The notes under the pieces: generated by a model
The model's input: the letters and a program-made list of their open reading frames with translations, nothing else
What the model was told of the DNA's origin: nothing
Databases searched by the model: none
In this document: positions 1 through 64,000 of the stretch, in pieces
How the letters are laid out: every line of letters begins with the position of its first letter
How positions within the stretch are numbered: position 1 is the stretch's first letter
Program-made: the position numbers and the translations under genes
IMG/VR virus record: IMGVR_UViG_3300036770_008729
Location: 62,001 to 126,000 of that record
Reading direction: 5' to 3' (one strand)
Length of the DNA stretch: 64,000 nucleotides

Positions 1-399
1 AAAGGGTGGAAGAATTCTTGGATTGCTTGGACTCATCCAACTACCCCAGGCAGTTCTTTTAGGAATCTGATTTTTATTCCAAATAATAAACTCTCTAAAA
101 GTAAATCCAGCTTCTTGAAATAACCTTGTGAATGTTGAGTAACTTGGTTCATTCAATTGAGATTGAAAGCAACCAATTTGTAGGCAAAATCTACCACCAT
201 CTTTTAATACACGGAAGCTTTCGGAAATCCAAACTTTACACCATTCATAATAAGCCTCTAACTTCATAGAGTCATCATGGTCTTGATAACTGATATTAAG
301 ATTGTATGGTGGTGAAGTAAAGATTAAATCAACAGAATTATTTTCCATTGATTTGAAACCTGAGATGCAATCCTGATTGTATATTTTATTAAATTCCAT
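1..399 (-). CDS. DNA methyltransferase (N6-A/N4-C, beta class), runs off the left edge
   Basis: Manual translation from ATG at 399: MEFNKIYNQDCISGFKSMENNSVDLIFTSPPYN...RVLKDGGRF...IIWNK; SPPY catalytic motif; not in ORF track. Confidence 0.85.
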   Translation of the reverse strand, partial: MEFNKIYNQDCISGFKSMENNSVDLIFTSPPYNLNISYQDHDDSMKLEAYYEWCKVWISESFRVLKDGGRFCLQIGCFQSQLNEPSYSTFTRLFQEAGFTFREFIIWNKNQIPKRTAWGSWMSPSNPRILPPF

Positions 400-439
400 A
401 CTTATTTAAAAGTATATTTTTATTTTGAGAATAAGTTTT

Positions 440-447
440 TATCTTTG
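440..447 (+). promoter_or_regulatory. Bacteroidota-type sigma70 -7 element TAnnTTTG (TATCTTTG)
   Basis: Matches the known Bacteroidota -7 consensus, upstream of ATG 462. Confidence 0.55.
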
Positions 448-461
448 TGTAAAATTAAAAT

Positions 462-650
462 ATGGCAACAGAAAAAAACATAGTAAAGTTAGAAAAAGAA
501 ATCCGAGCTAAAATGATGCAAATTCGCTCCGGTAAAACAACACCCAAAGATTCTGGTATTGGTAAGTTAATCAACTTGATGAAAAGTTTTGATGAGCCGT
601 TACACGGACAAATTATGAATGAGTATAAACAATTAATAACTAAACAATGA
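462..650 (+). CDS. hypothetical protein
   Basis: 62 aa ORF behind a TAnnTTTG motif, first of a 3-gene run. Confidence 0.6.
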   Translation: MATEKNIVKLEKEIRAKMMQIRSGKTTPKDSGIGKLINLMKSFDEPLHGQIMNEYKQLITKQ

Positions 651-656
651 GTACAA

Positions 657-866
657 ATGACAAAAACAATTAAATTTATCTTGATTACTTTCGCAGTAAT
701 CTTACTCGAAACTCTCTACTTCGAGTTCGCGGTCAGTAGAGAAATTAACCTATGGATAGGTAGTATCCTTTCCATTTTAGCGGTGTTCCTTCTATTAGGA
801 TACGGACACTATATTTACAAACTCCTAATTGATGTATTAAAAATTAAAAACAACGAAAACCAATAA
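657..866 (+). CDS. small membrane protein (2 TM)
   Basis: Two hydrophobic stretches; directly upstream of SPFH gene. Confidence 0.65.
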   Translation: MTKTIKFILITFAVILLETLYFEFAVSREINLWIGSILSILAVFLLLGYGHYIYKLLIDVLKIKNNENQ

Positions 867-869
867 ACT

Positions 870-1853
870 ATGATTTCACTTATTATTCTTTCAGTTTCAA
901 TCCTAATCTCTTTAGGATTTCTCTATTCAACTAGAGATAATGCCTTTACTATCACACAAGATAAGTATGGCTCAACAAATAAACAATTTAAAATTACATG
1001 GTTAACAAAACCAGTTCTTATTTTAATAATTGGTATATTGACCTCTATCATTCAACCATTCGCTTTAGAGCGAGTTGATGCTGGTCATGTTGGATTAAAA
1101 GTTCAATTATCCGGAGACAATCGAGGTATATCTGATTATCAATATAAAACAGGTTGGGTAGTTCAGAATACTTGGATTGAAAAATTATATGAGTTTCCTA
1201 CATTCCAACAACATATTGAATATGGTGACCAAACTGTAATCACAAAAGGTGGTTTCTCTGCTATCATTAAACCTACATTCAACTACTCACTTAAATCAGA
1301 TGCTGTTGGTGATATGTTTGAACAATTACGATTAGGAGTTAAAGAAATTGAGCAGGGTTGGCTTATGACTGCTATTGTTGGTTCAGTAAATGATGTTGCT
1401 AATAGATGGGTAGTTGATGATATCTTTAATAAAAGAGAAGAGTTTGAATCAGCCATTATCACAGAGTGTAATAAAAGAACTTCTAAATGGTTTATTATCT
1501 CTCAATTAAGAACTAACATTGTTCCACCTGACGCACTTAAATCAGCCATCGAAGCAAAAACAAAAGCTGTTCAAGATGCTCAAGCCGCTATTCAACAAGC
1601 ACTTGTTGCAGAAGCTCAGGCTAAAAAGAAAATTGCAATTGCTAGAGGTGACTCGGCTTCTGTTGTTATTAATGCTTCGGGTCAGGCGGCAGCTACTATT
1701 ATCACAGCTGATGGTGAAGCTAAGGCGATGAAATTAAAACAAGCACAATTATCTCAGTTGTATATAGATTATATCAGAGCAACCAATTGGGATGGTAAGT
1801 ATCCTCAAACGATGTTAGGTGGTAATACATCCACTTTGTTGAATATAAAATAA
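870..1853 (+). CDS. SPFH/band 7/prohibitin family membrane protein
   Basis: N-terminal TM helices, RVDAGHVGLKV motif, Ala-rich coiled coil (AIEAKTKAVQDAQAA...AEAQAKKKIAIARG), WDGKYPQ tail. Confidence 0.9.
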   Translation: MISLIILSVSILISLGFLYSTRDNAFTITQDKYGSTNKQFKITWLTKPVLILIIGILTSIIQPFALERVDAGHVGLKVQLSGDNRGISDYQYKTGWVVQNTWIEKLYEFPTFQQHIEYGDQTVITKGGFSAIIKPTFNYSLKSDAVGDMFEQLRLGVKEIEQGWLMTAIVGSVNDVANRWVVDDIFNKREEFESAIITECNKRTSKWFIISQLRTNIVPPDALKSAIEAKTKAVQDAQAAIQQALVAEAQAKKKIAIARGDSASVVINASGQAAATIITADGEAKAMKLKQAQLSQLYIDYIRATNWDGKYPQTMLGGNTSTLLNIK

Positions 1854-1870
1854 TCTAAATTGTTAGAAAC

Positions 1871-1897
1871 AAAAAACCCACCATTGGTGGGTTTTTT
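1871..1897. terminator. bidirectional intrinsic terminator
   Basis: aaaaaacccacc-att-ggtgggtttttt between convergent genes; near-identical to 11888-11914. Confidence 0.85.
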
Positions 1898-2786
1898 ATT
1901 GTAGGTTATAGGAAAACATTGTATCTGAACCTTCTTCTTTATCATCATTTTCTGAATAGAAGTTAATTCCCTGATAAACTAATTCTGACATGACTTTCTC
2001 AAACATATCATAAGTAGCTCCGTGTTGTTTCATAAAATCTTCAAACTCTCTATAAGTTATTTTTTCACCTTTATCTTGTCTTGCTTTTAGTTTAGGAAAT
2101 AAATCTTCTACAATTTCCTCTACTAATTTGAAATCAGCTTTATCTCTAAATCCAGATTCAAAGCTTTCGTGAAATCTTTTAATTTTATTTTTACGATAAG
2201 GACTTAATAATCCTTTAACATTCCAAGAAGGAATAAATTGTTTATTCTTTTTTTCAAAATCTTCATAAGATTCAATTCCTGTATCAACTGGGTTTTGAAT
2301 ATATTGTATGTTAGCTCCTTGTTTATTCATATCAGAAACTCTATCACCAATATCAACACCCTTAGTCATTTTACGTAGTTTTTTCCATTGATCAACAGTT
2401 TGTTTTCTAGGTAAAGAACCTTCATTTGTTTGTGTTATAACTTCGACTGTTCCATCTAAATTGAATTTTGCAATAAATGGTGTTTCGATAGCAACATCTC
2501 TTCCTCTTAAATCACAAATGATGATTGGTCCGAACTTTTCTTGAAATTTAAGTATTTCTGAGTTAATAAATTGATCAGGTCCAAAATCTAAAGTTCTACT
2601 TACATTACGAGCACTGACTGGTTGATTTGGTAATAAACATTGTTTTTCATCATTAGTTTCTGCTAAAAATACAAATTGAAATACATCACCTGGATTGTTT
2701 TGAATTAAAGAAACTAACTTTCTAGAACCTGTGGTGTATTCCGCACTTCCTCCAAATGGTTTTAACTGACCTCTAATAATCTTCAT
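1896..2786 (-). CDS. hypothetical protein
   Basis: 296 aa ORF; internal KIKRFHESFES resembles the CTS-like motif; acidic C-terminus. Confidence 0.7.
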   Translation of the reverse strand: MKIIRGQLKPFGGSAEYTTGSRKLVSLIQNNPGDVFQFVFLAETNDEKQCLLPNQPVSARNVSRTLDFGPDQFINSEILKFQEKFGPIIICDLRGRDVAIETPFIAKFNLDGTVEVITQTNEGSLPRKQTVDQWKKLRKMTKGVDIGDRVSDMNKQGANIQYIQNPVDTGIESYEDFEKKNKQFIPSWNVKGLLSPYRKNKIKRFHESFESGFRDKADFKLVEEIVEDLFPKLKARQDKGEKITYREFEDFMKQHGATYDMFEKVMSELVYQGINFYSENDDKEEGSDTMFSYNLQ

Positions 2787-3226
2787 TATAATTCGTTAAA
2801 CTTTTTGATTTTTCCACCATCATTAGAAAGTGATTTTTCACCTTTAAGTGGTTCGTGATTTGTCTTTGCTTTTTTAGTAGGAACATCTACTTCTTGTAAA
2901 GAATTTTCAGGCTTTAATTTCTTATCCTTTTTTCCAAACTTTATAAAGTTTTGCTTTTTCATATCTTTACTAAGCTTCTGAGATTTATTATCTATTGCAT
3001 ACATTTTAACAGTTGATGCAACTTCTTCTGAAAGAAACTTTTCACCATCTAATTTTTTATTAGAAGGCTTTGTTGATTTCATAATCATTTTAGGATTACT
3101 CAATGATTTATCAGCATCTAACTTGTTATTAGTTGGATTTTTAGCTTTTACATGACCTTGCTCCTTAGCATCATCAGAAAGATTTGGTAGCTCATCATTA
3201 ATAGGATGTTGTTTCAAATGTTTCAT
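2786..3226 (-). CDS. Lys-rich hypothetical protein
   Basis: Likely start MKHLKQHPINDE at 3226, preceded by ATAAATATAAC; ends IKKFNEL. Confidence 0.65.
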   Translation of the reverse strand: MKHLKQHPINDELPNLSDDAKEQGHVKAKNPTNNKLDADKSLSNPKMIMKSTKPSNKKLDGEKFLSEEVASTVKMYAIDNKSQKLSKDMKKQNFIKFGKKDKKLKPENSLQEVDVPTKKAKTNHEPLKGEKSLSNDGGKIKKFNEL

Positions 3227-3253
3227 AGTTATATTTATCAATTATTTTTTTAG

Positions 3254-3700
3254 TTAGAACTCATCATCATCTATTATAGTTGGATCATATGGATGAAAAT
3301 CTCTTCTTTTCTTATAGTTAATTGTAGGTTTTTTCTCAATAAAATCTTCTATTTTATCATACAACCTTAAACACTCATCATCTATATCTTTTAATTGTAA
3401 TTCTTTACCATTGTAACTGATAGTTCTGTTGTTATCATCAAGTGTAACATTTCCATCCATTAGATATATGATGTAAACACCGGGTTCGATTTCTACTACA
3501 CCTTTTACAACTTTTATACCATCTTGAAGGCGAGCGGATTGAATAGAGTGATTGTCAATCATTCTGTGAATTTTTTCTAATGTATCTCTGTCCTCTTTTT
3601 TATCGATGTTCAAAACTCTACGAGTTCCTCTTACAAGTCTTTGCATTAAAGGTTCCTTTTTAGGCTCTTCAAATTCTTCGAATAATTTTATATACTTCAT
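3254..3700 (-). CDS. hypothetical protein with CTS-like N-terminus
   Basis: Starts MKYIKLFEEFE; AATATATA 4 nt upstream. Confidence 0.75.
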   Translation of the reverse strand: MKYIKLFEEFEEPKKEPLMQRLVRGTRRVLNIDKKEDRDTLEKIHRMIDNHSIQSARLQDGIKVVKGVVEIEPGVYIIYLMDGNVTLDDNNRTISYNGKELQLKDIDDECLRLYDKIEDFIEKKPTINYKKRRDFHPYDPTIIDDDEF

Positions 3701-3704
3701 ATAT

Positions 3705-3712
3705 TATATATT
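3705..3712 (-). promoter_or_regulatory. AATATATA motif 4 nt before ATG (putative phage late promoter)
   Basis: Recurrent fixed-spacing motif before many starts. Confidence 0.5.
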
Positions 3713-3724
3713 AATTTTTTTTTA

Positions 3725-3732
3725 TATATTTG
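3725..3732 (+). promoter_or_regulatory. TAnnTTTG (TATATTTG) host-type promoter element
   Basis: Upstream of ATG 3741; divergent from the AATATATA-driven gene. Confidence 0.6.
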
Positions 3733-3740
3733 TAATTGAA

Positions 3741-4265
3741 ATGAATAAATGGAAATTTATAAAAGCACTCAACTCACCACTTAAACCATTTAAGTTAAAA
3801 TTTTACTTTGGTAAAATAAGTGTAGGTGTGCCTTATTTCTTCCCACGTAGAACCGTAAAAGATCCTGGTAAACCCGGATACCTTAAATTTGTAGATAAAA
3901 AATTTGGCATTGATGTAGTTTCACTTGGATGGAAAACTAAATGGAGTAGTACTGATTATCGATTAGAATGGGAGCCAAGAATATCATTTGTTTTTTTTAA
4001 GTGGCAATTTGTTATCTTCTTCAATGCACCAGAGTCAGAACACTATTGGCCGATTTGGCTTTACTATCATAATGATACCGATAAGACTAAATCGATTAAA
4101 GAAAGAATCGAACAATGTCAACAGGAATATCCCCAGATATGGGAAAGATCTCAAAATGGAAAAAAAGAGACCATAAATTATTATGACTATGTCTTAAAAG
4201 ATAAATGGAAAAAGAAACCACTTGATGAGGTTAGAGATAAAAAATTAGATAAGATATTAAAATAA
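3741..4265 (+). CDS. aromatic-rich hypothetical protein with C-terminal RDKKLDKIL tail
   Basis: Start reassigned to ATG 3741 (MNKWKF) behind promoter motif. Confidence 0.75.
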   Translation: MNKWKFIKALNSPLKPFKLKFYFGKISVGVPYFFPRRTVKDPGKPGYLKFVDKKFGIDVVSLGWKTKWSSTDYRLEWEPRISFVFFKWQFVIFFNAPESEHYWPIWLYYHNDTDKTKSIKERIEQCQQEYPQIWERSQNGKKETINYYDYVLKDKWKKKPLDEVRDKKLDKILK

Positions 4266-4269
4266 GTTA

Positions 4270-7200
4270 TCAATTTATTTTGTTAACAATTTTGTTTATA
4301 ACCTTAATATATTCTAAATCTATAATCTTTATTAGGTAAATTCCAGTCTTAGATTCTCCTAAATCTTGTTTTATTTTAGTAATACCTTGACTAACACTTT
4401 GCTTTTTTTGACTTATAAGTTTACCACTAATATCATAAACTTCTATCATAAGCTGTGTTTGATTTTTAGTAATATATTCTACAACAAACTCATTTTGTGT
4501 TGGATTAGGATATACTTTTGCATCCACTTCATCTAATTTAATTTGTGAAGTCTTAACAATCAAACTATCATTATTAGGATTTGCTTGTCTTTGTGTTATA
4601 CAACCAGCTTGTATTACTAAAGTTCTCCAAGTACTAGTTCCACAATTAGTTACTGATCGAACTGATAAAGTTCCTCCATTGAATCCCGATGAGAATGTAA
4701 CATCGATTATTCTACTAATGGAAGAACCAGTAGTTCCATTTGGTAACATCCATTGATAACTTGTTGCGCCATTTACTGCTACAATACTGTAAGTGGATGT
4801 TGCTCCTATGTTACCACATGTTGGTCCTGAGATTGCTCCGGGCACTGGTGGTGTTTTACTTATTGATAATGTTCTTGCTGTACTTCTAACACCACAAGCG
4901 TTTTGTGCTTGAACTTGTATAGTACCTCCAGTAAATTGTGGACTAAACTGTACTAATACATTTCTAGTACCTTGACCTTGAACTATTGTGGCGTTGGATG
5001 GTGCTGTCCAAAAATATGAAGTCGCTCCTGATACTGTACTGCTTGAATACAATACATTACTTGATGTTTGATCTACATTAGTATAAGCAGAACAAACATT
5101 TGTTGTACCTGTAATTCTAGTTGGTGTTGCAGGTGCATTAGTACCCGAACTTGTGACAGTTAAGGTACTTGGTGATCCAGTACCACAACTATTGATTGAT
5201 GCCACTGTTATGTTCCCACTTACAAATGAACTTGTAATAGTGACTTGGATAGTATTAGTACCTTGACCATTGTTTAATGTAATACCATTTGGTACTGTCC
5301 AAGAATAACCAATAGTGGCGTCATACATTGGTGATATTGAGTATGAAGTAGTTGTAGCACAAGTACTTGTTGGACCACTAATCGGACCTGGTATTCCAGG
5401 TAAAGAGTTGATTGTGATAGTAGATGAAGCTGATGATATACAATTGCCTGTTGATGCAGTGTATGTCATTGTACTTGTATTTTTAGCATAAACTGTATTT
5501 CTAATATCACCAGTATAAGATTGTGTTGCTGTTGGATTTATATATAATCCAGTTAATGGTGACCAGGTTACCATTGTTGGAGCATATATACCAAACTTCA
5601 TGTTTGGACGATACTTACTACTTATAAGATTGTTTGCTTCATTAAGTGGTTCACAAACTGAAAAGTCATTATCATAACCTCCATAAACTGAGTTAAATGA
5701 AGTTTGACTAAACTCTACTGCTGAGTTTGTACCAGTACAGTTGCTACAAGAATTGTTTACATCATTGTCGTGACAGATCTCTATTACAATATTGTAAAGT
5801 GGATTCCATGTAAATGATTGATTAAAAGAATATACTTTCCATCCAACTGTAGGTGCTTGTTCTTGTCCAGTAGTGTAAACAGTTACAAAAGGACCTACGG
5901 TAACACTTAAAAGACTACCACTTTCTGTAATATAACCATAAGATAAGTTGTCATTTATGGTGTGAGCTATTTTAATTGTAAAGTTATTTTGGTAACCAGT
6001 ACCTTGTGATAGTACTTTTAATGCTAATGAATTTATATCACCAGCAACTAAACCAAGTGCAAGTAATTCTGATGATCTAATTAGATATTGCACTCTTGAA
6101 CCTTCATAGCTACTTGTATAAGGTGTAATACCTGATTGACCAGTAAGAGTTGTATTGACTCCTAATTGACGACTGAATGTAGCTGATCCTCCTGTTGCTG
6201 TTAATGTTGTAATTGAATTACTACAAGCAGTTGTTATTGAAGGTGTAACTGATAAAGCAGATGGTGTTGGGTTTATTTGTATGTCTACAGATGAAGAAGA
6301 ACTACAACCATCTAAAGTCGATGTTAAAGTATATGTTCCTTCATTATTGTATGTAGCGTTATTAATAGTTGGTGACTGTTGTGATGATGTATAGTTATTT
6401 GGTCCAACCCAACTAAATGTATTACCAATATCAGAACTTCCAATTAAACTTATAGTTGAATTTTGACATACAGAACTATTGTTTGTACTAGCATCTGTTA
6501 AAGGTATAGCTTTTATAGTCACACTAACTGGTATATTTGATGAACCACATTCTGAGGTAATAGTTAGTGAGTAGTTACCAGCATCAGCATTTGTAGTATT
6601 GTCAATTAAGAGTGATGGTGTTTCAGCACTTGGATTGATTGATGGATCAATTACTATACTATTTTTATACCATTGGTATTGCACTTGACTACCAGTTGCT
6701 ACAACTGTTAAATCTATTGGATCATTAAAACAAACAGATGATATTGTTGATGGTTGTGAAACAATTTGTAAAGTAGGTATTCCAGTTATATTAATAACAT
6801 CACTAACACTACAACTTCTGTAAGTTGAAGTTAAAGTATAACTATTTAATCCTACTAAAGCAGATGGTATAGTTGCATTTAAAGTACTTGCTGAAAAACT
6901 AGGACCTGTCCAACTGATTGTTGGTGCTACTGTATTTAAAGTAATGGTAATGCTCCAGTCATTAAATGTACCTATATCACCAGTATAGTCATCAGTAATA
7001 CGAAGTGTCCAAACACCATCAGCACTTCCAGTTAAGTTAGAAAAAGGTTGCTCAGGTGTGTATGTTCCTGTGAATGGAGCTGTACCTGATGTTATAGCGG
7101 TACCTGAAGTAGAGAATACTGTGTTAACATAGTTGTCACCAGTACTTCCATTATCACTTGATAAATCTATTGAAGAACCATTTGGAGCAATTAAAGTTAA

Positions 7201-8763
7201 ATCTAAGTCCGCATCAAATGGATGTGTTATGTTTAGTAATACTGAGGTTATTTGATTAGCATTAGCACCAGTTCCACTAACAGTAATAGTTCTGTCTATA
7301 CTTGAAACATCAGGTATTAATAATGAGGATGTATTTGAACCACTAAATGATGGATTCATATTTGGTGAAACTCCATCTAAGTTGATTTCACTACTCTGAC
7401 AAATACTAAAGTCTGTTCCGGCTTCAGCAGTTGGATAAACATTGTTTATGTTGACAGCTACATCATATACAATATTACCAGGACCAGCTCCATTTGTATT
7501 AGTACTAAATTCAAACTGCGATTCTTTAATAACATCAAACGATAAACTATTACTACCAGTTGTTGTAGGAGCAGTTACTGAAAAAGTATATGTGGTAGTT
7601 GATCCAGCAGCTAAGTTGTTAGCATCTATTTTTTGATAACTTGCTTGGTCATTCCATTTAACACCTATATTATAGTCATCTCCACCTCCATCAATCCAAG
7701 AAACAGTACCAGTATTTTTAACAGTTACAGTTATCTGACGAGTTTCTCCTGCACACCACCAAGAGTTGCCTGTATTAGAACTTATCCAAGTTGCAAGATA
7801 TGGTGTAGGTGGAGGTGTCCAAGTATAAGTTAATCCTGAGGCTGGTTTAACTGTGTTTGATAATCTTACAGTAGCACTATTAGTCCCACCTGCTGTAGTA
7901 CTTGACCAACTAGTTGTAGTTGTACGATTTGCAAAATCAGCATTAGAATTTCCTCTTAATCCAATTTCAAAACCAACTGCTGTAGTGTTTGTAGGTCCAA
8001 GTATGCTGTAGACAAAATCTATCGTATTTGTTGTCTCGTTTAATCTAATTTGAAAATCATACAATTCACCAAAACCACCATTTGTAGTATATCTTTGAAA
8101 TCCAGTCCATTGAACTACTAATGTTTGATTTGGAGCAGTTCCAATTGTTTCATAACGAATACCAAATTTTGGATTTGAAAATCTGAAATGAAAACCAGTA
8201 CCTTTTGAAGTTGCTGCGGATGATATTGTAACTGTGTTTGTTCCTATAGCAGTTACAGTTGCATTGTTTGGTATACCAGATCCTGATACCTTATCACCGA
8301 TAGATATTTGACTAATATCACCACTTGTTATTGTGATTGTAGTACTACCACTTGTTCTATTTGCTAAAAAAGAACCTCTACCAATTAAGTCTCCTCCCAT
8401 AGCAGATATTACGTTGTTGGAGGTTCCCAAAGATAATGGGGACATACTGTTTATTGGTAAAGTACCTAATGAAATCCAACCATTAGTACTGATACCAAAC
8501 TGAGTGTAGATTGTATTGTTATAAACAAAATTAAACCCAATTGGTAGTAACGCTGATGAGACGTTATCGTCTAAAAATCCTGCTGTAGTATTTGGTAATG
8601 TTCCAGTATATACACTGTTTGTCCAATTAGTAAAGTTGTTGTAATTGGTTCCTCCTGTAATTTCAGTATATGTTCCTGATGAGGATGAAAAGGTATAATT
8701 ATTTACTTGTGATAATAAGTTGAATGAAATTAGAGTAAGAAGAAGGGTTAGTAATTTTTTCAT
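4270..8763 (-). CDS. large secreted multidomain protein with T9SS type A C-terminal sorting domain (P-proprotein-like, Ig-like and PKD-like repeats)
   Basis: Signal peptide MKKLLTLLLTLISFNLLSQ (ATG 8763); P-domain (LNITHPFDADLDLTLIAPNG...GVWTLRITDD); PKD-like repeats (YSWTVPNG...GQGTNTI); CTD VYPNPTQ...IEVYDISGKLI...GIYLIKI. Confidence 0.85.
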   Translation of the reverse strand: MKKLLTLLLTLISFNLLSQVNNYTFSSSSGTYTEITGGTNYNNFTNWTNSVYTGTLPNTTAGFLDDNVSSALLPIGFNFVYNNTIYTQFGISTNGWISLGTLPINSMSPLSLGTSNNVISAMGGDLIGRGSFLANRTSGSTTITITSGDISQISIGDKVSGSGIPNNATVTAIGTNTVTISSAATSKGTGFHFRFSNPKFGIRYETIGTAPNQTLVVQWTGFQRYTTNGGFGELYDFQIRLNETTNTIDFVYSILGPTNTTAVGFEIGLRGNSNADFANRTTTTSWSSTTAGGTNSATVRLSNTVKPASGLTYTWTPPPTPYLATWISSNTGNSWWCAGETRQITVTVKNTGTVSWIDGGGDDYNIGVKWNDQASYQKIDANNLAAGSTTTYTFSVTAPTTTGSNSLSFDVIKESQFEFSTNTNGAGPGNIVYDVAVNINNVYPTAEAGTDFSICQSSEINLDGVSPNMNPSFSGSNTSSLLIPDVSSIDRTITVSGTGANANQITSVLLNITHPFDADLDLTLIAPNGSSIDLSSDNGSTGDNYVNTVFSTSGTAITSGTAPFTGTYTPEQPFSNLTGSADGVWTLRITDDYTGDIGTFNDWSITITLNTVAPTISWTGPSFSASTLNATIPSALVGLNSYTLTSTYRSCSVSDVINITGIPTLQIVSQPSTISSVCFNDPIDLTVVATGSQVQYQWYKNSIVIDPSINPSAETPSLLIDNTTNADAGNYSLTITSECGSSNIPVSVTIKAIPLTDASTNNSSVCQNSTISLIGSSDIGNTFSWVGPNNYTSSQQSPTINNATYNNEGTYTLTSTLDGCSSSSSVDIQINPTPSALSVTPSITTACSNSITTLTATGGSATFSRQLGVNTTLTGQSGITPYTSSYEGSRVQYLIRSSELLALGLVAGDINSLALKVLSQGTGYQNNFTIKIAHTINDNLSYGYITESGSLLSVTVGPFVTVYTTGQEQAPTVGWKVYSFNQSFTWNPLYNIVIEICHDNDVNNSCSNCTGTNSAVEFSQTSFNSVYGGYDNDFSVCEPLNEANNLISSKYRPNMKFGIYAPTMVTWSPLTGLYINPTATQSYTGDIRNTVYAKNTSTMTYTASTGNCISSASSTITINSLPGIPGPISGPTSTCATTTSYSISPMYDATIGYSWTVPNGITLNNGQGTNTIQVTITSSFVSGNITVASINSCGTGSPSTLTVTSSGTNAPATPTRITGTTNVCSAYTNVDQTSSNVLYSSSTVSGATSYFWTAPSNATIVQGQGTRNVLVQFSPQFTGGTIQVQAQNACGVRSTARTLSISKTPPVPGAISGPTCGNIGATSTYSIVAVNGATSYQWMLPNGTTGSSISRIIDVTFSSGFNGGTLSVRSVTNCGTSTWRTLVIQAGCITQRQANPNNDSLIVKTSQIKLDEVDAKVYPNPTQNEFVVEYITKNQTQLMIEVYDISGKLISQKKQSVSQGITKIKQDLGESKTGIYLIKIIDLEYIKVINKIVNKIN

Positions 8764-8982
8764 GGTCAATAATTACTTTTAGTATATATTCAATAAATGT
8801 AAAAATTGATGAATGAAAAAGAAAGAATCGAAATTTATACAAATTGTCTACAGAATTTCTACAAATAATTTTACTCCGATATTTGTTATTATCATCCTGG
8901 TAGATTTATCACTCTGGATAAATTAAGAAGTGATAAGTTAAATATGTTGGGGATTTAATTTGGTCTCCAATAGATTTTTCAC

Positions 8983-8990
8983 TATTTTTG
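8983..8990 (+). promoter_or_regulatory. TAnnTTTG (TATTTTTG) element 4 nt before ATG 8995
   Basis: Consensus match with conserved spacing. Confidence 0.6.
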
Positions 8991-8994
8991 TATT

Positions 8995-9142
8995 ATGACT
9001 CTAAATGAATTAGAAAAAATAGCAGACTTTTATATGATGGATTTAGAATCTATCATTGATGATATTGATGGTGCAGTAGGCTTTTGAGGAAAAACCTAAA
9101 TCAGAAATAAGAAATGATAAATTAGAAGAATTGGGAATATGA
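8995..9142 (+). pseudogene. small gene split by a +1 frameshift at TTT-TGA (mutation, assembly error or programmed shift)
   Basis: MTLNELEKIADFYMMDLESIIDDIDGAVGF stops at 9085-9087; +1 frame continues EEKPKSEIRNDKLEELGI and ends in an ATGA overlap with the next gene. Confidence 0.55.
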
Positions 9143-9420
9143 TGACAATAGACGAATTAAAATCTTTAAGAAAAGGAGAATTGGTTGTTTTCACTAAGAT
9201 AGATGAAAAGATTACTGAATATCATAATCACCAAGTAGGTGATGAAATGATTTTTATAGAAATTGAAGACGCATATAAGATTGGATCAAGTGGTAGAGAT
9301 GTTGTTAATTTTCTAAGAAACTCATACACAATCTCACACTTCTCTTATGAGATATGCCATTATATAGAAAGAAAATCTAAACTAGAAAGAGATAGAAAAA
9401 TAAAAGACTTAGGACTATGA
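9139..9420 (+). CDS. hypothetical protein (SH3/KOW-like start) with RDRKIKDL tail
   Basis: LRKGELVVF start; ATGA overlaps on both sides. Confidence 0.7.
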   Translation: MMTIDELKSLRKGELVVFTKIDEKITEYHNHQVGDEMIFIEIEDAYKIGSSGRDVVNFLRNSYTISHFSYEICHYIERKSKLERDRKIKDLGL

Positions 9421-9818
9421 AATTTTACTATGATAATAATATAGGATATGAATGCTCCTGGAAAAATAATCTGAAAGGTGGTTATAATTCTTGGTCCAAT
9501 ATGGAATTTGCTAAAATTAAAGTAAGAATACCTATTAGTCTATACAGAAAGATTCTATTTGACTTAAAAGAATATGATGGTGACGATCCTACTTTAGAAT
9601 TTAAGATTTATAAATTTAAAAATGAGGAAGTAGATTGGGGAACTTATTCAACAAACGATGCTGAACTTTGGAAATACATTGCTATCATAGAAAGAATATC
9701 TTATTCATCGGAATTTAATGATAATACTGTTATGGCTCAAATTGAATGTTTAATTCAATATAATGATAAGTGTAATAAGTCAGAGTTAAGAGATGTGATT
9801 TTAAGTGAGTTGATATGA
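9417..9818 (+). CDS. hypothetical protein with RDVILSEL tail
   Basis: 133 aa ORF, coupled to neighbours. Confidence 0.7.
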   Translation: MKFYYDNNIGYECSWKNNLKGGYNSWSNMEFAKIKVRIPISLYRKILFDLKEYDGDDPTLEFKIYKFKNEEVDWGTYSTNDAELWKYIAIIERISYSSEFNDNTVMAQIECLIQYNDKCNKSELRDVILSELI

Positions 9819-10039
9819 ATTTACCAGATAGTATTCCACATAGTATAGATTGTCCTTGTGGACAAATTGCTAATTTAGAATGGCAGTATCCAAGTGCTCT
9901 TCATAAATATCTATCTTATTATTGTAAGGATTGTAAAAATTCATTCACAACAACTTCATCTGATGAGGTATCAATGTGTATTTTCAATTCTAAGAAAAGA
10001 AGTCTTAAACGAAAAAATAAAATTAAAAAAATTATATGA
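9815..10039 (+). CDS. zinc-ribbon-like protein with RKNKIKKII tail
   Basis: CPCG...CKDC cysteine pairs. Confidence 0.65.
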   Translation: MNLPDSIPHSIDCPCGQIANLEWQYPSALHKYLSYYCKDCKNSFTTTSSDEVSMCIFNSKKRSLKRKNKIKKII

Positions 10040-10052
10040 TGCTTTTAAAAGC

Positions 10053-10083
10053 GAAAAACAGGAGTAGCGAATTCCTGTTTTTC
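10053..10083. terminator. inverted repeat, likely terminator
   Basis: gaaaaacagga-gtagcgaat-tcctgtttttc, 11 bp perfect stem after ORF 9815-10039. Confidence 0.6.
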
Positions 10084-10221
10084 TATAGCCATAGCCATAC
10101 CGGTCCCAAAAGGGGCATACTAGCCCACCGGTTAAAATTATATATTAAAAATTAAACTTCCGTAAAAATAAAAAGTAAAAAGAAAAGAAAGGCAAATAAA
10201 TGTTTAACTTAAAACCAAACA

Positions 10222-10533
10222 ATGGTGAAGAACGAAATCAAAATTGAGTTGTCAAACTCAGAAACCTTAAAATCAATTTTTGAAAAAGCTTACTTTGAAG
10301 AAGGAATTCAGGGTAAAATTATTGGAAAAAATAACTACATTACAATCATACCAGAAGATGATATTAATTGGACTATTTTTAAAGGTCTAAATAATGTTAC
10401 TGTTAAAATTACAAACGAAATCATCGATGGTGCTGCTCGATTCTTAATCGATGATACACATGATACTGAAATAAGATTATATCCTATTTCTATCTATTGT
10501 ATCAAAGAAGAAGATAGATATATCTTTTATTAA
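10222..10533 (+). CDS. hypothetical protein
   Basis: 103 aa ORF with a long A-rich leader. Confidence 0.7.
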   Translation: MVKNEIKIELSNSETLKSIFEKAYFEEGIQGKIIGKNNYITIIPEDDINWTIFKGLNNVTVKITNEIIDGAARFLIDDTHDTEIRLYPISIYCIKEEDRYIFY

Positions 10534-10548
10534 AAACAAAATTACCCT

Positions 10549-11625
10549 ATGATAAACTTTGACTTTAATGATATACTGATTACACCTGCTGTTACCTCAA
10601 CAATCAGAAGTAGAAAAGAAATAAATCCCTACTATCAAACAGAGAGTAATTGGCTTCCTATTATAGTATCACCAATGGATACTGTAATTGGTCTTGATAA
10701 TTGGAAATTATTTCTAGACCAAAAAATGCCAATCTGTTTTCCACGAGGTATCAGACCAGAAAATATCAAAGAAGAAGACCAACAATTACTCAACATTTTT
10801 GGTAGTTCTATTTTCTTTTCATATTCATTAGATGAAACGGCTGATTTAGTTAGATTGTTAAATGAAAATCCTAAATTAGACCTTTACCACAATATCTTAA
10901 TTGATATTGCTAATGGTCACATGCAACACATGGTAGATGTTGTTAGAGATCTTAAGAAAAGAACAAAAGTCAAAGTTATGGTTGGTAACATCGCCAATCC
11001 TCTTACCTATCAAACTTTATCTGAAGCGGGTGCTGATTATGTTAGAGTTGGTATTGGATTTGGTGGTGGTTGCCTCACTGCTATGAATACTGGTATTGGT
11101 TATTCAATGGCATCACTTATTGATAAATGTGACCAAGTAAAAAAGAACTTAAAAGGTAAAGGTAAAAGTTATGCGGCTATTGTAGGTGATGGTGGTTTTA
11201 GAGAATACTCAGATATCATCAAAGCTTTAGCTTTAGGAGCTGATTATGTTATGTTAGGATCAATGTTGAATAAATGTTTAGAATCCAGTGGTCAGACATA
11301 TTTAAATTGTAAATTTTTTAGAATACCAGTATTTGGAGAAGTTGCAAAATATCTTTACAAAAGAAAATTCAAATTGGAAAAGAAGTTCAGAGGTATGTCT
11401 ACAAAAGAAGTTCAGAAGAAGTGGGGTAAAGAAAAACTTACCACTTCGGAAGGTGTTGTTAGATTAAGAACTGTGAAATATACTCTTTCTGGATGGAGAG
11501 AAAATTTTGAAGATTATTTGAAATCTTCAATGTCTTATACCAATTCAAGAGACTTAAAAAGTTTCGTTGGTGAGGTTGAATGGACTTTAATATCTCAGAA
11601 TGCATTTTTGAGATTTAATAAATAA
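10549..11625 (+). CDS. GMP reductase / IMP dehydrogenase family oxidoreductase
   Basis: FNDILITP, SPMDTV, IDIANGH, VRVGIGFGGGCLT (catalytic Cys loop), GDGG...KALALGADYVMLGSML, RGMS, SEG; no CBS domains. Confidence 0.85.
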   Translation: MINFDFNDILITPAVTSTIRSRKEINPYYQTESNWLPIIVSPMDTVIGLDNWKLFLDQKMPICFPRGIRPENIKEEDQQLLNIFGSSIFFSYSLDETADLVRLLNENPKLDLYHNILIDIANGHMQHMVDVVRDLKKRTKVKVMVGNIANPLTYQTLSEAGADYVRVGIGFGGGCLTAMNTGIGYSMASLIDKCDQVKKNLKGKGKSYAAIVGDGGFREYSDIIKALALGADYVMLGSMLNKCLESSGQTYLNCKFFRIPVFGEVAKYLYKRKFKLEKKFRGMSTKEVQKKWGKEKLTTSEGVVRLRTVKYTLSGWRENFEDYLKSSMSYTNSRDLKSFVGEVEWTLISQNAFLRFNK

Positions 11626-11674
11626 ACTTAGTATGAATTTATTCATATAAAAAAAGTAAAAAACAAAAAAACAA

Positions 11675-11866
11675 ATGAAAAAAGGAACAGTAAAATTCTT
11701 TAACGAAACTAAAGGTTTTGGTTTTATTAAAGAAGAAAACGGGCAGGACATTTTTGTTCATGTGACCGGATTAAAAGATGAAATTCGTGAAAATGATGAA
11801 GTTGTCTTTGATGTAGAAGAAGGTAAAAAAGGATTAAACGCTATCAATGTAGCTTTAGCTAACTAA
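11675..11866 (+). CDS. csp: cold-shock protein (Bacteroidota-type)
   Basis: GTVKFFNETKGFGFI, DIFVHVTGL, GKKGLNAINV. Confidence 0.95.
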   Translation: MKKGTVKFFNETKGFGFIKEENGQDIFVHVTGLKDEIRENDEVVFDVEEGKKGLNAINVALAN

Positions 11867-11887
11867 ATATATTCTTGTTACAAAAAG

Positions 11888-11914
11888 AAAAACCCACCAA
11901 TTGGTGGGTTTTTT
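11888..11914. terminator. bidirectional intrinsic terminator
   Basis: aaaaacccacca-at-tggtgggtttttt between convergent genes. Confidence 0.85.
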
Positions 11915-11932
11915 ATTTATCGTGAGTATAGG

Positions 11933-12736
11933 TCACTTTTTCACCATAAAGAAGAACGAACTTGTTGATTGGCCTTTAATTTCTTCCTCCACTTCTTTAA
12001 CTTCTTCTTTACCTTGCGTAACAAGATCTGCGGCCTGTATTTTCACGCCACCTGGTAAGGTAAAGTCGTACCTTCCTACCATATTTCCTAAACTTATCTT
12101 AGAATAACCTACAACATATTTAAAGAAAAGATCATCTCTAAATAGATTTTCACGTGGTATATTAGCATAAGCCTCCATAACTACATCGTATTCAACTTTG
12201 GTCAATATATGTATTCTATGATTTAGTTGATTAAATTGATATTTAAGTGTATATTTATTCAACTGATTCATCATATCAGACATATTATCTAATAAGGTTT
12301 TATAAACACCTAACTCACCTATGGTTGTAACATAAGAAGAAAGATAAGGTTGATTAGTAACACCTAAGTTTACTGATAAATTTGGAGTATTAATACCTAA
12401 TTGAAATAAGTTAATATTTCTAACTTCATAAAGATAAACTACTGACTGAATTTCACACGGAACATTTACATAATTCCACTTTGTAAACTCTTCAGAATAA
12501 AATGCTTCTTTTTTGATTAAAAAATACATTTTCTGAACTGCATATTGATACCATCTATAAAAATAAGGAAGTGCTCTTGTTTCAACAATTTGTCTGATTG
12601 TAGCATCTGGTAGAGTTCTTGGTAGAGAGCAATTGACGGTTAACTCATTTTGAATAAAATCAATTAACTCTTCGATTGTGTAACCACCTTGATAAGGAAC
12701 ATAATCGGCATTACCATAACCATTATAATCAGCCAT
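11933..12736 (-). CDS. T4 gp13-like neck (head completion) protein
   Basis: C-terminal KISLGNMVGRYDFTLPGGVKI...GKEEVKEVEEEI resembles gp13; upstream TATAAATA (12742-12749) and AATATATA (12757-12764). Confidence 0.7.
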   Translation of the reverse strand: MADYNGYGNADYVPYQGGYTIEELIDFIQNELTVNCSLPRTLPDATIRQIVETRALPYFYRWYQYAVQKMYFLIKKEAFYSEEFTKWNYVNVPCEIQSVVYLYEVRNINLFQLGINTPNLSVNLGVTNQPYLSSYVTTIGELGVYKTLLDNMSDMMNQLNKYTLKYQFNQLNHRIHILTKVEYDVVMEAYANIPRENLFRDDLFFKYVVGYSKISLGNMVGRYDFTLPGGVKIQAADLVTQGKEEVKEVEEEIKGQSTSSFFFMVKK

Positions 12737-12781
12737 AAAAATATTTATATTTTAGGTATATATTAAAAAACTTTTAGACAA

Positions 12782-13114
12782 TTATCTTAAAAGCCAATCA
12801 CCACATTTAATTTGTTTGTAGTTTGATACATCGTCTTTCCACTCGTATATCCAACATTCGATGTCATTTGATGTAATTATCTTAGTTCTGATATATTCTG
12901 GTCCTTCAAAATCATCTAATTCTGGGAATATTTCTGGATTAACTAAATAAACATCACCCCATACTTTACCATTACCTTTTCTGATAAAACCGGGATAAAA
13001 ATCATTTACTTGATACATTGAACCAGTGATATAAGTTTTACCGCAAAACTTGGCATCTTTAAGAAGAGTTTTTCCGATATCTCTAAATACTCCGTAAACG
13101 AATAAATGTTCCAT
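12782..13114 (-). CDS. gamma-glutamylcyclotransferase (GGCT/AIG2-like)
   Basis: LFVYGVFR, YPGF, VWGDVY, LDDFEG, WIYEW. Confidence 0.85.
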   Translation of the reverse strand: MEHLFVYGVFRDIGKTLLKDAKFCGKTYITGSMYQVNDFYPGFIRKGNGKVWGDVYLVNPEIFPELDDFEGPEYIRTKIITSNDIECWIYEWKDDVSNYKQIKCGDWLLR

Positions 13115-13125
13115 ATAGTATATAT

Positions 13126-13818
13126 TTATTTTATATATGAGCTATCTATTTCAAATCCTATAAAATTTCGATTTAATTCTTTTGCTTTGCTTGCTGTGGT
13201 TCCACTTCCCATAAATGGATCTAAAACTAAATCATCTTCTTCAGTTGTTAATTTGATACAAAGTTCTGGTATAAGTGGATGAAAAGGTGCGGGATGACCG
13301 GATTGTTTGATTGGTGGAATATCCCAAACTTCACTCTTGAATTCTTTAGGTAGATTATCTTTGAATACTTTAGGCTTTTCTTTTACTAGCCAGAAGATAT
13401 ATTCGGTGGTTGGTGTCAATATATCTTTTCTGATATTTGGTGAGTTTTTTCTATTCCAAATTATTATTTGATATAGTTTGAAATTGGTATCTCTAACTAG
13501 TTCATATGGATTGTAAGCGATATTTTTGTTTCTTCTAACTTTATGATTGTAGAACATTGAACCATCTGGCTTTAGTATTCTATGACATTCGTTTAAAATT
13601 TCTTTTTGCCAATTAGTATAATCTTCCTCATTCATATCATCACCATAAGTTGAGTAATCGATATTAAATTTAGACCAGATTTGATTTCCTATTTTCTTTT
13701 TACCACTTAGTCCTTTTTTGTTATAAGGTGGTGATGTGATGATAGTATTAATTGAATTATCTGAAATATTTTTCATTCCAGATAAACAATCTAAATTATG
13801 AATTTTATTAATTTCCAA
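13126..13818 (-). CDS. DNA methyltransferase (N6-A/N4-C, beta class)
   Basis: TSPPYN, HPAPF, VLDPFMGSGTT, FIGFEID. Confidence 0.92.
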   Translation of the reverse strand: MEINKIHNLDCLSGMKNISDNSINTIITSPPYNKKGLSGKKKIGNQIWSKFNIDYSTYGDDMNEEDYTNWQKEILNECHRILKPDGSMFYNHKVRRNKNIAYNPYELVRDTNFKLYQIIIWNRKNSPNIRKDILTPTTEYIFWLVKEKPKVFKDNLPKEFKSEVWDIPPIKQSGHPAPFHPLIPELCIKLTTEEDDLVLDPFMGSGTTASKAKELNRNFIGFEIDSSYIK

Positions 13819-14895
13819 TTAAGCATTAAAGTTTTTAGAATTTTTCAATTTCTCTAAAATTGATTTTTCTTCTAAATTAATACTTTTAGGTATAGAAATT
13901 GAAATCTTTACAAATAAGTCACCAAGTCCTAAATTGATATCGGGAACTCCTTTACCTGTTAGTCTTATTACTTTGCCGTGATGTGTTCCTGGTTCTATTG
14001 TTATTGAAACTTCTCCATGTGGAGTTTTAACTTTTAGGTTTGCTCCAATGATGGCATCAATAACTGAGATATTCTTTTCAACAATTATATTATTCTGTTC
14101 TCTGGTAAAATAAAATTCTCTAATTTCTTCAACTACAATTTGTAAATTACCTGGAACACCATCTTTTATATGATTTCCATACCCGGTCATATTAAGTTGC
14201 ATTCCATTAGAAACTCCAATTGGAATTTCTACTTCTATTGTTTCTTCTCTTAATTGTGTACCGTCACCATAACATTGACCACATTTATTTTTGACTTGTT
14301 TGCCGGCACCGCCACAATCAGGACAAGTTGTAGTTTGTCTTATTTGACCAAATGGTGTATTTTGAACAACTGTTCTATTTCCCGATCCACCACAAGGTAA
14401 ACAATCTCTAGTATCAGTTCCACCCTTTCCATTACAAGAGTTACAACTGTATTGTCTTTTATATTTTAATTTCTTCTTACAACCTTTAATAATTTCATCA
14501 ATTGTAAGTGAGACTTTTATTCTTAAATCGGCACCTCTTGCTTGAGGTCTTTGTTGATAGTTTCTATTCCTATTTCCGAAACCACCACCGAATATGTCTC
14601 CAAATTGACTGAAGATATCATCCATGTTAAATCCATGTCCTTGTCCGCCAAATGGATTACCTCCTCCAAATGGATTACCATCAGCTGTTCCAAATCTGTC
14701 ATAATTAGCTCTTTTTTGAGAGTCTGACAAAACATCATATGCTTCGGCTGCTTCTTTAAATTTAGATTCTGCATCAGGATTTCCTGGATTTCGGTCAGGA
14801 TGGTATTGCATAGCCATCTTACGGTAGGCTTTCTTTATTTCATCTTCTGATGAACCTTTGTTAACTCCTAATATATTGTAGTAATCTTTACTCAT
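13819..14895 (-). CDS. dnaJ: DnaJ chaperone
   Basis: J domain DYYNILGV...HPD, G/F region, four CxxCxGxG zinc repeats, C-terminal domain. Confidence 0.96.
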
Positions 14896-14917
14896 AATCT
14901 TTTTATTATATCAAATT

Positions 14918-15232
14918 TTATGCCAATATTTTATTTAATTTTGACTCTCTATATATTTGTTTGACTGTATCTGTGAGTTTGATAAAAACCCATTTATTAT
15001 ATCTAATCTTAAAATCATCATTCATTACTAATGCCTGCATAATAGGAAGTTCATCTACTAGTTCTTTGAATATTTTATTTGCATCTTCTAACTTCCATTC
15101 AGCCATCTCACTCAATCTTTTGCAAAAATGATTCATAAATGGAGTTGCTGTATCAATTACAGTTTTAAGATATTTATCATTTCTATAGGTATCTGGTGCC
15201 CATTCACTTATTTCAACATACCAGGTAATCAC
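14918..15232 (-). CDS. hypothetical protein with RESKLNKIL tail
   Basis: 104 aa ORF in grpE-dnaJ run. Confidence 0.7.
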   Translation of the reverse strand: MITWYVEISEWAPDTYRNDKYLKTVIDTATPFMNHFCKRLSEMAEWKLEDANKIFKELVDELPIMQALVMNDDFKIRYNKWVFIKLTDTVKQIYRESKLNKILA

Positions 15233-15732
15233 TTTACTATCTTAGTAATTTTTTTATCTCTTATTTCTTCCAATATATTTTGAGATTCTATACATTTTCT
15301 AATTGATTTAGCAACATAGTTATCTACAATTAGTGTTAGAGTTTCAAGAGTTCTATCTAACTCATCGAAATGAAATAATGATGTTTTAACCTTTGGTATC
15401 ATAATCAATAGGTAATCTATGAATTCATCAATATCAAAAGATAATCGATATAATTCTTTTTGATAATCTGTTAATATCTCTGGAGTTTCAATGAAAAACT
15501 TTGCCCAAACTCTTCTAATAGAAGGTAAAATTAAATCTAAAAAATCATCATCACTTTCATAGAATGAACCCTGGAATATATCATCTTCGAATAGATGCAG
15601 TTTCTTATCTAAGACATAGTTTAATATATTCTTTAGTGATTCGGAGTTTCTTACACCTGAACAAACTGAATCTATAACAATTAATCTATATTGTTCATCA
15701 TCTCTGATGGCGAAGATGTTAGCGTGTTTCAT
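15229..15732 (-). CDS. hypothetical protein with RDKKITKIV tail
   Basis: 167 aa ORF, coupled to neighbours. Confidence 0.7.
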   Translation of the reverse strand: MKHANIFAIRDDEQYRLIVIDSVCSGVRNSESLKNILNYVLDKKLHLFEDDIFQGSFYESDDDFLDLILPSIRRVWAKFFIETPEILTDYQKELYRLSFDIDEFIDYLLIMIPKVKTSLFHFDELDRTLETLTLIVDNYVAKSIRKCIESQNILEEIRDKKITKIVK

Positions 15733-16205
15733 TTACCTAAAATGATTTTCGGATATCTAAATGGTTTTCCATTTAATGAATAACCTTTACCTACTACATC
15801 AATGATTTTAGATTCACCAACTTCCATAACAGAAATTACTTCATGTAAATCCTCATCATATGTTTCTGTTTGAATTTCTTCAATACCTTGACTTTTTAAG
15901 AAACTTTGTAGTTTTGTAGATATAAGGTCTAGACCTTTTTTTGCTTCATCATTTTTAACTGACTTTATTGCGAAAGTTAAATCGTTATCCATATCTAAAA
16001 GTGAAGTAAGCATTTTAACTTTTGTATTAGATACAAGTTCTTCTTTTTCTTTAACAACTCTTCTTTTATAATTGTCAAAATCAGCATAAAGAAGAAGATA
16101 TTTTTTCTCAGATTCGGATAATTTTTGTTCTAATTCTTTATGTTTTTCTAATAATTCATCAAAAGGAGTTACGACTTTCTCCGTGTTTTCAGTATTTTCT
16201 TCCAT
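15729..16205 (-). CDS. grpE: GrpE nucleotide exchange factor
   Basis: ADFDNYKRR, DEDLHEVI, KGYSLNGKPFR. Confidence 0.9.
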   Translation of the reverse strand: MEENTENTEKVVTPFDELLEKHKELEQKLSESEKKYLLLYADFDNYKRRVVKEKEELVSNTKVKMLTSLLDMDNDLTFAIKSVKNDEAKKGLDLISTKLQSFLKSQGIEEIQTETYDEDLHEVISVMEVGESKIIDVVGKGYSLNGKPFRYPKIILGK

Positions 16206-16208
16206 AAA

Positions 16209-16694
16209 TTAATAATTGAATTTTAAAAGTTTTTTTACGTTATTTGAATTGTAGAATTCATAAGTTACATTCTTATCTACAATTTTATGTATATCTAATT
16301 TATCTATTTCTATTTTTATAGCATCAATATATTCAATTAACTCTTTAAGAGCTTTGGCGTAAGTTGAGCTTGGTTCCCAATAATCAGGAAACTTATCTAC
16401 AAACTTCTCAACAGCAGAATCGAAAGTCCTTTTTCTAACAAGTAATAAATCTTTTTCTTTAATTGATTTGTTGGTTAAAAATTCCATGACATAAGTATTG
16501 AATCTATGAATAAGATTATCAGTTTCAATTACTTTCAAAAGACCCATAACAAGAGCATCTCTTTCAGATATTTCTAATTCTTTATTTTCTTTTAGTATTT
16601 TTTCGGCTTCTTTTTCAGAACCAACTATGTAGTAAACATAATTGTCCCATAAGCACCTTTTAACAATGTCTTCAGCATGCAGAGTTATTTTCAT
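16209..16694 (-). CDS. hypothetical protein
   Basis: 161 aa ORF heading the grpE-dnaJ-MTase run. Confidence 0.7.
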   Translation of the reverse strand: MKITLHAEDIVKRCLWDNYVYYIVGSEKEAEKILKENKELEISERDALVMGLLKVIETDNLIHRFNTYVMEFLTNKSIKEKDLLLVRKRTFDSAVEKFVDKFPDYWEPSSTYAKALKELIEYIDAIKIEIDKLDIHKIVDKNVTYEFYNSNNVKKLLKFNY

Positions 16695-16817
16695 GTATAA
16701 ATTTATTTTTTTATTTTATAGGTTTTTAATAAAAAAAGTTGATTTTTTCTAAAATTTATGAATATATAACTTACTCTAATTCTAAAGATTAGAGACAAAA
16801 AAAATAACTTATATGAA

Positions 16818-17051
16818 TTGAAGAAACTTGTAAATTCCGAAGTAGATACACCGACAGGTAAGGCTACTCTAAGCGAAATTTATGTCACTGAACTTGGTTT
16901 CATTATGGCTAAAATTTATTATCCTAAAACTAAAGCTTGGATAAATCACAAAATAGGAGATTTGGATAACCTTCTAAAAGATATAAATGTATCTACCAAG
17001 TCTGGAATTATGAGAAAAATGAAAATAGATTTTAAGAAAGAGTTGATTTAA
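16818..17051 (+). CDS. hypothetical protein (start uncertain)
   Basis: TTG start; nearest ATG at 16813 is out of frame; followed by terminator. Confidence 0.55.
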   Translation: MKKLVNSEVDTPTGKATLSEIYVTELGFIMAKIYYPKTKAWINHKIGDLDNLLKDINVSTKSGIMRKMKIDFKKELI

Positions 17052-17066
17052 TCAACTCTTTTTTTA
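17035..17066. terminator. intrinsic terminator between convergent genes
   Basis: aaagagttgat-tta-atcaactcttt followed by T-run. Confidence 0.75.
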
Positions 17067-17088
17067 TACATCGCTACTATTAGATCCT

Positions 17089-17511
17089 TTAAGCATTAAA
17101 ACCTGGTGGATCTATAAACAATTCTAAATTGGTGATATACCAATACTCTTCAAAGTCTTTTAATCTCTGTATATCAACTTTAAATCTATTCAATGATTCT
17201 AGAGATGTTCCCCAATAACCATAGGCATTTCCTTTACTACCATGTTTTTCTATAACATCTATCATTCTTAGAATAGTAGGTTTAACTTCAATCCAATAAG
17301 TAGATTTAGGGAAAATAAATTTGAATGTGTAAATTGCAATTCCATAGAATCTATCACACTCACACTTTACCTCACCTCCAGAAATAGGTTCATCTGTAAG
17401 TTCTCTACATATATCAACTAAATCTGAAAAAAGATTATCATTTAAATCTAAAAGATCTGGTCTAGTCAAAGTTAAAGATTCAAACTGATTATAACTTTTT
17501 ATTCTTTTCAT
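17089..17511 (-). CDS. CTS-like protein, apparent paralog of the 43714-47428 family
   Basis: MKRIKSYNQFES; LVDICRELTDE helix; AATATATA 5 nt upstream. Confidence 0.75.
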   Translation of the reverse strand: MKRIKSYNQFESLTLTRPDLLDLNDNLFSDLVDICRELTDEPISGGEVKCECDRFYGIAIYTFKFIFPKSTYWIEVKPTILRMIDVIEKHGSKGNAYGYWGTSLESLNRFKVDIQRLKDFEEYWYITNLELFIDPPGFNA

Positions 17512-17536
17512 ATTTTTATATATTAATAAAATTTAT

Positions 17537-17544
17537 TATATTTG
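17537..17544 (+). promoter_or_regulatory. TAnnTTTG element 4 nt before ATG 17549
   Basis: TATATTTG. Confidence 0.6.
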
Positions 17545-17548
17545 TGGT

Positions 17549-17965
17549 ATGATAAACGAAACAAAAATCAAACGCATACAGGATAAAATTAAGTTAGCAA
17601 TCTCCAAAATTGAACAAGAAGAAAATGTTAAAATTGATTTTAATTCTGTTAGATTTAATGTTGCTCAATACACAACTCAAATGTCGGTTAAAACATTAGA
17701 TAAGACTGAAAAGGTTGATAATGTCTTTAAAGCTATGTGTTCAAGGCTTGGTTTTACTCAAAATATTATTGGAATGAAATTTGACGGACCAAATGGTATT
17801 TACGAAATTATAGATATACAAACTAAAAATAGAAAGTATCCAGTAATTGCTGTTGCACCAAGTGGAACAAGGTATAAATACTCAGTTGCTCATATCAAAA
17901 AACTTATCGGTGGTGATAAGATTATAAATAGAAACGCAAATTTAGACAAACTAATAGATGGATAA
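17549..17965 (+). CDS. hypothetical protein with RNANLDKLI tail
   Basis: 138 aa ORF heading the adk-ligase run. Confidence 0.7.
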   Translation: MINETKIKRIQDKIKLAISKIEQEENVKIDFNSVRFNVAQYTTQMSVKTLDKTEKVDNVFKAMCSRLGFTQNIIGMKFDGPNGIYEIIDIQTKNRKYPVIAVAPSGTRYKYSVAHIKKLIGGDKIINRNANLDKLIDG

Positions 17966-18191
17966 TATATCATATAAAGTAGCAAATGGTAAACTCTATA
18001 AGCAATCTAAAGAACTAAATTTAGAATTTCTTTATGAGACTCAAGAAGATGTTTATTTTTGTTTAGAAAAAGATGATACTACTTATTATTTATCTGAGAG
18101 TTTAATCACCGGAAAGATTACTGTATCTGATGAGCATAGTAATGTATATCCTGGTGATAGAATGTTAAACTTACTTAAATTAAAAATATGA
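17958..18191 (+). CDS. hypothetical protein
   Basis: 77 aa, overlapping neighbours. Confidence 0.6.
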   Translation: MDNISYKVANGKLYKQSKELNLEFLYETQEDVYFCLEKDDTTYYLSESLITGKITVSDEHSNVYPGDRMLNLLKLKI

Positions 18192-18775
18192 ATATAATAA
18201 TACTTGGTCCTCCTGGTAGTGGTAAAGGAACCGTTTGTGAAAGACTTGTAAAAGATTTTGATTATCAACTAATCTGTGCTGGTGATATTTTAAGAAATGA
18301 AAAATCATCTGGTTCGGTTTTAGGTAACAAAATTGCCGAAATAATTGATAAAGGTAATTTAGTTCCTGATCAATTGATAACTTCTTTAATATTCAAAGAG
18401 TTTGAAAAACCAATTCGACTCGGTAGAAGTTACTTAATTGATGGATATCCAAGAACAGAAAAACAAGCTTTAGATTTAGACTCGATGATTAATGTCCCTA
18501 TTGTTATTTGGTTAGAAGTTTCAGATGAAACAACTATAAAAAGAAATTTGAAAAGAGGATTAACATCTGGGCGACCTGATGATGCAAATGAGGAAATTAT
18601 AAAACAAAGATTAGAGAATTATAAAAAACAATCCTTACCTTTGAAATCTTTCTATTCTGATATGATAGTAGAAATAGATGGAGAAGGAACAATTGAAGAG
18701 GTTTATAAAAGAGTAGTTGATACTCTTTTTGAAGATGTAAAAGAAATGAAAGATATTGAAGATATATTAGAATGA
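18188..18775 (+). CDS. adk: adenylate kinase (short LID)
   Basis: GPPGSGKGT P-loop, GNLVPD, DGYPR, RGLTSGRPDD. Confidence 0.92.
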   Translation: MNIIILGPPGSGKGTVCERLVKDFDYQLICAGDILRNEKSSGSVLGNKIAEIIDKGNLVPDQLITSLIFKEFEKPIRLGRSYLIDGYPRTEKQALDLDSMINVPIVIWLEVSDETTIKRNLKRGLTSGRPDDANEEIIKQRLENYKKQSLPLKSFYSDMIVEIDGEGTIEEVYKRVVDTLFEDVKEMKDIEDILE

Positions 18776-20040
18776 ATATTAAGAGATACATACCAACCTA
18801 TGAAGAAGCTGTAGAGTTATCCTCTTTTTCTATGTCACCTTTTTATGAGACTAAATTGGTGGTTGATGGTTATAATGTGTCTTTATTTAACTATCGCTTG
18901 GCAAACTATGGTGATTTCAAAAATCCACTTCCCGGTAAAGAAGGATTTGAAATGAGAGGTCTTACTTTTGTATTCAATACTGATGGTTCTCTATACAAAA
19001 GATATATCTTATTACATAAATTTTTCAACTTAAATCAAACTGAAGATTCTCTTTATTCGGAAGTAAAAGATTTAAAAATTAAAACTATACAGAATAAAGA
19101 AGATGGTTCTATTGCTTCTTTTGTAAAACTACCTAATGGTAGAGTAGTTGGTAAAACTAAAATGGGATTTGATAATCTTCAATCTGAGGCAATCAATAGA
19201 ATCTATAATTCTAACAAAGAACTAAAGAAATTTGTTAATTGGTCATTAGATAATGATATAGTTTCAATTTTCGAATATGTGTCACCATCTAACAGAATTG
19301 TTTTAAAATATAATAAAGAAGAATTAATACTTCTTAAACTTCGTTGTAATAAAACTGGTAAGTATTTAAATATGCCTGATTATACTTTTCAGATCGGTAA
19401 TTTAAAAGTGGCTGAGTTTGAAATGTCTACTACTTTAGATGACGTTTTAAAACTTAATGAAACTGAAATTGACAAAGAAGGTAGGGTAATTCATTTTGAA
19501 GGAGACCATTTTGTTAAAGTAAAGAATAATTGGTATGTATCATTACATGGATTACTTACTGAAGACATCTATAAAGAAAATGTTATTATTTCAAACATCT
19601 TAGATGATAAGATAGATGATATAATTGGTCAGATACCACAAGATGATACCTATACTCATAACAGAATTAATAAAATAATCTCTATTGTGAAAAAGTCGGT
19701 CAATGACAAAGTGTCAGAAATAAATGACGCTTATCTACATTTTGTCAATTTAGGTATATCTAAAAAAGATTATGCTATCAATTACAGAATTGATAATGAT
19801 AACTTTGTTTTTGTTATGAATATGATAAAGCATAATGAATTGAAATCTCTTTCTGAAAAAGAAGTAATTGACATTTATAAAGATTATGATTCTTATGAGA
19901 AATCTTTAATAAGAACTGATGTTTGGGAAATGGCTAAAGAGTTTATTAGAGATAAAACCAAAAGACTATTGATTGCTAGAGATTGGTTAAAGGAAAAAGA
20001 CGATAATTTATTTTTTATAGATTTAGAAGGTGATAACTAA
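18772..20040 (+). CDS. T4 Rnl1-like RNA ligase
   Basis: EMRGLTF, HKFFNLNQ, motif I KEDGS, FEYVSPSNRIV, EGRVI, VKVKNNWYVSLH. Confidence 0.88.
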   Translation: MNIKRYIPTYEEAVELSSFSMSPFYETKLVVDGYNVSLFNYRLANYGDFKNPLPGKEGFEMRGLTFVFNTDGSLYKRYILLHKFFNLNQTEDSLYSEVKDLKIKTIQNKEDGSIASFVKLPNGRVVGKTKMGFDNLQSEAINRIYNSNKELKKFVNWSLDNDIVSIFEYVSPSNRIVLKYNKEELILLKLRCNKTGKYLNMPDYTFQIGNLKVAEFEMSTTLDDVLKLNETEIDKEGRVIHFEGDHFVKVKNNWYVSLHGLLTEDIYKENVIISNILDDKIDDIIGQIPQDDTYTHNRINKIISIVKKSVNDKVSEINDAYLHFVNLGISKKDYAINYRIDNDNFVFVMNMIKHNELKSLSEKEVIDIYKDYDSYEKSLIRTDVWEMAKEFIRDKTKRLLIARDWLKEKDDNLFFIDLEGDN

Positions 20041-20050
20041 TATATAGTTA

Positions 20051-20128
20051 ATGAAACTATTTAAATTAATTTTATCACCTTTTACTTATTATATCTTTAA
20101 AAGAATTGAATCAAGAAAAAATTTCTAA
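20051..20128 (+). CDS. putative 25 aa micro-protein
   Basis: MKLFKLILSPFTYYIFKRIESRKNF; AATATATA (20039-20046) 4 nt upstream; stop 1 nt before next ATG. Confidence 0.45.
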   Translation: MKLFKLILSPFTYYIFKRIESRKNF

Positions 20129-20129
20129 T

Positions 20130-20291
20130 ATGAAGAAGATTAAAAGGTATAAAGATTTTAACAAAAAAAGAAAAAGAACTATCATTAAAAAAGTTAGTGA
20201 TGGTCCGTATGGTTGGATTCCAAATTTTGACAGAAATTCTCCAGCACCTGAATCAAAATATGCGGTCAATATTGTTCCAGTTAAAATTTAA
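20130..20291 (+). CDS. small basic protein
   Basis: MKKIKRYKDFN...; 53 aa from ATG 20130. Confidence 0.55.
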   Translation: MKKIKRYKDFNKKRKRTIIKKVSDGPYGWIPNFDRNSPAPESKYAVNIVPVKI

Positions 20292-20407
20292 TTTTTTTAT
20301 AAACCTTTTAATTTTCTTTTTATATAACCTTTCATCAGTAATAAAAACAGTGTTTCCAAAACTTTGGTACACTATTTGATATAACAACAATAAAAAACAA
20401 AAAAACT

Positions 20408-22273
20408 ATGAGTAAAATTATTGGTATAGACTTAGGGAGTTACAACTCCGCAGTATCAGTTTACGAAGGAACTGAAGTAAAAATCATTCCTAATTCCGAG
20501 GGTGGATTAACCACTCCTTCTTATGTAGCATTTACAAAAGATGGTATTAAAGTTGGTGAACCTGCTAAAAGACAAGCAGCCGTTAATCCAGAAAAAACAA
20601 TTTTTAACATTAAGCGTTTAATGGGTAAAACTTGGGAACAAGTTAAAGACCTTAAAAGACCTTATAAAATTGTTAATTCTAATGGAAGACCTGGAGTTAA
20701 GATTGATGATAAGACCTATTCACCCGAAGAAATCTCAGCGATGATTATTCAGAAAATGAAAAAAACTGCTGAAGACTTTTTAGGACACGAAGTTAAAAAG
20801 GCTATCATTACAGTTCCTGCTCACTTTAATTCAGAAGAAAGACAAGCAACTAAACTTGCTGGTGAAATTGCTGGTCTTGAAGTAGAGCGTGTAATTGCCG
20901 AACCAACAGCTGCTATTTTGAATGTTGATTCAAAATCAGAAAAGAAGTATGCAGTTTATGACTTTGGTGGATGTACAATGGACTTGTCTATTGTAGATGT
21001 AGCTGATGGGGTGTTTGAAATTCTATCGACAGATGGTGATTTGGATTTAGGTGGTTCTTTGATTGATGAGAAAATCGTTAATTGGATAGCTGATGAATTC
21101 CAAAAGTCAGAGGGTCAAGATTTAAGAAAAGATCCTATGGCTCATCAAAGATTGTTTGAGGCGGCTGAAAAAGCAAAGATTGAATTATCCGGTTCGCAGA
21201 CCGCGGAAATCAATTTGCCTTACATTACATCTATCGATGGAGTTCCTAAACACTTAGTAAACTCCTTATCTAGATCAAAGTTTGAGCAATTGATTGATGA
21301 TATCGTTGAAAGAACAATTGACAAAGCAAAATCTGCACTTAAATCCTCTGGATTAAAAGTTGGTCAGATTGATGAAGTTTTGTTAGTTGGTGGTTCATCA
21401 AGAATTCCTTTAGCTCAAGATAAGTTAGAAAAACTTTTTGGTAAGAAACCATCTAAGTCACTTAACCCTGACACTTGTGTATCAACTGGTGCTACAATTC
21501 AAGGTGGTGTTATTACAGGTAATGTAACAGATGTTTTATTACTTGATGTTCTTCCTATCTCATTAGGTATTGAAACAATGGGTGGAGTTCTTACTAAATT
21601 AGTTGAAGCTAACACAACGATTCCGACTCGTAAATCGGAAACATTCTCAACGGCGTCTGATAATCAACCATCAGTAGAAATTAATGTTATACAAGGTGAG
21701 CGTCCAATGGCTAAAGATAATAAGTCATTAGGAAGATTTCACTTAGATGGTATTATGCCAGCACCTCGTGGAGTTCCTCAAGTAGAAGTAACTTTTGATA
21801 TCTCAGCTGATGGTATTCTTTCAGTATCAGCGAGAGATAAGGCTACCGGTAAAGAGAATAAGATTCGAATTGAAGGTAGTTCTAAACTTTCTAAAGAGGA
21901 AATCGAAAGAATGAAGGCAGAAGCTGAAGCTAACGCTGAGGTTGACCGCCTTGAAAAAGAAAAGGTTGAAAAGCTGAATATGGCTGATAGTATGATTTTC
22001 CAAACAGAAAAACAGATTAAGGAATTTTCAGACAAATTATCTGATGAAGATAAGAACTCTATCAACACTGATCTTGCAGCTCTTAAAGAAGTCCATTCTA
22101 GTAAAGAAATTGAAAAGATTGACGAAGCTATTAAGAAGCTAAATGAAACTTGGACTGCTATAAGCACTAAAATGTATCAAGCAACTCAAGAACAACCACA
22201 ACCGGAGTCAAATCCTAACTCTGGTGATGGAGGAGATAATGTCCAAGATACAACTTTCGAAGAGGTTAAGTAA
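20408..22273 (+). CDS. dnaK: DnaK/Hsp70 chaperone with divergent phosphate loops
   Basis: [44 protein letters not shown], full lid. Confidence 0.96.
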
Positions 22274-22388
22274 TGTCTACTTTTAGGTCGTAAGTCAGGA
22301 AAAGGAACGGAACTGAAACCTCTTAGAAATAAGGTAAGGAAACGAATGTAAAAAGCCTGATGTTTTGACCCCGTTCAGTTAAAGACAT
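22273..22388 (+). ncRNA. candidate structured RNA downstream of dnaK
   Basis: Nested complementary pairs ATGTCT/AGACAT, GGTC/GACC, TCAGG/CCTGA, CTTA-GAAA-TAAG hairpin and crossing AACTGAA/TTCAGTT; lies before the terminator. Confidence 0.45.
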
Positions 22389-22395
22389 GAAAGAC

Positions 22396-22423
22396 AAAAC
22401 CCAGTCAATGACTGGGTTTTTTT
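22396..22423. terminator. bidirectional intrinsic terminator
   Basis: aaaacccagtca-a-tgactgggttttttt. Confidence 0.85.
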
Positions 22424-22429
22424 ATTAAA

Positions 22430-23671
22430 TTAATCTGATGAATATTCATCGTATCCACCACCAGTGTCTCTTAATTCTTTACCACTACCTTTTTCATAAT
22501 TATAAAGACATCCATCATCATCATTAAGATAAGACATAGTATCTAAATAAGGATATTGACTAAAATCTGAATCCTCTAAAACAACTTTTATCCTACACTT
22601 TTTAGTAGTTTTTCCATCTGTAATTGATTCATATTGATCCATATTTTGATTTCTTTTCCACCAGAATCCTTGTTTTTCAGCAAATTGTTTGAATAATTCA
22701 ACATCAGAATCTTGCATAGTATAAATTCTATCCATAAACTTTGCAGGTGTTCCATCAATTAAACAATTCCAAAGAATTGCTCTGCCTTTGATTTTTTCAG
22801 CAGTATATTTTTCACCTTCAATTTTACCATCATCTCCATAAAGTATCACTAATGAAACATTTGAATTTTCTGTGTAGATTTGAAAATATTCTTTTTCAAC
22901 GTCAGCCATACAAGAATTAGCAAGTGTCCCACCACCTTTTACATATCTATTATTGTCATACCAATAAGCAATATCATCACCTGTAGCTATATCAAATTGT
23001 TTAAGAATATCTTTTGCAAAGTCATAAGTCGCTTTATATTGATTTGTAAAATCTTCAATTTCTTTATCTGAAAATGTTATTTTAGCTGATCCTAATACTG
23101 CTCTAACTAATCTACCAATTCTAATTGGATTTCTAGATGTATTCCAAAGTCTCATATCTTCAGCTTCTGTTGGTTCCATCGCTACTTTATTGATAACACC
23201 TACTCTTGGATTATCAACACCATATTCTTGAAACATAACATAAATATTACCAGAACTTTGACTAACAGTTTCACCAGTGATGATACCTATTGTTCCTGAT
23301 TCGGGTGCCCAACATCCATATTTATCTTTATCATATCCTAAGGCTCTAAATAATCGATTATTGCCTGTACTATTTGTTAAGTATCTTCCGGATTCAATAA
23401 TTTTCCAAGTCTCAGGTCTATCTTTTGTAAGTTCTTGAACTTTTCTATCTGGAGTAAAACTTACCTCTTCTTTATTGTCTGTTATATCGATATAATTTTG
23501 TGTAAGTTTATCAACTTCTTTGTGATAAAGATTAAGTAAATCATTAGCAATTTTATTTGATTTCATTCTATTCAAAAGATTAATAAATTTCTTTGAATAA
23601 ATTAATTTCGATTCTAGTAATAGTTCATACAATTTACTTTCTGTAATATATTCTTGATATCTTTTAATCAT
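22430..23671 (-). CDS. 413 aa phage protein with CTS-like N-terminus and SCM...GRAILW...MDRIY...YPYLDT motifs
   Basis: Starts MIKRYQEYITES; conserved-looking C-terminal domain of unknown function. Confidence 0.8.
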   Translation of the reverse strand: MIKRYQEYITESKLYELLLESKLIYSKKFINLLNRMKSNKIANDLLNLYHKEVDKLTQNYIDITDNKEEVSFTPDRKVQELTKDRPETWKIIESGRYLTNSTGNNRLFRALGYDKDKYGCWAPESGTIGIITGETVSQSSGNIYVMFQEYGVDNPRVGVINKVAMEPTEAEDMRLWNTSRNPIRIGRLVRAVLGSAKITFSDKEIEDFTNQYKATYDFAKDILKQFDIATGDDIAYWYDNNRYVKGGGTLANSCMADVEKEYFQIYTENSNVSLVILYGDDGKIEGEKYTAEKIKGRAILWNCLIDGTPAKFMDRIYTMQDSDVELFKQFAEKQGFWWKRNQNMDQYESITDGKTTKKCRIKVVLEDSDFSQYPYLDTMSYLNDDDGCLYNYEKGSGKELRDTGGGYDEYSSD

Positions 23672-23761
23672 AAAAATAATTTTTTTACTATTTGTATATA
23701 TTATTTTATCATTTTACAATAATTGATTTTTTAATCAAAAATATTTAAAAATATATACATC

Positions 23762-24022
23762 ATGAAAAAATTAGTTCAGTTCGCTATGAGAGATGAAATA
23801 ATAAAACTTATCAAAATTCTTGGCATTGGGCTTACCGAATTAGTAATTGAGTTTCATTTGGATTGTGGTAATTTTGAGACTATTGAATATTCATCTGAAG
23901 ATGACTCCTTACTACTTCACATTTTCAAAGATGAGGATTTAGATATAACTTTTGACTTTGATGATTTAAATGAAGAAGATCAGAAAAGAGTTTACATAAC
24001 TTTAGCCGTGTTATACAATTAA
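23762..24022 (+). CDS. acidic hypothetical protein
   Basis: 86 aa; AATATATA (23750-23757) 4 nt upstream. Confidence 0.65.
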   Translation: MKKLVQFAMRDEIIKLIKILGIGLTELVIEFHLDCGNFETIEYSSEDDSLLLHIFKDEDLDITFDFDDLNEEDQKRVYITLAVLYN

Positions 24023-25032
24023 AGTGAATTAAGCATCTGAATTAGTTCTTTCTGTGGAAATACATCAAATTTATCTTGTCTAACCTGTGTATGACTTCTT
24101 AAACCACCATTAGTGAACCATTTGCTATCAAAATTAAACCAATTTTCATCATAAATACCTTTTTCTATTTCAATTGCCCATTTGTTTTGTAGATATTTTA
24201 TCAACTTATATGTGCTGTCAATTTGAGCATCTGTATATTTCTCATAATATTTATATCCTCTGAATGGTTTATCTAATTCAACAACTTCTGAATCATTTAT
24301 TGGTTTATTTACATAATTATAGAATCTAGAGTCTTTTCCTAAAGTAAGTGGACCATAATTACAAATTTCAATTCCTATTGATTTTGAGTTTAAATCTTCA
24401 TTTTTTGATGAAGATATACCCAAGTGATACGCCCAAAACTTATCATCAAATGCTCTCAGTATTTTACCATCCCATAATACATCATCTGTTGATGATGATT
24501 TTCTTCCAATAACATAAGATGTTGCTACTTTAAGAGGTTTTGGATTTCCGTTTGAATCTAAGACAGGATTTCCATTTTTATCTTTTAGAAAATCTTTTTC
24601 CCAACCACCTATACTCCAATCAGGTCTTGATCCACCAGCGGTGTGATGTAAGTAGATTGTTTCTTTTCTAGTTTCTTTCTTGATATATTCTTCATCCGTT
24701 AAAAGATGGTCATATATTCTTAGTCCTGATTCACCTATATGTGATATTTGATTTGGAATATCCACTAACTTTATTAGCTTAGGGGTATTTTGTTCTTTTA
24801 TTGTCTTCTTTTTTTCATGATATCCAATTATATTACTCCAAGTAATTGGACCTACAACACCATCTGGTTTAAGATTTACATCTCTTTGAAAGTTTGTAAC
24901 TGACAAAAGAGTATTTTGTCCAAAAAAACCATCAACTCTGTCTTTAAAAAATCCAAACTCTTTTAATTTTGTTTGAAGAAACCTAACATCTTCTCCTGAC
25001 ATTTTAAGCATTATAACTCTTTGTAGTTTCAT
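24019..25032 (-). CDS. endolysin: N-terminal PG-binding domain plus N-acetylmuramoyl-L-alanine amidase (Amidase_2)
   Basis: GEDVRFLQ...DGFFG...FQ...DGVVGPITW; IYLHHTAG, SIGIEICN, SHTQV...DKFD. Confidence 0.88.
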   Translation of the reverse strand: MKLQRVIMLKMSGEDVRFLQTKLKEFGFFKDRVDGFFGQNTLLSVTNFQRDVNLKPDGVVGPITWSNIIGYHEKKKTIKEQNTPKLIKLVDIPNQISHIGESGLRIYDHLLTDEEYIKKETRKETIYLHHTAGGSRPDWSIGGWEKDFLKDKNGNPVLDSNGNPKPLKVATSYVIGRKSSSTDDVLWDGKILRAFDDKFWAYHLGISSSKNEDLNSKSIGIEICNYGPLTLGKDSRFYNYVNKPINDSEVVELDKPFRGYKYYEKYTDAQIDSTYKLIKYLQNKWAIEIEKGIYDENWFNFDSKWFTNGGLRSHTQVRQDKFDVFPQKELIQMLNSL

Positions 25033-25547
25033 AAAGATTCTTTATTTTTATATCTTTCGTTTTGTTTTTTTTCTAAGTAAGCTTTCAAATCAGCATAAGA
25101 AACGTTACCAGGATTCTTCAAAATCATATCGGCATTTCCATCTGGTTTAGGTTCTAATTTTCTTAGTTCTTCTTTTTTCACTCTTTCTTCATACTCTTCC
25201 TCAACTCCTTTTAGAATAAATCCTAAAAATGAATCAACTCCTTTTTCTGAAACTTTTTCTTCATCCCACTGAAATAGAAACTCTTCGAAATTTGAATTAT
25301 AATATGCTGCAATTGTATTATCTTTCACATAGTGGTCAGTATAAAATCTGATGTCACCTACATTACCCTGTGCATAAAGTGTAGATTTGTATGTTGAATA
25401 ATAAAAATTGGCAAACTTATCCTTATCACTAATCATTCTTTTACCATTTTTGTCCATAGTAGAGGAAAGTCCTAGATTTACACGGAAGTACTTACTTTGT
25501 TTAAATTTATTGATTGTATGATATCCTGCGACAATATGTAGTGCCAT
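25029..25547 (-). CDS. hypothetical protein
   Basis: 172 aa, coupled to endolysin. Confidence 0.7.
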   Translation of the reverse strand: MALHIVAGYHTINKFKQSKYFRVNLGLSSTMDKNGKRMISDKDKFANFYYSTYKSTLYAQGNVGDIRFYTDHYVKDNTIAAYYNSNFEEFLFQWDEEKVSEKGVDSFLGFILKGVEEEYEERVKKEELRKLEPKPDGNADMILKNPGNVSYADLKAYLEKKQNERYKNKESL

Positions 25548-25567
25548 ACATTATTTATTAAAATGTA

Positions 25568-26182
25568 CTACTCCTCTTTATCTTCAGTTTCTATTCCTAA
25601 ATCTTCTTTATCATCAAACTTTTCATCAAGTTCTATTTTTAGTTCAATTAGAAACTCTTCTTTAATTTTCTTAATTTCTACATTTTTGGTAATTTGTCCT
25701 ATGATATCAAATGTATCAATATCATATTTTTTGAACTTTATATAACACTTTTGAATATCATCTTCACTAAAGTCCTTATTAGGATCTTTTGAGATACCTT
25801 CTTTCAAATCAATCATTATGATTAATGTGTAAGTAGCCATATCATCAGAAAATTTAACAGTGAGTGAATCATAAAGTTTAGAATATTTAGAAATTTCAGA
25901 ACTTTCTAATCTTACTCCCAAATCTTTGAAAGACATTTTTTCCTCTTCACCTTCTTCTTCGCCCTGTTCTTTTGCCTTTTTTATACTTTTTTCTTTTTTA
26001 GATTTCTTTTCCTCATCAAAGATATCATTTTGTGGATCTATAAAATCAGCAGATTCCTCATCATCCTCTTCAAACATTCTATCAATTTTTCTTTTGATCT
26101 TCATCAAAGCCATAGAAATATATGACTCAGGAGTATCATTCATACCCTCATTGATAAACTCTGTAAACTTTATTATTTTCAT
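25568..26182 (-). CDS. acidic protein with CTS-like N-terminus
   Basis: MKIIKFTEFINEG; AATATATA 6 nt upstream. Confidence 0.75.
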   Translation of the reverse strand: MKIIKFTEFINEGMNDTPESYISMALMKIKRKIDRMFEEDDEESADFIDPQNDIFDEEKKSKKEKSIKKAKEQGEEEGEEEKMSFKDLGVRLESSEISKYSKLYDSLTVKFSDDMATYTLIIMIDLKEGISKDPNKDFSEDDIQKCYIKFKKYDIDTFDIIGQITKNVEIKKIKEEFLIELKIELDEKFDDKEDLGIETEDKEE

Positions 26183-26262
26183 ATAATCTATATATTAAAA
26201 TCACTTTTCCATTTTTGAAAAAAAGAAAAATCTATATATACCAACAAAATCAAATTAATACT

Positions 26263-26415
26263 ATGCCTTTGCCATATTTCTCTTTTCTTCCTATGTATAA
26301 TAGGATTAGAATGAAAAAAATTAGAACAATATTCAATATCAATATGGATAATAGACTGGAGGAAAAATCTTCTGACAGTAAACTTAAAATGAGTACAAGT
26401 TTGTTTAGAAACTGA
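26263..26415 (+). CDS. possible 50 aa protein upstream of prkA
   Basis: MPLPYFSFLPMYNRIRMKK...; no independent support. Confidence 0.3.
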   Translation: MPLPYFSFLPMYNRIRMKKIRTIFNINMDNRLEEKSSDSKLKMSTSLFRN

Positions 26416-26499
26416 GAGTAGAAAAAAGAAAAATGTATATATACCTTATAGAACTTATTTATTTTAACTAAATATAAAATCAAAAAATAGCCTTAAAAC

Positions 26500-28422
26500 A
26501 TGAGCTTATTATCCACCATCAAAAAGAACTTTTCACAATCTGAAAAAGATATCTCAATCGAAGAGTATCTAAAACTATGTAAATCAGATAAAAAAACTTA
26601 TCTTTCTCCTGCTGAACGAATGCTTGACGCTATCGGTGAAGCTGAACTAATCGAAACTAAATTAGACGAAAGATTAAGTAGAATATACTCAAATAGAGTA
26701 ATAAAAAGATATCCAGCATTTTCTGAATTCTTTGGAATGGAAGATACAATCGAACAAATTGTTTCTTTCTTTAAACATGCCGCACAAGGTTTAGAAGAAA
26801 AGAAACAAATTCTTTATCTTTTAGGACCTGTTGGTGGTGGTAAATCATCATTGGCTGAAAGATTAAAACAATTAATGGAAAAAAGTCACATCTATGTTTT
26901 AGTTGCGAATGACGAGGTTTCTCCTGTTTGGGAAAACCCACTTGGTTTATTTTCATCATATAGAGAACAATTAGAAGAAGAATATGGAATTCCTAAAAGA
27001 TATGTTCCGTCTTGTCCTTCACCGTGGGCTACTAAAAGATTAGCTGAGTTTGATGGTGATATCACTAAATTCAAAGTTAGAAAACTTAAAATGTCTATTG
27101 CTTCTCAAATTGGTATTTCCAAAGTTGAACCAGGTGACGAAAATAATCAAGATATCTCTTCATTAGTAGGTAAAGTTGATATTAGAAAATTAGCCGAGTT
27201 CCCACAAAATGATGCTGACGCTTATTCATATTCAGGAGCACTCTGTAAATCTAATCAGGGTTTAATGGAATTTGTTGAGATGTTTAAGGCACCGATAAAA
27301 TTATTACATCCGCTATTAACAGCAACACAAGAAGGAAATTTTAATGGCACTGAAAATTTACCAGCTATTCCTTTTCAGGGTATTTTATTAGCTCACTCTA
27401 ATGAAAGTGAATGGGAAACTTTCTCAAATGATAAGAAGAATGAGGCTTTCTTAGATCGTGTTTATATTGTGAGAGTTCCTTATTGTTTAAGAGTTGATGA
27501 AGAAGTTCAGATTTATCAAAAACTCTTAAAACATTCTTCTCTTTCAGGTTCGTCTTGTGCTCCTCAAACATTAGATTTGCTTGCTGAATTCTGTGTTATG
27601 ACTAGACTTAAAAATCCAGAAAACTCTCTACTATATTCTAAAATGAGAGTCTATAATGGTGAAAACTTAAAAGAGTCTGATCCAAAAGCTAAATCTTTAC
27701 AAGAATATAAAGATGATGCCGGTATCACAGAAGGTATGTCTGGTATTTCAACTCGTTTTGCGTTCAAAGTTCTCTCTAAGGTATTCAATCACGATTCAGA
27801 AGAAGTGGCTGCTAATCCTGTTCATCTGTTTTATGTATTAGAGCATGAAATAATTAAAGCTCAAATGACTAAGGAAGTAGAAGATTATTACTTAAATATC
27901 TTAAAATCAACTTTAACTAGTAAATACGCTGAGTTTATCGGTGATGAAATACAAAAAGCTTATGTTGATTCTTATCAAGAATATGGTCAAAATCTATTTG
28001 AGAGATACATCACTTATGCTGACCACTGGTGCCAAGATAATGATTTCAGAGATCCTGAAACCGGACAACAATTTGATAGAGCTGCACTTAATGAAGAATT
28101 AGAAAAAATTGAAAAACCAGCTGGTATTGCTAATCCAAAAGATTTTAGAAATGATTTAGTTCAATTTTATCTAAGACACAAAGCTAAAAATGGTAAATCA
28201 CCATCTTGGGACTCTTATGAGAAAATTAAGAATGTTATTGAAAAAAGAATCTTCTCTAAAACAGAAGACCTTATTCCTGTTATTTCTTTCACATCTAAGG
28301 CATCCAAAGATGAACAAAAGAAACATTCTGAATTTGTTAATAGAATGAAAGATAGAGGTTACACTAATAAACAGATTAAATTACTCACTGACTGGTATTT
28401 AAGAATTAGGAAGTCAAATTAA
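26500..28422 (+). CDS. prkA: PrkA/YeaG family AAA+ ATPase / serine kinase
   Basis: EFFGMEDTIEQIV, ILYLLGPVGGGKSSLAE, PGDENNQDIS, GLMEFVEMFKAP, NEAFLDR, GMSGISTRF. Confidence 0.95.
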   Translation: MSLLSTIKKNFSQSEKDISIEEYLKLCKSDKKTYLSPAERMLDAIGEAELIETKLDERLSRIYSNRVIKRYPAFSEFFGMEDTIEQIVSFFKHAAQGLEEKKQILYLLGPVGGGKSSLAERLKQLMEKSHIYVLVANDEVSPVWENPLGLFSSYREQLEEEYGIPKRYVPSCPSPWATKRLAEFDGDITKFKVRKLKMSIASQIGISKVEPGDENNQDISSLVGKVDIRKLAEFPQNDADAYSYSGALCKSNQGLMEFVEMFKAPIKLLHPLLTATQEGNFNGTENLPAIPFQGILLAHSNESEWETFSNDKKNEAFLDRVYIVRVPYCLRVDEEVQIYQKLLKHSSLSGSSCAPQTLDLLAEFCVMTRLKNPENSLLYSKMRVYNGENLKESDPKAKSLQEYKDDAGITEGMSGISTRFAFKVLSKVFNHDSEEVAANPVHLFYVLEHEIIKAQMTKEVEDYYLNILKSTLTSKYAEFIGDEIQKAYVDSYQEYGQNLFERYITYADHWCQDNDFRDPETGQQFDRAALNEELEKIEKPAGIANPKDFRNDLVQFYLRHKAKNGKSPSWDSYEKIKNVIEKRIFSKTEDLIPVISFTSKASKDEQKKHSEFVNRMKDRGYTNKQIKLLTDWYLRIRKSN

Positions 28423-28439
28423 AAAATAGACCCAATTTT

Positions 28440-29702
28440 ATGTCTATTAATATTGTAGATAGGAGAAAAAATCCTAAGGGTAAATCCTCTGAAAACCGTC
28501 AGAGATTCCTTAAACGGATTGAAGGTCAAATAAAAAAGGCCCTGCCTGATATTGTAAAAAATACTAATGTAAAGGATATCACTGGTACCGGTGAGAAAAT
28601 TAAAGTTCCTGTAAAAGGAATTGGTGAGCCTCAGTTCTCTTATGATAGAGAATCTGGTAATAAAAAATATATTCACCCCGGGAATAAAGAATATGTTGAA
28701 GGTGATAAAATTAAAAAACCAGATGGTGGTGAAGGCAGAGGAAATGGAAGACAGGGCTCAAACGATCCAACCGTAACAGAAGATGAATTTACAGTTACAA
28801 TTAGTAGAGAAGAATTTTTAGATTATTTCTTTCAAGATTTGGAACTTCCAGATATGGTGAAAAAACATCTTAATTCTATTGTAGATTGGAAAAGAAAAAG
28901 AGCAGGTTACTCTTCTTATGGAAATCCAAGTAGATTAAATATCACAAGATCTTATAAAAACTCTATGGCTAGGAGAATGGCTGTTGGTATGTTCTTTGAT
29001 AAGAAAATAAAAGAAATTGAAGATAAACTTAAACTCAATCCACCAGATGATGAGAGATTAAAATTAGAAACAGAATTAGATAAACTTAAAAAAATGAAAC
29101 TATCTGTCTCATTTATGGAAGAGGTAGATCTTCAATATAACAACTTTGAGAAATATCCAGTTCCAGTAACATCAGCAGTAATGTTTTGTATTATGGATAT
29201 ATCTGGTTCAATGGGTGAAAAAGAAAAAGATATCTCTAAACGATTTTTTATGCTTCTTTATATGTTCCTAACTAAACAATATGAGAGGATTGAAATTGTT
29301 TTTATCAGACACCACACAGAAGCAAAAGAAGTTGATGAACAAGAATTCTTCAACTCAAAGGAAAGTGGTGGTACTGTGGTTCTTCCAGCTCTCGAATTAA
29401 TGAAAAAGATAATTGATGAGAGATATGCACAAAATTGGAATATCTATGCGGCACAAGCTTCTGATGGTGATGTTTGGAATAAATCAGATGCTGATAATTG
29501 TTATAAGATATTAGATGTTGATTTATTGAATAGAGTTCAATATATGGTTTATATTGAGGTTTGTAGGAGAAATGATGGAGATTTGTGGGGAAATTATAAT
29601 TTGTTGGCGCAAAAGAAAAAGAATTTTCAGATAGGGAAAATATCGGAAGTTAGTGAGATATGGAAAGTGTTTCAAGACTTCTTCAAAAAGAAAGTTGCAT
29701 AG
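28440..29702 (+). CDS. yeaH: YeaH/YhbH family vWA-domain protein
   Basis: IVDRRKNPKGKS..NRQRFL, PGNKEYVEGDKI, MFCIMDISGSMG (MIDAS), FIRHHTEAKEVDEQEFF, ESGGT, QASDGD. Confidence 0.93.
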   Translation: MSINIVDRRKNPKGKSSENRQRFLKRIEGQIKKALPDIVKNTNVKDITGTGEKIKVPVKGIGEPQFSYDRESGNKKYIHPGNKEYVEGDKIKKPDGGEGRGNGRQGSNDPTVTEDEFTVTISREEFLDYFFQDLELPDMVKKHLNSIVDWKRKRAGYSSYGNPSRLNITRSYKNSMARRMAVGMFFDKKIKEIEDKLKLNPPDDERLKLETELDKLKKMKLSVSFMEEVDLQYNNFEKYPVPVTSAVMFCIMDISGSMGEKEKDISKRFFMLLYMFLTKQYERIEIVFIRHHTEAKEVDEQEFFNSKESGGTVVLPALELMKKIIDERYAQNWNIYAAQASDGDVWNKSDADNCYKILDVDLLNRVQYMVYIEVCRRNDGDLWGNYNLLAQKKKNFQIGKISEVSEIWKVFQDFFKKKVA

Positions 29703-29703
29703 A

Positions 29704-31200
29704 ATGAAAAAATCAGAGATAAAAAAACTTCTTAGTAAATCCGATTGGAATGAACATACAATAAGAGTGTTTATTGAAATAATTGATAGAATATCAAAAG
29801 AACACCTTAATTTAGATGTTTATCCTAATCAATTTGAGATTGTTTCATCTGAGCAACTTCTTGATGCTTACGCCTCAATAGGACTCCCTATTTCATATAA
29901 CCATTGGAAGTATGGAAAAGATTTTGTTATAAATCAAAATCAATATAAAAAGGGTAGAATGGGTCTTTCTTATGAAATGGTAATTAATTCTAATCCATGT
30001 ATCTCCTATAACTTAGAAGATAATGATACTTGTTTAATGACTTTGGTTTATGCACATGTACAGGGACACAATCATTTCTTTAAGAACAATTACCTTTTCA
30101 AGCAATGGACTCAGGCAGATTCAATTATTGATTATATGTTATTTGCTAGAAACTTTATTTCCAAATGTGAAGAGAAATATGGATATGAAGAAGTTGAAAT
30201 GGTATTAGATTCTTGCCACGCTCTTATGAACTATGGTGTTGATAAATATAAAAAACCAAAAAAATTAACACCCAAAGAAGAAGCTGAAAGATTAAAGAAG
30301 AAATTAGAAGATGATAGAGTTTTAGTGGATGATATTTGGAGAACACTTCCAAAAGAAGAAGAAAAGAAAAAGAAGAAAATCAAATTCCCAGAACAACCTG
30401 AGGAAAACATTCTTTATTTTATCCAGAAAAACTCACCTATACTTAAAGAGTGGCAAAGAGAAATAATTAGAATTGTAAGAAAAACCGCACAATATTTTTA
30501 TCCACAAGGTCAAACCAAAGTTATTAACGAAGGAACGGCGACTTTTACTCATGTTGAAATCATCAATAAAATGTATGAAGAAGGTTATTTAGATGATGGA
30601 TTTATGCAAGAATTTCTACACCATCATTCTAATGTTGTATATCAACCAGGATTTGATTCTAAATACTATTCTGGACTTAATCCTTATACTTTGGGTTATA
30701 ATATCTTTAAGGATATAAAAAGAATGTCTATTGATCCAACGATTGAAGATTTGCATTGGTTTCCGGATATTGCTGGAAAGGGAAATTGGAAAGAAGTATT
30801 TCTTTATGCGGTTGAGAACTTTAAGGATGAAACTTTTATTTTACAATATTTGTCTCCAAGAGTGATGAGAGATATGAAATTGTTTGAGATAACGGATTAT
30901 GAGGAAGCGCCAAACTATGAAGTATCTTCAATTCATAATGAAAAGGGATATAAAAGAATAAGACAAACTTTATCTGAATTTTACAATCGTAATAGATATG
31001 TTCCAGATATACAGGTTTATAATGTTGATATAACTGGTAATAGAGGATTAACTTTGGAATATACACCTAATGATGCAAAAGAGTTGGATGTAAAAGAGGT
31101 TGATAAGGTGTTGCCTCATATTAAGTTTCTATGGGGATTTCCGGTAAAGATAATTAAGAAGTCTTATGGAAAAATTCATACAATTTCTACAACGGATTAG
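29704..31200 (+). CDS. spoVR: SpoVR/YcgB family protein
   Basis: GLPISYNHWKYGK, YEMVINSNPC, AHVQGHNHFFKNN, KVINEGTATFTH, NPYTLG, LWGFPV; start reassigned to ATG 29704. Confidence 0.93.
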   Translation: MKKSEIKKLLSKSDWNEHTIRVFIEIIDRISKEHLNLDVYPNQFEIVSSEQLLDAYASIGLPISYNHWKYGKDFVINQNQYKKGRMGLSYEMVINSNPCISYNLEDNDTCLMTLVYAHVQGHNHFFKNNYLFKQWTQADSIIDYMLFARNFISKCEEKYGYEEVEMVLDSCHALMNYGVDKYKKPKKLTPKEEAERLKKKLEDDRVLVDDIWRTLPKEEEKKKKKIKFPEQPEENILYFIQKNSPILKEWQREIIRIVRKTAQYFYPQGQTKVINEGTATFTHVEIINKMYEEGYLDDGFMQEFLHHHSNVVYQPGFDSKYYSGLNPYTLGYNIFKDIKRMSIDPTIEDLHWFPDIAGKGNWKEVFLYAVENFKDETFILQYLSPRVMRDMKLFEITDYEEAPNYEVSSIHNEKGYKRIRQTLSEFYNRNRYVPDIQVYNVDITGNRGLTLEYTPNDAKELDVKEVDKVLPHIKFLWGFPVKIIKKSYGKIHTISTTD

Positions 31201-31220
31201 TTTTTTTAGATATTTATTCA

Positions 31221-31228
31221 TATATTTG
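31221..31228 (+). promoter_or_regulatory. TAnnTTTG element 4 nt before uvsE ATG
   Basis: TATATTTG. Confidence 0.6.
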
Positions 31229-31232
31229 TATT

Positions 31233-32159
31233 ATGGGTAATATAGGTTATTGTTGCATAAACCTTTCAATAAATGAAGGTAGAAAAAAGAAAGACCACAT
31301 CTCTGTTAATAGAGGTATGACTAAAAAAACATTTGAGACAAAAGGTCTTTCTTATGTCTCTGAACTAGCTATACAAAATATTAATGACTTACAAAAGATA
31401 TTAGAATGGAATGTTAAGAATAAGATATTTGTTTATAGAATGTCTAGTGATATGTTTCCATGTATAGGATTTTATAAACTAGAAAACCTTCCTCGTTTCG
31501 CAGCAATTTCTCAAAAATTGAAAGCAATTGGTGATTACGCTAAAATTAATTCTATCCGACTTTCTTTTCACCCAACTCATTTCTGTATTCCCGCTAGTGA
31601 GAATCCAATAGTTGTAACAAATGCAATTGATGAATTAGATAAACATGCTCAAATAATGGATATTATGGGTTTAGAACAAACACACTTCTATCCTATAAAC
31701 ATACATGTAAATACTACTAAACCGACCAGAGAAGAAGCAGCTGATAGATTTTGCAAACAGTTTTGGAATTTAAGCGAGTCTTGTAGAAAGAGATTAGTAG
31801 TAGAAAATGATGATGGTCCTAACCAGTATTCTACAAAGATGTTATATGATTTAATTTATACAAAAATTGGAGTTCCCATAACTCATGACTTTCATCACCA
31901 TAACTATGGACCACAAGATATTTCACAGGAAGAAGCACTTAAACTTGCCCATTCTACTTGGAATGGCATTAAACCAATGACTCATATGAGTTCTCCAAAA
32001 ACATTAGAAGATAATTCAGGAAAACAAACAGCACATGCAGATTACATATATGAAGAAATTAAAACTTATGGTCTTGACTTTGATACAGAAATTGAGGCAA
32101 AAGCCAAAGACCTTGCGGTATTCAGATACAGAAAACAATTTCAGATACTCAAAGGGTGA
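31233..32159 (+). CDS. uvsE: UV-damage endonuclease (UvsE/UVDE)
   Basis: IGYCCIN, YRMSSDMFP, RLSFHP, LVVENDD, DFHHH, AHADY, EIEAKAKD. Confidence 0.92.
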   Translation: MGNIGYCCINLSINEGRKKKDHISVNRGMTKKTFETKGLSYVSELAIQNINDLQKILEWNVKNKIFVYRMSSDMFPCIGFYKLENLPRFAAISQKLKAIGDYAKINSIRLSFHPTHFCIPASENPIVVTNAIDELDKHAQIMDIMGLEQTHFYPINIHVNTTKPTREEAADRFCKQFWNLSESCRKRLVVENDDGPNQYSTKMLYDLIYTKIGVPITHDFHHHNYGPQDISQEEALKLAHSTWNGIKPMTHMSSPKTLEDNSGKQTAHADYIYEEIKTYGLDFDTEIEAKAKDLAVFRYRKQFQILKG

Positions 32160-32457
32160 TCGCTTTATCACTAATGATGGTATCGGTTATGTTAAATTTG
32201 AAGTTGGTGAGAAAGTCATAGTTGATGAAATTATCTATGGTGAAGAAAAAGTAGGAGTTGTTATCGATATAAATGCACGATATGTAGTTCCTGAGATTGA
32301 GCAGAGTTGGAAGGTAGAATACTTAGTTATATTCAATCTAAAGACAGGTGATAATATCTACATACAGCCTACTAAAAAATGGCTTACTGATGTGGATTTA
32401 AGAAAATGGTCATTGGATGAAGAAAGAGAATGGAAATTAAATAATATACTATCATAA
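32035..32457 (+). CDS. hypothetical KOW/SH3-like protein with REWKLNNIL tail (start uncertain)
   Basis: FEVGEKVIV; annotated start overlaps uvsE extensively. Confidence 0.55.
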   Translation: MQITYMKKLKLMVLTLIQKLRQKPKTLRYSDTENNFRYSKGDRFITNDGIGYVKFEVGEKVIVDEIIYGEEKVGVVIDINARYVVPEIEQSWKVEYLVIFNLKTGDNIYIQPTKKWLTDVDLRKWSLDEEREWKLNNILS

Positions 32458-32726
32458 TGAGTTACAAAATTATACATTTAGGAGAAGGTCAATTTCAAGC
32501 TGTTATGGATAACGGTGAAATTAAAGAAGTTGGAAATAACATTAAAGGAATGATAAGATACACATTCTTTGAGGATTATAGTTTCCCACCAATTGATTGG
32601 GAAATAACACAAAAAGAGCTATTAGAAACTTATCATCCAAAAGTTCTGGCTGATATAGCAAGTGGTAAAATTAAACCAAGTAAAGAAAAACCAGAAGATA
32701 ATTCTGATTGGATAGAAATAATATAA
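32457..32726 (+). CDS. hypothetical protein
   Basis: 89 aa, coupled. Confidence 0.65.
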   Translation: MSYKIIHLGEGQFQAVMDNGEIKEVGNNIKGMIRYTFFEDYSFPPIDWEITQKELLETYHPKVLADIASGKIKPSKEKPEDNSDWIEII

Positions 32727-32735
32727 AATATTTAA

Positions 32736-33293
32736 ATGCAAATTAAAATACATATCGTACATTGTCAAGATTCTGATACACTTAGAATCATTCAAGACCA
32801 TGAATTAAAGAAAAACAAAACTCCTAAATTAAATGATGGATACATTTTAGTAAGGGAATGGTTTGATGATGATAGTTATGATTATAGAGAAGTTCCAGTT
32901 ACAATTGAACAAACCTTTTTAGTTATTACTAAAGGTGAGTTCATAAGAAATGATAAGAATTCATCAAAGTTAAATGCCTACTATATGTCTGGGGGTTTTG
33001 CCGAAGTCAATAGATTGGCTTATTCTTATTCTGTTAATGTTATTCTATGTGACGGAAATTGGACTTTATATGAAAATGACTTAGTTTATTCTAAGTCTGG
33101 AATAAAGGCAACTACAGGTAGTATGTATTCATATCATTTGAATGAGCCTGAGCAAATGTATATTGAGGATCTATTAGACTATGAAGTTTGGCAAAGTTTA
33201 AATCTTACAGATATTCTAAAATCCTATTTGACTCAATCCGAAATAAGAGATAGTAAAATTGATAAAATATTAGATAATGAGAGTGATACATAA
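32736..33293 (+). CDS. hypothetical protein with RDSKIDKIL tail
   Basis: 185 aa. Confidence 0.7.
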   Translation: MQIKIHIVHCQDSDTLRIIQDHELKKNKTPKLNDGYILVREWFDDDSYDYREVPVTIEQTFLVITKGEFIRNDKNSSKLNAYYMSGGFAEVNRLAYSYSVNVILCDGNWTLYENDLVYSKSGIKATTGSMYSYHLNEPEQMYIEDLLDYEVWQSLNLTDILKSYLTQSEIRDSKIDKILDNESDT

Positions 33294-33516
33294 ATCTAAT
33301 TTTGAAGACAGACCATATGTCTTAAAGACATCATTAATGTTTGTTGAGGATAATAAAATATGTGATGGGTGTGATAGACACGGAGTAAGATGTGCCTCAA
33401 TAAAACTCCTAAAAGGAGATGTTTCAATTCTTTGCCAAGATTGTATTGAGGGAATTTTAGATAGCTTAGACCCAGCTATAGTTAGAGATATTAAAATAGA
33501 TAAGATATTGGAATGA
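33277..33516 (+). CDS. zinc-finger protein with RDIKIDKIL tail
   Basis: CDGC...CQDC. Confidence 0.7.
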   Translation: MRVIHKSNFEDRPYVLKTSLMFVEDNKICDGCDRHGVRCASIKLLKGDVSILCQDCIEGILDSLDPAIVRDIKIDKILE

Positions 33517-33734
33517 ATGTAATTTGTATAAATAAAGGAAAGATAAAAAATCTCACAGAAGGTCGAAGATATCAAATAGTTAAAAAAAATAGTGGATTTC
33601 ACTTTGGATCTGATATTCCTTACTCCAATATGTGGATAATTAATGATGCTGGAATTGAAAAACACTATTCATCTAAAAGATTTTTAACAATCTCCGAATT
33701 CAGAAATATCAAAATAGATTCTATATTAAAATGA
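33513..33734 (+). CDS. small SH3-like protein with RNIKIDSIL tail
   Basis: VICI...LTEGRRY...NDAG...YSSKRF; paralog of next gene. Confidence 0.7.
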   Translation: MNVICINKGKIKNLTEGRRYQIVKKNSGFHFGSDIPYSNMWIINDAGIEKHYSSKRFLTISEFRNIKIDSILK

Positions 33735-33937
33735 TAGTTATTTGTACAGATGTGGACAATGTAGGTTCTGATATGAAATTATCACTTACAATAGGGAAAT
33801 CATATAAGGTCATTAGAGAAAATAATATAGGATTTTATTTAGAAGATGACCGTGGTTCTATTCAATGGTATTCTAAATGGAGGTTCAGTAGGTCAGAGTG
33901 GAGAGATAATCAAATAGATAAAATATTATTTACTTAG
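33731..33937 (+). CDS. small SH3-like protein with RDNQIDKIL tail
   Basis: VICT...LTIGKSY...DDRG...YSKWRF. Confidence 0.7.
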   Translation: MIVICTDVDNVGSDMKLSLTIGKSYKVIRENNIGFYLEDDRGSIQWYSKWRFSRSEWRDNQIDKILFT

Positions 33938-35094
33938 AATTTTTCTATCTCAATTCTTTTAATCTCTTCACCGAGTTCTTTTCCTTTAAATCCTTTATCC
34001 ATTAAGTCCTTAACCGATACGGTTGGTTTCCAATCAACAAATTTAATTATATTAATGTCTTTGATTTTACAGACATCAATCCATTCTAATATAGTAGAAT
34101 CTTTTATATGACAACCTAATTTGAGTTTATAAATATCAATTAATTGTTCTGGTTTGAATGATTGTAGTCTTAATAAAAATTCAACTTTGTTTGCTACTTC
34201 TCCTTCAATTTTGTATTCATCTATTAATTTTTTTGATAACCCTACAGGATTTTCTAATTTAAATAAATGTGATATCACTACAACAAAATCTTTACTATTT
34301 ATTGTAATTGTGTTGATAGAAGCTCCTGGAAAAACTTCATCCCACATATCAAATTTTGTAAAGAAATTTAAGTAATGATTAAAATCTTTCGCCTGAGACC
34401 AAGCCTTCTTAAACTCTTCCCATATTCTTTCCGCTGATATTCTTTTAATCTTACCAGTCTCTGGATCTATATTAGATAGTTGTTTTCTCTTTTCAATTGC
34501 CCTTTCCGTATCTTTATGTAGAGGATGTCCATATCTCGATGCGAATCTAAAGGCTCTTAAAATTCTAAGTGAATCTTCATCAAATCTTTCGACTGGATCA
34601 CCAACCATACGAGTTATTCCACTTTCTAAATCTTGCCTTCCACCTACCAAATCAACCACTTCTTTTTTATCTAAATCATAAAATAAAGAGTTGTAAGTGA
34701 GGTCACGACGCTTGACATCATCTTCAATGGTAACACCTAATTTAACTTCAGGATTTCTTCCCTTAGAAATGTCTTGTCTAAAAGTAGCGATTTCCATTCC
34801 ACCTGGTTGATCGTCAGTGTAGACAACTACTACACCGAAAGCTTTACCTTGTAAGTTAAAGTCATAGTTGTATGATTGTAGTATTTTAATAACCTCATCA
34901 GGAAGAGCATCGGTTGCTAAGTCAAAGTCTTTTGGTTTATCACCAGTTAGGAAATCACGAACTGATCCACCAACTAAATATAGTTTTTTACCAGCTTTTC
35001 TAAAAATGTTATTCAAATCTTTAACTGATTTTGGAATATAATCCCACATATCCGTTTTTGACTCCAAAAACTGTTCATACTTTTTTAATTTCAT
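33934..35094 (-). CDS. cca: class II CCA-adding tRNA nucleotidyltransferase with CTS-like N-terminal extension
   Basis: LVGGSVRD, DFDLAT, EIATFR, DDVKRRDLT, FDEDSLRILRAFRF, ISAERIWEE; starts MKLKKYEQFLES. Confidence 0.9.
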   Translation of the reverse strand: MKLKKYEQFLESKTDMWDYIPKSVKDLNNIFRKAGKKLYLVGGSVRDFLTGDKPKDFDLATDALPDEVIKILQSYNYDFNLQGKAFGVVVVYTDDQPGGMEIATFRQDISKGRNPEVKLGVTIEDDVKRRDLTYNSLFYDLDKKEVVDLVGGRQDLESGITRMVGDPVERFDEDSLRILRAFRFASRYGHPLHKDTERAIEKRKQLSNIDPETGKIKRISAERIWEEFKKAWSQAKDFNHYLNFFTKFDMWDEVFPGASINTITINSKDFVVVISHLFKLENPVGLSKKLIDEYKIEGEVANKVEFLLRLQSFKPEQLIDIYKLKLGCHIKDSTILEWIDVCKIKDINIIKFVDWKPTVSVKDLMDKGFKGKELGEEIKRIEIEKF

Positions 35095-35350
35095 AGAGTA
35101 TATATTCTCTAAATAATTTAGAGAAATTAGTTTTTCTCCTTTTTTCTTTCTTCTGGTGTTAAAAGTCCCTTTCCAAAGTTTTTTATTCTTTCTTCGTATC
35201 TGGTTTTGACTCTTTCAGAAATAGGAACTGGTGTTCCTTCATCATAGATGGTGATTCTTATACAATAGAATTCAAAGAAGGTGAAAAAACAATCAAGAAA
35301 AAATCTGAAATCGTTAAAAAGAAAAACCAGTAATAAAGATTGATACTATA

Positions 35351-35390
35351 AAAAAATTTGGGTATTCGTATCCACGAATACCCAAAAAAT
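35351..35390 (-). terminator. intrinsic terminator downstream of nusG
   Basis: ttgggtattcgt-atcc-acgaatacccaa 12 bp stem flanked by A/T runs. Confidence 0.8.
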
Positions 35391-35413
35391 TATTAAGGTT
35401 TACTACTAAATAA

Positions 35414-35965
35414 TTATGATTTTTTATCGATTTGCATTACACTCAATTCAATTGGTGTTTTTCTACCAAAGATTAATACAGAAACTTTTACTTTTTGATC
35501 TTTAATTTCATCAATAGTTCCAATGAACCCATTAAACGGACCATCCATAACTTTGATTTCTTCACCAATTACATAAGTAGTTTCTGGTTGTTTTGTCTGA
35601 GATTCTTCATGAAGACCTAACATTTTATTTACCTCATCTCTAGAAAGAGGTTGGATGGTTCCACTTCTATCAGTTAAGAATCCGGTAGCACCACTCATTC
35701 CTTTAAGATGGTATTTTAATTCACCAATGGCGTTTGTTTCAACGAAAACATAACCGGGGAACATTACTTTTTCCCTAGTTACTTTTTTTCCGTTTTTCAT
35801 AAAAAAACTTTTTTCCATTGGAACGATTACCTGACCGATTTTACCTTGAAGGTCTCCTTTTTCAGCTTCTTTGATAAGTCTATCGCCAACTGATTTTTCT
35901 CTCATTGCTTGCGCTCTTACTACATACCATTTCATGTTAGTAGTTGTTTCTGTAATTGTACTCAT
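35414..35965 (-). CDS. nusG: transcription elongation factor NusG (NGN + KOW)
   Basis: KWYVVRA, MFPGYVFVE, GEEIKVMDGPFNGF, VSVLIFGRKTPIEL. Confidence 0.95.
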   Translation of the reverse strand: MSTITETTTNMKWYVVRAQAMREKSVGDRLIKEAEKGDLQGKIGQVIVPMEKSFFMKNGKKVTREKVMFPGYVFVETNAIGELKYHLKGMSGATGFLTDRSGTIQPLSRDEVNKMLGLHEESQTKQPETTYVIGEEIKVMDGPFNGFIGTIDEIKDQKVKVSVLIFGRKTPIELSVMQIDKKS

Positions 35966-35967
35966 AT

Positions 35968-36441
35968 TTATTTTTGTTCTTGTATTTTTTTAATGTAAGT
36001 TAATTCTTCTTTAATAAAATCGAAATGTTTATCAATAAGAAAGTTTAAATCTAAATCTTTAATTTCTAATCTCTTTAAGAGTAATTTAAATTCTTTATCA
36101 GAGACTTTTGGTTTTTCACCAGTTTCACCTTTTGACCAGAACCAACTTGGATAAGGTTTATCTAACATGAAATTATACCAAAGATTTAAGGATGTTACTT
36201 TATCTATTGTTTTAAGATTCAAAAGTTGTGCTTTATCAGGATATTTTTTTGAGAAATTCCTATTAATAATAAAAAACCATTTTTCTTTTTGCTCATCTGT
36301 TACATATTGCCAGTCTGTTTTGTTTCTAAACATAGCATTTGTTATAGCAAGTAAATTATCTTCTATTTGTCTCATACAGTTTTTGTATCTGATTATCTCT
36401 AAATTGTTGTAAATCGTAAACTTTTGCAAAATCTTCACCAA
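35968..36441 (-). CDS. hypothetical protein, weakly reminiscent of T4 gp62 clamp-loader subunit
   Basis: FFIINRNFS..YP..AQLLN...WFWSK pattern; near RNase H. Confidence 0.4.
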   Translation of the reverse strand: MVKILQKFTIYNNLEIIRYKNCMRQIEDNLLAITNAMFRNKTDWQYVTDEQKEKWFFIINRNFSKKYPDKAQLLNLKTIDKVTSLNLWYNFMLDKPYPSWFWSKGETGEKPKVSDKEFKLLLKRLEIKDLDLNFLIDKHFDFIKEELTYIKKIQEQK

Positions 36442-36703
36442 ATATACTAACTAAATCTGAATAACTTTCTAAATTCTTTGACTCATTCATAAGTATCTTA
36501 CATATTCTACTCAATGATTCACCCAATCCATCATAGTCAGGTTTTCTGTATTCCCACCATTCACAATATTTACTAAGTATCTCTGTTAAATTATCATCTG
36601 TATATTCATTCCATAATCTAAATAAATCCATAGTAGGTTTCCACTTTATTAAAATCCAGTTGACATCAAAAATAAGATGACTACTTAATTCAACGTCTGT
36701 CAT
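36356..36703 (-). CDS. hypothetical protein with RDNQIQKL tail
   Basis: 115 aa, coupled to RNase H stop. Confidence 0.6.
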   Translation of the reverse strand: MTDVELSSHLIFDVNWILIKWKPTMDLFRLWNEYTDDNLTEILSKYCEWWEYRKPDYDGLGESLSRICKILMNESKNLESYSDLVSIFGEDFAKVYDLQQFRDNQIQKLYETNRR

Positions 36704-37680
36704 TGTGTTTGCTTTTGAGAATACTTTTCTTCCATTTTACTTAGTATTTCAAATGGTAAATTACCTAATCTCAAATCAATCAACTTCATATTACCTTTAA
36801 TATTCTCAACAATAGTATCTATTTGAGTTTTACTTAATTTCTTTTTCTCACAAATTAAATCGGCTATATTTTCATATAAATCTGGATCTTGTAAATTTAC
36901 TTCTCCGAACTCGGAGATATATTGATCGTAAATACTTTTAGCACCTTTTGCACCAATGCCTCTTTTTTTACCACCTTTTGTTTGAGACCAAACAGAACCT
37001 ATATTATCACTTACATCACCTGATATAATCTTAACAATAAGTGATTCAACAGGATTTATTTCATCAATTTCATATTTACTTATGAATCTGTTTAATAATC
37101 CTAAAAAGTCAGAATTATCATTTAGATTGAAAATATCATCATTTGGTAATTTAGATATTTTATTTAAAAATATTTGATAATTTTTAGGTAAGAAAAGTTT
37201 TTCTCTATTCCACATTTCATTACTCATAATGTTAATAAAGAGTGGTTCAATTCCATAACCTACTACTTGTTTTATATCGTGATCGTTAGATACGATAATA
37301 CAAGATCTACCATCGGTATTTGATCTATTAACTAAAAAAGAAATCCAGTCATCACCTTCAACGTGAGGTGCCTCTAAAACTTTAACAGTGCCTTTAAGAG
37401 ATTCTTTGAATTCACCATATGTGTTATAAACAAAAGTCCAATCAATATCTGAATCTTTTTTTCTGGTTGCTTTATAGTTCTGAGTAAGTTGTTTTCTCCA
37501 AGATTTTTCCTTTGAGTCTGATACAAGATAAACATTTGCAAAAGGATACCATTTCCTATAGTTAGAAATAGAATTTTCTAAAGATTTGTAAAGAGATCCA
37601 AATAGTAAATTGTTTTTATGTAGAGTGAATGTATTTTTAGATAATAAAAAATTACCATCTATGATTAAATCTACTAGCAT
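36700..37680 (-). CDS. rnh: T4-type RNase H / 5'-3' flap exonuclease
   Basis: LIIDGN, SWRK, YKATRK, EGDDWI, SNDHDIKQ, GDVSDNI. Confidence 0.88.
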   Translation of the reverse strand: MLVDLIIDGNFLLSKNTFTLHKNNLLFGSLYKSLENSISNYRKWYPFANVYLVSDSKEKSWRKQLTQNYKATRKKDSDIDWTFVYNTYGEFKESLKGTVKVLEAPHVEGDDWISFLVNRSNTDGRSCIIVSNDHDIKQVVGYGIEPLFINIMSNEMWNREKLFLPKNYQIFLNKISKLPNDDIFNLNDNSDFLGLLNRFISKYEIDEINPVESLIVKIISGDVSDNIGSVWSQTKGGKKRGIGAKGAKSIYDQYISEFGEVNLQDPDLYENIADLICEKKKLSKTQIDTIVENIKGNMKLIDLRLGNLPFEILSKMEEKYSQKQTQ

Positions 37681-37722
37681 TATACTTATTTATTTTAATA
37701 TATATAGAAAAAAATATTAGAT

Positions 37723-38625
37723 ATGTTGTTAACTAATTATATTAATGTCTTAATGAATAGAGGTAATATAGGATATTATAATAGGGTTATGTCCAATAAA
37801 TATAAAATAGGTGATTCTGTTGATATACCCATTGAATTATTATCAAAGAGTTCATACCTTAAAGTTAAGGTATCATGTGATATTTGTAAAGATGAGTCAT
37901 ATACAACATATAGAAATTATAATGATTGTTTAGGATACGGATTTTATTCTTGTCAGAAATGTAAACATATTAAAAGAAAGCTAACAAATAACGATAAGTA
38001 TGGCAAAGAAAACTATCAAAACGTTGATAAAATAAAAAAAACAATGATTAGTAAGTATGGTTTTTACAACAACAATAGAGAAAAATCTAAAAAAACCTGT
38101 ATACATAAGTATGGTGTGGATAATGTGTCAAAAGTAGAATTAGTTAAGTTAGCAAAGATTGATACAAATATCAAAAATTAGGGAGTTGATAATGTTTTTC
38201 AGTCAGAAGATATAAAACTTAAATCAAAAAAAACTATGGTTAGTAAATTTGGGGTTGAACATCCTAATCAAAATATCAACTTATTTAAAAAATCACAAAT
38301 ATCCGGATACAAAATGTGTATTTATAATGGGTTATACTATAGAGGTAAAAATGAGTTAAATTTTATAAAGTACTGTGAAGATAAATCATTGGTTATTAAA
38401 AATGGACCATCTATAAGATTTACTATGGAAGGTAAATCTAAAGTTTATCATTCTGATTTTTTTATTGAGTCGGCTAATTTGATATGTGAGATAAAGTCTA
38501 AATATACATATGAGTATAATGAAAAAATTAATATAATTAAAAGAGATGAGTGTATTAAGCAAGGATATGCATTTATATTCATAATAGATATGGATTATTC
38601 CGAATTTGACAAAATTACCCAATAA
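37723..38625 (+). pseudogene. putative homing endonuclease (Zn ribbons, KYGVxN repeats, C-terminal PD-(D/E)XK) interrupted by an in-frame TAG at 38179-38181
   Basis: Two track ORFs are in one frame; CDIC..CQKC; KYGKEN/KYGVDN/KN*GVDN/KFGVEH repeats; YHSDF...EIKS. Confidence 0.7.
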
Positions 38626-39010
38626 GTTTCTTTATATTTTGATCTCTGTTCAATTTTAATTCTTTAGAAGAAGTATCAACAATTAGATCTAAATTTTTAC
38701 ACAAAATCTTATTTTTAGTTTGTTGAAGTATCTCGCTATATTTTATAGCAAAATCAACGTCATTTACTCTGAATTCTTCAAACTCATCTTTAGTAAGTAA
38801 TACAAGTCCGGTTTGTGGACAAACTGCAAAGTGTAAATTATAATTTGTAATAAGATTTGGTCTATTTGAAGAATTACCGGTATCTATATCAAGTGCGTAA
38901 TAAGTGTGTTTTTTTGGCTCTGACCAAATGTCAATTACAATTGAATTGATTTTATTTTCAATAATACTATCTATGAAATTAGATAGTTTGACTTTCATTT
39001 GCTCTGTCAT
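38615..39010 (-). CDS. hypothetical protein with RDQNIKKLI tail
   Basis: 131 aa. Confidence 0.65.
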   Translation of the reverse strand: MTEQMKVKLSNFIDSIIENKINSIVIDIWSEPKKHTYYALDIDTGNSSNRPNLITNYNLHFAVCPQTGLVLLTKDEFEEFRVNDVDFAIKYSEILQQTKNKILCKNLDLIVDTSSKELKLNRDQNIKKLIG

Positions 39011-39299
39011 CTAAAACAGAATTAATTTTTTTATCTCTTTCTAAGATTCTGAATTTCTTTTGAAGAATTGATTCAATTTTTTCAGTAAAAACAAATCCAT
39101 TTTTAATTAACTCTTCATAAAAAGGCTTTCCTAAAACATTTATTAATGCTAAATTTTGTGCTAAAAAAGGATCTCTACCTGAATCAATTTCTACTTCTTC
39201 GCCAAAGATATTATATTTTGTTACGTTGTAATTGTAATTTGGAGTTATTTGGGCTGTTGTATTCCAAGTTCTTGTTAGGTTTGAAATAATCTTTGACAT
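38979..39299 (-). CDS. hypothetical protein with RDKKINSVL near C-terminus
   Basis: Likely ATG at 39299. Confidence 0.6.
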   Translation of the reverse strand: MSKIISNLTRTWNTTAQITPNYNYNVTKYNIFGEEVEIDSGRDPFLAQNLALINVLGKPFYEELIKNGFVFTEKIESILQKKFRILERDKKINSVLDDRANESQTI

Positions 39300-39328
39300 A
39301 CTTTTATAATCCAAAAGTTTGACTTTGT

Positions 39329-40870
39329 TTAAATAATCCTTAAGTATCTCGGAGTTTTGAACTTATCGGTTTCGATTGATAGAGCGTATCTCATTATTTT
39401 TGTAATCAAAGAATTAGATTCTTTGTGACTTACATTATGTAGTTGTAATATAGCAAGAATAATTTGCATAGACTGAATTCTTGATATAAGTCTATTTTCA
39501 CTTTTTGAAATATCAGTTCCTCTTTTTATAGGCTCAACTATTACTAATTGTCCACCTATCGAATCTCTATATTTTTTACACTGTGTAATAAGTTCCATAG
39601 TATAACTTTTTAACTGGTCAATGCTAAGTTGTTTTAATTCATTATATGATTGAAGATTTTGAATTTTATAACCAGAGCTAATTTTCTGATCAATGAATCT
39701 TTTAATTGCATTAAAAGAGATTTTACCATGTCTTGATGTTGAACCTTCTACTTCACCGTCTACATTGACATTATTTCCTGTATTAGAAGAATCAAAATTA
39801 ATTTTTCTATCTTTTATATCCACATCTTTGTTATTTCTATGTTTCCAAATAGAAGTTGTAGATATTTTCGAACCAATACCTTTTAGGTCAGATCCAACAT
39901 GAAATGATTTAATGAAGAAATCTGGTGGATTTTTATCAACCATTGAATTGGTTAATACTCCAAAACGTGATCCAATTTTTTTAAGAGATACTCCGATTAA
40001 TAATTTTTCATCAAATAAACTATTCATTTCGTCTTTTAACTTATGGATGTCTGTACACTCATCAATTCGATTATTTACTTGTTCTACATTATTTCTTGAT
40101 ACTAAATACATATCCGCTGGACAAAACTTAGATATGTTTATATCAGACCAACCACCATCTTTTGCAAATTTTTTATATTTCTTTTCTATATGAACATAAG
40201 GGGAACTATTTCCTACAAATGAGGCGTGATAAATCTCATATAAGTCATTAGTATTAACATATTCTTCTTTCCAGATTCTATTTGGAATCTTACAAAAAGT
40301 ATTAACCCAATCTTCATCCTGTAAAAAGTCATCTAGTAATTGTTCATTTACTTCAACTTTTTCTGGTGTGAAAACCAACTTTTGCATTTGAATATACTTA
40401 TAGAAGAATTCCCTCATATTTCTTGAAGTCAATAATTTATCAGGTAATGCTTGTTTTATACCAAAAAATAAACACTGAACTGATTCAAAGTTTCTAACCA
40501 TTACACCAGCACCCGATGATCCAAACTCTTTAGTCTTTTTGAATTGATTGATTTTGAACTCTTTACCATCTTTACTCATGAACACAGGAATATATCTACT
40601 ACCTGGTTTGAAATAAGACTTAGCCTTATCTATATCGTATTCATCATCTGTAGTAATTTTATCAATAGCAATCTCTGGTTCAACCCATTGTGAGTCGGAC
40701 TTCATTTTATCAACCTTAATTTTCTGATTGCTAGTTGTGGTAAGTTCTTCTTTGTTTTTAATTTTGGTTATAAGAACATCTCCTCTTTTTTGACCATTTA
40801 TCAATTTACCAAGTTCTGTTAAATCAAGTTCTGTTTCTTCTAGGAATTTTTTGAATCTCAACAATTTCAT
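39329..40870 (-). CDS. 513 aa protein with CTS-like N-terminus and PD-(D/E)XK-like nuclease motif
   Basis: MKLLRFKKFLEE; CPADMYLV...LIGVSLKK; AATATATA 5 nt upstream. Confidence 0.6.
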   Translation of the reverse strand: MKLLRFKKFLEETELDLTELGKLINGQKRGDVLITKIKNKEELTTTSNQKIKVDKMKSDSQWVEPEIAIDKITTDDEYDIDKAKSYFKPGSRYIPVFMSKDGKEFKINQFKKTKEFGSSGAGVMVRNFESVQCLFFGIKQALPDKLLTSRNMREFFYKYIQMQKLVFTPEKVEVNEQLLDDFLQDEDWVNTFCKIPNRIWKEEYVNTNDLYEIYHASFVGNSSPYVHIEKKYKKFAKDGGWSDINISKFCPADMYLVSRNNVEQVNNRIDECTDIHKLKDEMNSLFDEKLLIGVSLKKIGSRFGVLTNSMVDKNPPDFFIKSFHVGSDLKGIGSKISTTSIWKHRNNKDVDIKDRKINFDSSNTGNNVNVDGEVEGSTSRHGKISFNAIKRFIDQKISSGYKIQNLQSYNELKQLSIDQLKSYTMELITQCKKYRDSIGGQLVIVEPIKRGTDISKSENRLISRIQSMQIILAILQLHNVSHKESNSLITKIMRYALSIETDKFKTPRYLRII

Positions 40871-40900
40871 ATAAGTATATATTAATATACTTTTTTGAAA

Positions 40901-41425
40901 TTACAAAATCTTTGAAATTTGTATATCTCGATAAAGACTATTAAAAGATTCTCTTATCTCTTCATCATATGGATAGAATGATATATTTGCGTAGTAATCA
41001 TAGTATTCTTGATTGACCAACTTTTTATACTTATCATAAACTCCTTTCACTAAGTCAAAGCAATTTTCTTTCTCAGTCCATTTAACCATATTTCGAATTA
41101 AGTCAAAATCAATATCTTTAAATCCATAGAAGAAATGTTTATTTGCCCAGTTATGAATATAATTTTCTACGACTTTTTTATTAAAGTTATCAATGGATTT
41201 AGGACTTGCCATAAGTGGTGTTGTAAAGTAAAACTCAACATCCATTTTCATAATCTTCTTCGTTAATTTTAAGACAGCCTTATGACATTTACCATCTAAC
41301 ATAACATAATATATACCATCAATAATTGTGCATACTGGAATAAGATTGATTTTCTTAAAGAAAAGAAAATCACCTCTTATAATCCAATTAGAAGAATTAT
41401 CTGGTATGATGTTATTTAACTCCAT
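40901..41425 (-). CDS. hypothetical protein with RDIQISKIL tail
   Basis: 174 aa. Confidence 0.7.
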   Translation of the reverse strand: MELNNIIPDNSSNWIIRGDFLFFKKINLIPVCTIIDGIYYVMLDGKCHKAVLKLTKKIMKMDVEFYFTTPLMASPKSIDNFNKKVVENYIHNWANKHFFYGFKDIDFDLIRNMVKWTEKENCFDLVKGVYDKYKKLVNQEYYDYYANISFYPYDEEIRESFNSLYRDIQISKIL

Positions 41426-41735
41426 TATCTCTTAGAATTTTGAAAAACTCTTTATTTCTATATTCTCTAGTGTCTAACTTTTTATTATCTCTATAATAAC
41501 TTTTTGATTTATTAGGTGAGAACTTAACTTTTCTCTTAGTACCATACTTATCAGTTCTGATACTTTTATATTTCATATAATTTGAATCACCGATATAATC
41601 AGATGGCAATGGATTAGAGATCCTATTACCATTTATATCGGTATAACTACGCCAATATCTCTGATTAAAAGCGTGTACCTTAAGCCTGCGCTTAAAATGT
41701 TTTTCTTCTAAATATCTTCTTTTGGCACGATCCAT
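41412..41735 (-). CDS. basic hypothetical protein
   Basis: Start reassigned to MDRAKRR at 41735; TATATTTG on minus strand at 41745-41752. Confidence 0.6.
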   Translation of the reverse strand: MDRAKRRYLEEKHFKRRLKVHAFNQRYWRSYTDINGNRISNPLPSDYIGDSNYMKYKSIRTDKYGTKRKVKFSPNKSKSYYRDNKKLDTREYRNKEFFKILRDNGVK

Positions 41736-41763
41736 AATAATGGACAAATATAAGGATAAAATC

Positions 41764-43611
41764 CTACTTTAACAACTCAGTCTTTCTTAAATCAGAGTTT
41801 TTACCAAACCAAACATCTAAACTTACATTTGATACATCATCTTTAGTTATAGATGTCATTCTTGGATTATTAATAATGTCTTGATACTCATCATCCACTA
41901 AAGCTGCTAAACCTTTTTTATACTTAATATCAAATTGTTTTAAGTCGTTTTTTTCAACAAACTGATTATATTCTGATTGTGTATAGAAAATAAGTTTCTT
42001 TTTACCTTTTTGTTTTGGTATAGCAACCACAATAGGTGTTTCTACTTTGTAAATCATTTTTCTATCAAACATTTCTGGCCAATACTTATAGAAAAAGTTA
42101 ATAAGAAGACCTGCTATCGAATTACCATCAACATCAGCATCTACATAAAATAGAACTCTACCATATCTTAAATCCCTTAAGTCAACCGTTTGTCCTAATT
42201 TAAGACCAATTGCAGCCATCAAATTAACCACTTCCTCATTTTGAACCAGCTTCTGATTAGTCATTTCTGATACATTAACAAACTTACCTTTAAGTGCAAA
42301 GGCACCCATAGTTTCTGGAGTTCTATACTTTCTAAATGCGGAAATAGCAGAATCACCCTCAAATAAACCAATAGAACATTTCCAGCGGTCTTTACCTTTG
42401 GCATCAATCAGTTTCTCAACTTTGATTTTACTTAATTTCTTATTAAGGTCTCTTTGTAGTTTAGATTCTTCTGCATTTTTCTTTTGTTGAATCCAATCTA
42501 AAATAGAATTAACGATTTCTGATTTAATAATTTGTGCAACAAATTTAGATGTTACCTCAAAAGTAGAACCAAAATCTTTTACTTCTGTAATCAACTTCTC
42601 TTTAGTTTGTGATGAGAATGATGGATTTATTATAGTAGAGTTTAAGAAAAGAAACATATGATTTTTTAGTTCAGATGGTTTAACATCTACTTTGTGTTTC
42701 TTTAGGAAAAACTCTTTTAACTGACTAATAATTTGATTCATTATGTAATCCACGTGGGTTCCACCATCATAAGTTTCAGTAGAGTTAGCAAAACTTACTT
42801 GTTGAAATCCAGATTCTGATAAGGCAACACCGATAGACCAGGTCTTATCTTTTTTAACATCATAGAAAAACTCTTCGTGATAAAGTTTGATATAGTCCTC
42901 AAATGATTTTATATTTATGAACTTATCATTAAAATAAAATTTGATGTTGGGGTTACATCCTGCTAAGTCCCAAACTCGCTTTTCAATTACTTTAAAGTGA
43001 TCGTTATCAATCTTTTCAATTCCAAATTGAGTTAAGTCTGGTTTCCATTTTATTTCAGTAAAGTTTTTAGTACCAGGTTTTACTTTTGCTTTATCTCTGT
43101 CTCTCATATTATTATAGAATCTTTGAGAGAAGTGATTTTTACCATCACAGGTGGTTACAATAAATTCAGTTGAAAAGATGTTTGTCAATTTAGCACCCAG
43201 TCCATTTAGACCGGCTACTGTTCTTTCATCGGTGTCATCATAGTTGGATCCAGACATAAGGTTGCCAAAAATAACCTCAGGAACATATTGATTATGTTCT
43301 TTGTGTATTTGAACGATAATACCACCGTTATCTTTAACAGATAAAGTATTATTCTCTATATCAACGTGAACATCTATTCTATTTAAGCTTTTATTTCTTT
43401 GATGTTCATCAACTGCGTTTGTAATAACTTCATCAAAGATTTTGATGAATGAGGGGATGTAAGTTACGGACTTAAGTTCCATTTTACTTTCATCGTTTAT
43501 TAAGTATTTTTGAGAAGTGTTGGGTTTATTAGAGCCTACATAAGTTCCAGGTCTAAGAAGAACGTGACTAATTTGGTCTAATACTTTATATTTATCTTCA
43601 ATTTTTTTCAT
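41764..43611 (-). CDS. type II DNA topoisomerase ATPase/TOPRIM subunit (T4 gp39+gp60-like)
   Basis: HVLLRPGTYVGS, FDEVITNAVD, GLNGLGAK, LFEGDSA, DADVDG, YKKGL. Confidence 0.95.
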   Translation of the reverse strand: MKKIEDKYKVLDQISHVLLRPGTYVGSNKPNTSQKYLINDESKMELKSVTYIPSFIKIFDEVITNAVDEHQRNKSLNRIDVHVDIENNTLSVKDNGGIIVQIHKEHNQYVPEVIFGNLMSGSNYDDTDERTVAGLNGLGAKLTNIFSTEFIVTTCDGKNHFSQRFYNNMRDRDKAKVKPGTKNFTEIKWKPDLTQFGIEKIDNDHFKVIEKRVWDLAGCNPNIKFYFNDKFINIKSFEDYIKLYHEEFFYDVKKDKTWSIGVALSESGFQQVSFANSTETYDGGTHVDYIMNQIISQLKEFFLKKHKVDVKPSELKNHMFLFLNSTIINPSFSSQTKEKLITEVKDFGSTFEVTSKFVAQIIKSEIVNSILDWIQQKKNAEESKLQRDLNKKLSKIKVEKLIDAKGKDRWKCSIGLFEGDSAISAFRKYRTPETMGAFALKGKFVNVSEMTNQKLVQNEEVVNLMAAIGLKLGQTVDLRDLRYGRVLFYVDADVDGNSIAGLLINFFYKYWPEMFDRKMIYKVETPIVVAIPKQKGKKKLIFYTQSEYNQFVEKNDLKQFDIKYKKGLAALVDDEYQDIINNPRMTSITKDDVSNVSLDVWFGKNSDLRKTELLK

Positions 43612-43701
43612 TATTTGATTACCAAGATTTTTTGAGTAAGCTAAGTATATATATGTTTTTTTTTATTTTGTTTTTAGCTTTGTTTTTTAGGTGGTCAATT
43701 T

Positions 43702-43709
43702 AATATATA
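43702..43709 (+). promoter_or_regulatory. AATATATA motif 4 nt before ATG 43714
   Basis: Heads the CTS-like gene cluster. Confidence 0.5.
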
Positions 43710-43713
43710 GTAA

Positions 43714-44640
43714 ATGAAGTATTTAAAAACTTTTGAAGAAATTTATTATGATTCTAGAAAACCGGTTGATGGTTATATTGACGCTAATGATTTAGTTGGT
43801 CAAAGATTGTGGTTTCATACTAATAGAACACACCGAAACAATGGTTGGAATGGTATGATTGGTATTTATGATACTACAAGAAGTGGTAGAAAAATAGGAT
43901 TAGCGGGTAAATATACAAATGAAGTTAGATTAACTTCTCCAATTTTCTTTCAGACATCAGAGGCAGGTGCTGAAAATATAAAATCTAAAGGTGATAGAAC
44001 TTTAATTGCTGGGGTTTCTGGTGTGGTGATTCCGACTGATAGTAATACTTCTGGAATGCAAAAAATCACTTACAATCCTTTTGATGTCGGGTATTTTCAT
44101 TTACTAGATGATAGTGGTAAAAAGGAAATAGTTTCTGCTGATGAAGTTTATTTTGTGGCTTCCGAAGATGGAAAATGGGAAATATGGGCAATGAATCCAA
44201 AGTTTAAATTATTAAAAGAGAATAGACACTACCGTGGAGAACATCCTAAATCAATGCCAGATGAAGATAAAGATTATATCAATGATATTTTACTTGAACT
44301 TCAGTTATTGGATATGAGATATGAAATTGTAGAGTGTTGGTATCACAAAGACGAATCTGACCAAACGGTTGGTAATATACATAAACATAGTCGTCCTGAA
44401 GAACTGATAAAGTCATATAGGTCGATTAAAGTAAGTTTATATGATAAGGAAAGGAGATTTTTTAGAATAGATGATATAGACTCCGTTTTAACAAGTCTTA
44501 AGGTATGGTCATCGGGTAAATATGAAATTGATTTATCTTGGCCAAACGAAATGATTTATTTACCAATGGAAGATTTTATAGATGAGTTTGGTGGTGAAGA
44601 ATTATATACAATAGACATTTACATTTACAAAAGAAATTAG
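43714..44640 (+). CDS. two-domain CTS-like protein
   Basis: MKYLKTFEE; N-domain with HTNRTH...EAG...ITYNPF; C-domain YINDILLEL like neighbours. Confidence 0.8.
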   Translation: MKYLKTFEEIYYDSRKPVDGYIDANDLVGQRLWFHTNRTHRNNGWNGMIGIYDTTRSGRKIGLAGKYTNEVRLTSPIFFQTSEAGAENIKSKGDRTLIAGVSGVVIPTDSNTSGMQKITYNPFDVGYFHLLDDSGKKEIVSADEVYFVASEDGKWEIWAMNPKFKLLKENRHYRGEHPKSMPDEDKDYINDILLELQLLDMRYEIVECWYHKDESDQTVGNIHKHSRPEELIKSYRSIKVSLYDKERRFFRIDDIDSVLTSLKVWSSGKYEIDLSWPNEMIYLPMEDFIDEFGGEELYTIDIYIYKRN

Positions 44641-44643
44641 GAG

Positions 44644-45186
44644 ATGAAATACTTAAAGAAATATAAATTATTTGAATCCACTCCTGATGAAGAATGGAGT
44701 ACAGTAGAAGAAAGAGAAAATACTATTAGACATATATCACTTGAATTTGAAGACGTTGGACTTATATGTAGTATTTCTAAAGTCAGAAAAGATGTTGAAT
44801 TAGAACCAGACCGTTATAATGGTAAAACAAAAACTGATCTCTTTTTAGAAGTTTATTTGTCAAGAAATTGGTATTCACCAAATAGAGAAATACCTGGTGT
44901 AGTAAATCCTGAAGGTGGTTACCCTGGTAATCTTATTTTCTGGTATGAAATCAAAAATATAATCATTAGAATTGCTAAATGGTATTATGAAGTAGAGAGC
45001 ATTTATGATCCTATAAGTAAAGATGCTGTTTATAGAGATGAAAAGGAGAAATCACCTTTGAGATTCTTTGGTAGTGGAATAGAGATGTTGATTGGTTGTA
45101 GTAAAGAAGAGGATTTTGAGAAATTAGGTGATTTTATTTCATTTACTAATTTTAGAATAATGATTAAAATATCTGAACAAGTATAA
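44644..45186 (+). CDS. CTS-like protein
   Basis: MKYLKKYKLFES; IRHISLEFED. Confidence 0.8.
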   Translation: MKYLKKYKLFESTPDEEWSTVEERENTIRHISLEFEDVGLICSISKVRKDVELEPDRYNGKTKTDLFLEVYLSRNWYSPNREIPGVVNPEGGYPGNLIFWYEIKNIIIRIAKWYYEVESIYDPISKDAVYRDEKEKSPLRFFGSGIEMLIGCSKEEDFEKLGDFISFTNFRIMIKISEQV

Positions 45187-45190
45187 AGTT

Positions 45191-45694
45191 ATGAAGTGGA
45201 TAAAATTATATGAAAATTTCGATGATAACATTTCTATTGAAAAAGATGTTGAAGATATATTCTGGGACTTAGAGGGATTTAAAGTTGAGATTTCATTCTG
45301 GGTAAATGGTGCTCGTGGTGGTTTTTTGGCAAGTGATGAGTCTGGATCGCAAAAATATGGACCAATTGCAGATAATGGTAAATTATACTTAAAAGTTGAG
45401 GTCAAAAAAATAGAACCACCTGGTAACTTCCTTACAAAAGATGGTTTTAATTGGATAGAAACTAAATCTTACTTTAATAGATTGAGAAGTTTTTTAAGCG
45501 AGTATAGTCCAGTTAAATATAAAATCAACACTATGGTATTTAGCCACGCACCTCGTTTTAGTATTGTTAGTAACGCTGAAATACACGATACTTATCAAAC
45601 ATCATTTGATTATGTTGATTCTAAATATATAGAAAAAGATTTTACAGATAGGAATACCTTAACATCGGTATATTATTTTTTTGAAAGATTATGA
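45191..45694 (+). CDS. CTS-like protein
   Basis: MKWIKLYENF; VEDIFWDLE. Confidence 0.8.
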   Translation: MKWIKLYENFDDNISIEKDVEDIFWDLEGFKVEISFWVNGARGGFLASDESGSQKYGPIADNGKLYLKVEVKKIEPPGNFLTKDGFNWIETKSYFNRLRSFLSEYSPVKYKINTMVFSHAPRFSIVSNAEIHDTYQTSFDYVDSKYIEKDFTDRNTLTSVYYFFERL

Positions 45695-46341
45695 AATACT
45701 TAAAATTATTTGAAGAAGCCACTAATGTTCCTGATTACTTTTTACCATTAGAAAGTATCAATCATTATTTAGATCCGAAATCTGGTGTGATTTATCCTAT
45801 ATTAAAATCTGGTGGATATGATGAAAGAAATGATTTTGATTTAGAAGCCTTTACTTCTGGTCCTGAAGAAGCTCAAATTCCTGGAGATGCTCCAACTGGA
45901 AATATTTCAGATGAAGATCAAATGATTATAGACCAGTATCGTCAGTCAACTGAAAAGTATTTCAAAGATAAAATTAATTGGAGTTTAATAGATTTAGCAA
46001 AAGAAAGGTCTTTAGAAATAATTGATAATGGAGGTAGGTTATTAATCTCTGTTTCTATTAAAGTTTCAAATACCTCATCATTTTTTATCTATTATGAGGA
46101 TATAACTCACACAAGACCTAAACAATTCTGGAATATGTATTTTGAAGATTCAATGTCTATATTGTCGAAATGTACAGGCGAATTAATTTATAATTTTTTA
46201 TTATCAACAAAGTTAAATCAAGCTAACCTCCCTTGGGGTGAGGATTATATATCTTATAAAACAGGTGATACAGAAACCAGTGAATTGGTCAGACTACTTC
46301 ATAAGTTATATCCTGAAGAGAATATAAAGGCGATGAATTAA
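45691..46341 (+). CDS. CTS-like protein
   Basis: MKYLKLFEE. Confidence 0.8.
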   Translation: MKYLKLFEEATNVPDYFLPLESINHYLDPKSGVIYPILKSGGYDERNDFDLEAFTSGPEEAQIPGDAPTGNISDEDQMIIDQYRQSTEKYFKDKINWSLIDLAKERSLEIIDNGGRLLISVSIKVSNTSSFFIYYEDITHTRPKQFWNMYFEDSMSILSKCTGELIYNFLLSTKLNQANLPWGEDYISYKTGDTETSELVRLLHKLYPEENIKAMN

Positions 46342-46343
46342 TA

Positions 46344-46793
46344 ATGAAACACCTAAAAAAATATAGATTATTTGAATCACAGAAGTATAATATGGGTGAT
46401 TTTATGGATATCATTTATGATTTGCGTCTTAGGTGTTATGACTTTAACGATGGTGGTTGCACTTGGAAAATTCTACCGGAAGAAGAAATACAAATCAACT
46501 TACTTAGACTTGCCTATAATAGAACTATTGAGTCTAAAGGCGTTGTATTTAAGTTATTAATTGATATACGAAATATAAAATCAGATGATGATCTTAATTC
46601 TCAATCTCTACCTAATTGGTTTATCAATAAATGTCTAGAAATAGAATCAATGATGAGAATGTATGGATTTAAAACTCTACCTTCTATCAAAAGACCAACT
46701 GACTGGGAACATTTTGACACAATTGACGAACTAAGTGAGGCAAGTGGTCTTTTTAGAGAAGTTCAACTTCTTTTCAGAAAAATTGGAGAGTAG
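46344..46793 (+). CDS. CTS-like protein
   Basis: MKHLKKYRLFES; FMDIIYDL. Confidence 0.8.
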   Translation: MKHLKKYRLFESQKYNMGDFMDIIYDLRLRCYDFNDGGCTWKILPEEEIQINLLRLAYNRTIESKGVVFKLLIDIRNIKSDDDLNSQSLPNWFINKCLEIESMMRMYGFKTLPSIKRPTDWEHFDTIDELSEASGLFREVQLLFRKIGE

Positions 46794-46866
46794 AAGATGG
46801 GGGAGTGGACATCTACTTTTATGATTGGCATTTCTCGCTAATGCTAGCCCCTAATTCCCAATCAAC
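46789..46866 (-). ncRNA. candidate small structured RNA
   Basis: GC-rich for this genome; stems GATTGG/CCAATC, GCATT/AATGC, AGTAG(AA)GATG/CATCTACT; minus-strand TATATTTG at 46878-46885. Confidence 0.35.
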
Positions 46867-46924
46867 CAATTTATTTCCAAATATAATAATTAAATTTATA
46901 TATAACTAAAATTAATTTCTTATT

Positions 46925-47005
46925 ATGTTCAGTTCGGGAAACATCTTCATTATGATTTTTGGCATTCTGTTAGCCTTAGGATTAATTTTTAATTTTAATA
47001 TATAA
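46925..47005 (+). CDS. putative 26 aa single-TM peptide
   Basis: MFSSGNIFIMIFGILLALGLIFNFNI; below track cutoff. Confidence 0.45.
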   Translation: MFSSGNIFIMIFGILLALGLIFNFNI

Positions 47006-47008
47006 GTT

Positions 47009-47428
47009 ATGAGATACTTAAAGTCATATAAAGTATTTGAGATAAGAGAAAGTCCTTATTTAGATGGATCGGATAGTCCTATGAAAGTTAAATATGGAAA
47101 AGAAGTTATTGATAAGTGTGATGAGGTGATTGAGTATATCAAACAGATTATGTTAAACTTAGAAGATTTGAAATTTTATTGTTATGTGAATTACACACCT
47201 TTAACAAAAGTTTATCAGGAAGTTGAGCCTATTTTATTTGTTGATATAAGTCAGAATCCAGAAATACCATTAGATGAAGAAGCAAAAACAGAACTTGAGT
47301 ATACAATAGAATCAATTAAAAAATATATTGATTCAAAACATTTTTTCCTAACTGATTATCGTTTTAATGATAGAGGTGTTGAAAAGTATTCAGCAAGATT
47401 CTATCCAAAACCTGAAAAGCAAAACTGA
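47009..47428 (+). CDS. CTS-like protein
   Basis: MRYLKSYKVFE; IKQIMLNLED; AATATATA 4 nt upstream. Confidence 0.8.
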   Translation: MRYLKSYKVFEIRESPYLDGSDSPMKVKYGKEVIDKCDEVIEYIKQIMLNLEDLKFYCYVNYTPLTKVYQEVEPILFVDISQNPEIPLDEEAKTELEYTIESIKKYIDSKHFFLTDYRFNDRGVEKYSARFYPKPEKQN

Positions 47429-47429
47429 T

Positions 47430-48077
47430 ATGAAATACATTAAAACACAAGAAGAATTCAATGAAGGGTTCAATCTTAAAAAAGCACTAATCGGTGGTGC
47501 AATAGGGGCATCTATTGGTTTTTCCGCTTTACATCTTTCAGAAATTGATGGTAAAGCAAAAAAAGAAGATACTGAAATAGTATCTGGTCAGAAATTCGAT
47601 CAATTTGATGTTTATGTTAATAGTGAAGAATTTGATCTCAATATATCCGAAGATGGTGTAATAACTTCAGAATGGACTGAAGAACATGGTTCTGGTAAAA
47701 ACAGAACTACACATACTTATAGAGGAGCTACCGTTCCAAAAGGCACAACCGATATATGGGTCGAATCAAAATTCGCTGAAATAAATGGCAATGTATTTGT
47801 TAGCACTAAGCCTTTACAAAATGGCAATCATATTAGATTATCCGATTTAGATATAGAAGAACAAACTGCCACCTATACAATCTATAGTGGTGGTATGTTT
47901 GGTGACTTAGATTATATCATAGTTGATAATGGACATGTTGATGGTGAGGAATTCACAATTGATGGTAAGATAGGTAATTGGAGTTGTGATAAATTAGGAA
48001 GTCATATTTATAGTTTCACCTTTAAAAACTTTGGTGGAGGATCTGGTGGTGGTGCTGGAAGTGGAGGAAAATTTTAA
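47430..48077 (+). CDS. CTS-like protein with GxxxG hydrophobic helix and Gly-rich C-terminus
   Basis: MKYIKTQEEFNEG-FNLKKALIGGAIGASIGFSAL; ends FGGGSGGGAGSGGKF; start reassigned to 47430. Confidence 0.75.
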   Translation: MKYIKTQEEFNEGFNLKKALIGGAIGASIGFSALHLSEIDGKAKKEDTEIVSGQKFDQFDVYVNSEEFDLNISEDGVITSEWTEEHGSGKNRTTHTYRGATVPKGTTDIWVESKFAEINGNVFVSTKPLQNGNHIRLSDLDIEEQTATYTIYSGGMFGDLDYIIVDNGHVDGEEFTIDGKIGNWSCDKLGSHIYSFTFKNFGGGSGGGAGSGGKF

Positions 48078-48174
48078 AAACTTAACATTAGAAACTTAAC
48101 ATTAAGTTAATATAGAAAATTGAAATTTCCAAAGGTTTATCCTCAAATTTTAATTCATCTAAAATATATAAAGT

Positions 48175-49113
48175 ATGAAAATACTTTATGGAGTTCAACT
48201 CACAGGCAATGGGCATATCAGAAGGTCCTTACACCTTATAGAAAATCTAAGAGCAAAAGGATACAATGTAGATATACTTACATCCGGTGCTGGTAGTAAT
48301 TTAACAATTGAAGCAAAATGGAAATTTACAGGCCTCACTTTACAATACAATAACGGAAGTATTGATTGGATTAAAACTATACTCAAAGCAAAACCAATAC
48401 GACTTATAAAGGAAATTAAAAGTAAATTAGAACACTACGATTTAGTTATCTCTGATTTTGAACCAGTTTCTGCCTATTGGGCAAAATTAAATGGAGTTAA
48501 ATCTATATCAATATGTAATCAAAACTCTATAACCTTAACCGGAAATAACTTTGGAATATCTAAATGGTTTATTAAATGGTTTGCTAAATGTGATCATCTA
48601 ATTGGTTATGATTATCTACAAACTGAAAACATCTTTCAACCAATTTGTAACATATCACTCTTTGGTAGAAAAGAGAGTAAGAACATCTTAGTATACCTAC
48701 CTTATTTGAATAATAAAAAGATAGTAGATGTATTACAAAAAGTAGATTTAGATTGTATTATCTACACAAATCAAAAAGTAGATTCTTCTGGTAAAATACA
48801 AGTAAAAAAATGTAGTGAAGATTTCACAAAAGATCTATTGAGTTGTGTTAGCATTATTACTCATTCTGGATTTTCAACCACTTCAGAAGCCTTAATTTTA
48901 GGAAAAAAGATTTGGACTATACCAGTAAAAGGTCAATTAGAACAGGAACTTAATTGTAAGAAATTAAAATCCATGGGTGTTTATACAGAAGGTGAATTCA
49001 GATTATCAAACTTAAAGATATGGATTAATCAATGGAAATCAATTGAGTATAAATGGAAAGATCCTACTGATAGAGTTGTAAAAAAGATTATTGAAATATA
49101 TGAAAAAGATTAA
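48175..49113 (+). CDS. GT-B glycosyltransferase (MJ1255/VC2487-like)
   Basis: ILYGVQLTGNGHIRR, VISDFEP, HSGFSTTSEAL, PVKGQLEQELN. Confidence 0.85.
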   Translation: MKILYGVQLTGNGHIRRSLHLIENLRAKGYNVDILTSGAGSNLTIEAKWKFTGLTLQYNNGSIDWIKTILKAKPIRLIKEIKSKLEHYDLVISDFEPVSAYWAKLNGVKSISICNQNSITLTGNNFGISKWFIKWFAKCDHLIGYDYLQTENIFQPICNISLFGRKESKNILVYLPYLNNKKIVDVLQKVDLDCIIYTNQKVDSSGKIQVKKCSEDFTKDLLSCVSIITHSGFSTTSEALILGKKIWTIPVKGQLEQELNCKKLKSMGVYTEGEFRLSNLKIWINQWKSIEYKWKDPTDRVVKKIIEIYEKD

Positions 49114-49831
49114 AACACTTTTTATATCAGATGTTCATCTTGGAACTTCTAAGTCAAGAGCTGACTTACTTTTAGAAGTATTTAAGGAATGGGAATATGA
49201 AAACTTAGTTATTATTGGTGATTTTATAGACTTGACCGCACTTAAGAAGAAGTTTTTTTGGAAAGAAGACCATTCAACCGTAATACAAAAAGTTTTAAGG
49301 ATGTCGAGAAAAGATATTAAGGTAATTTACATTTTGGGAAATCACGACCACTATCTTAGAGGTCTGATTAAAGAACAAAACCTAAATATAGGTGATATAT
49401 TACTTTGTGATGAATACTATTATACAACTATAAAAGGTGAAAAAATTTATATTTGTCATGGTGACCAGTTTGATGGATTTATTAGAATGCATCCGTTTTT
49501 ATATGTTTTAGGAGATTGGGCTTATGAGTTATCATTTAAGATTAATAAGTGGTATAATAAGATTAGATTTATGTTTGGATTGGAGTATTGGTCGCTTTCT
49601 GCTTTCTTAAAGATGAAGGTAAAAAATGCAGTATCGTTTATTAATGATTTTAAGATACTTTCCATTAAGAAGTTAGAAGAGGTAAAGTGTGATTCTATAA
49701 TGATAGGTCATATTCATACACCCGCTATTGAAAGAGGAGAAAAGTCCTACTATAACACAGGGGATTTTTGCGAAAGTTGTTCGTATTTAGTTGAAACATT
49801 GGATGGTGAAATCCAGTTGAACTTTTGCTAA
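49100..49831 (+). CDS. calcineurin-like metallophosphoesterase (UDP-2,3-diacylglucosamine diphosphatase-like)
   Basis: ISDVHLG, GDFID, GNHD, HGDQFD, GHIH, NTGD. Confidence 0.88.
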   Translation: MKKIKTLFISDVHLGTSKSRADLLLEVFKEWEYENLVIIGDFIDLTALKKKFFWKEDHSTVIQKVLRMSRKDIKVIYILGNHDHYLRGLIKEQNLNIGDILLCDEYYYTTIKGEKIYICHGDQFDGFIRMHPFLYVLGDWAYELSFKINKWYNKIRFMFGLEYWSLSAFLKMKVKNAVSFINDFKILSIKKLEEVKCDSIMIGHIHTPAIERGEKSYYNTGDFCESCSYLVETLDGEIQLNFC

Positions 49832-49932
49832 TAAATTAGAACTTGAACAAAAACCATCAATACATCAAATTAACTCATCACAAAAATAATATTTATATTT
49901 TTAATACAACATATTATTCTTATATTTGTATT

Positions 49933-50209
49933 ATGGAAATATGTATGAAGAAAACTAAAGAAGAAATAGAGCATATATAAGTTTCAACTTGAAAATATAA
50001 TTGAAGCGTTAAGAATCACTTCTAACATACAAAATTGTAGTAAATTAGAAACATCACACGATAGACAAGTAAGGTCTGCTTTACAGTATGCTAAAAATGC
50101 TTTAAATGGAGATAAAGATATTGAAGTAAATTATATGACAGGAACAAACAAAAATAATATGGGAGGAGACGTAAGAACTTATGGTTTACCTTACTACATA
50201 AAGAAATAA
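49933..50209 (+). pseudogene. frameshifted small gene
   Basis: MEICMKKTKEEIEHI stops at 49978-49980; +1 frame continues YKFQLENIIEALRIT...YIKK; TATATTTG 4 nt upstream. Confidence 0.5.
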
Positions 50210-50227
50210 CAGATAAAGAGGATTAAT

Positions 50228-50389
50228 ATGAACCCACTCGACCTAATAGACGAACATCAAATCATAAGAGAAACAGTTGGATATGAGTTTCTAAAGGATG
50301 TTGAATTGGTAGACATTCCTGAAGTAATGAAGTTCTTAAAGATAGTTTACAATTATAAGAAACTAAAAACAATAGAAAGTAATGGATAG
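50228..50389 (+). CDS. 53 aa hypothetical protein
   Basis: MNPLDLIDEHQIIRETVGY...; stop overlaps next start. Confidence 0.5.
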   Translation: MNPLDLIDEHQIIRETVGYEFLKDVELVDIPEVMKFLKIVYNYKKLKTIESNG

Positions 50390-50576
50390 GCAAGAAGGAT
50401 ATTATTGGGTTAAATATAAAGGAAAATATAAAATAGCTAAATATTCTATTTTCAAATTATATGAAACTATTAAACCATTTTGGTTTATATGTTGTGACCC
50501 AACCTCGTATCAAGATTCAGATTTTGAACACATCAACGAAGTAAGAATTAAACAACCAGGCGAACTACCTGACTAG
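50382..50576 (+). CDS. small hypothetical protein
   Basis: RQEGYYWVKY motif. Confidence 0.6.
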   Translation: MDRQEGYYWVKYKGKYKIAKYSIFKLYETIKPFWFICCDPTSYQDSDFEHINEVRIKQPGELPD

Positions 50577-50620
50577 GCTTCCCAAACCCTTAAACGTATA
50601 TTTAATCAAATTAAAAAGAT

Positions 50621-50938
50621 ATGAGTAAAATAACACAACACAAATACAACGCTGATTTAGTTGTTCCAAGAGAAGAACCAAAAGCAAAATACACATTAAG
50701 AAGATTAAACGATGGTTTAACTAAAACAGGAAGCAGAATAAAATATATTGAATGGGATGAAAACACTAGCGAAGGTCAATCATCACATGACGACATAAAG
50801 GTGGGTCGATCCTTAATGTTAGAACCACGTATGCAATTCACTTGGCTAACAACTGCAATCACTGAAATAGTAGAGCAAAGAGAAGGATACATTAAGTTTC
50901 AAACAAAAAATTCAACTTATGTATTAACTGAATTGTAA
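50621..50938 (+). CDS. hypothetical protein
   Basis: 105 aa; TTAITEI...FQTKNSTY. Confidence 0.65.
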   Translation: MSKITQHKYNADLVVPREEPKAKYTLRRLNDGLTKTGSRIKYIEWDENTSEGQSSHDDIKVGRSLMLEPRMQFTWLTTAITEIVEQREGYIKFQTKNSTYVLTEL

Positions 50939-50947
50939 TTAAAAATT

Positions 50948-51166
50948 ATGGAAAAAAAATCAAAACATCCAGGAGACGTAGCAAAATGGATTGAAAAAGT
51001 AATCTATTCATGTACAAACGTAAGTCAATTACTAGTAGCAGAAAAACTAATTAGTAGATTTTTTATTTTACACGGATATTCTTCACCATATTCATTACAT
51101 TTAAAAATGGTTTCAGAAATGGCTTGGTGTAGATTATCAATACCGACTAAACAAGACAATGAGTAA
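50948..51166 (+). CDS. hypothetical protein
   Basis: 72 aa. Confidence 0.55.
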   Translation: MEKKSKHPGDVAKWIEKVIYSCTNVSQLLVAEKLISRFFILHGYSSPYSLHLKMVSEMAWCRLSIPTKQDNE

Positions 51167-51305
51167 AATTCCCATAAGCCTCATCCAATAGTTCTTGTTG
51201 TTCTTTGTTGTTCTTTGTTGTATTGTACAACATCGGTCATCATTAAATGAAAACAGTTGTACTTTTGCTAATATATAAACAAAATTTAAATATATTAATA
51301 TACCT

Positions 51306-52655
51306 ATGACTATGATGACTGAAAAATCTATTTCTGAGTTTCTCAGTAATGAATATAAGGATTTCGCCATGTATGTGGTCGAAGGACGTGCAATACCATC
51401 AAGTATTGACGGGTTCAAACCCACACAAAGAAAAATTATTCATGTTGCCAATCAAATCTGGAAAACCGGAAATGAAAAAACACTTAAAGTGTTTCAATTA
51501 AGTGGTAAGGTCGCCTCTGATTGTTTCTACCATCACGGCGATATGTCCTTATCAAATGCCATAATAAATATGGCTCAAAAGTTTAAGAACAACGCTCCCC
51601 TTTTAGAAGAAGAAGGTCAGTTTGGTTCTCTTAGGTCTCCACAACCTGGAGCTCCTCGTTATATCGGAACCAAACTAAATGATAACTTCCGTCTAATATA
51701 CAAAGACTTTGAGCTACTTCAATATAAAGAAGAAGAAGGAGAACAAATTGAACCTAAATATTTCTTACCTATTGTTCCTACCGTTTTATTAAACGGATCA
51801 TCTGGAATTGCAGTTGGATTTGCCTCAAACATCTTAAATAGAGATATAAAAAGTATTATTGATGCTTCTGTTAGAGTTCTTATGGGTAAAGAGCCAGGTG
51901 AAGTAAAACCACATTTAAATGGATTTTTAGGTGAGTTTATACAAGATACAGAAAATAATAAAAGATGGATTATTAGAGGTAAGTGTGAAAGAGTTAATAC
52001 TTCTACCGTGAGAATAACTGAACTTCCACCATCAACAACTTATGAAAAGTATGAAGAGGTTTTGGATAAATTGGTGGATGATAAAGTAATTGTTTCTTAT
52101 GATGATAACTGTAAGGATAATATAGATTATACAATCAAATTCACAAGAGTAGATTTAGAAAAGTTCGATGATGAGAAGTTGTTAAGAGTATTGAAGTTAG
52201 AGGAATCATCAACTGAGATTTACTCAACACTGGATGAGTTTGGTAAATTAAAAATATTTGATAATACAACAGACATTATTAAATACTTTGTTAATTTCAG
52301 ATTAACTTATTATCATAAGAGAAAGTCATTCTTATTAGAAAGAATGAATAAAGAATTAAAACTTCTTTCCAATCGAGGTAGATTTATTAAAGCGATTTTA
52401 GATGAGAAGCTAAAAGTTAATAATGTTGTAAAGTCAGAAATCGTAGCACAGATTGAATCTTTGAGTTTAGATAAGATAGATGATTCTTATGATTACTTAT
52501 TGAAAATGCCTATTTACTCTTTAACAAAAGAAGTATTTGAGAAGTTAAAAGAAGATTTCAAATTGAAAAAGGAAGAGATTACAAAGCTGGAAGCAACTGA
52601 TCCTAAGGATATGTATTTAGGAGATTTGGCGGAATTGAAAAAGAAGTATAAATAG
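51306..52655 (+). CDS. type II DNA topoisomerase breakage-reunion subunit (T4 gp52-like)
   Basis: RAIPSSIDGFKPTQRK, YHHGD, APRY (catalytic Tyr), LLNGSSGIAVGF, ITELP. Confidence 0.95.
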   Translation: MTMMTEKSISEFLSNEYKDFAMYVVEGRAIPSSIDGFKPTQRKIIHVANQIWKTGNEKTLKVFQLSGKVASDCFYHHGDMSLSNAIINMAQKFKNNAPLLEEEGQFGSLRSPQPGAPRYIGTKLNDNFRLIYKDFELLQYKEEEGEQIEPKYFLPIVPTVLLNGSSGIAVGFASNILNRDIKSIIDASVRVLMGKEPGEVKPHLNGFLGEFIQDTENNKRWIIRGKCERVNTSTVRITELPPSTTYEKYEEVLDKLVDDKVIVSYDDNCKDNIDYTIKFTRVDLEKFDDEKLLRVLKLEESSTEIYSTLDEFGKLKIFDNTTDIIKYFVNFRLTYYHKRKSFLLERMNKELKLLSNRGRFIKAILDEKLKVNNVVKSEIVAQIESLSLDKIDDSYDYLLKMPIYSLTKEVFEKLKEDFKLKKEEITKLEATDPKDMYLGDLAELKKKYK

Positions 52656-52718
52656 AGAAACCAGAAACTCTTAAATTTTTTCTATCTTTAATTCTAATTA
52701 ATTTAATATATTTGTACC

Positions 52719-53141
52719 ATGAAAAATCTATTCTTAGATGATATAAGAATTCCAAAAGATGCAATCGGCCTAGTTGATTCTAAATTAAATCAATTTTACT
52801 GGTCTCAAGATTGGTCTATTGTTAGAAGTTATGATGAATTCGTTCAATTTATTACCGAAAAAGGTTTGCCCGACTTTATATCATTTGACCACGACTTAGC
52901 AGACGACCACTATAACGACCTTTTTTCTGATAAAAATTGGGCAAAAAAAAATAGTGATATAAAATTAGACTACAATTCATATAAAGAAAAAACTGGATAC
53001 GAGTGTGCTAAATGGTTAGTAGATTGGTGTGTTGATAATGGATTGAAATTGCCAGATTATGTTGTTCATTCTGCTAATCCAGTTGGTAAGAGTAATATAA
53101 TTTCTTATTTAGAAAATGCTAAAAAGCATCTTTCATTATGA
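52719..53141 (+). CDS. cyclic-phosphate processing receiver-domain protein
   Basis: LFLDDIR.P, ISFDHDL, KTGYECAKWL, VHSANPVG; TATATTTG 4 nt upstream. Confidence 0.8.
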   Translation: MKNLFLDDIRIPKDAIGLVDSKLNQFYWSQDWSIVRSYDEFVQFITEKGLPDFISFDHDLADDHYNDLFSDKNWAKKNSDIKLDYNSYKEKTGYECAKWLVDWCVDNGLKLPDYVVHSANPVGKSNIISYLENAKKHLSL

Positions 53142-53156
53142 TAGACATAATTCATT

Positions 53157-53184
53157 AAAAACCTCCTTTTTAGGAGGCTTTTTT
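53157..53184 (+). terminator. intrinsic terminator
   Basis: cctcct-tttt-aggagg followed by T-run. Confidence 0.75.
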
Positions 53185-53209
53185 ATTTTATATCCTTATA
53201 TTTGTCATA

Positions 53210-53626
53210 ATGAATATAATTTTTACTGACATAGATGGTGTTCTTAATACGGTTAATAGAAATGATTGGAATAAAAATTCAATAGACCTATATAATAAAT
53301 TGTGCAAAGAATTTGACTTAAAGGCCGTTATATCTTCTACTTGGAGACTAAACCACACTAAGTCACAATTGCAAAATATATTCAATGAAAAAGGTGTAGA
53401 AGTGGAAATAATTGATTTTACAGATTCATTTCCGGATGAAGGTAGAGGAAGAGAAATTGAAGATTGGATTTTTAATAATTCTCATAGCAAATTCATCATA
53501 ATTGATGATAGTGTTAGAGATATAATTGCTTGGGGATTGCCAAATGTAGTTAGATGTAGAGGTTGGATTGGATTCTCACAAGAAGAATATGAATTGGCAA
53601 GAGAATTATTACTTAAAACTAACTAA
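53210..53626 (+). CDS. HAD-superfamily phosphatase (Swiss-Army-Knife RNA-repair-like)
   Basis: IFTDIDGVLN, ISSTWR, RGREI, IIIDD. Confidence 0.85.
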   Translation: MNIIFTDIDGVLNTVNRNDWNKNSIDLYNKLCKEFDLKAVISSTWRLNHTKSQLQNIFNEKGVEVEIIDFTDSFPDEGRGREIEDWIFNNSHSKFIIIDDSVRDIIAWGLPNVVRCRGWIGFSQEEYELARELLLKTN

Positions 53627-53628
53627 TT

Positions 53629-53796
53629 ATGAAAACAATTAAAATAAAAATACCAAAAGATAAAATACTTAAGATGAATAAAGCCGCGTCTAGACAAGCT
53701 CAAATAGAGCTCGGTATTCCACATCTAAGATCTACAATCTGTAAGTCTAAAAAAACTTATACCAGAAAAACTAAACACAAGGTACCGAAATTTTAA
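53629..53796 (+). CDS. 55 aa basic peptide, ArfA/BrfA-like candidate
   Basis: MKTIKIKIPKDKILKMNKAASRQAQIELGIPHLRSTICKSKKTYTRKTKHKVPKF; below track cutoff. Confidence 0.6.
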   Translation: MKTIKIKIPKDKILKMNKAASRQAQIELGIPHLRSTICKSKKTYTRKTKHKVPKF

Positions 53797-53826
53797 TTTC
53801 ATCTTGTGAATTTTAATATATAACTT

Positions 53827-54393
53827 ATGAAACATCTAAAAAACTATAAGTTATTTGAAAATTTAAATACACCTATCAGTATAGAACAATTCTTATCTGA
53901 AATCAATTTCCCTCAAGAATTAAGAACACAAGTAATAAACTGGTGGAATTTAAACAGAGGTGAATTTATAATTCATTGTTTTAATTTCTCATCACCTCAA
54001 CCAATAGCTGGTGTTTTTCTTGGTGTAGATGAAATTGCTATCAATAAAAGATTACCAATGCCACCTCATATTAAATTATTTTTAGCTCTTCATGAATCTG
54101 GACATTGTAATCAACACAGAGAAGGAAGATTTATGACTGGTTATTATGACACCGTAATTGCTGGTAACAAACCAGCCTTTTTACAAGCCTATATGGATCT
54201 TGAAAAAGAAGCTAATGACTATGCTTTTAATTCATTAAGAGAGATGGGATTAGAAAGATTGTATCAATTTGAGGAATCTAGATTAAGAGGAAATCAAAGA
54301 GCAGGTGAAATGGTTTGGTCAATGATGACTGCTGATATAGCGAGATTCAATCCTAATGATTTTATTGACCTTTTGAAAAAACAAATACTTTAA
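53827..54393 (+). CDS. HExxH zinc metallopeptidase-like protein with CTS-like N-terminus
   Basis: MKHLKNYKLFEN; ALHESGHCNQH; EKEANDYA; AATATATA (53815-53822) 4 nt upstream. Confidence 0.75.
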   Translation: MKHLKNYKLFENLNTPISIEQFLSEINFPQELRTQVINWWNLNRGEFIIHCFNFSSPQPIAGVFLGVDEIAINKRLPMPPHIKLFLALHESGHCNQHREGRFMTGYYDTVIAGNKPAFLQAYMDLEKEANDYAFNSLREMGLERLYQFEESRLRGNQRAGEMVWSMMTADIARFNPNDFIDLLKKQIL

Positions 54394-54428
54394 TACAAAG
54401 TATAATATATCAAAATAATTTAGTATAT

Positions 54429-54794
54429 TTGTATCCTGAAAGAATAATTTATCTCCATCCGTGGGAAGAAGTTTTCAAGTTTTCAAAGTATGATACTCAT
54501 ACAATGATTAGCTTTGTCACTTTAATTGCTAAAGACACTAAAGACGACTATTACTATTTCTACGATGATATAGATAAATTAGGTGACATTTCACGAATGC
54601 CTCTTTATATCAAAGAAGATTGGTTAAACTATAACAAAAAAGAATTAAACATCTCTGTATTAAATGTTTGTATAAAAGAGTGTAAAGATTTATTAGATAA
54701 CCCACCAACGATTGAAGATGAGCATGTATATCAACAACAATTCAATCTGCTAAACTCAATTAGAAGAGATTTAATCATAAAAGGAATAACATGA
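54429..54794 (+). CDS. hypothetical protein with RRDLIIKGI tail (start uncertain)
   Basis: Track start TTG lies inside a TATATTTG motif. Confidence 0.55.
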   Translation: MYPERIIYLHPWEEVFKFSKYDTHTMISFVTLIAKDTKDDYYYFYDDIDKLGDISRMPLYIKEDWLNYNKKELNISVLNVCIKECKDLLDNPPTIEDEHVYQQQFNLLNSIRRDLIIKGIT

Positions 54795-54949
54795 AACAAA
54801 AGAAAATAAACTTAGAAGATTTTGCACTTGTAGGAACCAAACATTGTGAGGCAAAATGTAAAAGAGAAGTTTTAGTGACAAAAGAAGGTCCAATTATTAT
54901 TTGTCACGGATGTAGTAGAATTGTCATAGACAATCGAAAAACACAGTAA
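54791..54949 (+). CDS. 52 aa zinc-ribbon-like protein
   Basis: HCEAKC...CHGC; ATGA overlap with previous gene. Confidence 0.55.
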   Translation: MKQKKINLEDFALVGTKHCEAKCKREVLVTKEGPIIICHGCSRIVIDNRKTQ

Positions 54950-55003
54950 TTTTACAAAAAACAAAAGTTGCAGCAGGATATATAAAAGAAAATATCTTAG
55001 AAT

Positions 55004-55363
55004 ATGAACTGCAAATTAATTTTTACCATAATTTTTCTAATCACTTCGATTGTTGTTAAGTCGCAAACATTCAATATCACTGATAGAAATGGTTATACCG
55101 ATGAAGTTATTGTCAAATACCAATCAGCTTTGAATGGTGCTGATTTAGAAAATTTCAGAGGAAAAACAATCACAAAAACATTCGAGTTTACAAACGGAAT
55201 AAAGTTCACTCTAATTTCTGCAAAAGAACTTTTCATTTCCGGAAAATCAATCGACTTAAATCTTTACAAAGATGAAAGACCAGAAAGTTACAGAGAGCCT
55301 GTTTTCTTTCTGACCGATACTGGTTACTTATTGGCTCAATATAAAAAATTAGAAAAACAATGA
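55004..55363 (+). CDS. secreted protein with signal peptide, coupled to T9SS cargo gene
   Basis: MNCKLIFTIIFLITSIVVKSQ; ATGA overlap with next gene. Confidence 0.7.
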   Translation: MNCKLIFTIIFLITSIVVKSQTFNITDRNGYTDEVIVKYQSALNGADLENFRGKTITKTFEFTNGIKFTLISAKELFISGKSIDLNLYKDERPESYREPVFFLTDTGYLLAQYKKLEKQ

Positions 55364-58300
55364 AAAAATTAACTCTATTTTTAATTGCGACCTTATTTAG
55401 TTTCATTGCAATTTCACAACCAGCAAATAATAATTGTGGAACTGCTCAAAACTTAGGAACATTACCAACTCCAGCGGCTTGTCCCAATGGTGTAGGTGCG
55501 AATGTCAATGTTACTGGAACAACTGTAAATGCTACTTATCCACTACCTTATAATTACTTATTAGGTTGTCAAACTGGTGGAAATCAACCAGCACCATCTC
55601 CTGATGTTTGGTATCAATTTGTGGCATCTGGAAATCAAGTCAATATAAATATAACACCTGGTTCTAGTCCATTTTTAGCTAATCCATCTATCACTCTTTG
55701 GTCTGGTAGTTGTGGTTCATTGAATGGATTCAACTGTGATAATAATGGATCTAACAATGGTAATAACTCTGCTACATTTGAACCATTAACACCAGGTCAA
55801 ACTTATTACATACAAATATCAGGTTCTTCTGCAACATCAACTGGTAACTTTAATATGACAGTAAACGCTAGTAATGATTGCAATAATTGTCTTCAAAATG
55901 TAAGTTTGGTTGCTACACCTAATCCAGTCAATGGATTTTATCAACCTGGTCAAACTATAAACTTTTGTTTAACAATAACTGGATATAATCAAGTAAGTTC
56001 AAATTGGCTTCATGGGGTAATACCAACTTTTGGTAATGGTTGGAATCTAGCTACACTTACAACAACACCGGCCAATTCTTGTTCAACTGCTGGAAATTGG
56101 CAATGGGCAAACTCTAACACATCAACTGCAACAAATCTCATCACAGGTCCCGGATTCTACTATTTCTCAGGATCTGGAGGTTCTGGTAATAACTTTGGAG
56201 ATAATGGATCGACTTGTACAAGAACTTTTTGTTGGTCTATTCAAACAAAATCAGGTTGCACATCAGGAAATAACTTAAATATATCAGTAAATACAACCGC
56301 TGATGGTGAAACTGGTTCTTGGACAAGTCCTGCTTGTCAGGGTGATCCAAATATAAACTTTGCTGCTCAATTGAATTGTTGTCAAACTACGGCTACATCA
56401 ACTTCTCTAACTTGTTTCGGTGGAACAAATGCTACGGCTACTGCAAATCCAACAGGTGTATCACCATTTAACTACTCTTGGAATACAACACCAGTTCAAA
56501 CAACTCAAACCGCTACTGGTCTTTCTGCTGGAAGTTATACAGTAACAGTAACTGATAACGGTGGTTGTGTTTCATCAGCCTCTGTTACAATCACTCAACC
56601 AACACAACTTCAAGTTACAACCACTTCAACAAATGCTAGTTGTGGTCAATTAAATGGATCTGCAACTGCTACTGCTTCAGGTGGAACTGGACCTTACTCC
56701 TACTCTTGGAATACAACTCCTGTTCAAACAACTGGAACCGCAACTGGACTTGGACCTGGAACTTATACAGTAACCGCAACATCTGCTGGTAACTGTCAAT
56801 CAACGGGTACGGTTACTATTTCATCAACTGGTTCAATAACTGCAACCTCGACATCAACTAATGTTACTTGTAATGGTGCAAATAATGGAACAGCTACTGC
56901 TAATCCAAATGGTTCTACTAATTATACTTATTTGTGGAATACAATACCTCCACAAAATACTCAAACCGCCACAGGTTTAGCTCCTGGTAGTTATACTTGC
57001 ACAGTGACAAGTTTTGGATGTCAGACAACTACAACAGTAACTATCACACAACCTCCAGTTTTAACTGCAGCAATAACAACATCAAATGTAATTTGTAATG
57101 GTGGAAATACTGGTTCGGCAGTTGTTACACCAAATGGTGGAACACCAGGATATACTTATCTTTGGACAACCTCACCAAATCAAATAACTGCTACTGCTAC
57201 AAATCTTACATCAGGAACTTACTCTGTAAATGTAACTGATTTGAATGGTTGTACTGTTATAGCATCAGCGAACATTACCCAACCTCAACAATTAAATATA
57301 ACTTTGGTATCATCACAGAATCCAGGATGTAGTGGTTCTTCAACTGGTCAAATTGTGGTTTCTGCATCAGGTGGTGTTGGACCTACTTACTTTTACACTT
57401 TGAATGGTGGAACTCCACAAACATCAGGAACTTTTACTGGATTATCAGGTGGAACTTATACTATTTCTGTAAGTGATGCAAATAACTGCACACAACAAAT
57501 ACAGGTTTCTTTGACTCAACCTTTTCCTATTTCTTCTTCTTATACAGTAACAAATGTTAATTGTAATAGTGGAAATAACGGACAAATACAATTAACGACT
57601 ATTGGAGGAACACCTCCATATACTTATCTTTGGTCTAATTCTTCTCAATCTCCAAATCTCACATCACTTACAGCGGGAACTTATTCAGTTGTTATTACGG
57701 ATGCTTCGGGTTGTCAATTTAATTTGACTAATATAGTAGTTACTCAACCAAATGCTATTAATATACTTTTAACTCCGAATCCATCTTCGATTTGTATTGG
57801 ACAATCTTCAAGTATCACTGCACTTATTGTTGGTGGGACTTTACCATACAACTTTGTATGGTCTAATGGTCAATTAACACAAAATATAACTGTTACACCT
57901 ACTACAACAACTGGTTATACTTTACAAGTATCAGATGCAAATGGTTGTGGACTTAGTGCTAATACGATTATTAATGTTAATCCACCACTCACTGTTTTAA
58001 CAACTTCCTCACAAGGAACTATTTGTGTTGGTCAATCATCGACATTAACTGCTAGTGTGACCGGAGGTAATGGTGGACCATATACTTATAACTGGAATCC
58101 AACAGCTCAATCTGGTCAGTCAATAATAGTAACACCGGGAACTACCACACTTTACACAGTGACAGTAGGTGATGGTTGTTCTACACCAGTAACTAGCACA
58201 GTAACAGTAAATGTTAATTTACTTCCGGTTGTTCAATATACAACAACTGCACTTTCAGGATGTGAGCCTTTAACTGTTACTTTTACCAATAATACACCAA

Positions 58301-58977
58301 ATGTAAATTGTGTTTGGTTTATAAATGGTAATCAAGTAACAAACTGCACCACATCTCAATCTTTTAATACATCTGGAAGTTATTCAGTAACTCTTTCAGT
58401 GACCAATACAAATGGTTGTTCTAACACATCACCAAATATATTGGTGAATGTTTATCCAAAGGCGGTTTCTAACTTTTCAGCTAACCCAATTGTAACAGAT
58501 TTATTAAACCCAAATGTTAGTTTTACCAACTTCTCTACCTCAGGAAATTATCAGTGGTCTTTTGGAGATGGAAACATTTCTTCACTTATAAACCCACAGA
58601 ATACCTATTCTGATACTGGAAGTTATAATGTTCAGTTAATTGTTGTTTCACCTGATGGGTGTAGGGACACTTCTTCACTTGAGATATACATAAGTGATTT
58701 ATTTACATTTTATATTCCTAATGCTTTTACACCGAATGGTGATGGTAAAAATGATGTATTCACACCTCAGATAAGTGGTGCAGAGTGGTATCAATTCTGG
58801 ATTTACAACAGATGGGGAGAGCAAATTTGGGACTCTGGAACTAATGGTGAACCTTGGAATGGAATCTATAAAGGTAGTTTAGTTCAACAAGATGTTTATG
58901 TTTGGAAGTTGATTGTAAAGGAAAAACAACGAGGCAAAAAGCATTTATTTACAGGACATGTTAGTGTTATTAAATAA
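55360..58977 (+). CDS. SprB-repeat/PKD adhesin-like protein with T9SS type B (gliding motility-associated) C-terminal domain
   Basis: Signal peptide; repeated YSWNT...ATGL..G.YTVTVTD..GC units; PKD (WSFGDG); CTD YIPNAFTPNGDGKNDVF...IYNRWGE...WNG...DVYVWK. Confidence 0.9.
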   Translation: MKKLTLFLIATLFSFIAISQPANNNCGTAQNLGTLPTPAACPNGVGANVNVTGTTVNATYPLPYNYLLGCQTGGNQPAPSPDVWYQFVASGNQVNINITPGSSPFLANPSITLWSGSCGSLNGFNCDNNGSNNGNNSATFEPLTPGQTYYIQISGSSATSTGNFNMTVNASNDCNNCLQNVSLVATPNPVNGFYQPGQTINFCLTITGYNQVSSNWLHGVIPTFGNGWNLATLTTTPANSCSTAGNWQWANSNTSTATNLITGPGFYYFSGSGGSGNNFGDNGSTCTRTFCWSIQTKSGCTSGNNLNISVNTTADGETGSWTSPACQGDPNINFAAQLNCCQTTATSTSLTCFGGTNATATANPTGVSPFNYSWNTTPVQTTQTATGLSAGSYTVTVTDNGGCVSSASVTITQPTQLQVTTTSTNASCGQLNGSATATASGGTGPYSYSWNTTPVQTTGTATGLGPGTYTVTATSAGNCQSTGTVTISSTGSITATSTSTNVTCNGANNGTATANPNGSTNYTYLWNTIPPQNTQTATGLAPGSYTCTVTSFGCQTTTTVTITQPPVLTAAITTSNVICNGGNTGSAVVTPNGGTPGYTYLWTTSPNQITATATNLTSGTYSVNVTDLNGCTVIASANITQPQQLNITLVSSQNPGCSGSSTGQIVVSASGGVGPTYFYTLNGGTPQTSGTFTGLSGGTYTISVSDANNCTQQIQVSLTQPFPISSSYTVTNVNCNSGNNGQIQLTTIGGTPPYTYLWSNSSQSPNLTSLTAGTYSVVITDASGCQFNLTNIVVTQPNAINILLTPNPSSICIGQSSSITALIVGGTLPYNFVWSNGQLTQNITVTPTTTTGYTLQVSDANGCGLSANTIINVNPPLTVLTTSSQGTICVGQSSTLTASVTGGNGGPYTYNWNPTAQSGQSIIVTPGTTTLYTVTVGDGCSTPVTSTVTVNVNLLPVVQYTTTALSGCEPLTVTFTNNTPNVNCVWFINGNQVTNCTTSQSFNTSGSYSVTLSVTNTNGCSNTSPNILVNVYPKAVSNFSANPIVTDLLNPNVSFTNFSTSGNYQWSFGDGNISSLINPQNTYSDTGSYNVQLIVVSPDGCRDTSSLEIYISDLFTFYIPNAFTPNGDGKNDVFTPQISGAEWYQFWIYNRWGEQIWDSGTNGEPWNGIYKGSLVQQDVYVWKLIVKEKQRGKKHLFTGHVSVIK

Positions 58978-58980
58978 ATT

Positions 58981-59009
58981 AAAAAACCTGTTGAAAGACA
59001 GGTTTTTTT
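58981..59009 (+). terminator. intrinsic terminator
   Basis: aaaaaacctgt-tgaaag-acaggtttttt. Confidence 0.8.
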
Positions 59010-59037
59010 ATTGCAATTTTTTTACTATATTTGTATT

Positions 59038-59430
59038 ATGAGAAAAGAAAGCATTATAGAAATGATTGATAAAAGAATTATTGAAAACTTTGTCAATGGT
59101 TATAGTCCAGAGTTTATTATAGCTGACATACAATCAAAAACAGATAAAATGTCTGACTTTATTACAAATCAAGGAATTGATTTAGAAAAATTTATTGATA
59201 TGGATTTTGATGTTTTAACTGATGATGATTTCTCAAAAGATAAATTACCAATGACTAGAACTAAATATACAGTTTACTATGTTAAACAATCTAGAAAAAG
59301 AATAAAAGATATAAACTGGATTATTGAGAATTGTAAAAGATTTCCACATTTATCAAAATCACAAGTATTTAGGTTGATTAAACTTAGAGAAAAGTTGAGT
59401 CGTGAGAACGCTATTGAATTACCCTTTTAA
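59038..59430 (+). CDS. hypothetical protein
   Basis: Start reassigned to ATG 59038, 4 nt after TATATTTG (59026-59033). Confidence 0.65.
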   Translation: MRKESIIEMIDKRIIENFVNGYSPEFIIADIQSKTDKMSDFITNQGIDLEKFIDMDFDVLTDDDFSKDKLPMTRTKYTVYYVKQSRKRIKDINWIIENCKRFPHLSKSQVFRLIKLREKLSRENAIELPF

Positions 59431-60162
59431 GTTTCTTATCCATTCAGAGAACTTTATTAAGCTTTCATTAAGTGTCTCAACAAAATTAAAATCTTTTAAG
59501 AAGTCACCAAAGTCTTCAACATAACCTTTTTTACTTTCATCTGTTTTGGTTTGAGTCCATTGCCAGTTAAAACTTAATTGAGTTGGTGTTTTAAACCCGA
59601 AGAATTTTAACACTTCTTTTTCTAATTCAACTGCTTCACTTCCATTCCAGTTATGACCAGTTGCTACAATTCCAACTTCTTTATCCTTTAATAAGTTAGA
59701 TTCTCCTAATGTAGTGTGTCTATTCTCAAGCCAAGTTAATCTTTCAATTAATTGTGTGTAGATAGCATTCATTTTACCCCATCTTATAGATCCAAAAAAG
59801 ATAACTATATCTGCCTCAAAGATTGCATTTGCAACTTTATACATTTCATCTGATTTATTATTGAGTGAAGCCCAACATCTAATTATTTTATGTGGATTCT
59901 TTTCTTTATCCTTTAGAAGTGCGTCTTTTAGACCACAAGTATTTCCTCTTTTAGTTGATACATTACCTTCACATGGAAAGATTTTAAGTTTAGACACATT
60001 AATAATCTCTATACCTTCAATCTTTTTAGCAATTTCATCTGCTATTATAGAAGATTTAGGAAGTTCTTTATCACCAGACCATCTATTAGAAGTAGTAAGA
60101 AAAACAATCTTTTTCTTTTGATTTTTCTTAAGATAGTTGTAAAGTCTTTTCAATTTATCCAT
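59419..60162 (-). CDS. flavodoxin-like / NAD(P)H-dependent FMN reductase family protein
   Basis: LTTSNR, IFPCEG, CWAS, ADIVIFFGSIRWG, VATGHNW; start reassigned to 60162. Confidence 0.75.
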   Translation of the reverse strand: MDKLKRLYNYLKKNQKKKIVFLTTSNRWSGDKELPKSSIIADEIAKKIEGIEIINVSKLKIFPCEGNVSTKRGNTCGLKDALLKDKEKNPHKIIRCWASLNNKSDEMYKVANAIFEADIVIFFGSIRWGKMNAIYTQLIERLTWLENRHTTLGESNLLKDKEVGIVATGHNWNGSEAVELEKEVLKFFGFKTPTQLSFNWQWTQTKTDESKKGYVEDFGDFLKDFNFVETLNESLIKFSEWIRNLKG

Positions 60163-60207
60163 ATTGTATATATAAAAAAAAGAATATACAATCTTAATAT
60201 ATACAAT

Positions 60208-60540
60208 ATGAAAAAGTTTACACAATTAAACGAAGCTAAGTTTTTTACACCAGATCCAAGTATTATTAAAAAATATGCTGCTAGAATTATTCCCCTTTAT
60301 ATAACTGGTGAATTAAAGACTAGAGATACTAAATTAGTAGATGAGTGGTTAGAGATGAATAGGTCATCTGAATCTCACAAAAATGAAAATGTTATTTGTG
60401 ATTTAGAAATTATAGCAATAAAAAACATTTTTGATAATCCACTAACTAATAATGGATATTCTCAATTAGTTCAAGATATAGATGCTGGTTGTCCACGATT
60501 AGAAAGATTTTTAAGACCTATTATTTTCAAAAAGTTCTAA
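60208..60540 (+). CDS. hypothetical protein with CTS-like N-terminus
   Basis: MKKFTQLNEAK; AATATATA (60196-60203) 4 nt upstream. Confidence 0.7.
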   Translation: MKKFTQLNEAKFFTPDPSIIKKYAARIIPLYITGELKTRDTKLVDEWLEMNRSSESHKNENVICDLEIIAIKNIFDNPLTNNGYSQLVQDIDAGCPRLERFLRPIIFKKF

Positions 60541-60601
60541 AACTTTTGAAATTATCAAACATATATATTTTATCATATCTGCATAAATTATATATAGGTT
60601 C

Positions 60602-62020
60602 ATGAAGAATATTTTTTTAACTTTAATATTTTCTCTGATATCAAATCTTTGCTTATCACAAGCTTATTCTACCTGTGCATTAGCCTCTGCGGGTATAGCT
60701 ATATCAAGTGGTGGGTGTATTAATAATCAAACCTTCACAGGGAGTGTAAATATGGCCGGTCTTTGTGTAGGCGGTAATAATCCAGCAATTCACATTAAGT
60801 TTGTAGCTGGTTCTTGTTCACAATTTACAATTACACCAACTGCCAATATCGCTAACATAGGAACTCAAATTCTAACTACTGCGTGTAGTGGTGTTGTTGG
60901 TACAACTGCTTGTCACGAAAATGTTATTGCTGGTGTTCCATTTATGGCAGATGCACATGATAATAGTGGTAATTATTTATTGACACCAGGTACAACTTAT
61001 GTTTTGAGAATATGGGGTGCTGTAGGTACCTCAACATTTAATATTTGTTATAATTCTGGAGTAACAGAGAATCCATCAAACGAATGTTCTGGTGCGTTTG
61101 GTTTAGGAACACTTCCTACGCAGTTTTATAATGGTGGTGATTGCTCATTTACTGGATCTGGAACTGATGCTACAACTTCGGATCCAGCTGCTTCTGGTTT
61201 GTGTGCTGGTTCATTGGAAAATACTCAATGGATTAAATTTCAACCATTGGCTGGTGTTTCTACATTTCAAATTATTGGTAGTTCTATCAATTGTACTGGT
61301 GGTGGATGTGGATTTCAATTTGGTATATTTTCAGGAAGTTGTGGATCTTTAATCTCTGAGGGTTGTTATGGGAATAAAGTTTGCTCTGGTGGACAGTCTG
61401 TATCAGGTCCTACTAACGTTAGTGCTACTGATGGATTTTCAATAGCTTGGTCTGGTACTTCTACAACTGGATTTACAGCAACTATTACAAAAACCGGTGG
61501 TGGTAATTTTATCGGTACAGAGGTTTTTTACTTAGTTATGGATGGCAATGCTGATGCTGATTGTCAATATACTTTACAAGGAACAAATTTACAGGCTTTA
61601 CCAATTGAATTAATCTCTTTTGAAGGTCATTTCAATGGTGAGTTAAACGTTTTACAGTGGTCATGTGCAACTGAAATAAATAATGATTATTTTAGTTTAG
61701 AAAGGTCGGATGATGGAGTAAGTTGGGGAAGTATTGTAAATATATCAGGTGTAGGTAATTCCAACTTAATAACAAATTACTCTTATTATGATAATACTTT
61801 TTTACCTGAAAGGTTTAATTACTATAGATTAAAACAAGTTGACTTCGATGGTAGTTTCAAGTACTTTGATATTATTGCAATAAACAATATGAATATAAAT
61901 AAGCCTAAACTACTAAGAGTTTATAATATCTTAGGGAATAAAGTAGACAAAGAATCAACTGGACTATTGATATATGAATACTCAGATGGTAGTTTCAAAA
62001 AGACATTCGTTAAAGATTAA
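60602..62020 (+). CDS. Cys/Gly-rich secreted protein with Bacteroidota T9SS-type C-terminal region
   Basis: Signal peptide; LPIELISF...WSCATEINNDYFSLERS...YYRLKQVDFDG; short CTD VYNILG...YEYSDGSFKK. Confidence 0.8.
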   Translation: MKNIFLTLIFSLISNLCLSQAYSTCALASAGIAISSGGCINNQTFTGSVNMAGLCVGGNNPAIHIKFVAGSCSQFTITPTANIANIGTQILTTACSGVVGTTACHENVIAGVPFMADAHDNSGNYLLTPGTTYVLRIWGAVGTSTFNICYNSGVTENPSNECSGAFGLGTLPTQFYNGGDCSFTGSGTDATTSDPAASGLCAGSLENTQWIKFQPLAGVSTFQIIGSSINCTGGGCGFQFGIFSGSCGSLISEGCYGNKVCSGGQSVSGPTNVSATDGFSIAWSGTSTTGFTATITKTGGGNFIGTEVFYLVMDGNADADCQYTLQGTNLQALPIELISFEGHFNGELNVLQWSCATEINNDYFSLERSDDGVSWGSIVNISGVGNSNLITNYSYYDNTFLPERFNYYRLKQVDFDGSFKYFDIIAINNMNINKPKLLRVYNILGNKVDKESTGLLIYEYSDGSFKKTFVKD

Positions 62021-62904
62021 TCCTCTATACAAGAAGGTGGCTTTATATTTCTTTTGAATTTCCAATGCATATTCTCCCAATCTTGTATTTCTTTATTAAG
62101 ATTTTTAATTTCCTCAGCAAATAAATTTAATTCCTCTTTTTGAGTATTAAAATCTCTTACTTTATCATTAATTTCATCTTCCTGTTGAGTAAGTTTATCT
62201 TCTTTTCTTTTAAGTTCTTTTGATAAATTTTCTAATTCTTTTTCTTTATCTGAAACTAATTTTAAGTCAGTATCAATTTTAGATTGTAGTTCTGCATACT
62301 TAGAATCTAAATCTTTTGATGATTCTAAAAGACTTCTATCAAAGTTTCTTTCTTTTTCTTTTAAGTCTTGTAATTTATCTTCTAAGTCTAGTTGTTTTTC
62401 AGTAAGATCTCTTGATCGAGTTCTTAATTCATCCTCTTTTTTATCTAATGATTTTAACTCTTCTTTATGCTCAGACTCTCTTTTTTCAACTCTTTTAAGT
62501 CTGATGTCAATCTCCTCTTCTTTGTCTTTGATTCTTCTTTCTCTATTGTTTAAGTCTGTTTCTTTCCATTCTATCTCTTTAACCTTAGATTCGTCCATAG
62601 TTGGACCACTATTTTGTGGAATGGATGAAAGAATCATATCCTCAATGAATGGTATTAATTTCTTACCTAATTGAGCAGGTTGTGGCATTTTTTCAGACCT
62701 CATAAAAGATAACAACTCAGCTTTCCAGTCAATGATTTCAAAAATCTGAGGATTCATCTCAATAACTTCTTTATCAAGTGGAATAGTGTCTCCTTTTAAT
62801 TTATATTTGAATTCTTCAATTATTGTTCCAGATTTTATTAAAAATATCTTTTTATCAGGACTTACATATTGATAATCTGATAAAAGCTTGTGTTTAATCT
62901 TCAT
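62017..62904 (-). CDS. long coiled-coil protein
   Basis: About 170 aa of E/K/L heptads; TATAAATA upstream. Confidence 0.75.
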   Translation of the reverse strand: MKIKHKLLSDYQYVSPDKKIFLIKSGTIIEEFKYKLKGDTIPLDKEVIEMNPQIFEIIDWKAELLSFMRSEKMPQPAQLGKKLIPFIEDMILSSIPQNSGPTMDESKVKEIEWKETDLNNRERRIKDKEEEIDIRLKRVEKRESEHKEELKSLDKKEDELRTRSRDLTEKQLDLEDKLQDLKEKERNFDRSLLESSKDLDSKYAELQSKIDTDLKLVSDKEKELENLSKELKRKEDKLTQQEDEINDKVRDFNTQKEELNLFAEEIKNLNKEIQDWENMHWKFKRNIKPPSCIED

Positions 62905-63006
62905 GTTAGTAGATAAATTTTATTTATATATAAAAAACCTTCTTTTTTGTTTATTATATTGAATTATTTACTTTCTAGATTAATATATAAAATAAATTTC
63001 ATAAAA

Positions 63007-63576
63007 ATGCCAAAAAGAATATTTCTAAAAGAAAATGTAGTTGTAGGGTCAAACCCACCTGGTGGTTATAAATCCTTAGAATTAAACACATCCGGTGATT
63101 TATCTTTAAAAAGTTCGGGTGGAACAGTTTCTGCAGTATCTGGTGGATCTGATATTTTTGTATTCAAAACTTCTTCTCAAGACGATTCAAGTAATACTTT
63201 AGTAAATGATACTGAGCTTTTTTTCACAGCACTTGCAAATTCTACATATATTGTTAATACTTGCTTTATCTTAAATGTAAATGATAGTAGTGGTTATATT
63301 AGTGCTAAAATAGATACTACTAACTCACCAGATGTTTATGGTGATTGGATATTATTAGATAGAGGAAGTGGTGGTCAATATTATGGACAAAGTACTCCTG
63401 TAGTAACTGATACGGTAATCTATGTTGCTGATGAGAGTGGAACATATTCGCTTAACAATAAGTTTTTGATAAAAACATCTACTGAAAGTTTGATTACTGT
63501 TCAATTTAAGTCAGATGGTTCAACTACTGCAACTATGAATACTGGTTCTTATCTTCATGCTCAAAAAGTAGCATAA
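63007..63576 (+). CDS. possible virion structural protein (fibre/decoration-like)
   Basis: S/T/G-rich beta composition; AATATATA upstream; start reassigned to MPKRIF at 63007. Confidence 0.5.
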   Translation: MPKRIFLKENVVVGSNPPGGYKSLELNTSGDLSLKSSGGTVSAVSGGSDIFVFKTSSQDDSSNTLVNDTELFFTALANSTYIVNTCFILNVNDSSGYISAKIDTTNSPDVYGDWILLDRGSGGQYYGQSTPVVTDTVIYVADESGTYSLNNKFLIKTSTESLITVQFKSDGSTTATMNTGSYLHAQKVA

Positions 63577-63613
63577 AATAGTTTTTCTTAATTTTTTTTC
63601 ATATTTTTGTAAT

Positions 63614-64000
63614 ATGAAAAAATCTCAATTAAATAATCTAATCAGATTTTGCTTTAACTTTCATCAAACTATGGATGTTATTTGGGCTCTACAAACACCT
63701 GACTATATTTGGGAAAAGTGGCAAAAGTATATTGGATTTGCACCTAATAAATTAGAATTATACCCATCTAATGACCAGACCATAAAGTGGTTAAAAACTT
63801 GGAATGTTAGTAATGAAGATTGGGAAAAATTAAAAGAAATTATCAACTTTATCCAAGTGGTAAATAGTAAGGCACTTGTGGTGTCTGGTGGTAATGATAA
63901 TGGTAGATTTAATCAATGGTCTCCATCAGAATTAATTTCTGAATTTGAAAATTTAATTGGTGATAAAAATAAAATAAATGATTTAGAATATAAAAGACTA
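63614..64000 (+). CDS. hypothetical protein, runs off the right edge
   Basis: MKKSQLNNLIRFCFNF... open to window end; TATTTTTG (63602-63609) 4 nt upstream. Confidence 0.7.
   Translation, partial: MKKSQLNNLIRFCFNFHQTMDVIWALQTPDYIWEKWQKYIGFAPNKLELYPSNDQTIKWLKTWNVSNEDWEKLKEIINFIQVVNSKALVVSGGNDNGRFNQWSPSELISEFENLIGDKNKINDLEYKRL

Follow-up and report, generated by a model that had tools for sequence, protein, structure and literature searches.

Why does a tRNA nucleotidyltransferase encoded by a huge phage begin with residues that do not belong to the enzyme, and do those residues direct it into the capsid? The gene lies in a 64,000-nucleotide stretch (the window) of a 281-kb contig that represents a fragment of a huge Bacteroidetes-infecting phage of the 634-642-kb Mahaphage group. 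A sequence-only reading had described the gene as a CCA-adding enzyme with an N-terminal extension and an upstream motif unlike host-type promoters, and had inferred that the protein is made late, packaged, and injected to repair tRNA 3' ends immediately on infection, before phage transcription. The observation was confirmed by our analysis, whereas the interpretation was only partly supported.

The CCA gene and its predicted enzyme

The gene and its immediate surroundings consist of the following features:
33934..35094 (-), gene for a 386-aa class II tRNA nucleotidyltransferase (CCA-adding type), starting MKLKKYEQFLES
35059..35094 (-), codons 1-12, the N-terminal tag MKLKKYEQFLES
35099..35108 (-), promoter-like motif AGAATATATA (contig consensus TTAATATATA), ending 4 nt before the ATG
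35357..35386 (-), terminator-like hairpin (13-bp stem plus T run) between the NusG-like gene and the putative CCA promoter, which makes the CCA gene its own transcription unit
35414..35965 (-), NusG-like gene upstream (Pfam NusG, E 3e-17, and KOW); a NusG gene also lies near the CCA gene in the distant relative L054

Reading the minus strand upstream of the gene gives GAGAATATATACTCT-ATG, so that AATATATA occupies positions 35099-35106 of the plus strand, 4 nt before the ATG at 35094, as the sequence-only reading had stated. The start of the enzyme core, however, had been placed at about residue 25 and required correction, since KAGKKLYLVGG comprises residues 33-43 and the Pfam PolyA_pol head domain starts at residue 38. 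The conserved core of this subfamily starts at about residue 19-21 (IPxS[VI]..L), because many homologs begin exactly there. The true extension is therefore about 19 residues, of which the first 12 form the tag. A search of the 319-nt gap upstream of the gene revealed no small ORF of note, and an Rfam search of the window found nothing.

The protein was assigned to its family by a PolyA_pol hit in Pfam (E 7e-32; 110.8 bits against a cut-off of 23) and by PHROG 2244, tRNA nucleotidyltransferase (E 3e-60). The catalytic motifs of the class are all present: G42-G43-x-V45-R46-D47, D56/D58, R129-R130-D131, E173-D174-x-x-R177 and E222-R223...E227. Motif A (GGxVRD and the two catalytic Asp, DxD) reads LVGGSVRD at residues 40-47 and DFDLAT at residues 56-61. 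In an alignment of 90 homologs V41, G42, R46, D47, D56, D58, R129, R130, D131, D148, R177 and E227 were invariant, while G152, D155, E173, D174, E222 and R223 were 90% or more conserved; these positions cover motif B (RRD), motif C, motif D (the EDxxR nucleotide template) and motif E. An AF2 model (pLDDT 94.5, pTM 0.89) predicts the full head-neck-body-tail fold. Foldseek comparison of the model gave full-length CCA enzymes as the best PDB matches (4x4w, 6q52 and 1miv), with E values of 1e-17 to 1e-19 and TM scores of 0.65-0.68 to 4x4w, 6q52 and 6qxn over the whole length.

We considered whether the protein might instead be a poly(A) polymerase, or an enzyme adding only A or only CC. The NCBIfam scores for CCA (PRK13299, 151 bits against a cut-off of 290) and PcnB (TIGR01942, 150 bits against 306) were nearly equal and both fell below their cut-offs, the protein belonging to a diverged, mostly metagenomic subfamily. 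E. coli poly(A) polymerase was the best sequence hit in the PDB and was among the top ten structural hits. However, where the E. coli enzyme has GRRFRLAHV, the basic stretch after motif A that is the signature of poly(A) polymerases, the phage protein has FNLQGKAFG in the HMMER alignment, and the loop between motifs A and B that CC-only enzymes lack is present. Together with the structural matches, and with the tRNA genes described next, this makes the alternative very unlikely, and we hold the CCA-type identity with high confidence, although the addition of C, C and A to tRNA is inferred from sequence, predicted structure and gene context alone.

Of 27 tRNA genes on the contig, 26 lack an encoded CCA, the exception being tRNA-Asp. 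The plain job of the enzyme would thus be to build or rebuild the 3' CCA end of tRNAs. Genes of RNA repair lie on the same contig, including an AAA_33/polynucleotide-kinase-like protein and these features of the window:
18772..20040 (+), T4-type RNA ligase 1 (Rnl1) gene (Pfam RNA_lig_T4_1, E 1e-14)
52719..53626 (+), cREC receiver and HAD_SAK_2 RNA-repair genes (Pfam cREC_REC, E 8e-22, and HAD_SAK_2, E 5e-22), both behind host-type TAnnTTTG promoters, with ATATATTTGTACC and CCTTATATTTGTCATA upstream

Phage-encoded enzymes of this family are already known in jumbo and T4-like phages. Homologs were found in 508 phage records, many of them annotated as tRNA nucleotidyltransferase, and CCA-adding enzymes are listed among the translation genes of huge phages (PMC7162821). 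The cultured examples that we looked at (Atu_ph07) start at the core helix without the tag, while the enzyme described here carries the tag of its clade and its own copy of the promoter-like motif.

A peptide tag shared by unrelated proteins

The N-terminal extension is not private to the CCA gene. Between 40 and 45 of the 373 proteins on the contig start with M-K-[YH]-[IL]-K-x-[YF]-x-x-F-E or a close variant. The pattern [YF]..F[LI]E occurs 8 times in 78,632 aa, and 5 of these are in the first 14 residues of a protein, while a stricter tag expression matches 38 initiator Met positions against 2 of 1,381 internal Met. Depending on the expression used, 38-44 carriers were counted. Paralogy as the source of the shared N-terminus was rejected, since the carriers show no similarity to each other once 14 residues are removed. 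Besides the CCA gene, tagged genes of the window include:
17089..17511 (-), tagged 140-aa gene (MKRIKSYNQFES) with the motif 5 nt upstream
22430..23671 (-), tagged 413-aa protein starting MIKRYQEYITES, the N-terminus closest to T4's MKTYQEFIAE; orthologs in LR745206 and LR756502 keep both the tag and AATAATATATA 22-25 nt upstream
25568..26182 (-), tagged 204-aa gene (MKIIKFTEFINE) with the motif 6 nt upstream
39329..40870 (-), tagged 513-aa protein (MKLLRFKKFLEE) with TTAATATATA 5 nt before its ATG, matching only PHROG 1462, of unknown function
43714..47428 (+), run of six tagged genes: MKYLKTFEE, MKYLKKYKLFES, MKWIKLYENF, MKYLKLFEE, MKHLKKYRLFES and MRYLKSYKVFE
53827..54393 (+), tagged 188-aa gene (MKHLKNYKLFEN) with TTAATATATA 4 nt upstream

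Pfam and PHROG scans of the ten largest tagged proteins gave almost nothing as to their function. In the AF2 model of the CCA enzyme residues 1-10 have a mean pLDDT of 50, and the tag appears as a short, amphipathic and flexible peptide whose conserved residues are spaced aromatics and a Glu.

On the CCA enzyme the tag is kept as MK[LI]K+Y..FLES in 119 homologs at 73-83% identity, in the 47% ortholog and, as MIKKFKLFEER, in a 39% relative. The sequence-only reading had asked whether other CCA homologs lack the extension, and many do: 29 of 84 diverged single-domain homologs start without any extension, as does the enzyme of the cultured phage Atu_ph07. The tag DNA pattern occurs 19-30 times in each of LR745206, LR756502 and LR756504, while a reversed-pattern control gave 0-1. 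It is very likely, therefore, that the tag is a modular peptide, M-K-x-[IL]-K-x-[YF]-x-x-F-(L)-E, placed by this phage group on about a tenth of its proteins.

Because the tagged genes are mostly ORFans with their own promoter copy, scattered over the contig and in runs, a mobile cassette of promoter and first codons might have recombined in front of new genes, leaving a peptide without function. We regard this as very improbable. Synonymous codon use in the tag equals the genome average and synonymous codons vary freely, so the constraint is on amino acids rather than bases, and the DNA could not serve as recombination homology. Retention of the peptide on orthologs over 39-58% identity indicates purifying selection on the peptide itself.

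A promoter-like motif before tagged genes

ATATATA sits exactly 4 nt before the ATG of 31 genes, 5 nt before 12, and 6-7 nt before about 10 more, and the position-locked motif was found before 54 of 373 genes at 3-7 nt, with a second group at 17-28 nt. Of 87 TAATATATA sites, 71 lie within 60 nt upstream of a gene start in the same orientation. Of the 29 tagged genes that have an upstream gap, 27 carry the motif, against 65 of 186 untagged genes. Other genes use host (Bacteroidetes-type) TAnnTTTG promoters, and the contrast drawn in the sequence-only reading between the CCA gene and the receiver and HAD genes was upheld.

The late timing proposed for the CCA gene is not shown. The motif precedes genes for a topoisomerase II subunit, RNase H/FEN, HNH endonuclease and glycosyltransferase as well as tail-fibre-like genes, and in the close relative LR745206 TTAATATATA lies about 20 nt upstream of the portal gene; it thus marks a phage-specific class and not a proven late class. 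The gp55-dependent late promoter of T4, TATAAATA, is likewise a single AT-rich element without a -35 box, placed before structural genes and distinct from host promoters. It differs in sequence, however, and TATAAATA had 16 upstream hits on the contig with no preferred distance. The element found here also often lies only 4 nt from the ATG, and no gp55-like gene was found on the contig. Searches for RNA evidence of timing or 5' ends listed only DNA metagenomes (subsurface, freshwater) and no RNA run; subsurface or freshwater samples hold this phage at full word share.

These positions suggested that the tag might serve translation rather than the finished protein, with the nascent peptide or an unstructured AU-rich start raising initiation or early elongation on leaderless or short-leader mRNAs in a host without Shine-Dalgarno use. 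In support of this, the motif lies 4-7 nt before the ATG in 54 genes, so that leaders must be very short, no Shine-Dalgarno sequence is visible before the CCA gene, and tag and near-ATG motif co-occur (15 of 38 against 39 of 335, p 5e-5). However, the average codon choice within the tag and the nature of its conserved residues, which are not merely AU-rich codons, speak against it. In addition, 15 tagged genes sit inside operons, less than 25 nt from the gene before, and only 1 of them has the motif, while the LR745206 CCA ortholog keeps the tag without the promoter. This explanation appears unlikely.

Resemblance to the capsid targeting sequence of T4

The tag resembles the capsid targeting sequence of T4, MKTYQEFIAE, which is carried by the internal proteins IPI-III and Alt and cleaved off after targeting (PMC8442874; PMC5694885); T4 ipII and ipIII start MKTYQEFI. 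Both are N-terminal peptides of 10-12 residues shared by otherwise unrelated proteins of one phage, start with MK, have spaced aromatic and aliphatic residues, and end at a Glu in a hydrophobic-x-Glu context, as seen when MIKRYQEYITES and MKLKKYEQFLES are compared with the T4 sequence. Tags scored above untagged N-termini against YQEFIAEA (p 5e-8), and the CCA N-terminus ranked in the top 9 of 373. The T4 prohead protease cuts after Glu in an L/I-x-E context; 32 of 40 tags have hydrophobic-x-Glu ending at residue 11-14, against 68 of 329 untagged proteins, and the CCA tag has F-L-E at residues 9-11, cleavage being a matter of inference from these sequences.

Several features differ, however. 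There are about 40 carriers per 281 kb instead of a handful, and forty or more cargo species, enzymes among them, is far beyond any known targeting-sequence set. The carriers are acidic (median pI 5.5), unlike T4's basic internal proteins, and are up to 560 aa long. The likeness spans only 7-10 residues, and most tags need a 3-residue shift to align, since the main tag form, MKYLKLFEDFEE, has three extra residues before the aromatic core. The tag form is absent from T4, Tenacibaculum phage pT24, and the uncultured Lak-B8 and 735-kb genomes, all with related capsid genes.

The 634-642-kb relatives carry a T4-type module of portal, putative protease-scaffold and capsid genes. In LR745206 and LR756502 we found a portal (PF07230, E 1e-58), a capsid protein (PF07068, E 1e-26 to 1e-28) and, next to it, a weak Peptidase_S77 match (E 1e-4 to 1e-5) that is below Pfam's cut-off. 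The putative protease ORF continues into about 14 scaffold repeats, NIAYSEYIAENLDK, which contain YSEYIAE. Tagged genes lie inside this module, directly after the capsid gene. On the contig of the window, by contrast, no portal, protease, capsid or sigma gene was found: there was no hit for Peptidase_S77, Gp23 or Portal_T4, nor with the capsid and protease proteins of the relatives, and PHROG scans of 20 large ORFs found only baseplate wedge, tail-spike-like and virion structural proteins. The head-core argument therefore rests on relatives with 47-73% identical orthologs.

Other loading systems offer partial parallels. In the giant phages phiKZ, 201phi2-1 and SPN3US many ejection and inner-body proteins are targeted by N-terminal propeptides and cut after Glu by a T4-related prohead protease, and enzymes (the virion RNA polymerase) are packaged and injected (PMC5694885). 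Those propeptides are mostly over 100 residues long and have no shared short sequence, whereas here the signal would be a compact, nearly invariant 12-mer. Encapsulin cargo-loading peptides resemble the tag in working principle only, a short terminal peptide being enough to load diverse enzymes into an HK97-fold shell; they are usually C-terminal, unrelated in sequence and not cleaved, and no membership is claimed.

Alternatively, the enzyme may stay in the cytoplasm and the tag may be a handle for another phage machine. It could be recognised by the phage's own DnaK/DnaJ chaperones or its Lon-like ATP-dependent protease for timed folding or removal, or could recruit proteins to a cytoplasmic assembly site. 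A basic-flanked hydrophobic stretch such as K-Y-L-K-L-F is the kind of segment Hsp70 binds, DnaK and DnaJ genes are in the window, an ATP-dependent protease gene (PHROG 4871, E 6e-251) is on the contig, and the single promoter class of the tagged proteins would suit joint regulation. No 12-residue N-terminal chaperone or degradation tag shared by 40 phage proteins is known, however, and this reading does not explain the likeness to T4's targeting sequence and to the clade's scaffold repeat, or the tagged genes inside the head module. We consider it unlikely, though less so than the translational and shuffling explanations.

Interpretation

What the analysis establishes is the family and predicted fold of the enzyme, the existence and modularity of the tag class, selection on the peptide, the link between tag and promoter class, and a T4-type head module in close relatives. 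Promoter function, timing of expression, docking, cleavage, packaging, injection and the CCA-adding activity itself are inferred, as this phage group has no cultured member and no virion proteome, N-terminal sequencing or RNA data were found for it.

The best reading of the tag, which we hold only tentatively, is that it plays the role of T4's capsid targeting sequence. In this view a short amphipathic propeptide would dock the protein onto the scaffolding core of the prohead and the T4-type prohead protease would cut it off after the Glu, so that the enzyme would be carried in the virion and could enter the next cell with the DNA. The tagged genes, including the CCA gene, would be transcribed from TTAATATATA, which on the CCA gene lies so close to the ATG that the mRNA must be leaderless or nearly so. 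The case for a targeting signal is stronger than could be seen from the gene alone, because the tag is shared by about 40 unrelated proteins and the clade has a T4-type head core. That the enzyme repairs tRNA before phage transcription remains pure inference.

It is possible, though on present evidence less likely than not, that a subgroup of the largest known phages uses one compact 12-residue address label to load forty or more different proteins into the prohead and deliver them with the DNA, the cargo including enzymes such as a CCA-adding enzyme and a kinase. The label would mimic the repeat unit (YSEYIAE) of the phage's own scaffold, which would also explain where T4's targeting sequence came from.

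Even if packaging is wrong, two findings stand that do not appear in the literature searched: a peptide tag on a tenth of a phage proteome, and a two-class promoter layout, host TAnnTTTG against phage TTAATATATA, with near-leaderless starts. No paper was found to hold any of six tag strings, and papers on capsid targeting in jumbo phages describe long propeptides and not this tag. If the tag is a capsid-loading signal, it would be the largest and most uniform protein-cargo system known in any phage, and a 12-residue loading tag would also be a practical tool. The injected proteome of uncultured huge phages could then be read straight from sequence, as any protein that starts with the tag, and it would show that translation-repair enzymes can be delivered ready-made. 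The likeness between the tag, T4's targeting sequence and the scaffold repeat gives a testable idea of how such signals work, namely by co-assembly with the scaffold through mimicry.

The CCA gene and its surroundings

The gene of interest was found to stand alone as a transcription unit, and the features that define it are as follows.

33934..35094, minus strand: a 386-aa ORF starting MKLKKYEQFLESKTDMWDYIPKSVKDLNNIFRKAGKKLYLVGGSVRD
35099-35106, + strand numbering: AATATATA, four bases before the start codon, the minus strand reading GAGAATATATACTCT-ATG
35386-35357: a terminator-like hairpin with a 13-bp stem, following the NusG-like gene upstream

The next gene downstream is convergent, so that together with the upstream hairpin this leaves the CCA gene on its own. 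The sequence-only reading had placed AATATATA 4 nt upstream of this enzyme gene, and that observation held. Next to the CCA gene, at 32736-33937 (+) and possibly also at 32035-32457, are four or five small genes without a Pfam family that end in a shared C-terminal motif, [FW]R[DN]x[KQ]ID[KS]IL (SEIRDSKIDKIL, VRDIKIDKILE, FRNIKIDSILK, WRDNQIDKILFT).

The enzyme and its predicted fold

The Pfam PolyA_pol head domain covers residues 38-160 (E value 7e-32), and PHROG 2244, tRNA nucleotidyltransferase, gave a hit with an E value of 3e-60. NCBIfam places the protein equally near CCA enzymes and PcnB, below all curated cut-offs, and a poly(A) polymerase identity was considered as a rival. In an alignment of 90 homologs down to 36% identity the catalytic residues are conserved; V41, G42, R46, D47, D56, D58, R129, R130, D131, D148, R177 and E227 are invariant, and G43, V45, G152, D155, E173, D174, E222 and R223 are 90% or more conserved. 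The AlphaFold model is confident (pLDDT 94.5, pTM 0.89), and its best PDB matches are full-length CCA-adding enzymes (human mitochondrial 4x4w, Planococcus 6q52/6qxn and Bacillus 1miv), with E. coli poly(A) polymerase close behind. We are highly confident that the enzyme is a class II CCA-type nucleotidyltransferase, although the CCA-adding activity itself is inferred.

The 281-kb contig that holds the window (G000:C1) carries 27 tRNA genes, at contig positions 151777-151940 and 245674-264410. In most of these the discriminator base is followed by a single C and then A or T, so one C of CCA is encoded, and only tRNA-Asp has the full CCA. A CCA-adding activity therefore has an obvious use. The contig also carries RNA-repair genes, namely a T4-type RNA ligase 1, a cyclic-phosphate-processing receiver domain, a 'Swiss army knife' HAD domain, and an AAA_33/polynucleotide-kinase-like protein. 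Phage CCA enzymes are common (508 phage records) and have been noted in huge phages (PMC7162821).

The N-terminal extension

The conserved core of this subfamily begins at about residue 19-21 (IPxS[VI]..L). Of 84 single-domain representatives at 36-50% identity, 29 start within 8 residues of that Pro, while 42 have 14 or more extra residues, and 23 of those 42 look tag-like. The enzyme of the cultured Agrobacterium phage Atu_ph07 starts at the core. In the model, residues 1-10 have a mean pLDDT of 50 and form only a short helix at 6-11. The extension is thus real and dispensable for the predicted fold. The peptide is nevertheless strongly kept, as MK[LI]K+Y..FLES in 119 homologs at 73-83% identity, as MIITKYAKFLES at 47% identity, and as MIKKFKLFEER at 39% identity in a 28%-GC contig. 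In the distant relative (locus L054), the gene right after the tagged CCA gene (11209-11610) encodes an ART-PolyVal ADP-ribosyltransferase domain, and genes for a ribosome hibernation factor, an aminoacyl-tRNA synthetase and an Acb1-like protein lie nearby.

A tag shared across the proteome

The extension proved to be one copy of a proteome-wide tag, which had not been visible to the sequence-only reading. On the 281-kb contig, 38-44 of 373 called proteins start with M-[KR]-[YH]-[IL]-K-x-[YF]-[EK]-x-F-E-[ENS] or the close variant M-K-x-K-K-Y-x-x-F-L-E, whereas the expression matches only 2 of 1,381 internal Met. Once the first 14 residues are removed, none of these proteins matches another (blastp, E<1e-4), and the tag is therefore modular. 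That the CCA enzyme carries a modular tag is, in our view, almost certain. It is possible that the shared N-terminus is merely a by-product of gene shuffling; however, codon choice in the tag equals the genome average (AAA 0.80 against 0.78, TTT 0.73 against 0.75, GAA 0.78 against 0.78), indicating that selection acts on the peptide. Most carriers are ORFans of 80-560 aa, and the few with a family are enzymes: this one, an AAA_33 kinase-like protein and a GATase. One tagged protein, encoded at window 22430-23671 (-), has a C-terminal domain (residues 177-408) that is a multi-copy family, with 7-8 places in the 634- and 642-kb genomes, 14-15 in the 636- and 735-kb genomes, and relatives in Cellulophaga phages, which fits a Flavobacteriia-type host.

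The tag DNA pattern occurs 25 times on this contig, and 19, 30 and 24 times in the 634-, 642- and 636-kb genomes LR745206, LR756502 and LR756504, respectively. It occurs 0-1 times in T4, Tenacibaculum phage pT24, Lak-B8 and the 735-kb genome, and a reversed-pattern control gave 0-1. Of two IMG/VR contigs, G001 and G002 (347,857 and 267,884 bp), G001 is rated 100% complete with inverted terminal repeats, yet it has no portal or capsid match and shares several identical tag-bearing gene starts with the 636-kb genome LR756504. It looks like a fragment of a genome of that type.

A further rival reading is that the tag is a handle for the phage's own chaperone or protease systems. The phage encodes its own DnaJ and DnaK, and an ATP-dependent protease; these, along with a bacterial stress or sporulation-linked module found inside this phage, are located as follows.

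Window 13819-14895 (-) and 20408-22273 (+): DnaJ and DnaK
Contig G000:C1:27826-29994 (+): a 722-aa ATP-dependent protease (PHROG 4871)
Window 26500-31200 (+): a complete PrkA (AAA_PrkA plus PrkA C-terminal domain) / DUF444 (YeaH) / SpoVR gene trio, each with a Pfam E value below 1e-140

Two putative promoter classes

Two classes of promoter-like element were found across the contig. The first, TTAATATATA (about 100 genes), lies exactly 4 nt (31 genes), 5 nt (12 genes) or 6-7 nt before the ATG, and in a second group 17-28 nt before it. Of 87 TAATATATA sites, 71 are within 60 nt upstream of a same-strand gene start. Genes without this motif often have TATATTTGTA, the Bacteroidetes host-type TAnnTTTG element (about 20 genes), and these include the receiver and HAD genes (in the window, for example, upstream of 52719 and 53210). 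The contrast that the sequence-only reading had drawn between the CCA gene and the host-type promoters of the receiver and HAD genes is therefore correct. Among genes with an upstream gap of 25 nt or more, 27 of 29 tagged genes carry the phage motif, against 65 of 186 untagged genes.

The motif precedes tail-fibre-like genes, a virion-protein operon and, in LR745206, the portal gene. A family of tail-fibre-like proteins (window 63007-63576 (+) and contig 207164, 232593, 238923, 274073 and 276824) shares an N-terminus, MP[KR]R[LI][LF].+..G.....P.G, and each sits behind TTAATATATA at 17-25 nt. However, the motif also precedes topoisomerase II, FEN/RNase H, HNH and glycosyltransferase genes. We read it as the phage's own non-early promoter; late expression is plausible but is not shown. 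For the 4-7-nt class, the conserved tag fixes the start codon, and we therefore infer that the transcript can have at most a few untranslated bases, which implies leaderless or near-leaderless mRNAs. The tag might then be an aid to the translation of leaderless mRNAs, which is another of the rival readings. The LR745206 CCA ortholog has lost the motif but kept the tag. LR745206 encodes a sigma-70-family protein, while none was found on this contig.

Comparison with the T4 capsid targeting sequence

The internal proteins of T4 join the scaffolding core through a 10-residue N-terminal sequence, MKTYQEFIAE, which the prohead protease removes after the Glu, and foreign proteins fused to it are packaged (PMC8442874; PMC5694885). 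T4 ipII and ipIII start MKTYQEFI. The tag described here has the same place, length and make-up; one window protein starts MIKRYQEYITES and the CCA enzyme starts MKLKKYEQFLES. Tags score higher against YQEFIAEA than untagged N-termini or internal windows (p 5e-8 and 2e-9, respectively), and the CCA N-terminus is in the top 9 of 373. Hydrophobic-x-Glu ending at residue 11-14 was found in 32 of 40 tags, although this test is partly circular, because the tag definition already allows an acidic residue there.

The close relatives have a T4-type head module in T4 order. It comprises a portal (E value 1e-58), then a 699-727-aa ORF, read as a protease-scaffold fusion, whose N-domain weakly matches, below threshold, the T4 protease gp21 and whose C-part carries about 14 tandem 14-residue repeats of NIAYSEYIAENLDK (LR745206 198546-200669, loci L039/L035, and locus L038 in LR756502), then a gp23-like capsid protein. 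The core of that scaffold repeat, YSEYIAE, is itself close to YQEFIAE of T4, and tags score above background against it (p 4e-5). In LR745206 two tagged genes lie directly behind the capsid gene.

Other data argue against this reading. The contig that holds the window, which is rated 94% complete and 'provirus', lacks all head genes; it breaks off in repeats and inside genes at both ends, so it is a fragment despite that completeness estimate. A 168-aa ORF on this contig (187321-187827 (-), MKNLSLFELYD...) matches residues 24-91, the N-terminal propeptide region, of the gp23-like capsid protein of the relatives (E value 9e-6, 36% identity); the contig has no capsid gene. In addition, the protease match is sub-threshold, the sequence likeness is short, the carriers are acidic, the number of carriers has no precedent, and searches for proteome or transcript data found none.

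Interpretation

The interpretation offered by the sequence-only reading, of a late-made enzyme tagged for packaging and injected to repair tRNA 3' ends, is supported only in part. The analysis itself establishes the modularity of the tag, the selection on the peptide, the association of the tag with the phage motif and, with high confidence, the class of the enzyme. The role of the motif as a promoter, its timing, the near-leaderless transcripts, the CCA-adding activity, and the cleavage, packaging and injection of tagged proteins are inferences from sequence. That the tag is a T4-like prohead-core targeting propeptide is the best single reading, but it is held tentatively and at less than even confidence. 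Targeting-type tags and packaged enzymes are already known, but in the literature searched we did not find described a uniform 12-mer on a tenth of the proteome of a huge phage, a CCA enzyme included. Although it has no direct support, the idea that the injected enzyme repairs tRNA ends before phage transcription is compatible with the RNA-repair gene set.

What the first reader, a model, noticed from the sequence alone, without database searches (positions are those of the whole stretch)
43714..48077. Tandem array of seven CTS-like genes, several diverged paralogs: a candidate internal-protein / anti-defence locus
Seen: seven ORFs in tandem, each beginning with the tag. Five share a helix I/V-x-D-I-x-x-(E/D)-L-x-D (YINDILLEL, IRHISLEFED, VEDIFWDLE, FMDIIYDL, IKQIMLNLED), also seen at 17089-17511, and a later amphipathic helix (IKNIIIRI, TKSYFNRL, IDSVLTSL). 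Established: T4's ip locus is hypervariable, and IPI* inhibits the GmrSD restriction enzyme. Inference: a diversifying family of injected inhibitors or decoys against host defences.
Basis: partly seen in the sequence, partly recalled or inferred. Interest (0 to 1): 0.75.

Follow-up and report, generated by a model that had tools for sequence, protein, structure and literature searches.

The report
Tagged gene array in huge phage
Seven neighbouring genes of a huge Bacteroidota phage all start with the same 10-12-residue peptide, but so do about 15% of the genes in this phage and its relatives, so it looks like a proteome-wide address label, most likely one that loads proteins into the phage head as in phage T4.

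Summary
The seven tandem + strand ORFs (43714-48077) are real, and each begins with MK[YHW][LI]Kx[FY]... The tag is not special to this array. About 50-60 of roughly 388 ORFs in the 281-kb record carry it, and related huge phages (LR756502, LR745206, LR756504 and others) carry 13-57 copies each. It is selected as a peptide, it is unstructured in AlphaFold models, and it sits on unrelated folds.

A2 and A3 are true remote paralogues (hhalign E 5e-6 without the tag). A1-C and A6 share only a short helix motif, at the level of the control proteins. A4, A5 and A7 are unrelated.

The array lies between the two topoisomerase II subunit genes. Its cassette content differs among three phages whose flanking genes are 92-97% identical. 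dN/dS is 0.19-0.25 for A1, A2, A3 and A6 (0.08 for A7), against 0.03-0.05 for the core genes.

Relatives have a T4-type head module: gp23-like capsid protein, gp20-like portal, and a gp21-like protease fused to a scaffold full of [IL]AE[NS] repeats. A TAATATATA box precedes those head genes and is enriched before tagged genes.

A T4-like capsid-targeting propeptide is therefore the best reading (about 0.4), but it is unproven. Nothing here supports or tests an anti-defence role. The own record lacks head genes.

The parts
41764..43611 (-). DNA topoisomerase II large subunit (T4 gp39-like). Conserved left anchor of the variable locus.
   Evidence: tblastn finds annotated topoisomerase II large subunits in about 2250 phage records. 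It is 96-97% identical in L075 and L114.
43701..43709 (+). TAATATATA promoter-like box, 4 nt before the A1 ATG. Presumed start of transcription unit A1-A5.
   Evidence: The same box precedes portal, protease-scaffold and other head-module genes in relatives. It is enriched before tagged genes.
43714..44640 (+). A1, 308 aa, pI 5.3. Tag MKYLKTFEE, then a Phage_L5_gp82-like domain (residues 56-149), then a C-terminal part with the helix motif YINDILLEL.
   Evidence: Pfam PF25735 E 7e-8 and phrog_586. Orthologues at 77% in L075 and 85% in L114. dN/dS 0.22.
44644..45186 (+). A2, 180 aa, pI 5.0. Tag MKYLKKYKLFES, a variable linker, then an alpha/beta domain. Member of a family of at least 59 proteins.
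   Evidence: M1, E11 and S12 are invariant, and L4, K5, Y7, K8 and F10 are at least 90% conserved. AF2 model has pLDDT 84.8 overall, with residues 1-14 below 50. No known fold match.
45191..45694 (+). A3, 167 aa, pI 5.1. Tag MKWIKLYENF. Remote paralogue of A2.
   Evidence: 21 homologues. The tag switches between the MKWIKLYEDF and MKHLKTYKIFES forms within this one family. AF2 model has pLDDT 72.9 overall, with residues 1-12 below 50. hhalign against the A2 family gives E 1e-13, or 5e-6 without the tag.
45691..46341 (+). A4, 216 aa, pI 4.6. Tag MKYLKLFEE. No detectable relative in the related loci that were fetched.
   Evidence: Absent from the syntenic loci L075 and L114.
46344..46793 (+). 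A5, 149 aa, pI 5.8. Tag MKHLKKYRLFES.
   Evidence: 10 homologues. Present in L114 at 77%, absent in L075. No profile match to the A2 or A3 family.
46925..47005 (+). Relic 26-codon ORF (MFSSGNIFIMIFGILLALGLIFNFNI). It is the N-terminus of a 104-aa membrane protein that is intact in L075 and L114.
   Evidence: Sequence read. Intact genes at L075:11040-11354 and L114:9785-10099.
46996..47004 (+). Second TAATATATA box, 4 nt before the A6 ATG. Presumed start of transcription unit A6-A7.
47009..47428 (+). A6, 139 aa, pI 5.1. Tag MRYLKSYKVFE. It has positional homologues next to the topoisomerase gene in more distant relatives.
   Evidence: L002, L029, L057. 78% in L075, 75% in L114. dN/dS 0.25.
47430..48077 (+). 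A7, 215 aa, pI 4.8. Tag MKYIKTQEEF, followed directly by a hydrophobic, membrane-span-like segment (ALIGGAIGASIGFSAL), and a Gly/Ser-rich C-terminus.
   Evidence: 95% identical in L075 and L114; dN/dS 0.08. In L075 it is fused in frame to A6; the window differs there by a single base, apparently one extra A in the run near 47420.
48175..49113 (+). Glycosyltransferase-like gene (Glyco_trans_1_3 in the syntenic loci). Untagged, and part of the right anchor.
   Evidence: Pfam label on the L075 and L114 orthologues. 76-92% identity.
49091..49831 (+). Metallophosphoesterase. Conserved right anchor.
   Evidence: 74-78% identical in five distant loci and 92-96% in L075 and L114. Pfam Metallophos label on the orthologues.
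51306..52655 (+). DNA topoisomerase II medium subunit (T4 gp52-like). In most relatives it lies next to the large subunit, with only tagged ORFs between them.
   Evidence: phrog_551 E 8e-151. Synteny.
17089..17511 (-).
53827..54393 (+). Another tagged ORF (MKHLKNYKLFEN) behind a TAATATATA box.
3254..3700 (-). Another tagged ORF (MKYIKLFEEFEE) behind a TAATATATA box.

Best explanation
The region is one of many tandem arrays of small, acidic, fast-evolving accessory genes in a huge Bacteroidota phage (Mahaphage-like group).

Shown:
- Each gene begins with a clade-wide N-terminal tag of 10-12 residues: M-K-[YHW]-[LI]-K-x-[FY]-x-x-F, with a Glu at position 8, 9 or 11.
- The tag is an unstructured extension in the two models made (A2, A3).
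- It is selected at the amino-acid level.
- It sits on unrelated protein bodies.
- About 15% of the ORFs carry it.

Inferred: the tag works like the capsid-targeting sequence of the T4 internal proteins. It docks the protein on the scaffold core of the assembling prohead and is then cut off after the Glu by the gp21-type prohead protease. The mature acidic protein stays in the head and enters the host with the DNA.

The array sits in a recombination-prone slot between the two topoisomerase II subunit genes and gains and loses cassettes quickly. What the delivered proteins do in the host (host takeover or counter-defence) is a guess.
For: Tag statistics:
- About 50-57 of 388 ORFs carry the tag.
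- The strict DNA pattern occurs 31 times in the own record and 13-57 times in six related huge-phage records, against 0-1 for the reversed control.
- Synonymous codon use inside the tag equals genome-wide use, so selection acts on the peptide.

Tag as a separate module:
- AF2 gives pLDDT below 50 and coil for residues 1-12 and 1-14, while the bodies fold well.
- In the A2 family, members only 38% identical overall keep M1, E11 and S12 invariant, followed by an indel-rich linker.
- One orthologous family switches between the two tag forms in the same register.
- The tag is found on an AAA_33 kinase-like protein whose untagged paralogue starts directly at the P-loop, and on SET-domain, T4-lysozyme-like, Rnl1, GNAT and membrane proteins.

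T4-type head machinery in the clade:
- PF07068 capsid protein, E 1e-28.
- Portal matching gp20, E 1e-26.
- A roughly 700-aa ORF with a gp21-like N-terminal domain (PF03420, E 1e-5) fused to 11-12 tandem 13-residue repeats, each carrying [IL]AE[NSH].
- The capsid protein keeps an INE|NAY motif near the site where T4 gp23 is cut.

Match to a cleavage motif:
- 47% of tags have [LIV]xE in residues 4-13, against 13% of untagged N-termini.
- The residue after FE is mostly S, N or D, the same preference seen after the scaffold [IL]AE.

Other parallels:
- T4 CTSs read from NC_000866 (MKTFKEF..., MKTYQEFIAE) share M1, K2, K/Q5 and F7 with the tag.
- T4 CTSs are 10-20-residue propeptides removed by gp21 after Glu, and giant-phage ejection proteins can carry a membrane segment after the propeptide (PMC5694885). 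A7 has the same layout.
- TAATATATA precedes portal, protease-scaffold and other head genes in relatives. It precedes 47% of tagged genes against 14% of untagged genes (p 4e-7), and 14 of 18 against 39 of 177 operon-first genes.
- A head-module gene in four relatives encodes an Asp/Glu-rich protein with a tag-like start.
- Tagged proteins are acidic: median pI 5.3 against 6.3, p 4e-5.
- Cassette turnover and elevated dN/dS.
Against: - There are no proteomic data or any other direct evidence of packaging or cleavage.
- The own record has no capsid protein, protease, terminase or gp55-like gene. The head machinery is inferred from relatives whose topoisomerase is 66-73% identical.
- Fifty or more cargo proteins per 281 kb (15% of ORFs) is roughly ten times the T4 number.
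- About half the tags lack [LIV]xE.
- LR756501 has the same repeat scaffold but only a degenerate tag. Cultured phages with related capsid proteins (PTm1, pT24, MA9V-1, MaF61, PAU) show no match to the tag pattern, so tag and head type do not co-vary simply.
- The TAATATATA box also precedes a topoisomerase gene, so it is not proven to be late-specific.
- Tag identity to the T4 CTS is only 2-4 of 10 residues.
- The mature parts resemble no T4 internal protein.
Confidence: 0.4

Rival explanations
1. The tag is only the conserved first element of one very large, rapidly diversifying protein superfamily (tag, linker, acidic helix 'DIxxxLxDxG', strand). It serves that family's own function, such as oligomerisation or binding a common partner, and nothing is sorted or cleaved.
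For: A profile of the A2 family finds 214 cluster representatives at E<=1e-3. Most match only profile positions 1-40 at their own N-terminus, and at least 121 of the 148 listed hits whose sequences were read begin with the tag. Arrays in relatives are full of tag+helix proteins. A2 and A3 are homologous beyond the tag.
Against: The tag also heads proteins with unrelated bodies that lack the helix module: AAA_33, SET, lysozyme, L5-gp82-like, Rnl1 and membrane proteins. AF2 does not pack the tag against the domain. The linker between tag and helix varies by 0-10 residues within one family.
Confidence: 0.2
2. The tag is an address for some other phage-built destination or machine, not the prohead. 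Examples are a replication or assembly compartment, the membrane, or a secretion route.
For: The tag is modular, peptide-level, N-terminal and carried by a large number of proteins. Its hydrophobic positions 3/4, 7 and 10 would lie on one face if it formed a helix.
Against: No candidate compartment or translocon gene was looked for or found. The tag is acidic on its C-terminal side, which suits membrane binding poorly. The promoter class shared with head genes and the conserved Glu fit the prohead reading better.
Confidence: 0.15
3. The tag is a recognition signal (degron or client tag) for the phage's own ClpC/ClpB-type AAA+ unfoldase. That would give timed removal or remodelling of a large set of accessory proteins.
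For: The record encodes a 722-aa double-AAA+ protein of the Clp/Hsp100 type at genome 27826-29994. From general knowledge, some ClpX substrates carry N-terminal Met-basic-hydrophobic motifs; this was not tested here.
Against: There is no ClpP and no adaptor gene among the ORFs scanned (neither was searched for specifically), and no co-variation was tested. It is unclear why 15% of phage genes, many driven by a head-gene-type promoter, would be marked for unfolding. This reading does not explain the invariant Glu-Ser.
Confidence: 0.08
4. The conservation is at the nucleic-acid level: a translation-initiation enhancer for leaderless or near-leaderless mRNAs, or a recombination cassette that spreads with the promoter.
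For: Many tagged genes have the TAATATATA box only 4-7 nt before the ATG, so transcripts may be leaderless. The first codons are AT-rich.
Against: Synonymous codons in the tag vary exactly as in the rest of the genome. Operon-internal tagged genes have no box. Tag residues stay conserved across families at 38% identity while codons differ.
Confidence: 0.03

Closest known systems
T4 capsid-targeting sequence (CTS) and internal proteins IPI, IPII, IPIII and Alt, in their hyperplastic loci
   Same: Both are short N-terminal peptides shared by otherwise unrelated proteins, with pattern M-K-x-hydrophobic-K/Q-x-F and a Glu within about 8-19 residues. The clade has a T4-type portal, capsid protein and gp21-like protease. 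The genes sit in variable loci and evolve fast (PMC5694885).
   Different: Here 50 or more genes per 281 kb carry the tag, against about half a dozen in T4. The proteins are acidic and of unknown fold, with no similarity to IPI/II/III or Alt. Only about half the tags have (L/I/V)xE. Packaging and cleavage are not shown.
Propeptides of ejection and inner-body proteins of phiKZ-like giant phages (SPN3US, phiKZ, 201phi2-1)
   Same: Those heads contain about 50 different proteins. Many are ejected, and several are processed after Glu by a gp21-related protease. Paralogues there keep identical N-termini while the rest diverges, and one mature ejection protein starts with a membrane segment (PMC5694885).
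   Different: Those propeptides are mostly 80-130 residues long with an A/S/G-x-E motif, and no uniform 10-residue tag marks a tenth of the proteome. No homology to those proteins was found here.
N-terminal trafficking domains of polymorphic effectors (conserved N-terminus, variable C-terminus, tandem cassettes)
   Same: The architecture is the same: a constant N-terminal module, a variable body, tandem arrays and rapid cassette exchange.
   Different: This is an analogy only. It involves different machinery and no sequence relation, and it was not tested.
Pfam PF25735 Phage_L5_gp82 (A1 only)
   Same: A1 residues 56-149 match the family above its cut-off (32.8 bits against 27).
   Different: A1 adds the tag in front and a 160-residue C-terminal part. 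The family has no known function.

Membership tests
T4-type CTS-bearing internal head proteins | A short (10-20 aa) N-terminal peptide conserved among otherwise unrelated proteins of one phage | tested here: met
   The tag sits on about 50 ORFs with unrelated bodies. It is disordered in AF2 models.
T4-type CTS-bearing internal head proteins | The phage has a gp21-type prohead protease and a scaffold core | tested here: inconclusive
   Absent from the own 281-kb record. Present in relatives that carry the tag (W01, W02, G001, G002, LR756504, LR756500), but the PF03420 match is below the curated cut-off, at E 1e-5.
T4-type CTS-bearing internal head proteins | Protease cleavage motif (L/I)-x-E at the end of the tag | tested here: inconclusive
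   [LIV]xE is present in 47% of tags against 13% of controls. E11-S12 is invariant in the A2 family. The scaffold repeats carry [IL]AE[NSH]. Actual cleavage was not observed.
T4-type CTS-bearing internal head proteins | The protein is present in proheads or virions and is ejected with the DNA | not testable with these tools
   The phage is uncultured and no proteome is available.
T4-type CTS-bearing internal head proteins | Sequence homology of the tag or body to T4 IPs or Alt | tested here: not met
   The bodies give BLASTP E>0.4 against T4 ipI, ipII, ipIII, alt, gp67 and gp68. The tag shares only 2-4 of 10 residues with the ipI CTS.
IPI*-like inhibitors of GmrSD (anti-restriction) | IPI*-like sequence or fold, or any known anti-defence family | tested here: not met
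   Pfam and PHROG hits are limited to A1's L5-gp82-like domain, of unknown function. Foldseek of the A2 and A3 models against PDB, and of A2 against AFDB clusters and A3 against BFVD, gives E>=0.02 and TM<0.4. Only unnamed viral clusters share the fold. A1 and A4-A7 were not modelled.
One paralogous family comprising the seven array genes | Detectable homology of the bodies once the tag is removed | tested here: not met
   Tag-stripped BLAST and iterated HMM searches link none of them. hhalign links only A2 and A3 (E 5e-6). A1-C and A6 are at control level, and A4, A5 and A7 show nothing.
Hypervariable (hyperplastic) accessory locus | Conserved flanks with differing gene content among close relatives | tested here: met
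   In window, L075 and L114, topoL is 96-97% and MPE 92-96% identical. A3 is missing in L114, A4 is missing in both, and A5 is missing in L075. L075 has six extra tagged genes in this array (one of them shared with L114). There are relic ORFs of 26 and 44 codons. Distant relatives have 0.8-2.9 kb in this slot instead of 5.5 kb.

The most novel reading that the evidence does not exclude
Huge Bacteroidota phages use a proteome-wide sorting code. A 10-12-residue N-terminal tag on about 15% of their genes (50 to over 100 proteins per genome) directs a large, rapidly exchanging cargo of enzymes, membrane proteins and orphan acidic proteins into the prohead, or into another phage-built destination, and is removed by the T4-type prohead protease. 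The virion would then deliver a whole 'starter proteome' with the DNA.
Probability: 0.35. Interest if true: 0.85.

Novelty: new variant of a known kind. Interest (0 to 1): 0.68.

Why it matters
If the tag is a head-targeting propeptide, it would let the packaged and injected protein set of uncultured huge phages be read directly from sequence. That would show these phages carry an unusually large and fluid protein cargo. It would single out hundreds of orphan families as first-minute effectors to test against Bacteroidota defences. It would also offer a short tag for loading foreign proteins into such capsids, as the T4 CTS does.

Even if the function is different, one peptide heading 15% of a viral proteome is an unreported organising principle. 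Neither a full-text search for six variants of the tag sequence nor the paper that defined the clade mentions it.

Tried and rejected
- Megablast of the locus against GenBank phages found no match.
- tblastn with a 22-residue tag peptide found nothing at E<=10, because the query is too short.
- A full-text literature search for six variants of the tag string returned 0 papers.
- Pfam and PHROG scans of the seven proteins found only A1's L5-gp82-like domain.
- A sigma-70 promoter and terminator scan of the locus was at chance level.
- Foldseek searches of the A3 model (PDB, BFVD) and the A2 model (PDB, AFDB clusters, ESM Atlas) found no named fold.
- A weak hit to the C-terminal domain of Bacteroidota WD40 proteins (TM 0.46, E 0.05) was not pursued.
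- Searches of the own record for T4 gp21, gp23, terminase and gp55 were negative, so the record is probably a fragment despite CheckV's 94%.
- I tried to predict a complex of a tagged protein with the protease-scaffold of the same relative. 
- The nucleic-acid-level explanation was rejected on codon usage.
- 'All seven are paralogues' was rejected.
- A simple co-occurrence of the tag with the repeat scaffold was rejected, because LR756501 has the scaffold but only a degenerate tag.

Full report
**What is there.**

The window is bases 62001-126000 of a 281,114-bp virus record with 30% G+C. Between the topoisomerase II large-subunit gene (41764-43611, minus strand) and a glycosyltransferase / metallophosphoesterase / topoisomerase II medium-subunit block (48175-52655, plus strand) lie seven co-oriented ORFs, called A1-A7 here:

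| ORF | Coordinates | Length (aa) |
|---|---|---|
| A1 | 43714-44640 | 308 |
| A2 | 44644-45186 | 180 |
| A3 | 45191-45694 | 167 |
| A4 | 45691-46341 | 216 |
| A5 | 46344-46793 | 149 |
| A6 | 47009-47428 | 139 |
| A7 | 47430-48077 | 215 |

All seven start with M-[KR]-[YHW]-[LI]-K, followed by an aromatic residue at position 7 and/or 10 and an acidic residue. All are acidic, with pI 4.6-5.8. A TAATATATA box lies 4 nt before the ATG of A1 and of A6, which suggests two transcription units.

**The tag is genome-wide and clade-wide.**

- A crude gene call gives 388 ORFs. Of these, 50 start with the strict tag, 57 have it within the first 50 residues, and about a dozen more carry degenerate forms.
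- The DNA pattern for M-K-[YH]-[LIVFM]-K-x-[FY] occurs 31 times in this record, and 33, 23, 57, 53, 33 and 13 times in six related huge-phage records of 385-642 kb. The reversed control occurs 0-1 times.
- Relatives contain further tandem arrays, for example nine tagged genes in a row in LR756502.
- The 735-kb LR756501 keeps only the core K-x-F-[EN]-[EN]-[FY].
- Lak-A2 has no match to the strict pattern, and neither do the cultured jumbo phages with related capsid proteins (PTm1, pT24, MA9V-1, MaF61, PAU). PTm1's ORF starts were also inspected directly and show no such motif.
- By topoisomerase and capsid similarity the record belongs with the 'Mahaphage' group of huge Bacteroidetes phages (PMC7162821). 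That paper does not mention such a tag.

**What kind of signal it is.**

- Synonymous codon choice inside the tag (K, Y, F, E, I, N, H) equals genome-wide usage, so selection acts on the peptide and not on the RNA or DNA.
- Within one orthologous family (A3 and 19 homologues) the tag switches between MKWIKLYEDF and MKHLKTYKIFES in the same register. What is kept is M1, K2, an aromatic at 3, L/I at 4, K5, Y/F at 7, F at 10 and then Glu.
- In the A2 family (36 members, down to 38% identity), M1, E11 and S12 are invariant, and L4, K5, Y7, K8 and F10 are at least 90% conserved. An indel-rich linker follows.
- AlphaFold2 models of A3 (pLDDT 72.9) and A2 (pLDDT 84.8) leave residues 1-12 and 1-14 unstructured at pLDDT below 50.
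- The tag heads unrelated bodies:
  - an AAA_33 kinase-like protein whose untagged paralogue begins directly at the P-loop;
  - a SET-domain protein;
  - a T4-lysozyme-like protein with a hydrophobic, membrane-span-like segment;
  - an Rnl1 RNA ligase;
  - GNAT and hexapeptide transferases;
  - several proteins with a membrane segment right after the tag, including A7.
- Only about 12 of 106 tagged proteins have any Pfam domain.

**Are the seven genes paralogues?**

- With the tag removed, BLAST and iterated HMM searches connect none of them.
- Family profiles show that A2 and A3 are homologous over about 80-100 columns. E is 1e-13 with the tag and 5e-6 without it. Their models have the same order of secondary-structure elements.
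- A1's C-terminal part and A6 match only the first helix, at E 0.001-0.02, which the unrelated controls also reach. A4, A5 and A7 match nothing.
- A1 additionally contains a Phage_L5_gp82-like domain.
- A profile of the A2 family finds 214 cluster representatives among 1.84 billion proteins. Most share only the first 40 positions (tag, linker, helix, 'DxG' strand) and then differ.
- So there is a large superfamily defined by an N-terminal module, to which A2 and A3 belong (A6 and A1-C only doubtfully). The bare tag has a wider distribution than that superfamily.

**A hypervariable slot.**

Three phages with nearly identical flanks (topoL 96-97%, MPE 92-96%, topoM 95% where present) differ in cassette content:

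| Source | Gene order in the slot |
|---|---|
| Window | A1 A2 A3 A4 A5 [relic] A6 A7 |
| L075 | A1 x241 x298 A2 x114 x156 A3 x358 [400 aa, minus strand] TM104 x189 A6-A7 |
| L114 | A1 [44-aa relic of x241] A2 x114 A5 [402 aa, minus strand] TM104 A6 [52 aa, minus strand] A7 |

- The window keeps a 26-codon relic of TM104 at 46925-47005.
- A6 and A7 are fused in frame in L075; the window differs there by a single base, apparently one extra A near 47420.
- In more distant relatives the slot between the two topoisomerase subunits holds other tagged ORFs, or only 0.8-2.9 kb.
- Pairwise dN/dS against L075 is 0.19-0.25 for A1, A2, A3 and A6, and 0.08 for A7. It is 0.03-0.05 for the three core genes, at similar dS. 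The array genes are therefore real genes under purifying selection that is relaxed or partly diversifying.

**Why the T4 CTS reading is the best available.**

- The own record has no capsid, protease, terminase or gp55-like gene and is probably a fragment.
- Tag-bearing relatives have a T4-type head module:
  - a gp20-like portal (E 1e-26);
  - a gp23-family capsid protein (PF07068, E 1e-28);
  - a roughly 700-aa ORF whose first 170 residues resemble the gp21 protease (PF03420, E 1e-5; BLASTP E 0.004). The rest contains 11-12 tandem 13-residue repeats NI.YSEY[IL]AENLDK, each with an [IL]AE[NSH] motif. This is what a scaffold meant to be chopped after Glu would look like.
- The capsid protein keeps INE|NAY near the position where T4 gp23 is cut.
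- T4's own CTSs, read from NC_000866, are MKTFKEF... (ipI) and MKTYQEFIAE (ipII, ipIII). They share M1, K2, K/Q5 and F7 with the tag. That is only 2-4 of 10 residues.
- According to PMC5694885, T4 CTSs are 10-20-residue propeptides that tie internal proteins to the core and are removed by gp21 after Glu. Giant-phage heads hold about 50 different proteins. One ejection protein starts with a membrane segment after its propeptide.
- 47% of tags have [LIV]xE in residues 4-13, against 13% of other N-termini. The residue after FE is S, N or D, like the scaffold's P1'.
- TAATATATA (TATATATA before the capsid gene) precedes portal, protease-scaffold and neighbouring head genes in relatives. In the own record it precedes 47% of tagged against 14% of untagged genes (p 4e-7).
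- A gp55-like ORF lies in the relatives' head region (E 5e-4). By analogy with T4's late promoter TATAAATA (general knowledge), the box is probably a late promoter.

**Why it is not settled.**

- Nothing shows that any tagged protein is in a particle or is cleaved.
- Fifty or more cargo species is an order of magnitude above T4.
- Half the tags lack [LIV]xE.
- Tag and scaffold do not co-vary simply.
- The box also precedes a topoisomerase gene.
- Rival readings are listed with the report: an N-terminal module of one superfamily, another destination, a client tag for the phage's ClpC-like AAA+ protein, or an RNA-level signal. The last is all but excluded.
- No array protein resembles IPI* or any known anti-defence family. 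The anti-defence idea remains a guess.

**Verdict.**

The interesting object is the tag system, not this particular array. I rate it a new variant of a known kind (CTS-like), at moderate confidence (0.4), and of fairly high interest.

Noticed in passing
whole record; in the window e.g. 43701-43709, 46996-47004, 53814-53822, 51269-51277: TAATATATA occurs 87 times in the 281-kb record, nearly always intergenic and oriented toward a gene. Its distance to the ATG is bimodal (4-7 nt, or 17-28 nt). The short spacing suggests leaderless mRNAs. The same box precedes head genes in relatives, so it is probably this clade's counterpart of the T4 late promoter.
   Followed up: partly
window 26500-31197 (+): Three consecutive genes match PHROG families that look like the bacterial PrkA/YeaG - YeaH(DUF444) - SpoVR stress/sporulation trio (phrog_22605, phrog_19072 'sporulation protein', phrog_35217). 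This is an unusual cargo for a phage.
   Followed up: no
G000 27826-29994 (+) (locus L004:9826-11991), outside the window: A 722-aa ClpC/ClpB-type double AAA+ unfoldase (AAA, AAA_lid_9, UVR, AAA_2, ClpB_D2-small). No Clp_N domain was detected, and no ClpP was seen among the ORFs scanned (it was not searched for specifically).
   Followed up: partly
L071:11273-13372, L072:10547-12670, L073:10745-12883 (-), L074:9767-11908, L091, L092, L093: In relatives the gp21-like prohead protease is fused to a scaffold with 11-12 tandem 13-residue repeats NI.YSEY[IL]AENLDK. Each repeat carries an [IL]AE[NSH] motif that looks like a cleavage site. 'YSEYIAE' also recalls the T4 CTS 'YQEFIAE'.
   Followed up: partly
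window 47400-47445: In the window A6 and A7 are separate genes in different reading frames, with the A7 ATG directly after the A6 stop. In L075 they form one 357-aa ORF, and in L114 they are two genes with a small minus-strand ORF between them. This may be a homopolymer error, a real frameshift or a fusion. Several database proteins of about 290-308 aa are also two such modules in tandem.
   Followed up: partly
window 46925-47005 (+): A 26-codon relic of a 104-aa membrane protein gene that is intact in L075 and L114. L114 in turn holds a 44-codon relic of a 241-aa tagged gene of L075. Both are signs of ongoing cassette decay.
   Followed up: yes
G000 175895-176644, 200646-201296, 227xxx, 259xxx; and 125007-125576, 207164-209251, 232593-234206, 238923-239558, 275551-277489: Two other gene sets with uniform N-termini lie behind the same TAATATATA box: MIRST.G(I/V).. 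(4 genes) and M(P/A)KR(I/L)(F/L/V)L.. (5-6 genes; BLAST groups six into one family). Their function is unknown.
   Followed up: no
window 22430-23671 (-), 39329-40870 (-), 33934-35094 (-), 25568-26182 (-): Larger ORFs with degenerate tag-like starts: MIKRYQEYITE (close to the T4 CTS pattern), MKLLRFKKFLEE, MKLKKYEQFLES and MKIIKFTEFINE. Three of them (not 33934-35094) lie behind a TAATATATA box, and the two scanned against Pfam have no domain.
   Followed up: no
whole record: The record has no capsid, prohead protease, terminase or gp55-like gene, although relatives have them. IMG/VR calls it a provirus and CheckV rates it 94% complete. It is more likely a fragment of a much larger (400-640 kb) phage genome.
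   Followed up: partly
G000 216107-217576 (-): A 489-aa ORF with a tyrosinase central domain (PF00264, E 3e-26).
   Followed up: no

What the first reader, a model, noticed from the sequence alone, without database searches (positions are those of the whole stretch)
53629..53796. ArfA/BrfA-like ribosome-rescue peptide candidate next to RNA-repair genes
Seen: a 55 aa very basic ORF, 2 nt after the HAD gene, ending RSTICKSKKTYTRKTKHKVPKF. Established: E. coli ArfA (KKGKGSYxRKxKH) and Bacillus BrfA (KSKK...KRKHK) use a basic C-terminal segment to occupy the mRNA channel of stalled ribosomes and recruit a release factor. Inference: a phage rescue factor for ribosomes stalled by host mRNA or tRNA nucleases, forming a translation-salvage module with the receiver and HAD genes.
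Basis: inference. Interest (0 to 1): 0.6.

Follow-up and report, generated by a model that had tools for sequence, protein, structure and literature searches.

The report
ArfA-like ribosome-rescue peptide in jumbo phage
A 55-residue protein of a 281-kb freshwater phage belongs to an unnamed family found in Bacteroidota bacteria and their large phages; its basic tail matches that of ArfA, the peptide that frees ribosomes stuck on broken mRNA, and no ArfA has been reported in this phylum.

Summary
The ORF at 53629-53796 is real. It is 55 aa, starts 2 nt after a HAD_SAK_2 gene, and is under purifying selection (dN/dS about 0.1). It belongs to a family of 47-83 aa proteins: 65 clusters in the exhaustive search, plus single-copy genes in Bacteroidota genomes (24 of 151 in one family, 4 of 301 across the phylum) and in large phages.

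No curated model names the phage protein; Pfam ArfA misses it. Five results still point to ArfA:
- A family profile's best natural PDB matches are all the E. coli ArfA chains.
- Profile-profile comparison gives P about 2e-4, and 0 of 400 shuffled controls reach that score.
- An HMM built only from ArfA sequences ranks family members first.
- One phage protein passes both Pfam ArfA and DUF7230, and DUF7230 matches 26 of 65 relatives.
- The Lys-His pair that contacts 16S rRNA in ArfA and BrfA is kept.

A fold with a Bacteroidota RF2 gave weak support only.

The most likely function is a constitutively made, release-factor-dependent rescue factor, with confidence about 0.5. BrfA similarity was not detected. 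The proposed module with the HAD and receiver genes is not conserved in relatives. I class it as a new variant of a known kind; it needs biochemical testing.

The parts
53629..53796 (+). 55-aa gene (P0001), a member of an unnamed ArfA/DUF7230-like family of small basic proteins
   Evidence: ORF and translation. Family of 65 representatives. dN/dS 0.08-0.14. Single copy in the 281-kb genome.
53656..53712 (+). Codons 10-28: predicted N-terminal alpha-helix holding the invariant Arg22; candidate release-factor or intersubunit contact
   Evidence: AlphaFold2 with the 116-row alignment predicts helix 10-28 with block pLDDT 96-97. R22 is invariant or nearly so, and G29 is nearly invariant.
53737..53781 (+). 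Codons 37-51 (ICKSKKTYTRKTKHK): ArfA-like basic tail, the predicted mRNA-channel segment, including the Lys49-His50 pair
   Evidence: Y44 is invariant; K42, R46 and K49 are at least 90% conserved. The segment aligns with ArfA V29-G46. ArfA residues 31-48 lie in the mRNA tunnel (PMC5378476). The Lys-His pair contacts U534 in ArfA and BrfA (PMC6881298).
53210..53626 (+). Upstream neighbour: HAD_SAK_2 phosphatase gene, whose stop lies 2 nt before the ORF start (probably co-transcribed; context only)
   Evidence: Pfam PF18143, E 4.7e-22. The same order occurs only in a near-identical relative.
52719..53141 (+). cREC_REC receiver-like gene (context only)
   Evidence: Pfam PF20274, E 7.6e-22. Contigs from RNA libraries cover 52727-53034.
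53162..53177 (+). Terminator-like hairpin between the cREC and HAD genes, which would separate cREC from the HAD + small-ORF unit
   Evidence: Consensus scan: 6-bp stem with 4 GC pairs and a T run. This is a pattern match only.

Best explanation
The ORF encodes a small ribosome-binding peptide of the ArfA type. It has a single N-terminal helix followed by an extended Lys/Arg-rich tail of about 17 residues. The proposed mechanism is inferred from ArfA and BrfA. The tail threads into the empty mRNA channel of a ribosome stalled at the 3' end of a cut or truncated mRNA; this includes the Tyr-x-Arg-Lys-x-Lys-His core and the Lys-His pair that contacts 16S rRNA U534 in ArfA and BrfA. The N-terminal half then holds a host class-1 release factor, most likely RF2, in the A site, so that the peptidyl-tRNA is hydrolysed without a stop codon and the ribosome is recycled. 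E. coli ArfA and B. subtilis BrfA are made only from non-stop mRNA. This gene instead has an ordinary stop codon and already has the length of the active, truncated ArfA, so it would be active whenever it is transcribed. The gene comes from a family present in a minority of Bacteroidota chromosomes. A jumbo phage with 27 tRNAs, DnaJ/GrpE and RNA-end repair genes would use it to keep ribosomes available when host or phage nucleases cut mRNAs or tRNAs. Shown here: a real, conserved gene; the family; specific ArfA-like sequence similarity. Inferred: ribosome binding, release-factor recruitment, and the role in infection.
For: (1) The gene is real. (2) Family profile A2 against 177,635 PDB sequences: the only natural proteins at the top are all six E. 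coli ArfA constructs (E 0.09-0.2), and the tail aligns residue for residue. (3) hhalign of the family against an ArfA alignment gives P 1.6e-4 to 2.3e-4 over 32-34 columns. The observed score is 24.9. Shuffled-column controls reach at most 14.8, block-shuffled at most 16.7, 0 of 200 each. The result holds without the phage J2-1 sequence and with enterobacterial ArfA alone. (4) An HMM built only from ArfA sequences puts family members at ranks 1-12 of 6,953 ORFs. (5) Bridge: 26 of 65 relatives match Pfam DUF7230 (best E 2.5e-6). The annotated ArfA of Pseudoalteromonas phage J2-1 passes both PF03889 (41.3 bits) and DUF7230 (28.6 bits), and like this family it lacks the GKG insert. E. coli ArfA itself touches DUF7230 weakly, and a Cryomorpha member touches PF03889 weakly (E 0.073). 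(6) Flavobacteriales members carry G-R-F-R-x-K-V-E-K-S-K-K-T-Y-T-R-K-x-K-H, against ArfA L-F-R-Q-R-V-E-K-N-K-K-(GKG)-S-Y-M-R-K-G-K-H. (7) AlphaFold2 predicts one helix plus an extended tail. (8) Complex with a Bacteroidota RF2: weak support, score 0.34 against a best control of 0.00. This mark was reached by 58 of 80 solved complexes and 2 of 110 mismatched pairs. At 0.60 or under it was reached by only 7 of the 80 solved complexes and by both mismatches that passed. The runs agree in at least 83% of contacts, and the partner pLDDT is at least 60. (9) Canonical ArfA was not found above cut-off in 301 sampled Bacteroidota genomes or in 1,956 FCB-group genomes in a published survey (PMC11633108). 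(10) Phage-borne PF03889 ArfA genes exist elsewhere (PMC12753301).
Against: Pfam ArfA does not report P0001 even at E <= 10, and NCBIfam and PHROGs give nothing useful. With the larger alignment A5 the PDB search no longer lists ArfA. The similarity covers only about 20-30 residues of a low-complexity basic segment, so convergence cannot be excluded; the BrfA authors favour convergence for BrfA and ArfA (PMC6881298). The ArfA hydrophobic patch that binds RF2 Trp319 (Leu19, Leu24, Phe25; PMC5378476) aligns with Gly29, His32 and Leu33 in P0001, so it is not clearly kept. No hairpin lies inside the ORF before the stop codon, so the hallmark non-stop regulation of ArfA and BrfA is absent. The family is patchy in bacteria (4 of 301 across the phylum). 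The complex prediction is only weak and may partly reflect memory of ArfA-RF2 structures. No transcript evidence was obtained for the ORF.
Confidence: 0.5

Rival explanations
1. A small ribosome- or rRNA-binding protein with a role other than rescue. It could be an accessory ribosomal protein, a hibernation or translation-modulating factor, or a phage factor that plugs the mRNA channel of free 30S/70S particles to bias translation. It would use the same basic tail.
For: The ArfA-like part is the channel-binding tail. The part of ArfA that activates RF2 is not clearly conserved in P0001 (together with PMC5378476). The gene has a normal stop codon and no tmRNA-linked regulation. The bacterial copies sit among housekeeping genes. 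A Thermococcus ribosome-bound small protein (6skg_Bo) is a borderline PDB match (E 0.14-0.22).
Against: The family is present in only about 1-16% of sampled Bacteroidota genomes, which does not fit a core ribosomal protein. The predicted complex with RF2 passes the mark weakly while all controls score 0.00. 6skg_Bo is a zinc-finger protein, and this family has no conserved Cys.
Confidence: 0.22
2. A general nucleic-acid-binding basic peptide, such as a DNA or RNA chaperone or a small regulator. Its likeness to ArfA would be convergent, driven by selection for a Lys/Arg-rich segment.
For: The protein is short, very basic and lacks a globular fold: AlphaFold2 predicts one helix and pTM is 0.47. 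No curated family reaches significance. All E-values against ArfA are modest.
Against: The order of residues matters, not only the composition: 0 of 400 shuffled controls reach the observed score. Tyr, Arg and Lys-His are invariant or nearly invariant at the same spacing as in ArfA. ArfA outranks every ribosomal and histone-like protein in the PDB search with the A2 profile.
Confidence: 0.15
3. A dedicated partner of the neighbouring RNA-end repair genes (HAD_SAK_2 phosphatase and cREC receiver), for example an adaptor that brings them to damaged tRNA or ribosomes. This is the module reading of the first reader.
For: There is a 2-nt gap between the HAD stop and the ORF start. The same order occurs in one near-identical metagenomic contig. 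Jumbo-phage cREC and HAD 'Swiss-army-knife' genes are proposed RNA-repair parts (PMC7824862). A T4 Rnl1-type ligase lies elsewhere in the genome.
Against: The linkage is lost in relatives at 71-87% identity, in 14 other viral loci and in 80 bacterial loci, where the neighbours are ETF, acyl-CoA dehydrogenase, RpiB and an M15 dipeptidase. The RNA ligase is about 34 kb away.
Confidence: 0.08
4. Not a gene: a chance open frame in AT-rich phage DNA.
For: The ORF is short, the genome is 30% G+C, and no library family matches.
Against: dN/dS is 0.08-0.14. There are 65 cluster representatives and 94 bacterial species with full-length matches. The bacterial copies are single-copy.
Confidence: 0.01

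Closest known systems
ArfA (alternative ribosome-rescue factor A, Pfam PF03889; E. coli YhdL)
   Same: Size matches the active form (about 55 aa). The tail motif K-x-K-K...[ST]-Y-x-R-K-x-K-H sits at the same position relative to a preceding hydrophobic-x-[EK] pair. The Lys-His pair is kept. The tail is about 17 residues long, matching the minimal functional ArfA tail (residues 31-47). The profile-profile match is P about 2e-4.
   Different: It does not reach the Pfam ArfA threshold. It lacks the Gly-Lys-Gly insert. Its N-terminal half is a confident helix rather than ArfA's unstructured minidomain with the Leu19/Leu24/Phe25 patch. It has a normal stop codon and no internal RNase III or terminator hairpin. 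It occurs in Bacteroidota and their phages rather than in beta- and gamma-proteobacteria.
Pfam DUF7230 (PF23876)
   Same: 26 of 65 relatives match it through the same tail segment, profile positions about 13-38. Phage J2-1 ArfA passes both DUF7230 and ArfA.
   Different: P0001 itself does not match. None of 301 sampled Bacteroidota genomes has a match above the cut-off. DUF7230 has no assigned function, and no paper mentions it.
Phage-encoded PF03889 ArfA genes (Pseudoalteromonas phage J2-1, Citromicrobium phage RXM, pelagiphage HTVC027P gp30, Salmonella phage Arash, Pseudomonas phage pf16)
   Same: These are also small rescue-factor-like genes carried by phages, often large ones. They end soon after the basic motif, without the regulatory C-terminal extension (PMC12753301).
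   Different: They pass the ArfA model and infect Proteobacteria. None has been tested biochemically, as far as the searched literature shows.
BrfA (Bacillus subtilis YqkK)
   Same: The architecture is similar by analogy: an N-terminal alpha-helix, then a positively charged C-terminal segment carrying a Lys-His pair that contacts U534, with about 55 ordered residues (PMC6881298).
   Different: No sequence similarity was detected, and no BrfA chain appeared in the PDB profile searches at E <= 10. BrfA is made from a non-stop mRNA.
ArfT (Francisella tularensis)
   Same: It is a small release-factor-dependent rescue peptide of narrow phyletic range (PMC6299226).
   Different: It was not compared here, because no sequence was available through the tools.

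Membership tests
ArfA (PF03889) | Scores above the curated Pfam gathering threshold (25.5 bits) | tested here: not met
   P0001 has no ArfA match even at E <= 10, and the six-frame search of the whole phage genome finds none. The best family member (Cryomorpha) scores 13 bits, E 0.073. The control, E. coli ArfA, scores 89.5 bits.
ArfA (PF03889) | Basic C-terminal mRNA-tunnel segment with the S/T-Y-x-R-K-x-K-H core | tested here: met
   7 of 12 residues are identical to E. coli ArfA 34-45. HMM and profile alignments place Y44, R46, K47, K49 and H50 on ArfA Y39, R41, K42, K44 and H45. These columns are invariant or at least 90% conserved in the family.
ArfA (PF03889) | Similarity beyond composition (profile-profile comparison with controls) | tested here: met
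   hhalign P 1.6e-4, score 24.9. 0 of 200 column shuffles (max 14.8) and 0 of 200 block shuffles (max 16.7) reach it, and reversed ArfA scores 12.3. The result is robust to the choice of ArfA subset.
ArfA (PF03889) | K-G-K-G-S loop before the Tyr | tested here: not met
   There is a three-residue deletion relative to E. coli ArfA. The same deletion is seen in phage J2-1 ArfA, which still passes PF03889.
ArfA (PF03889) | N-terminal hydrophobic patch (Leu19, Leu24, Phe25) that binds the RF2 switch loop | tested here: inconclusive
   The aligned residues in P0001 are Gly29, His32 and Leu33. Flavobacteriales members keep Phe-Arg at the ArfA Phe25-Arg26 position. The role of the patch is taken from PMC5378476.
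ArfA (PF03889) | Synthesis from a non-stop mRNA (hairpin cleaved or terminated inside the ORF; tmRNA-controlled) | tested here: not met
   The ORFs end 3-10 residues after the Lys-His pair. In phage and bacterial members the predicted hairpins and terminators lie after the stop codon.
ArfA (PF03889) | Recruits RF2 | tested here: inconclusive
   Predicted complex with Cryomorpha RF2: weak support, score 0.34 against a best control of 0.00. The mark was reached by 58 of 80 solved complexes and 2 of 110 mismatched pairs, but at 0.60 or under by only 7 of the 80 solved and by both mismatches that passed. Runs agree in at least 83% of contacts, and partner pLDDT is at least 60.
ArfA (PF03889) | Binds ribosomes with an empty A-site mRNA channel and triggers peptidyl-tRNA hydrolysis | not testable with these tools
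   This needs biochemistry or cryo-EM.
DUF7230 (PF23876) | Scores above the curated threshold (27 bits) | tested here: not met
   P0001 has no match. Relatives: 26 of 65 match at E <= 1, best 2.5e-6. The bacterial members tested score 13.6-20.3 bits.
BrfA | Detectable sequence similarity to B. subtilis BrfA | tested here: not met
   No BrfA chain appears among the PDB matches of family profiles A2 or A5 at E <= 10. The BrfA structure is deposited as 6SZS according to PMC6881298.
ArfT | Sequence similarity to F. tularensis ArfT | not tested
   No ArfT sequence could be obtained through the tools.

The most novel reading that the evidence does not exclude
This family is the so far unrecognised release-factor-dependent alternative rescue factor of Bacteroidota. 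It would be a divergent branch of an ArfA/DUF7230 superfamily that escaped every survey, and that large phages have captured repeatedly as an always-on version. The phages would use it to recycle ribosomes jammed by RNA-targeting defences, or by their own host-mRNA degradation, without tmRNA tagging.
Probability: 0.4. Interest if true: 0.75.

Novelty: new variant of a known kind. Interest (0 to 1): 0.62.

Why it matters
Release-factor-dependent rescue peptides (ArfA, ArfT, BrfA) are known only from narrow groups of Proteobacteria and Bacillus. A 2024 survey found arfA in 0 of 1,956 genomes of the Fibrobacterota-Chlorobiota-Bacteroidota group (PMC11633108). The authors of the BrfA study predicted that unidentified systems exist in other bacteria (PMC6881298).

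If confirmed, an ArfA-like family in gut and rumen Bacteroidales, Flavobacteriales and their phages would have four consequences:
- It would extend this mechanism to a major phylum.
- It would give a function to part of Pfam DUF7230.
- It would link ArfA-type tails across phyla.
- It would show that phages carry constitutive rescue factors as part of their translation toolkit, alongside tRNAs, chaperones and RNA repair genes.

The idea is directly testable with a 55-residue synthetic peptide.

Tried and rejected
- PHROGs gave only two marginal hits to unnamed small families (E 0.07 and 0.25), and NCBIfam gave none.
- phmmer of P0001 alone against the PDB found nothing. tblastn against 50,697 phage records found no match.
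- With the larger alignment A5 the PDB search lost the ArfA matches and listed only 6skg_Bo at E 0.14. I treat this as a real weakening of the case, not as noise.
- The search for related loci with the full 65-row alignment failed for lack of a conserved stretch, so a 14-row subset was used.
- The Swiss-Prot references tried for a Bacteroidota RF2 were not held. I used RF2 read from a Cryomorpha genome, with a 16-row alignment.
- The structure prediction shows one helix and no fold that could be searched, so no fold search was run.
- Reads: contigs from metatranscriptome libraries cover only the cREC gene (52727-53034) and not the ORF, so expression of the ORF is neither shown nor excluded.
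- Non-stop regulation was looked for and not found.
- The phage has no tmRNA, release factor or RtcB.
- The module idea with the HAD and cREC genes was rejected on the synteny evidence.
- Only table 11 was used as the genetic code.

Full report
THE OBSERVATION. It starts 2 nt after the stop of a 138-aa gene that matches Pfam HAD_SAK_2 (E 4.7e-22). Upstream of that lies a cREC_REC receiver-like gene (E 7.6e-22), and upstream again a T4-type topoisomerase II subunit. A terminator-like hairpin at 53162-53177 separates the cREC gene from the HAD + small-ORF pair (pattern match only).

The window is bases 62001-126000 of a 281,114-bp virus record that IMG/VR classes as a provirus and that CheckV estimates to be 94% complete. 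The genome has 30% G+C throughout and 27 tRNA genes. It has no tmRNA, no release factor and no RtcB. It has one T4 Rnl1-type RNA ligase about 34 kb upstream of the ORF. It also encodes DnaJ and GrpE. A 1,205-aa protein with SprB repeats, PKD domains and a CHU_C type IX secretion signal lies 1.5 kb downstream and points to a Bacteroidota host. Near-identical DNA occurs in subsurface, freshwater and lake metagenomes from about ten studies.

IS IT A GENE? Yes. Four close homologues (71-89% identity) keep the frame, and their differences cluster away from the motif. Codon comparison with two related contigs gives dN/dS of 0.08-0.14. The exhaustive HMM search of 1.84 billion cluster representatives found 65 proteins at E <= 1e-3. 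Nearly all are 47-60 aa and matched end to end. The gene is single-copy in the phage.

THE FAMILY. The consensus is an N-terminal K-I-x-K-E-x-x-L-K-M-x-R-a-a-R-R-x-x-x-I-E-x-G, a variable linker, then V-H-K-S-K-K-x-Y-x-R-K-x-K-H-K. Arg22 and Tyr44 are invariant, and Lys42, Arg46, Lys49 and Gly29 are at least 90% conserved. AlphaFold2 with the 116-row alignment predicts one helix (residues 10-28, pLDDT about 97) and an extended tail (pLDDT 67-81).

A scan of one genome per prokaryote species, using only the exact pattern KTYTRKxKH, found 94 species. All 80 loci kept are from Bacteroidota: Bacteroidales MAGs, Bacteroides gallinarum DSM 18171, and Flavobacteriales including Cryomorpha and Chryseobacterium. 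In genome samples the family is single-copy and patchy. It was found in 4 of 301 genomes across the phylum and in 24 of 151 genomes of the family of B. gallinarum. The bacterial neighbours are housekeeping genes: ETF alpha and beta, acyl-CoA dehydrogenase, RpiB and an M15 dipeptidase.

Fourteen IMG/VR contigs of 11-344 kb also carry the family. Metagenomic relatives of the phage subtype sit on phage-like contigs. The Atlas look-alikes are unnamed 'hypothetical protein' clusters from Bacteroidota.

IS IT ArfA-LIKE? The curated models do not detect it. Pfam ArfA (PF03889) does not report P0001 at E <= 10 and finds nothing in the whole phage genome. NCBIfam and PHROGs give nothing useful. Several independent comparisons nevertheless point specifically to ArfA.

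(a) BLASTP of P0001 against E. coli ArfA, taken from NC_000913, aligns KSKKTYTRKTKH with KGKGSYMRKGKH.

(b) The 65-row family profile was searched against 177,635 distinct PDB sequences. It returned two designed repeat proteins, whose scores are sums of many weak repeats, and then all six distinct E. coli ArfA constructs (E 0.09-0.2). The tail aligned to P-L-F-R-Q-R-V-E-K-N-K-K-(gkg)-S-Y-M-R-K-G-K-H.

(c) hhalign against a 15-row ArfA alignment (seven enterobacterial proteins and eight phage proteins, each passing PF03889) gives P 2.3e-4 with A2 and 1.6e-4 with A5 over 32-34 columns.
- The observed score is 24.9.
- 200 random column shuffles of the ArfA alignment gave 7.8 +/- 1.9 (max 14.8).
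- 200 shuffles within 10-column blocks gave 9.4 +/- 2.1 (max 16.7).
- The reversed alignment gave 12.3.
The result survives removal of the J2-1 sequence (P 2.6e-4) and use of enterobacterial ArfA alone (P 4e-4).

(d) In the reverse direction, an HMM built only from ArfA sequences was searched against all 6,953 ORFs of at least 30 aa in the 94 fetched loci. It places family members at ranks 1-12 (E 0.005-0.05).

(e) There is a bridge through Pfam DUF7230.
- 26 of the 65 relatives match DUF7230 (best E 2.5e-6).
- The annotated ArfA of Pseudoalteromonas phage J2-1 passes both the ArfA threshold (41.3 bits) and the DUF7230 threshold (28.6 bits). It lacks the Gly-Lys-Gly insert, as this family does.
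- E. coli ArfA touches DUF7230 weakly (E 0.11).
- A Cryomorpha member touches PF03889 weakly (E 0.073).

(f) The Flavobacteriales subtype (G-R-F-R-x-K-V-E-K-S-K-K-T-Y-T-R-K-x-K-H) is visibly intermediate between P0001 and ArfA.

Some evidence goes the other way. With the larger, Bacteroidales-dominated alignment the PDB search no longer lists ArfA, and all E-values are modest. I put homology of the tail with ArfA at roughly two in three.

MAPPING ONTO WHAT IS KNOWN OF ArfA AND BrfA. In the E. coli cryo-EM structures, ArfA residues 31-48 lie in the mRNA tunnel. Truncation at Asn47 is tolerated, but truncation after Met40 abolishes function. A hydrophobic patch (Leu19, Leu24, Phe25) binds RF2 Trp319 (PMC5378476). 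In the hhalign alignment, P0001 Ile37-Cys38 fall on ArfA Val29-Glu30, and Tyr44/Arg46/Lys47/Lys49/His50 fall on Tyr39/Arg41/Lys42/Lys44/His45. The 17 residues that follow Cys38 equal the length of the minimal functional ArfA tail.

The Lys-His pair is the one element that the BrfA authors found shared between ArfA and BrfA, and it contacts U534 of 16S rRNA (PMC6881298). It is Lys49-His50 in P0001, and Lys49 is at least 90% conserved. The RF2-binding patch is not clearly kept: it aligns with Gly29, His32 and Leu33. Instead there is a confident N-terminal helix, which by analogy recalls BrfA's helix alpha-1 rather than ArfA's unstructured N-terminus. No sequence similarity to BrfA was detected. 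ArfT was not tested.

RELEASE FACTOR. A co-fold of P0001 (alignment A5) with RF2 read from the Cryomorpha genome that also carries a family member (alignment A6) gave 'weak support': score 0.34 against a best control of 0.00.
- The mark was reached by 58 of 80 solved complexes and 2 of 110 mismatched pairs.
- At 0.60 or under it was reached by only 7 of the 80 solved complexes and by both mismatches that passed.
- The runs agree in at least 83% of contacts, and the partner's pLDDT is at least 60.
This raises my odds a little. It may partly reflect memory of solved ArfA-RF2 complexes.

REGULATION. E. coli ArfA and B. subtilis BrfA are translated from mRNAs that are cut or terminated before the stop codon, so they accumulate only when tmRNA fails (PMC6881298, PMC11633108). 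In this family the ORFs stop 3-10 residues after the Lys-His pair, and in both phage and bacterial members the predicted hairpins lie after the stop codon. The protein would therefore be made in its active length whenever it is transcribed. That makes sense for a phage, but it is a real difference from ArfA.

THE 'MODULE' CLAIM. A near-identical relative (P0002, 85-89% identity) keeps HAD_SAK_2 directly upstream. Relatives at 87% and 71% identity have unrelated small ORFs on both sides and no HAD or cREC homologue. None of the 14 other viral loci has these neighbours either. In six of them the gene lies just upstream of a homologue of window gene 60602-62020, and in two it lies next to dnaJ.

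The cREC and HAD 'Swiss-army-knife' genes are proposed RNA-end repair parts of jumbo phages (PMC7824862). That review mentions ribosome rescue by PTH2 but does not mention ArfA. The adjacency is thematically suggestive but not conserved, so I do not count it as a functional module.

WHAT IS KNOWN. Phage genes that pass the ArfA model exist and are sometimes annotated: J2-1, Citromicrobium phage RXM, and pelagiphage HTVC027P gp30, which is highly expressed during infection (PMC12753301). For Bacteroidota, a survey of 15,259 genomes found arfA in 0 of 1,956 genomes of the FCB group (PMC11633108). I found no PF03889 match above threshold in 301 sampled genomes and no DUF7230 match above threshold either. 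No paper mentions DUF7230.

VERDICT. The ORF is a real gene of a conserved, unnamed family. The best-supported reading is an ArfA-type, release-factor-dependent ribosome-rescue peptide made constitutively (confidence about 0.5). The main rival is a ribosome-binding peptide with a different role. It fails formal ArfA membership on the Pfam threshold, the GKG loop and non-stop regulation. It shares the tunnel-binding core, the size and the Lys-His contact pair. I class it as a new variant of a known kind. Its main interest is that it would extend RF-dependent rescue to Bacteroidota and their phages, and it is cheap to test.

Noticed in passing
L101:1483-1635 (Pseudoalteromonas phage J2-1, MF988720.1 63035-63190): The annotated phage ArfA passes both Pfam ArfA (41.3 bits) and Pfam DUF7230 (28.6 bits). 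DUF7230 therefore looks like an ArfA-related family rather than an independent family of unknown function.
   Followed up: partly
L097:1498-1638 (Salmonella phage Arash gp99c): This gene is annotated 'ribosomal protein L2' but is a clear PF03889 ArfA (69.6 bits), and it sits next to phage tRNA genes. In Pseudomonas phage pf16 and Ralstonia phage RsoM2USA the ArfA-like ORFs are not annotated; the records instead annotate an ORF on the opposite strand.
   Followed up: partly
window 55360-58977 (+): A 1,205-aa secreted protein with five SprB repeats, PKD domains and a CHU_C type IX secretion signal is encoded inside a phage genome. It suggests a Bacteroidota host and possibly a phage-encoded cell-surface protein.
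   Followed up: no
window 13819-14895 (-) and 15729-16205 (-): The phage encodes a full-length DnaJ (J domain, Cys-rich domain and C-terminal domain) and a GrpE. In related jumbo-phage loci L010 and L012 the small ArfA-like gene lies next to dnaJ.
   Followed up: partly
G000:C1 258020-264410 (outside the window): Most of the phage's 27 tRNA genes form a cluster here. No tmRNA was found.
   Followed up: no
window 53827-54393 (+): The 188-aa gene just downstream carries an H-E-S-G-H motif of the HExxH type. Its only match is a marginal hit to a PHROG 'metallo-protease' family (E 0.016), and it has no Pfam match.
   Followed up: no
L005-L009 and L011, about 4004-5230; window 60602-62020 (+): In six viral loci the ArfA-like gene lies immediately upstream of, and slightly overlaps the longest frame of, a homologue of the window's 472-aa gene at 60602-62020. 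That gene has no Pfam family.
   Followed up: no
L146:6604-7737 (-) and the contig of P0148: In two phage-like metagenomic contigs the family member lies close to a protein of about 375 aa with an S1 RNA-binding domain and to a small protein with a UVR domain.
   Followed up: no
window 52727-53034: Contigs from lake metatranscriptome libraries of two studies cover the cREC receiver gene only. DNA carry-over cannot be excluded.
   Followed up: no
window 41764-43611 (-) and 51306-52655 (+): The T4-type topoisomerase II is split into a GyrB/Toprim subunit and a gp52-like GyrA-type subunit. They are encoded about 8 kb apart on opposite strands.
   Followed up: no
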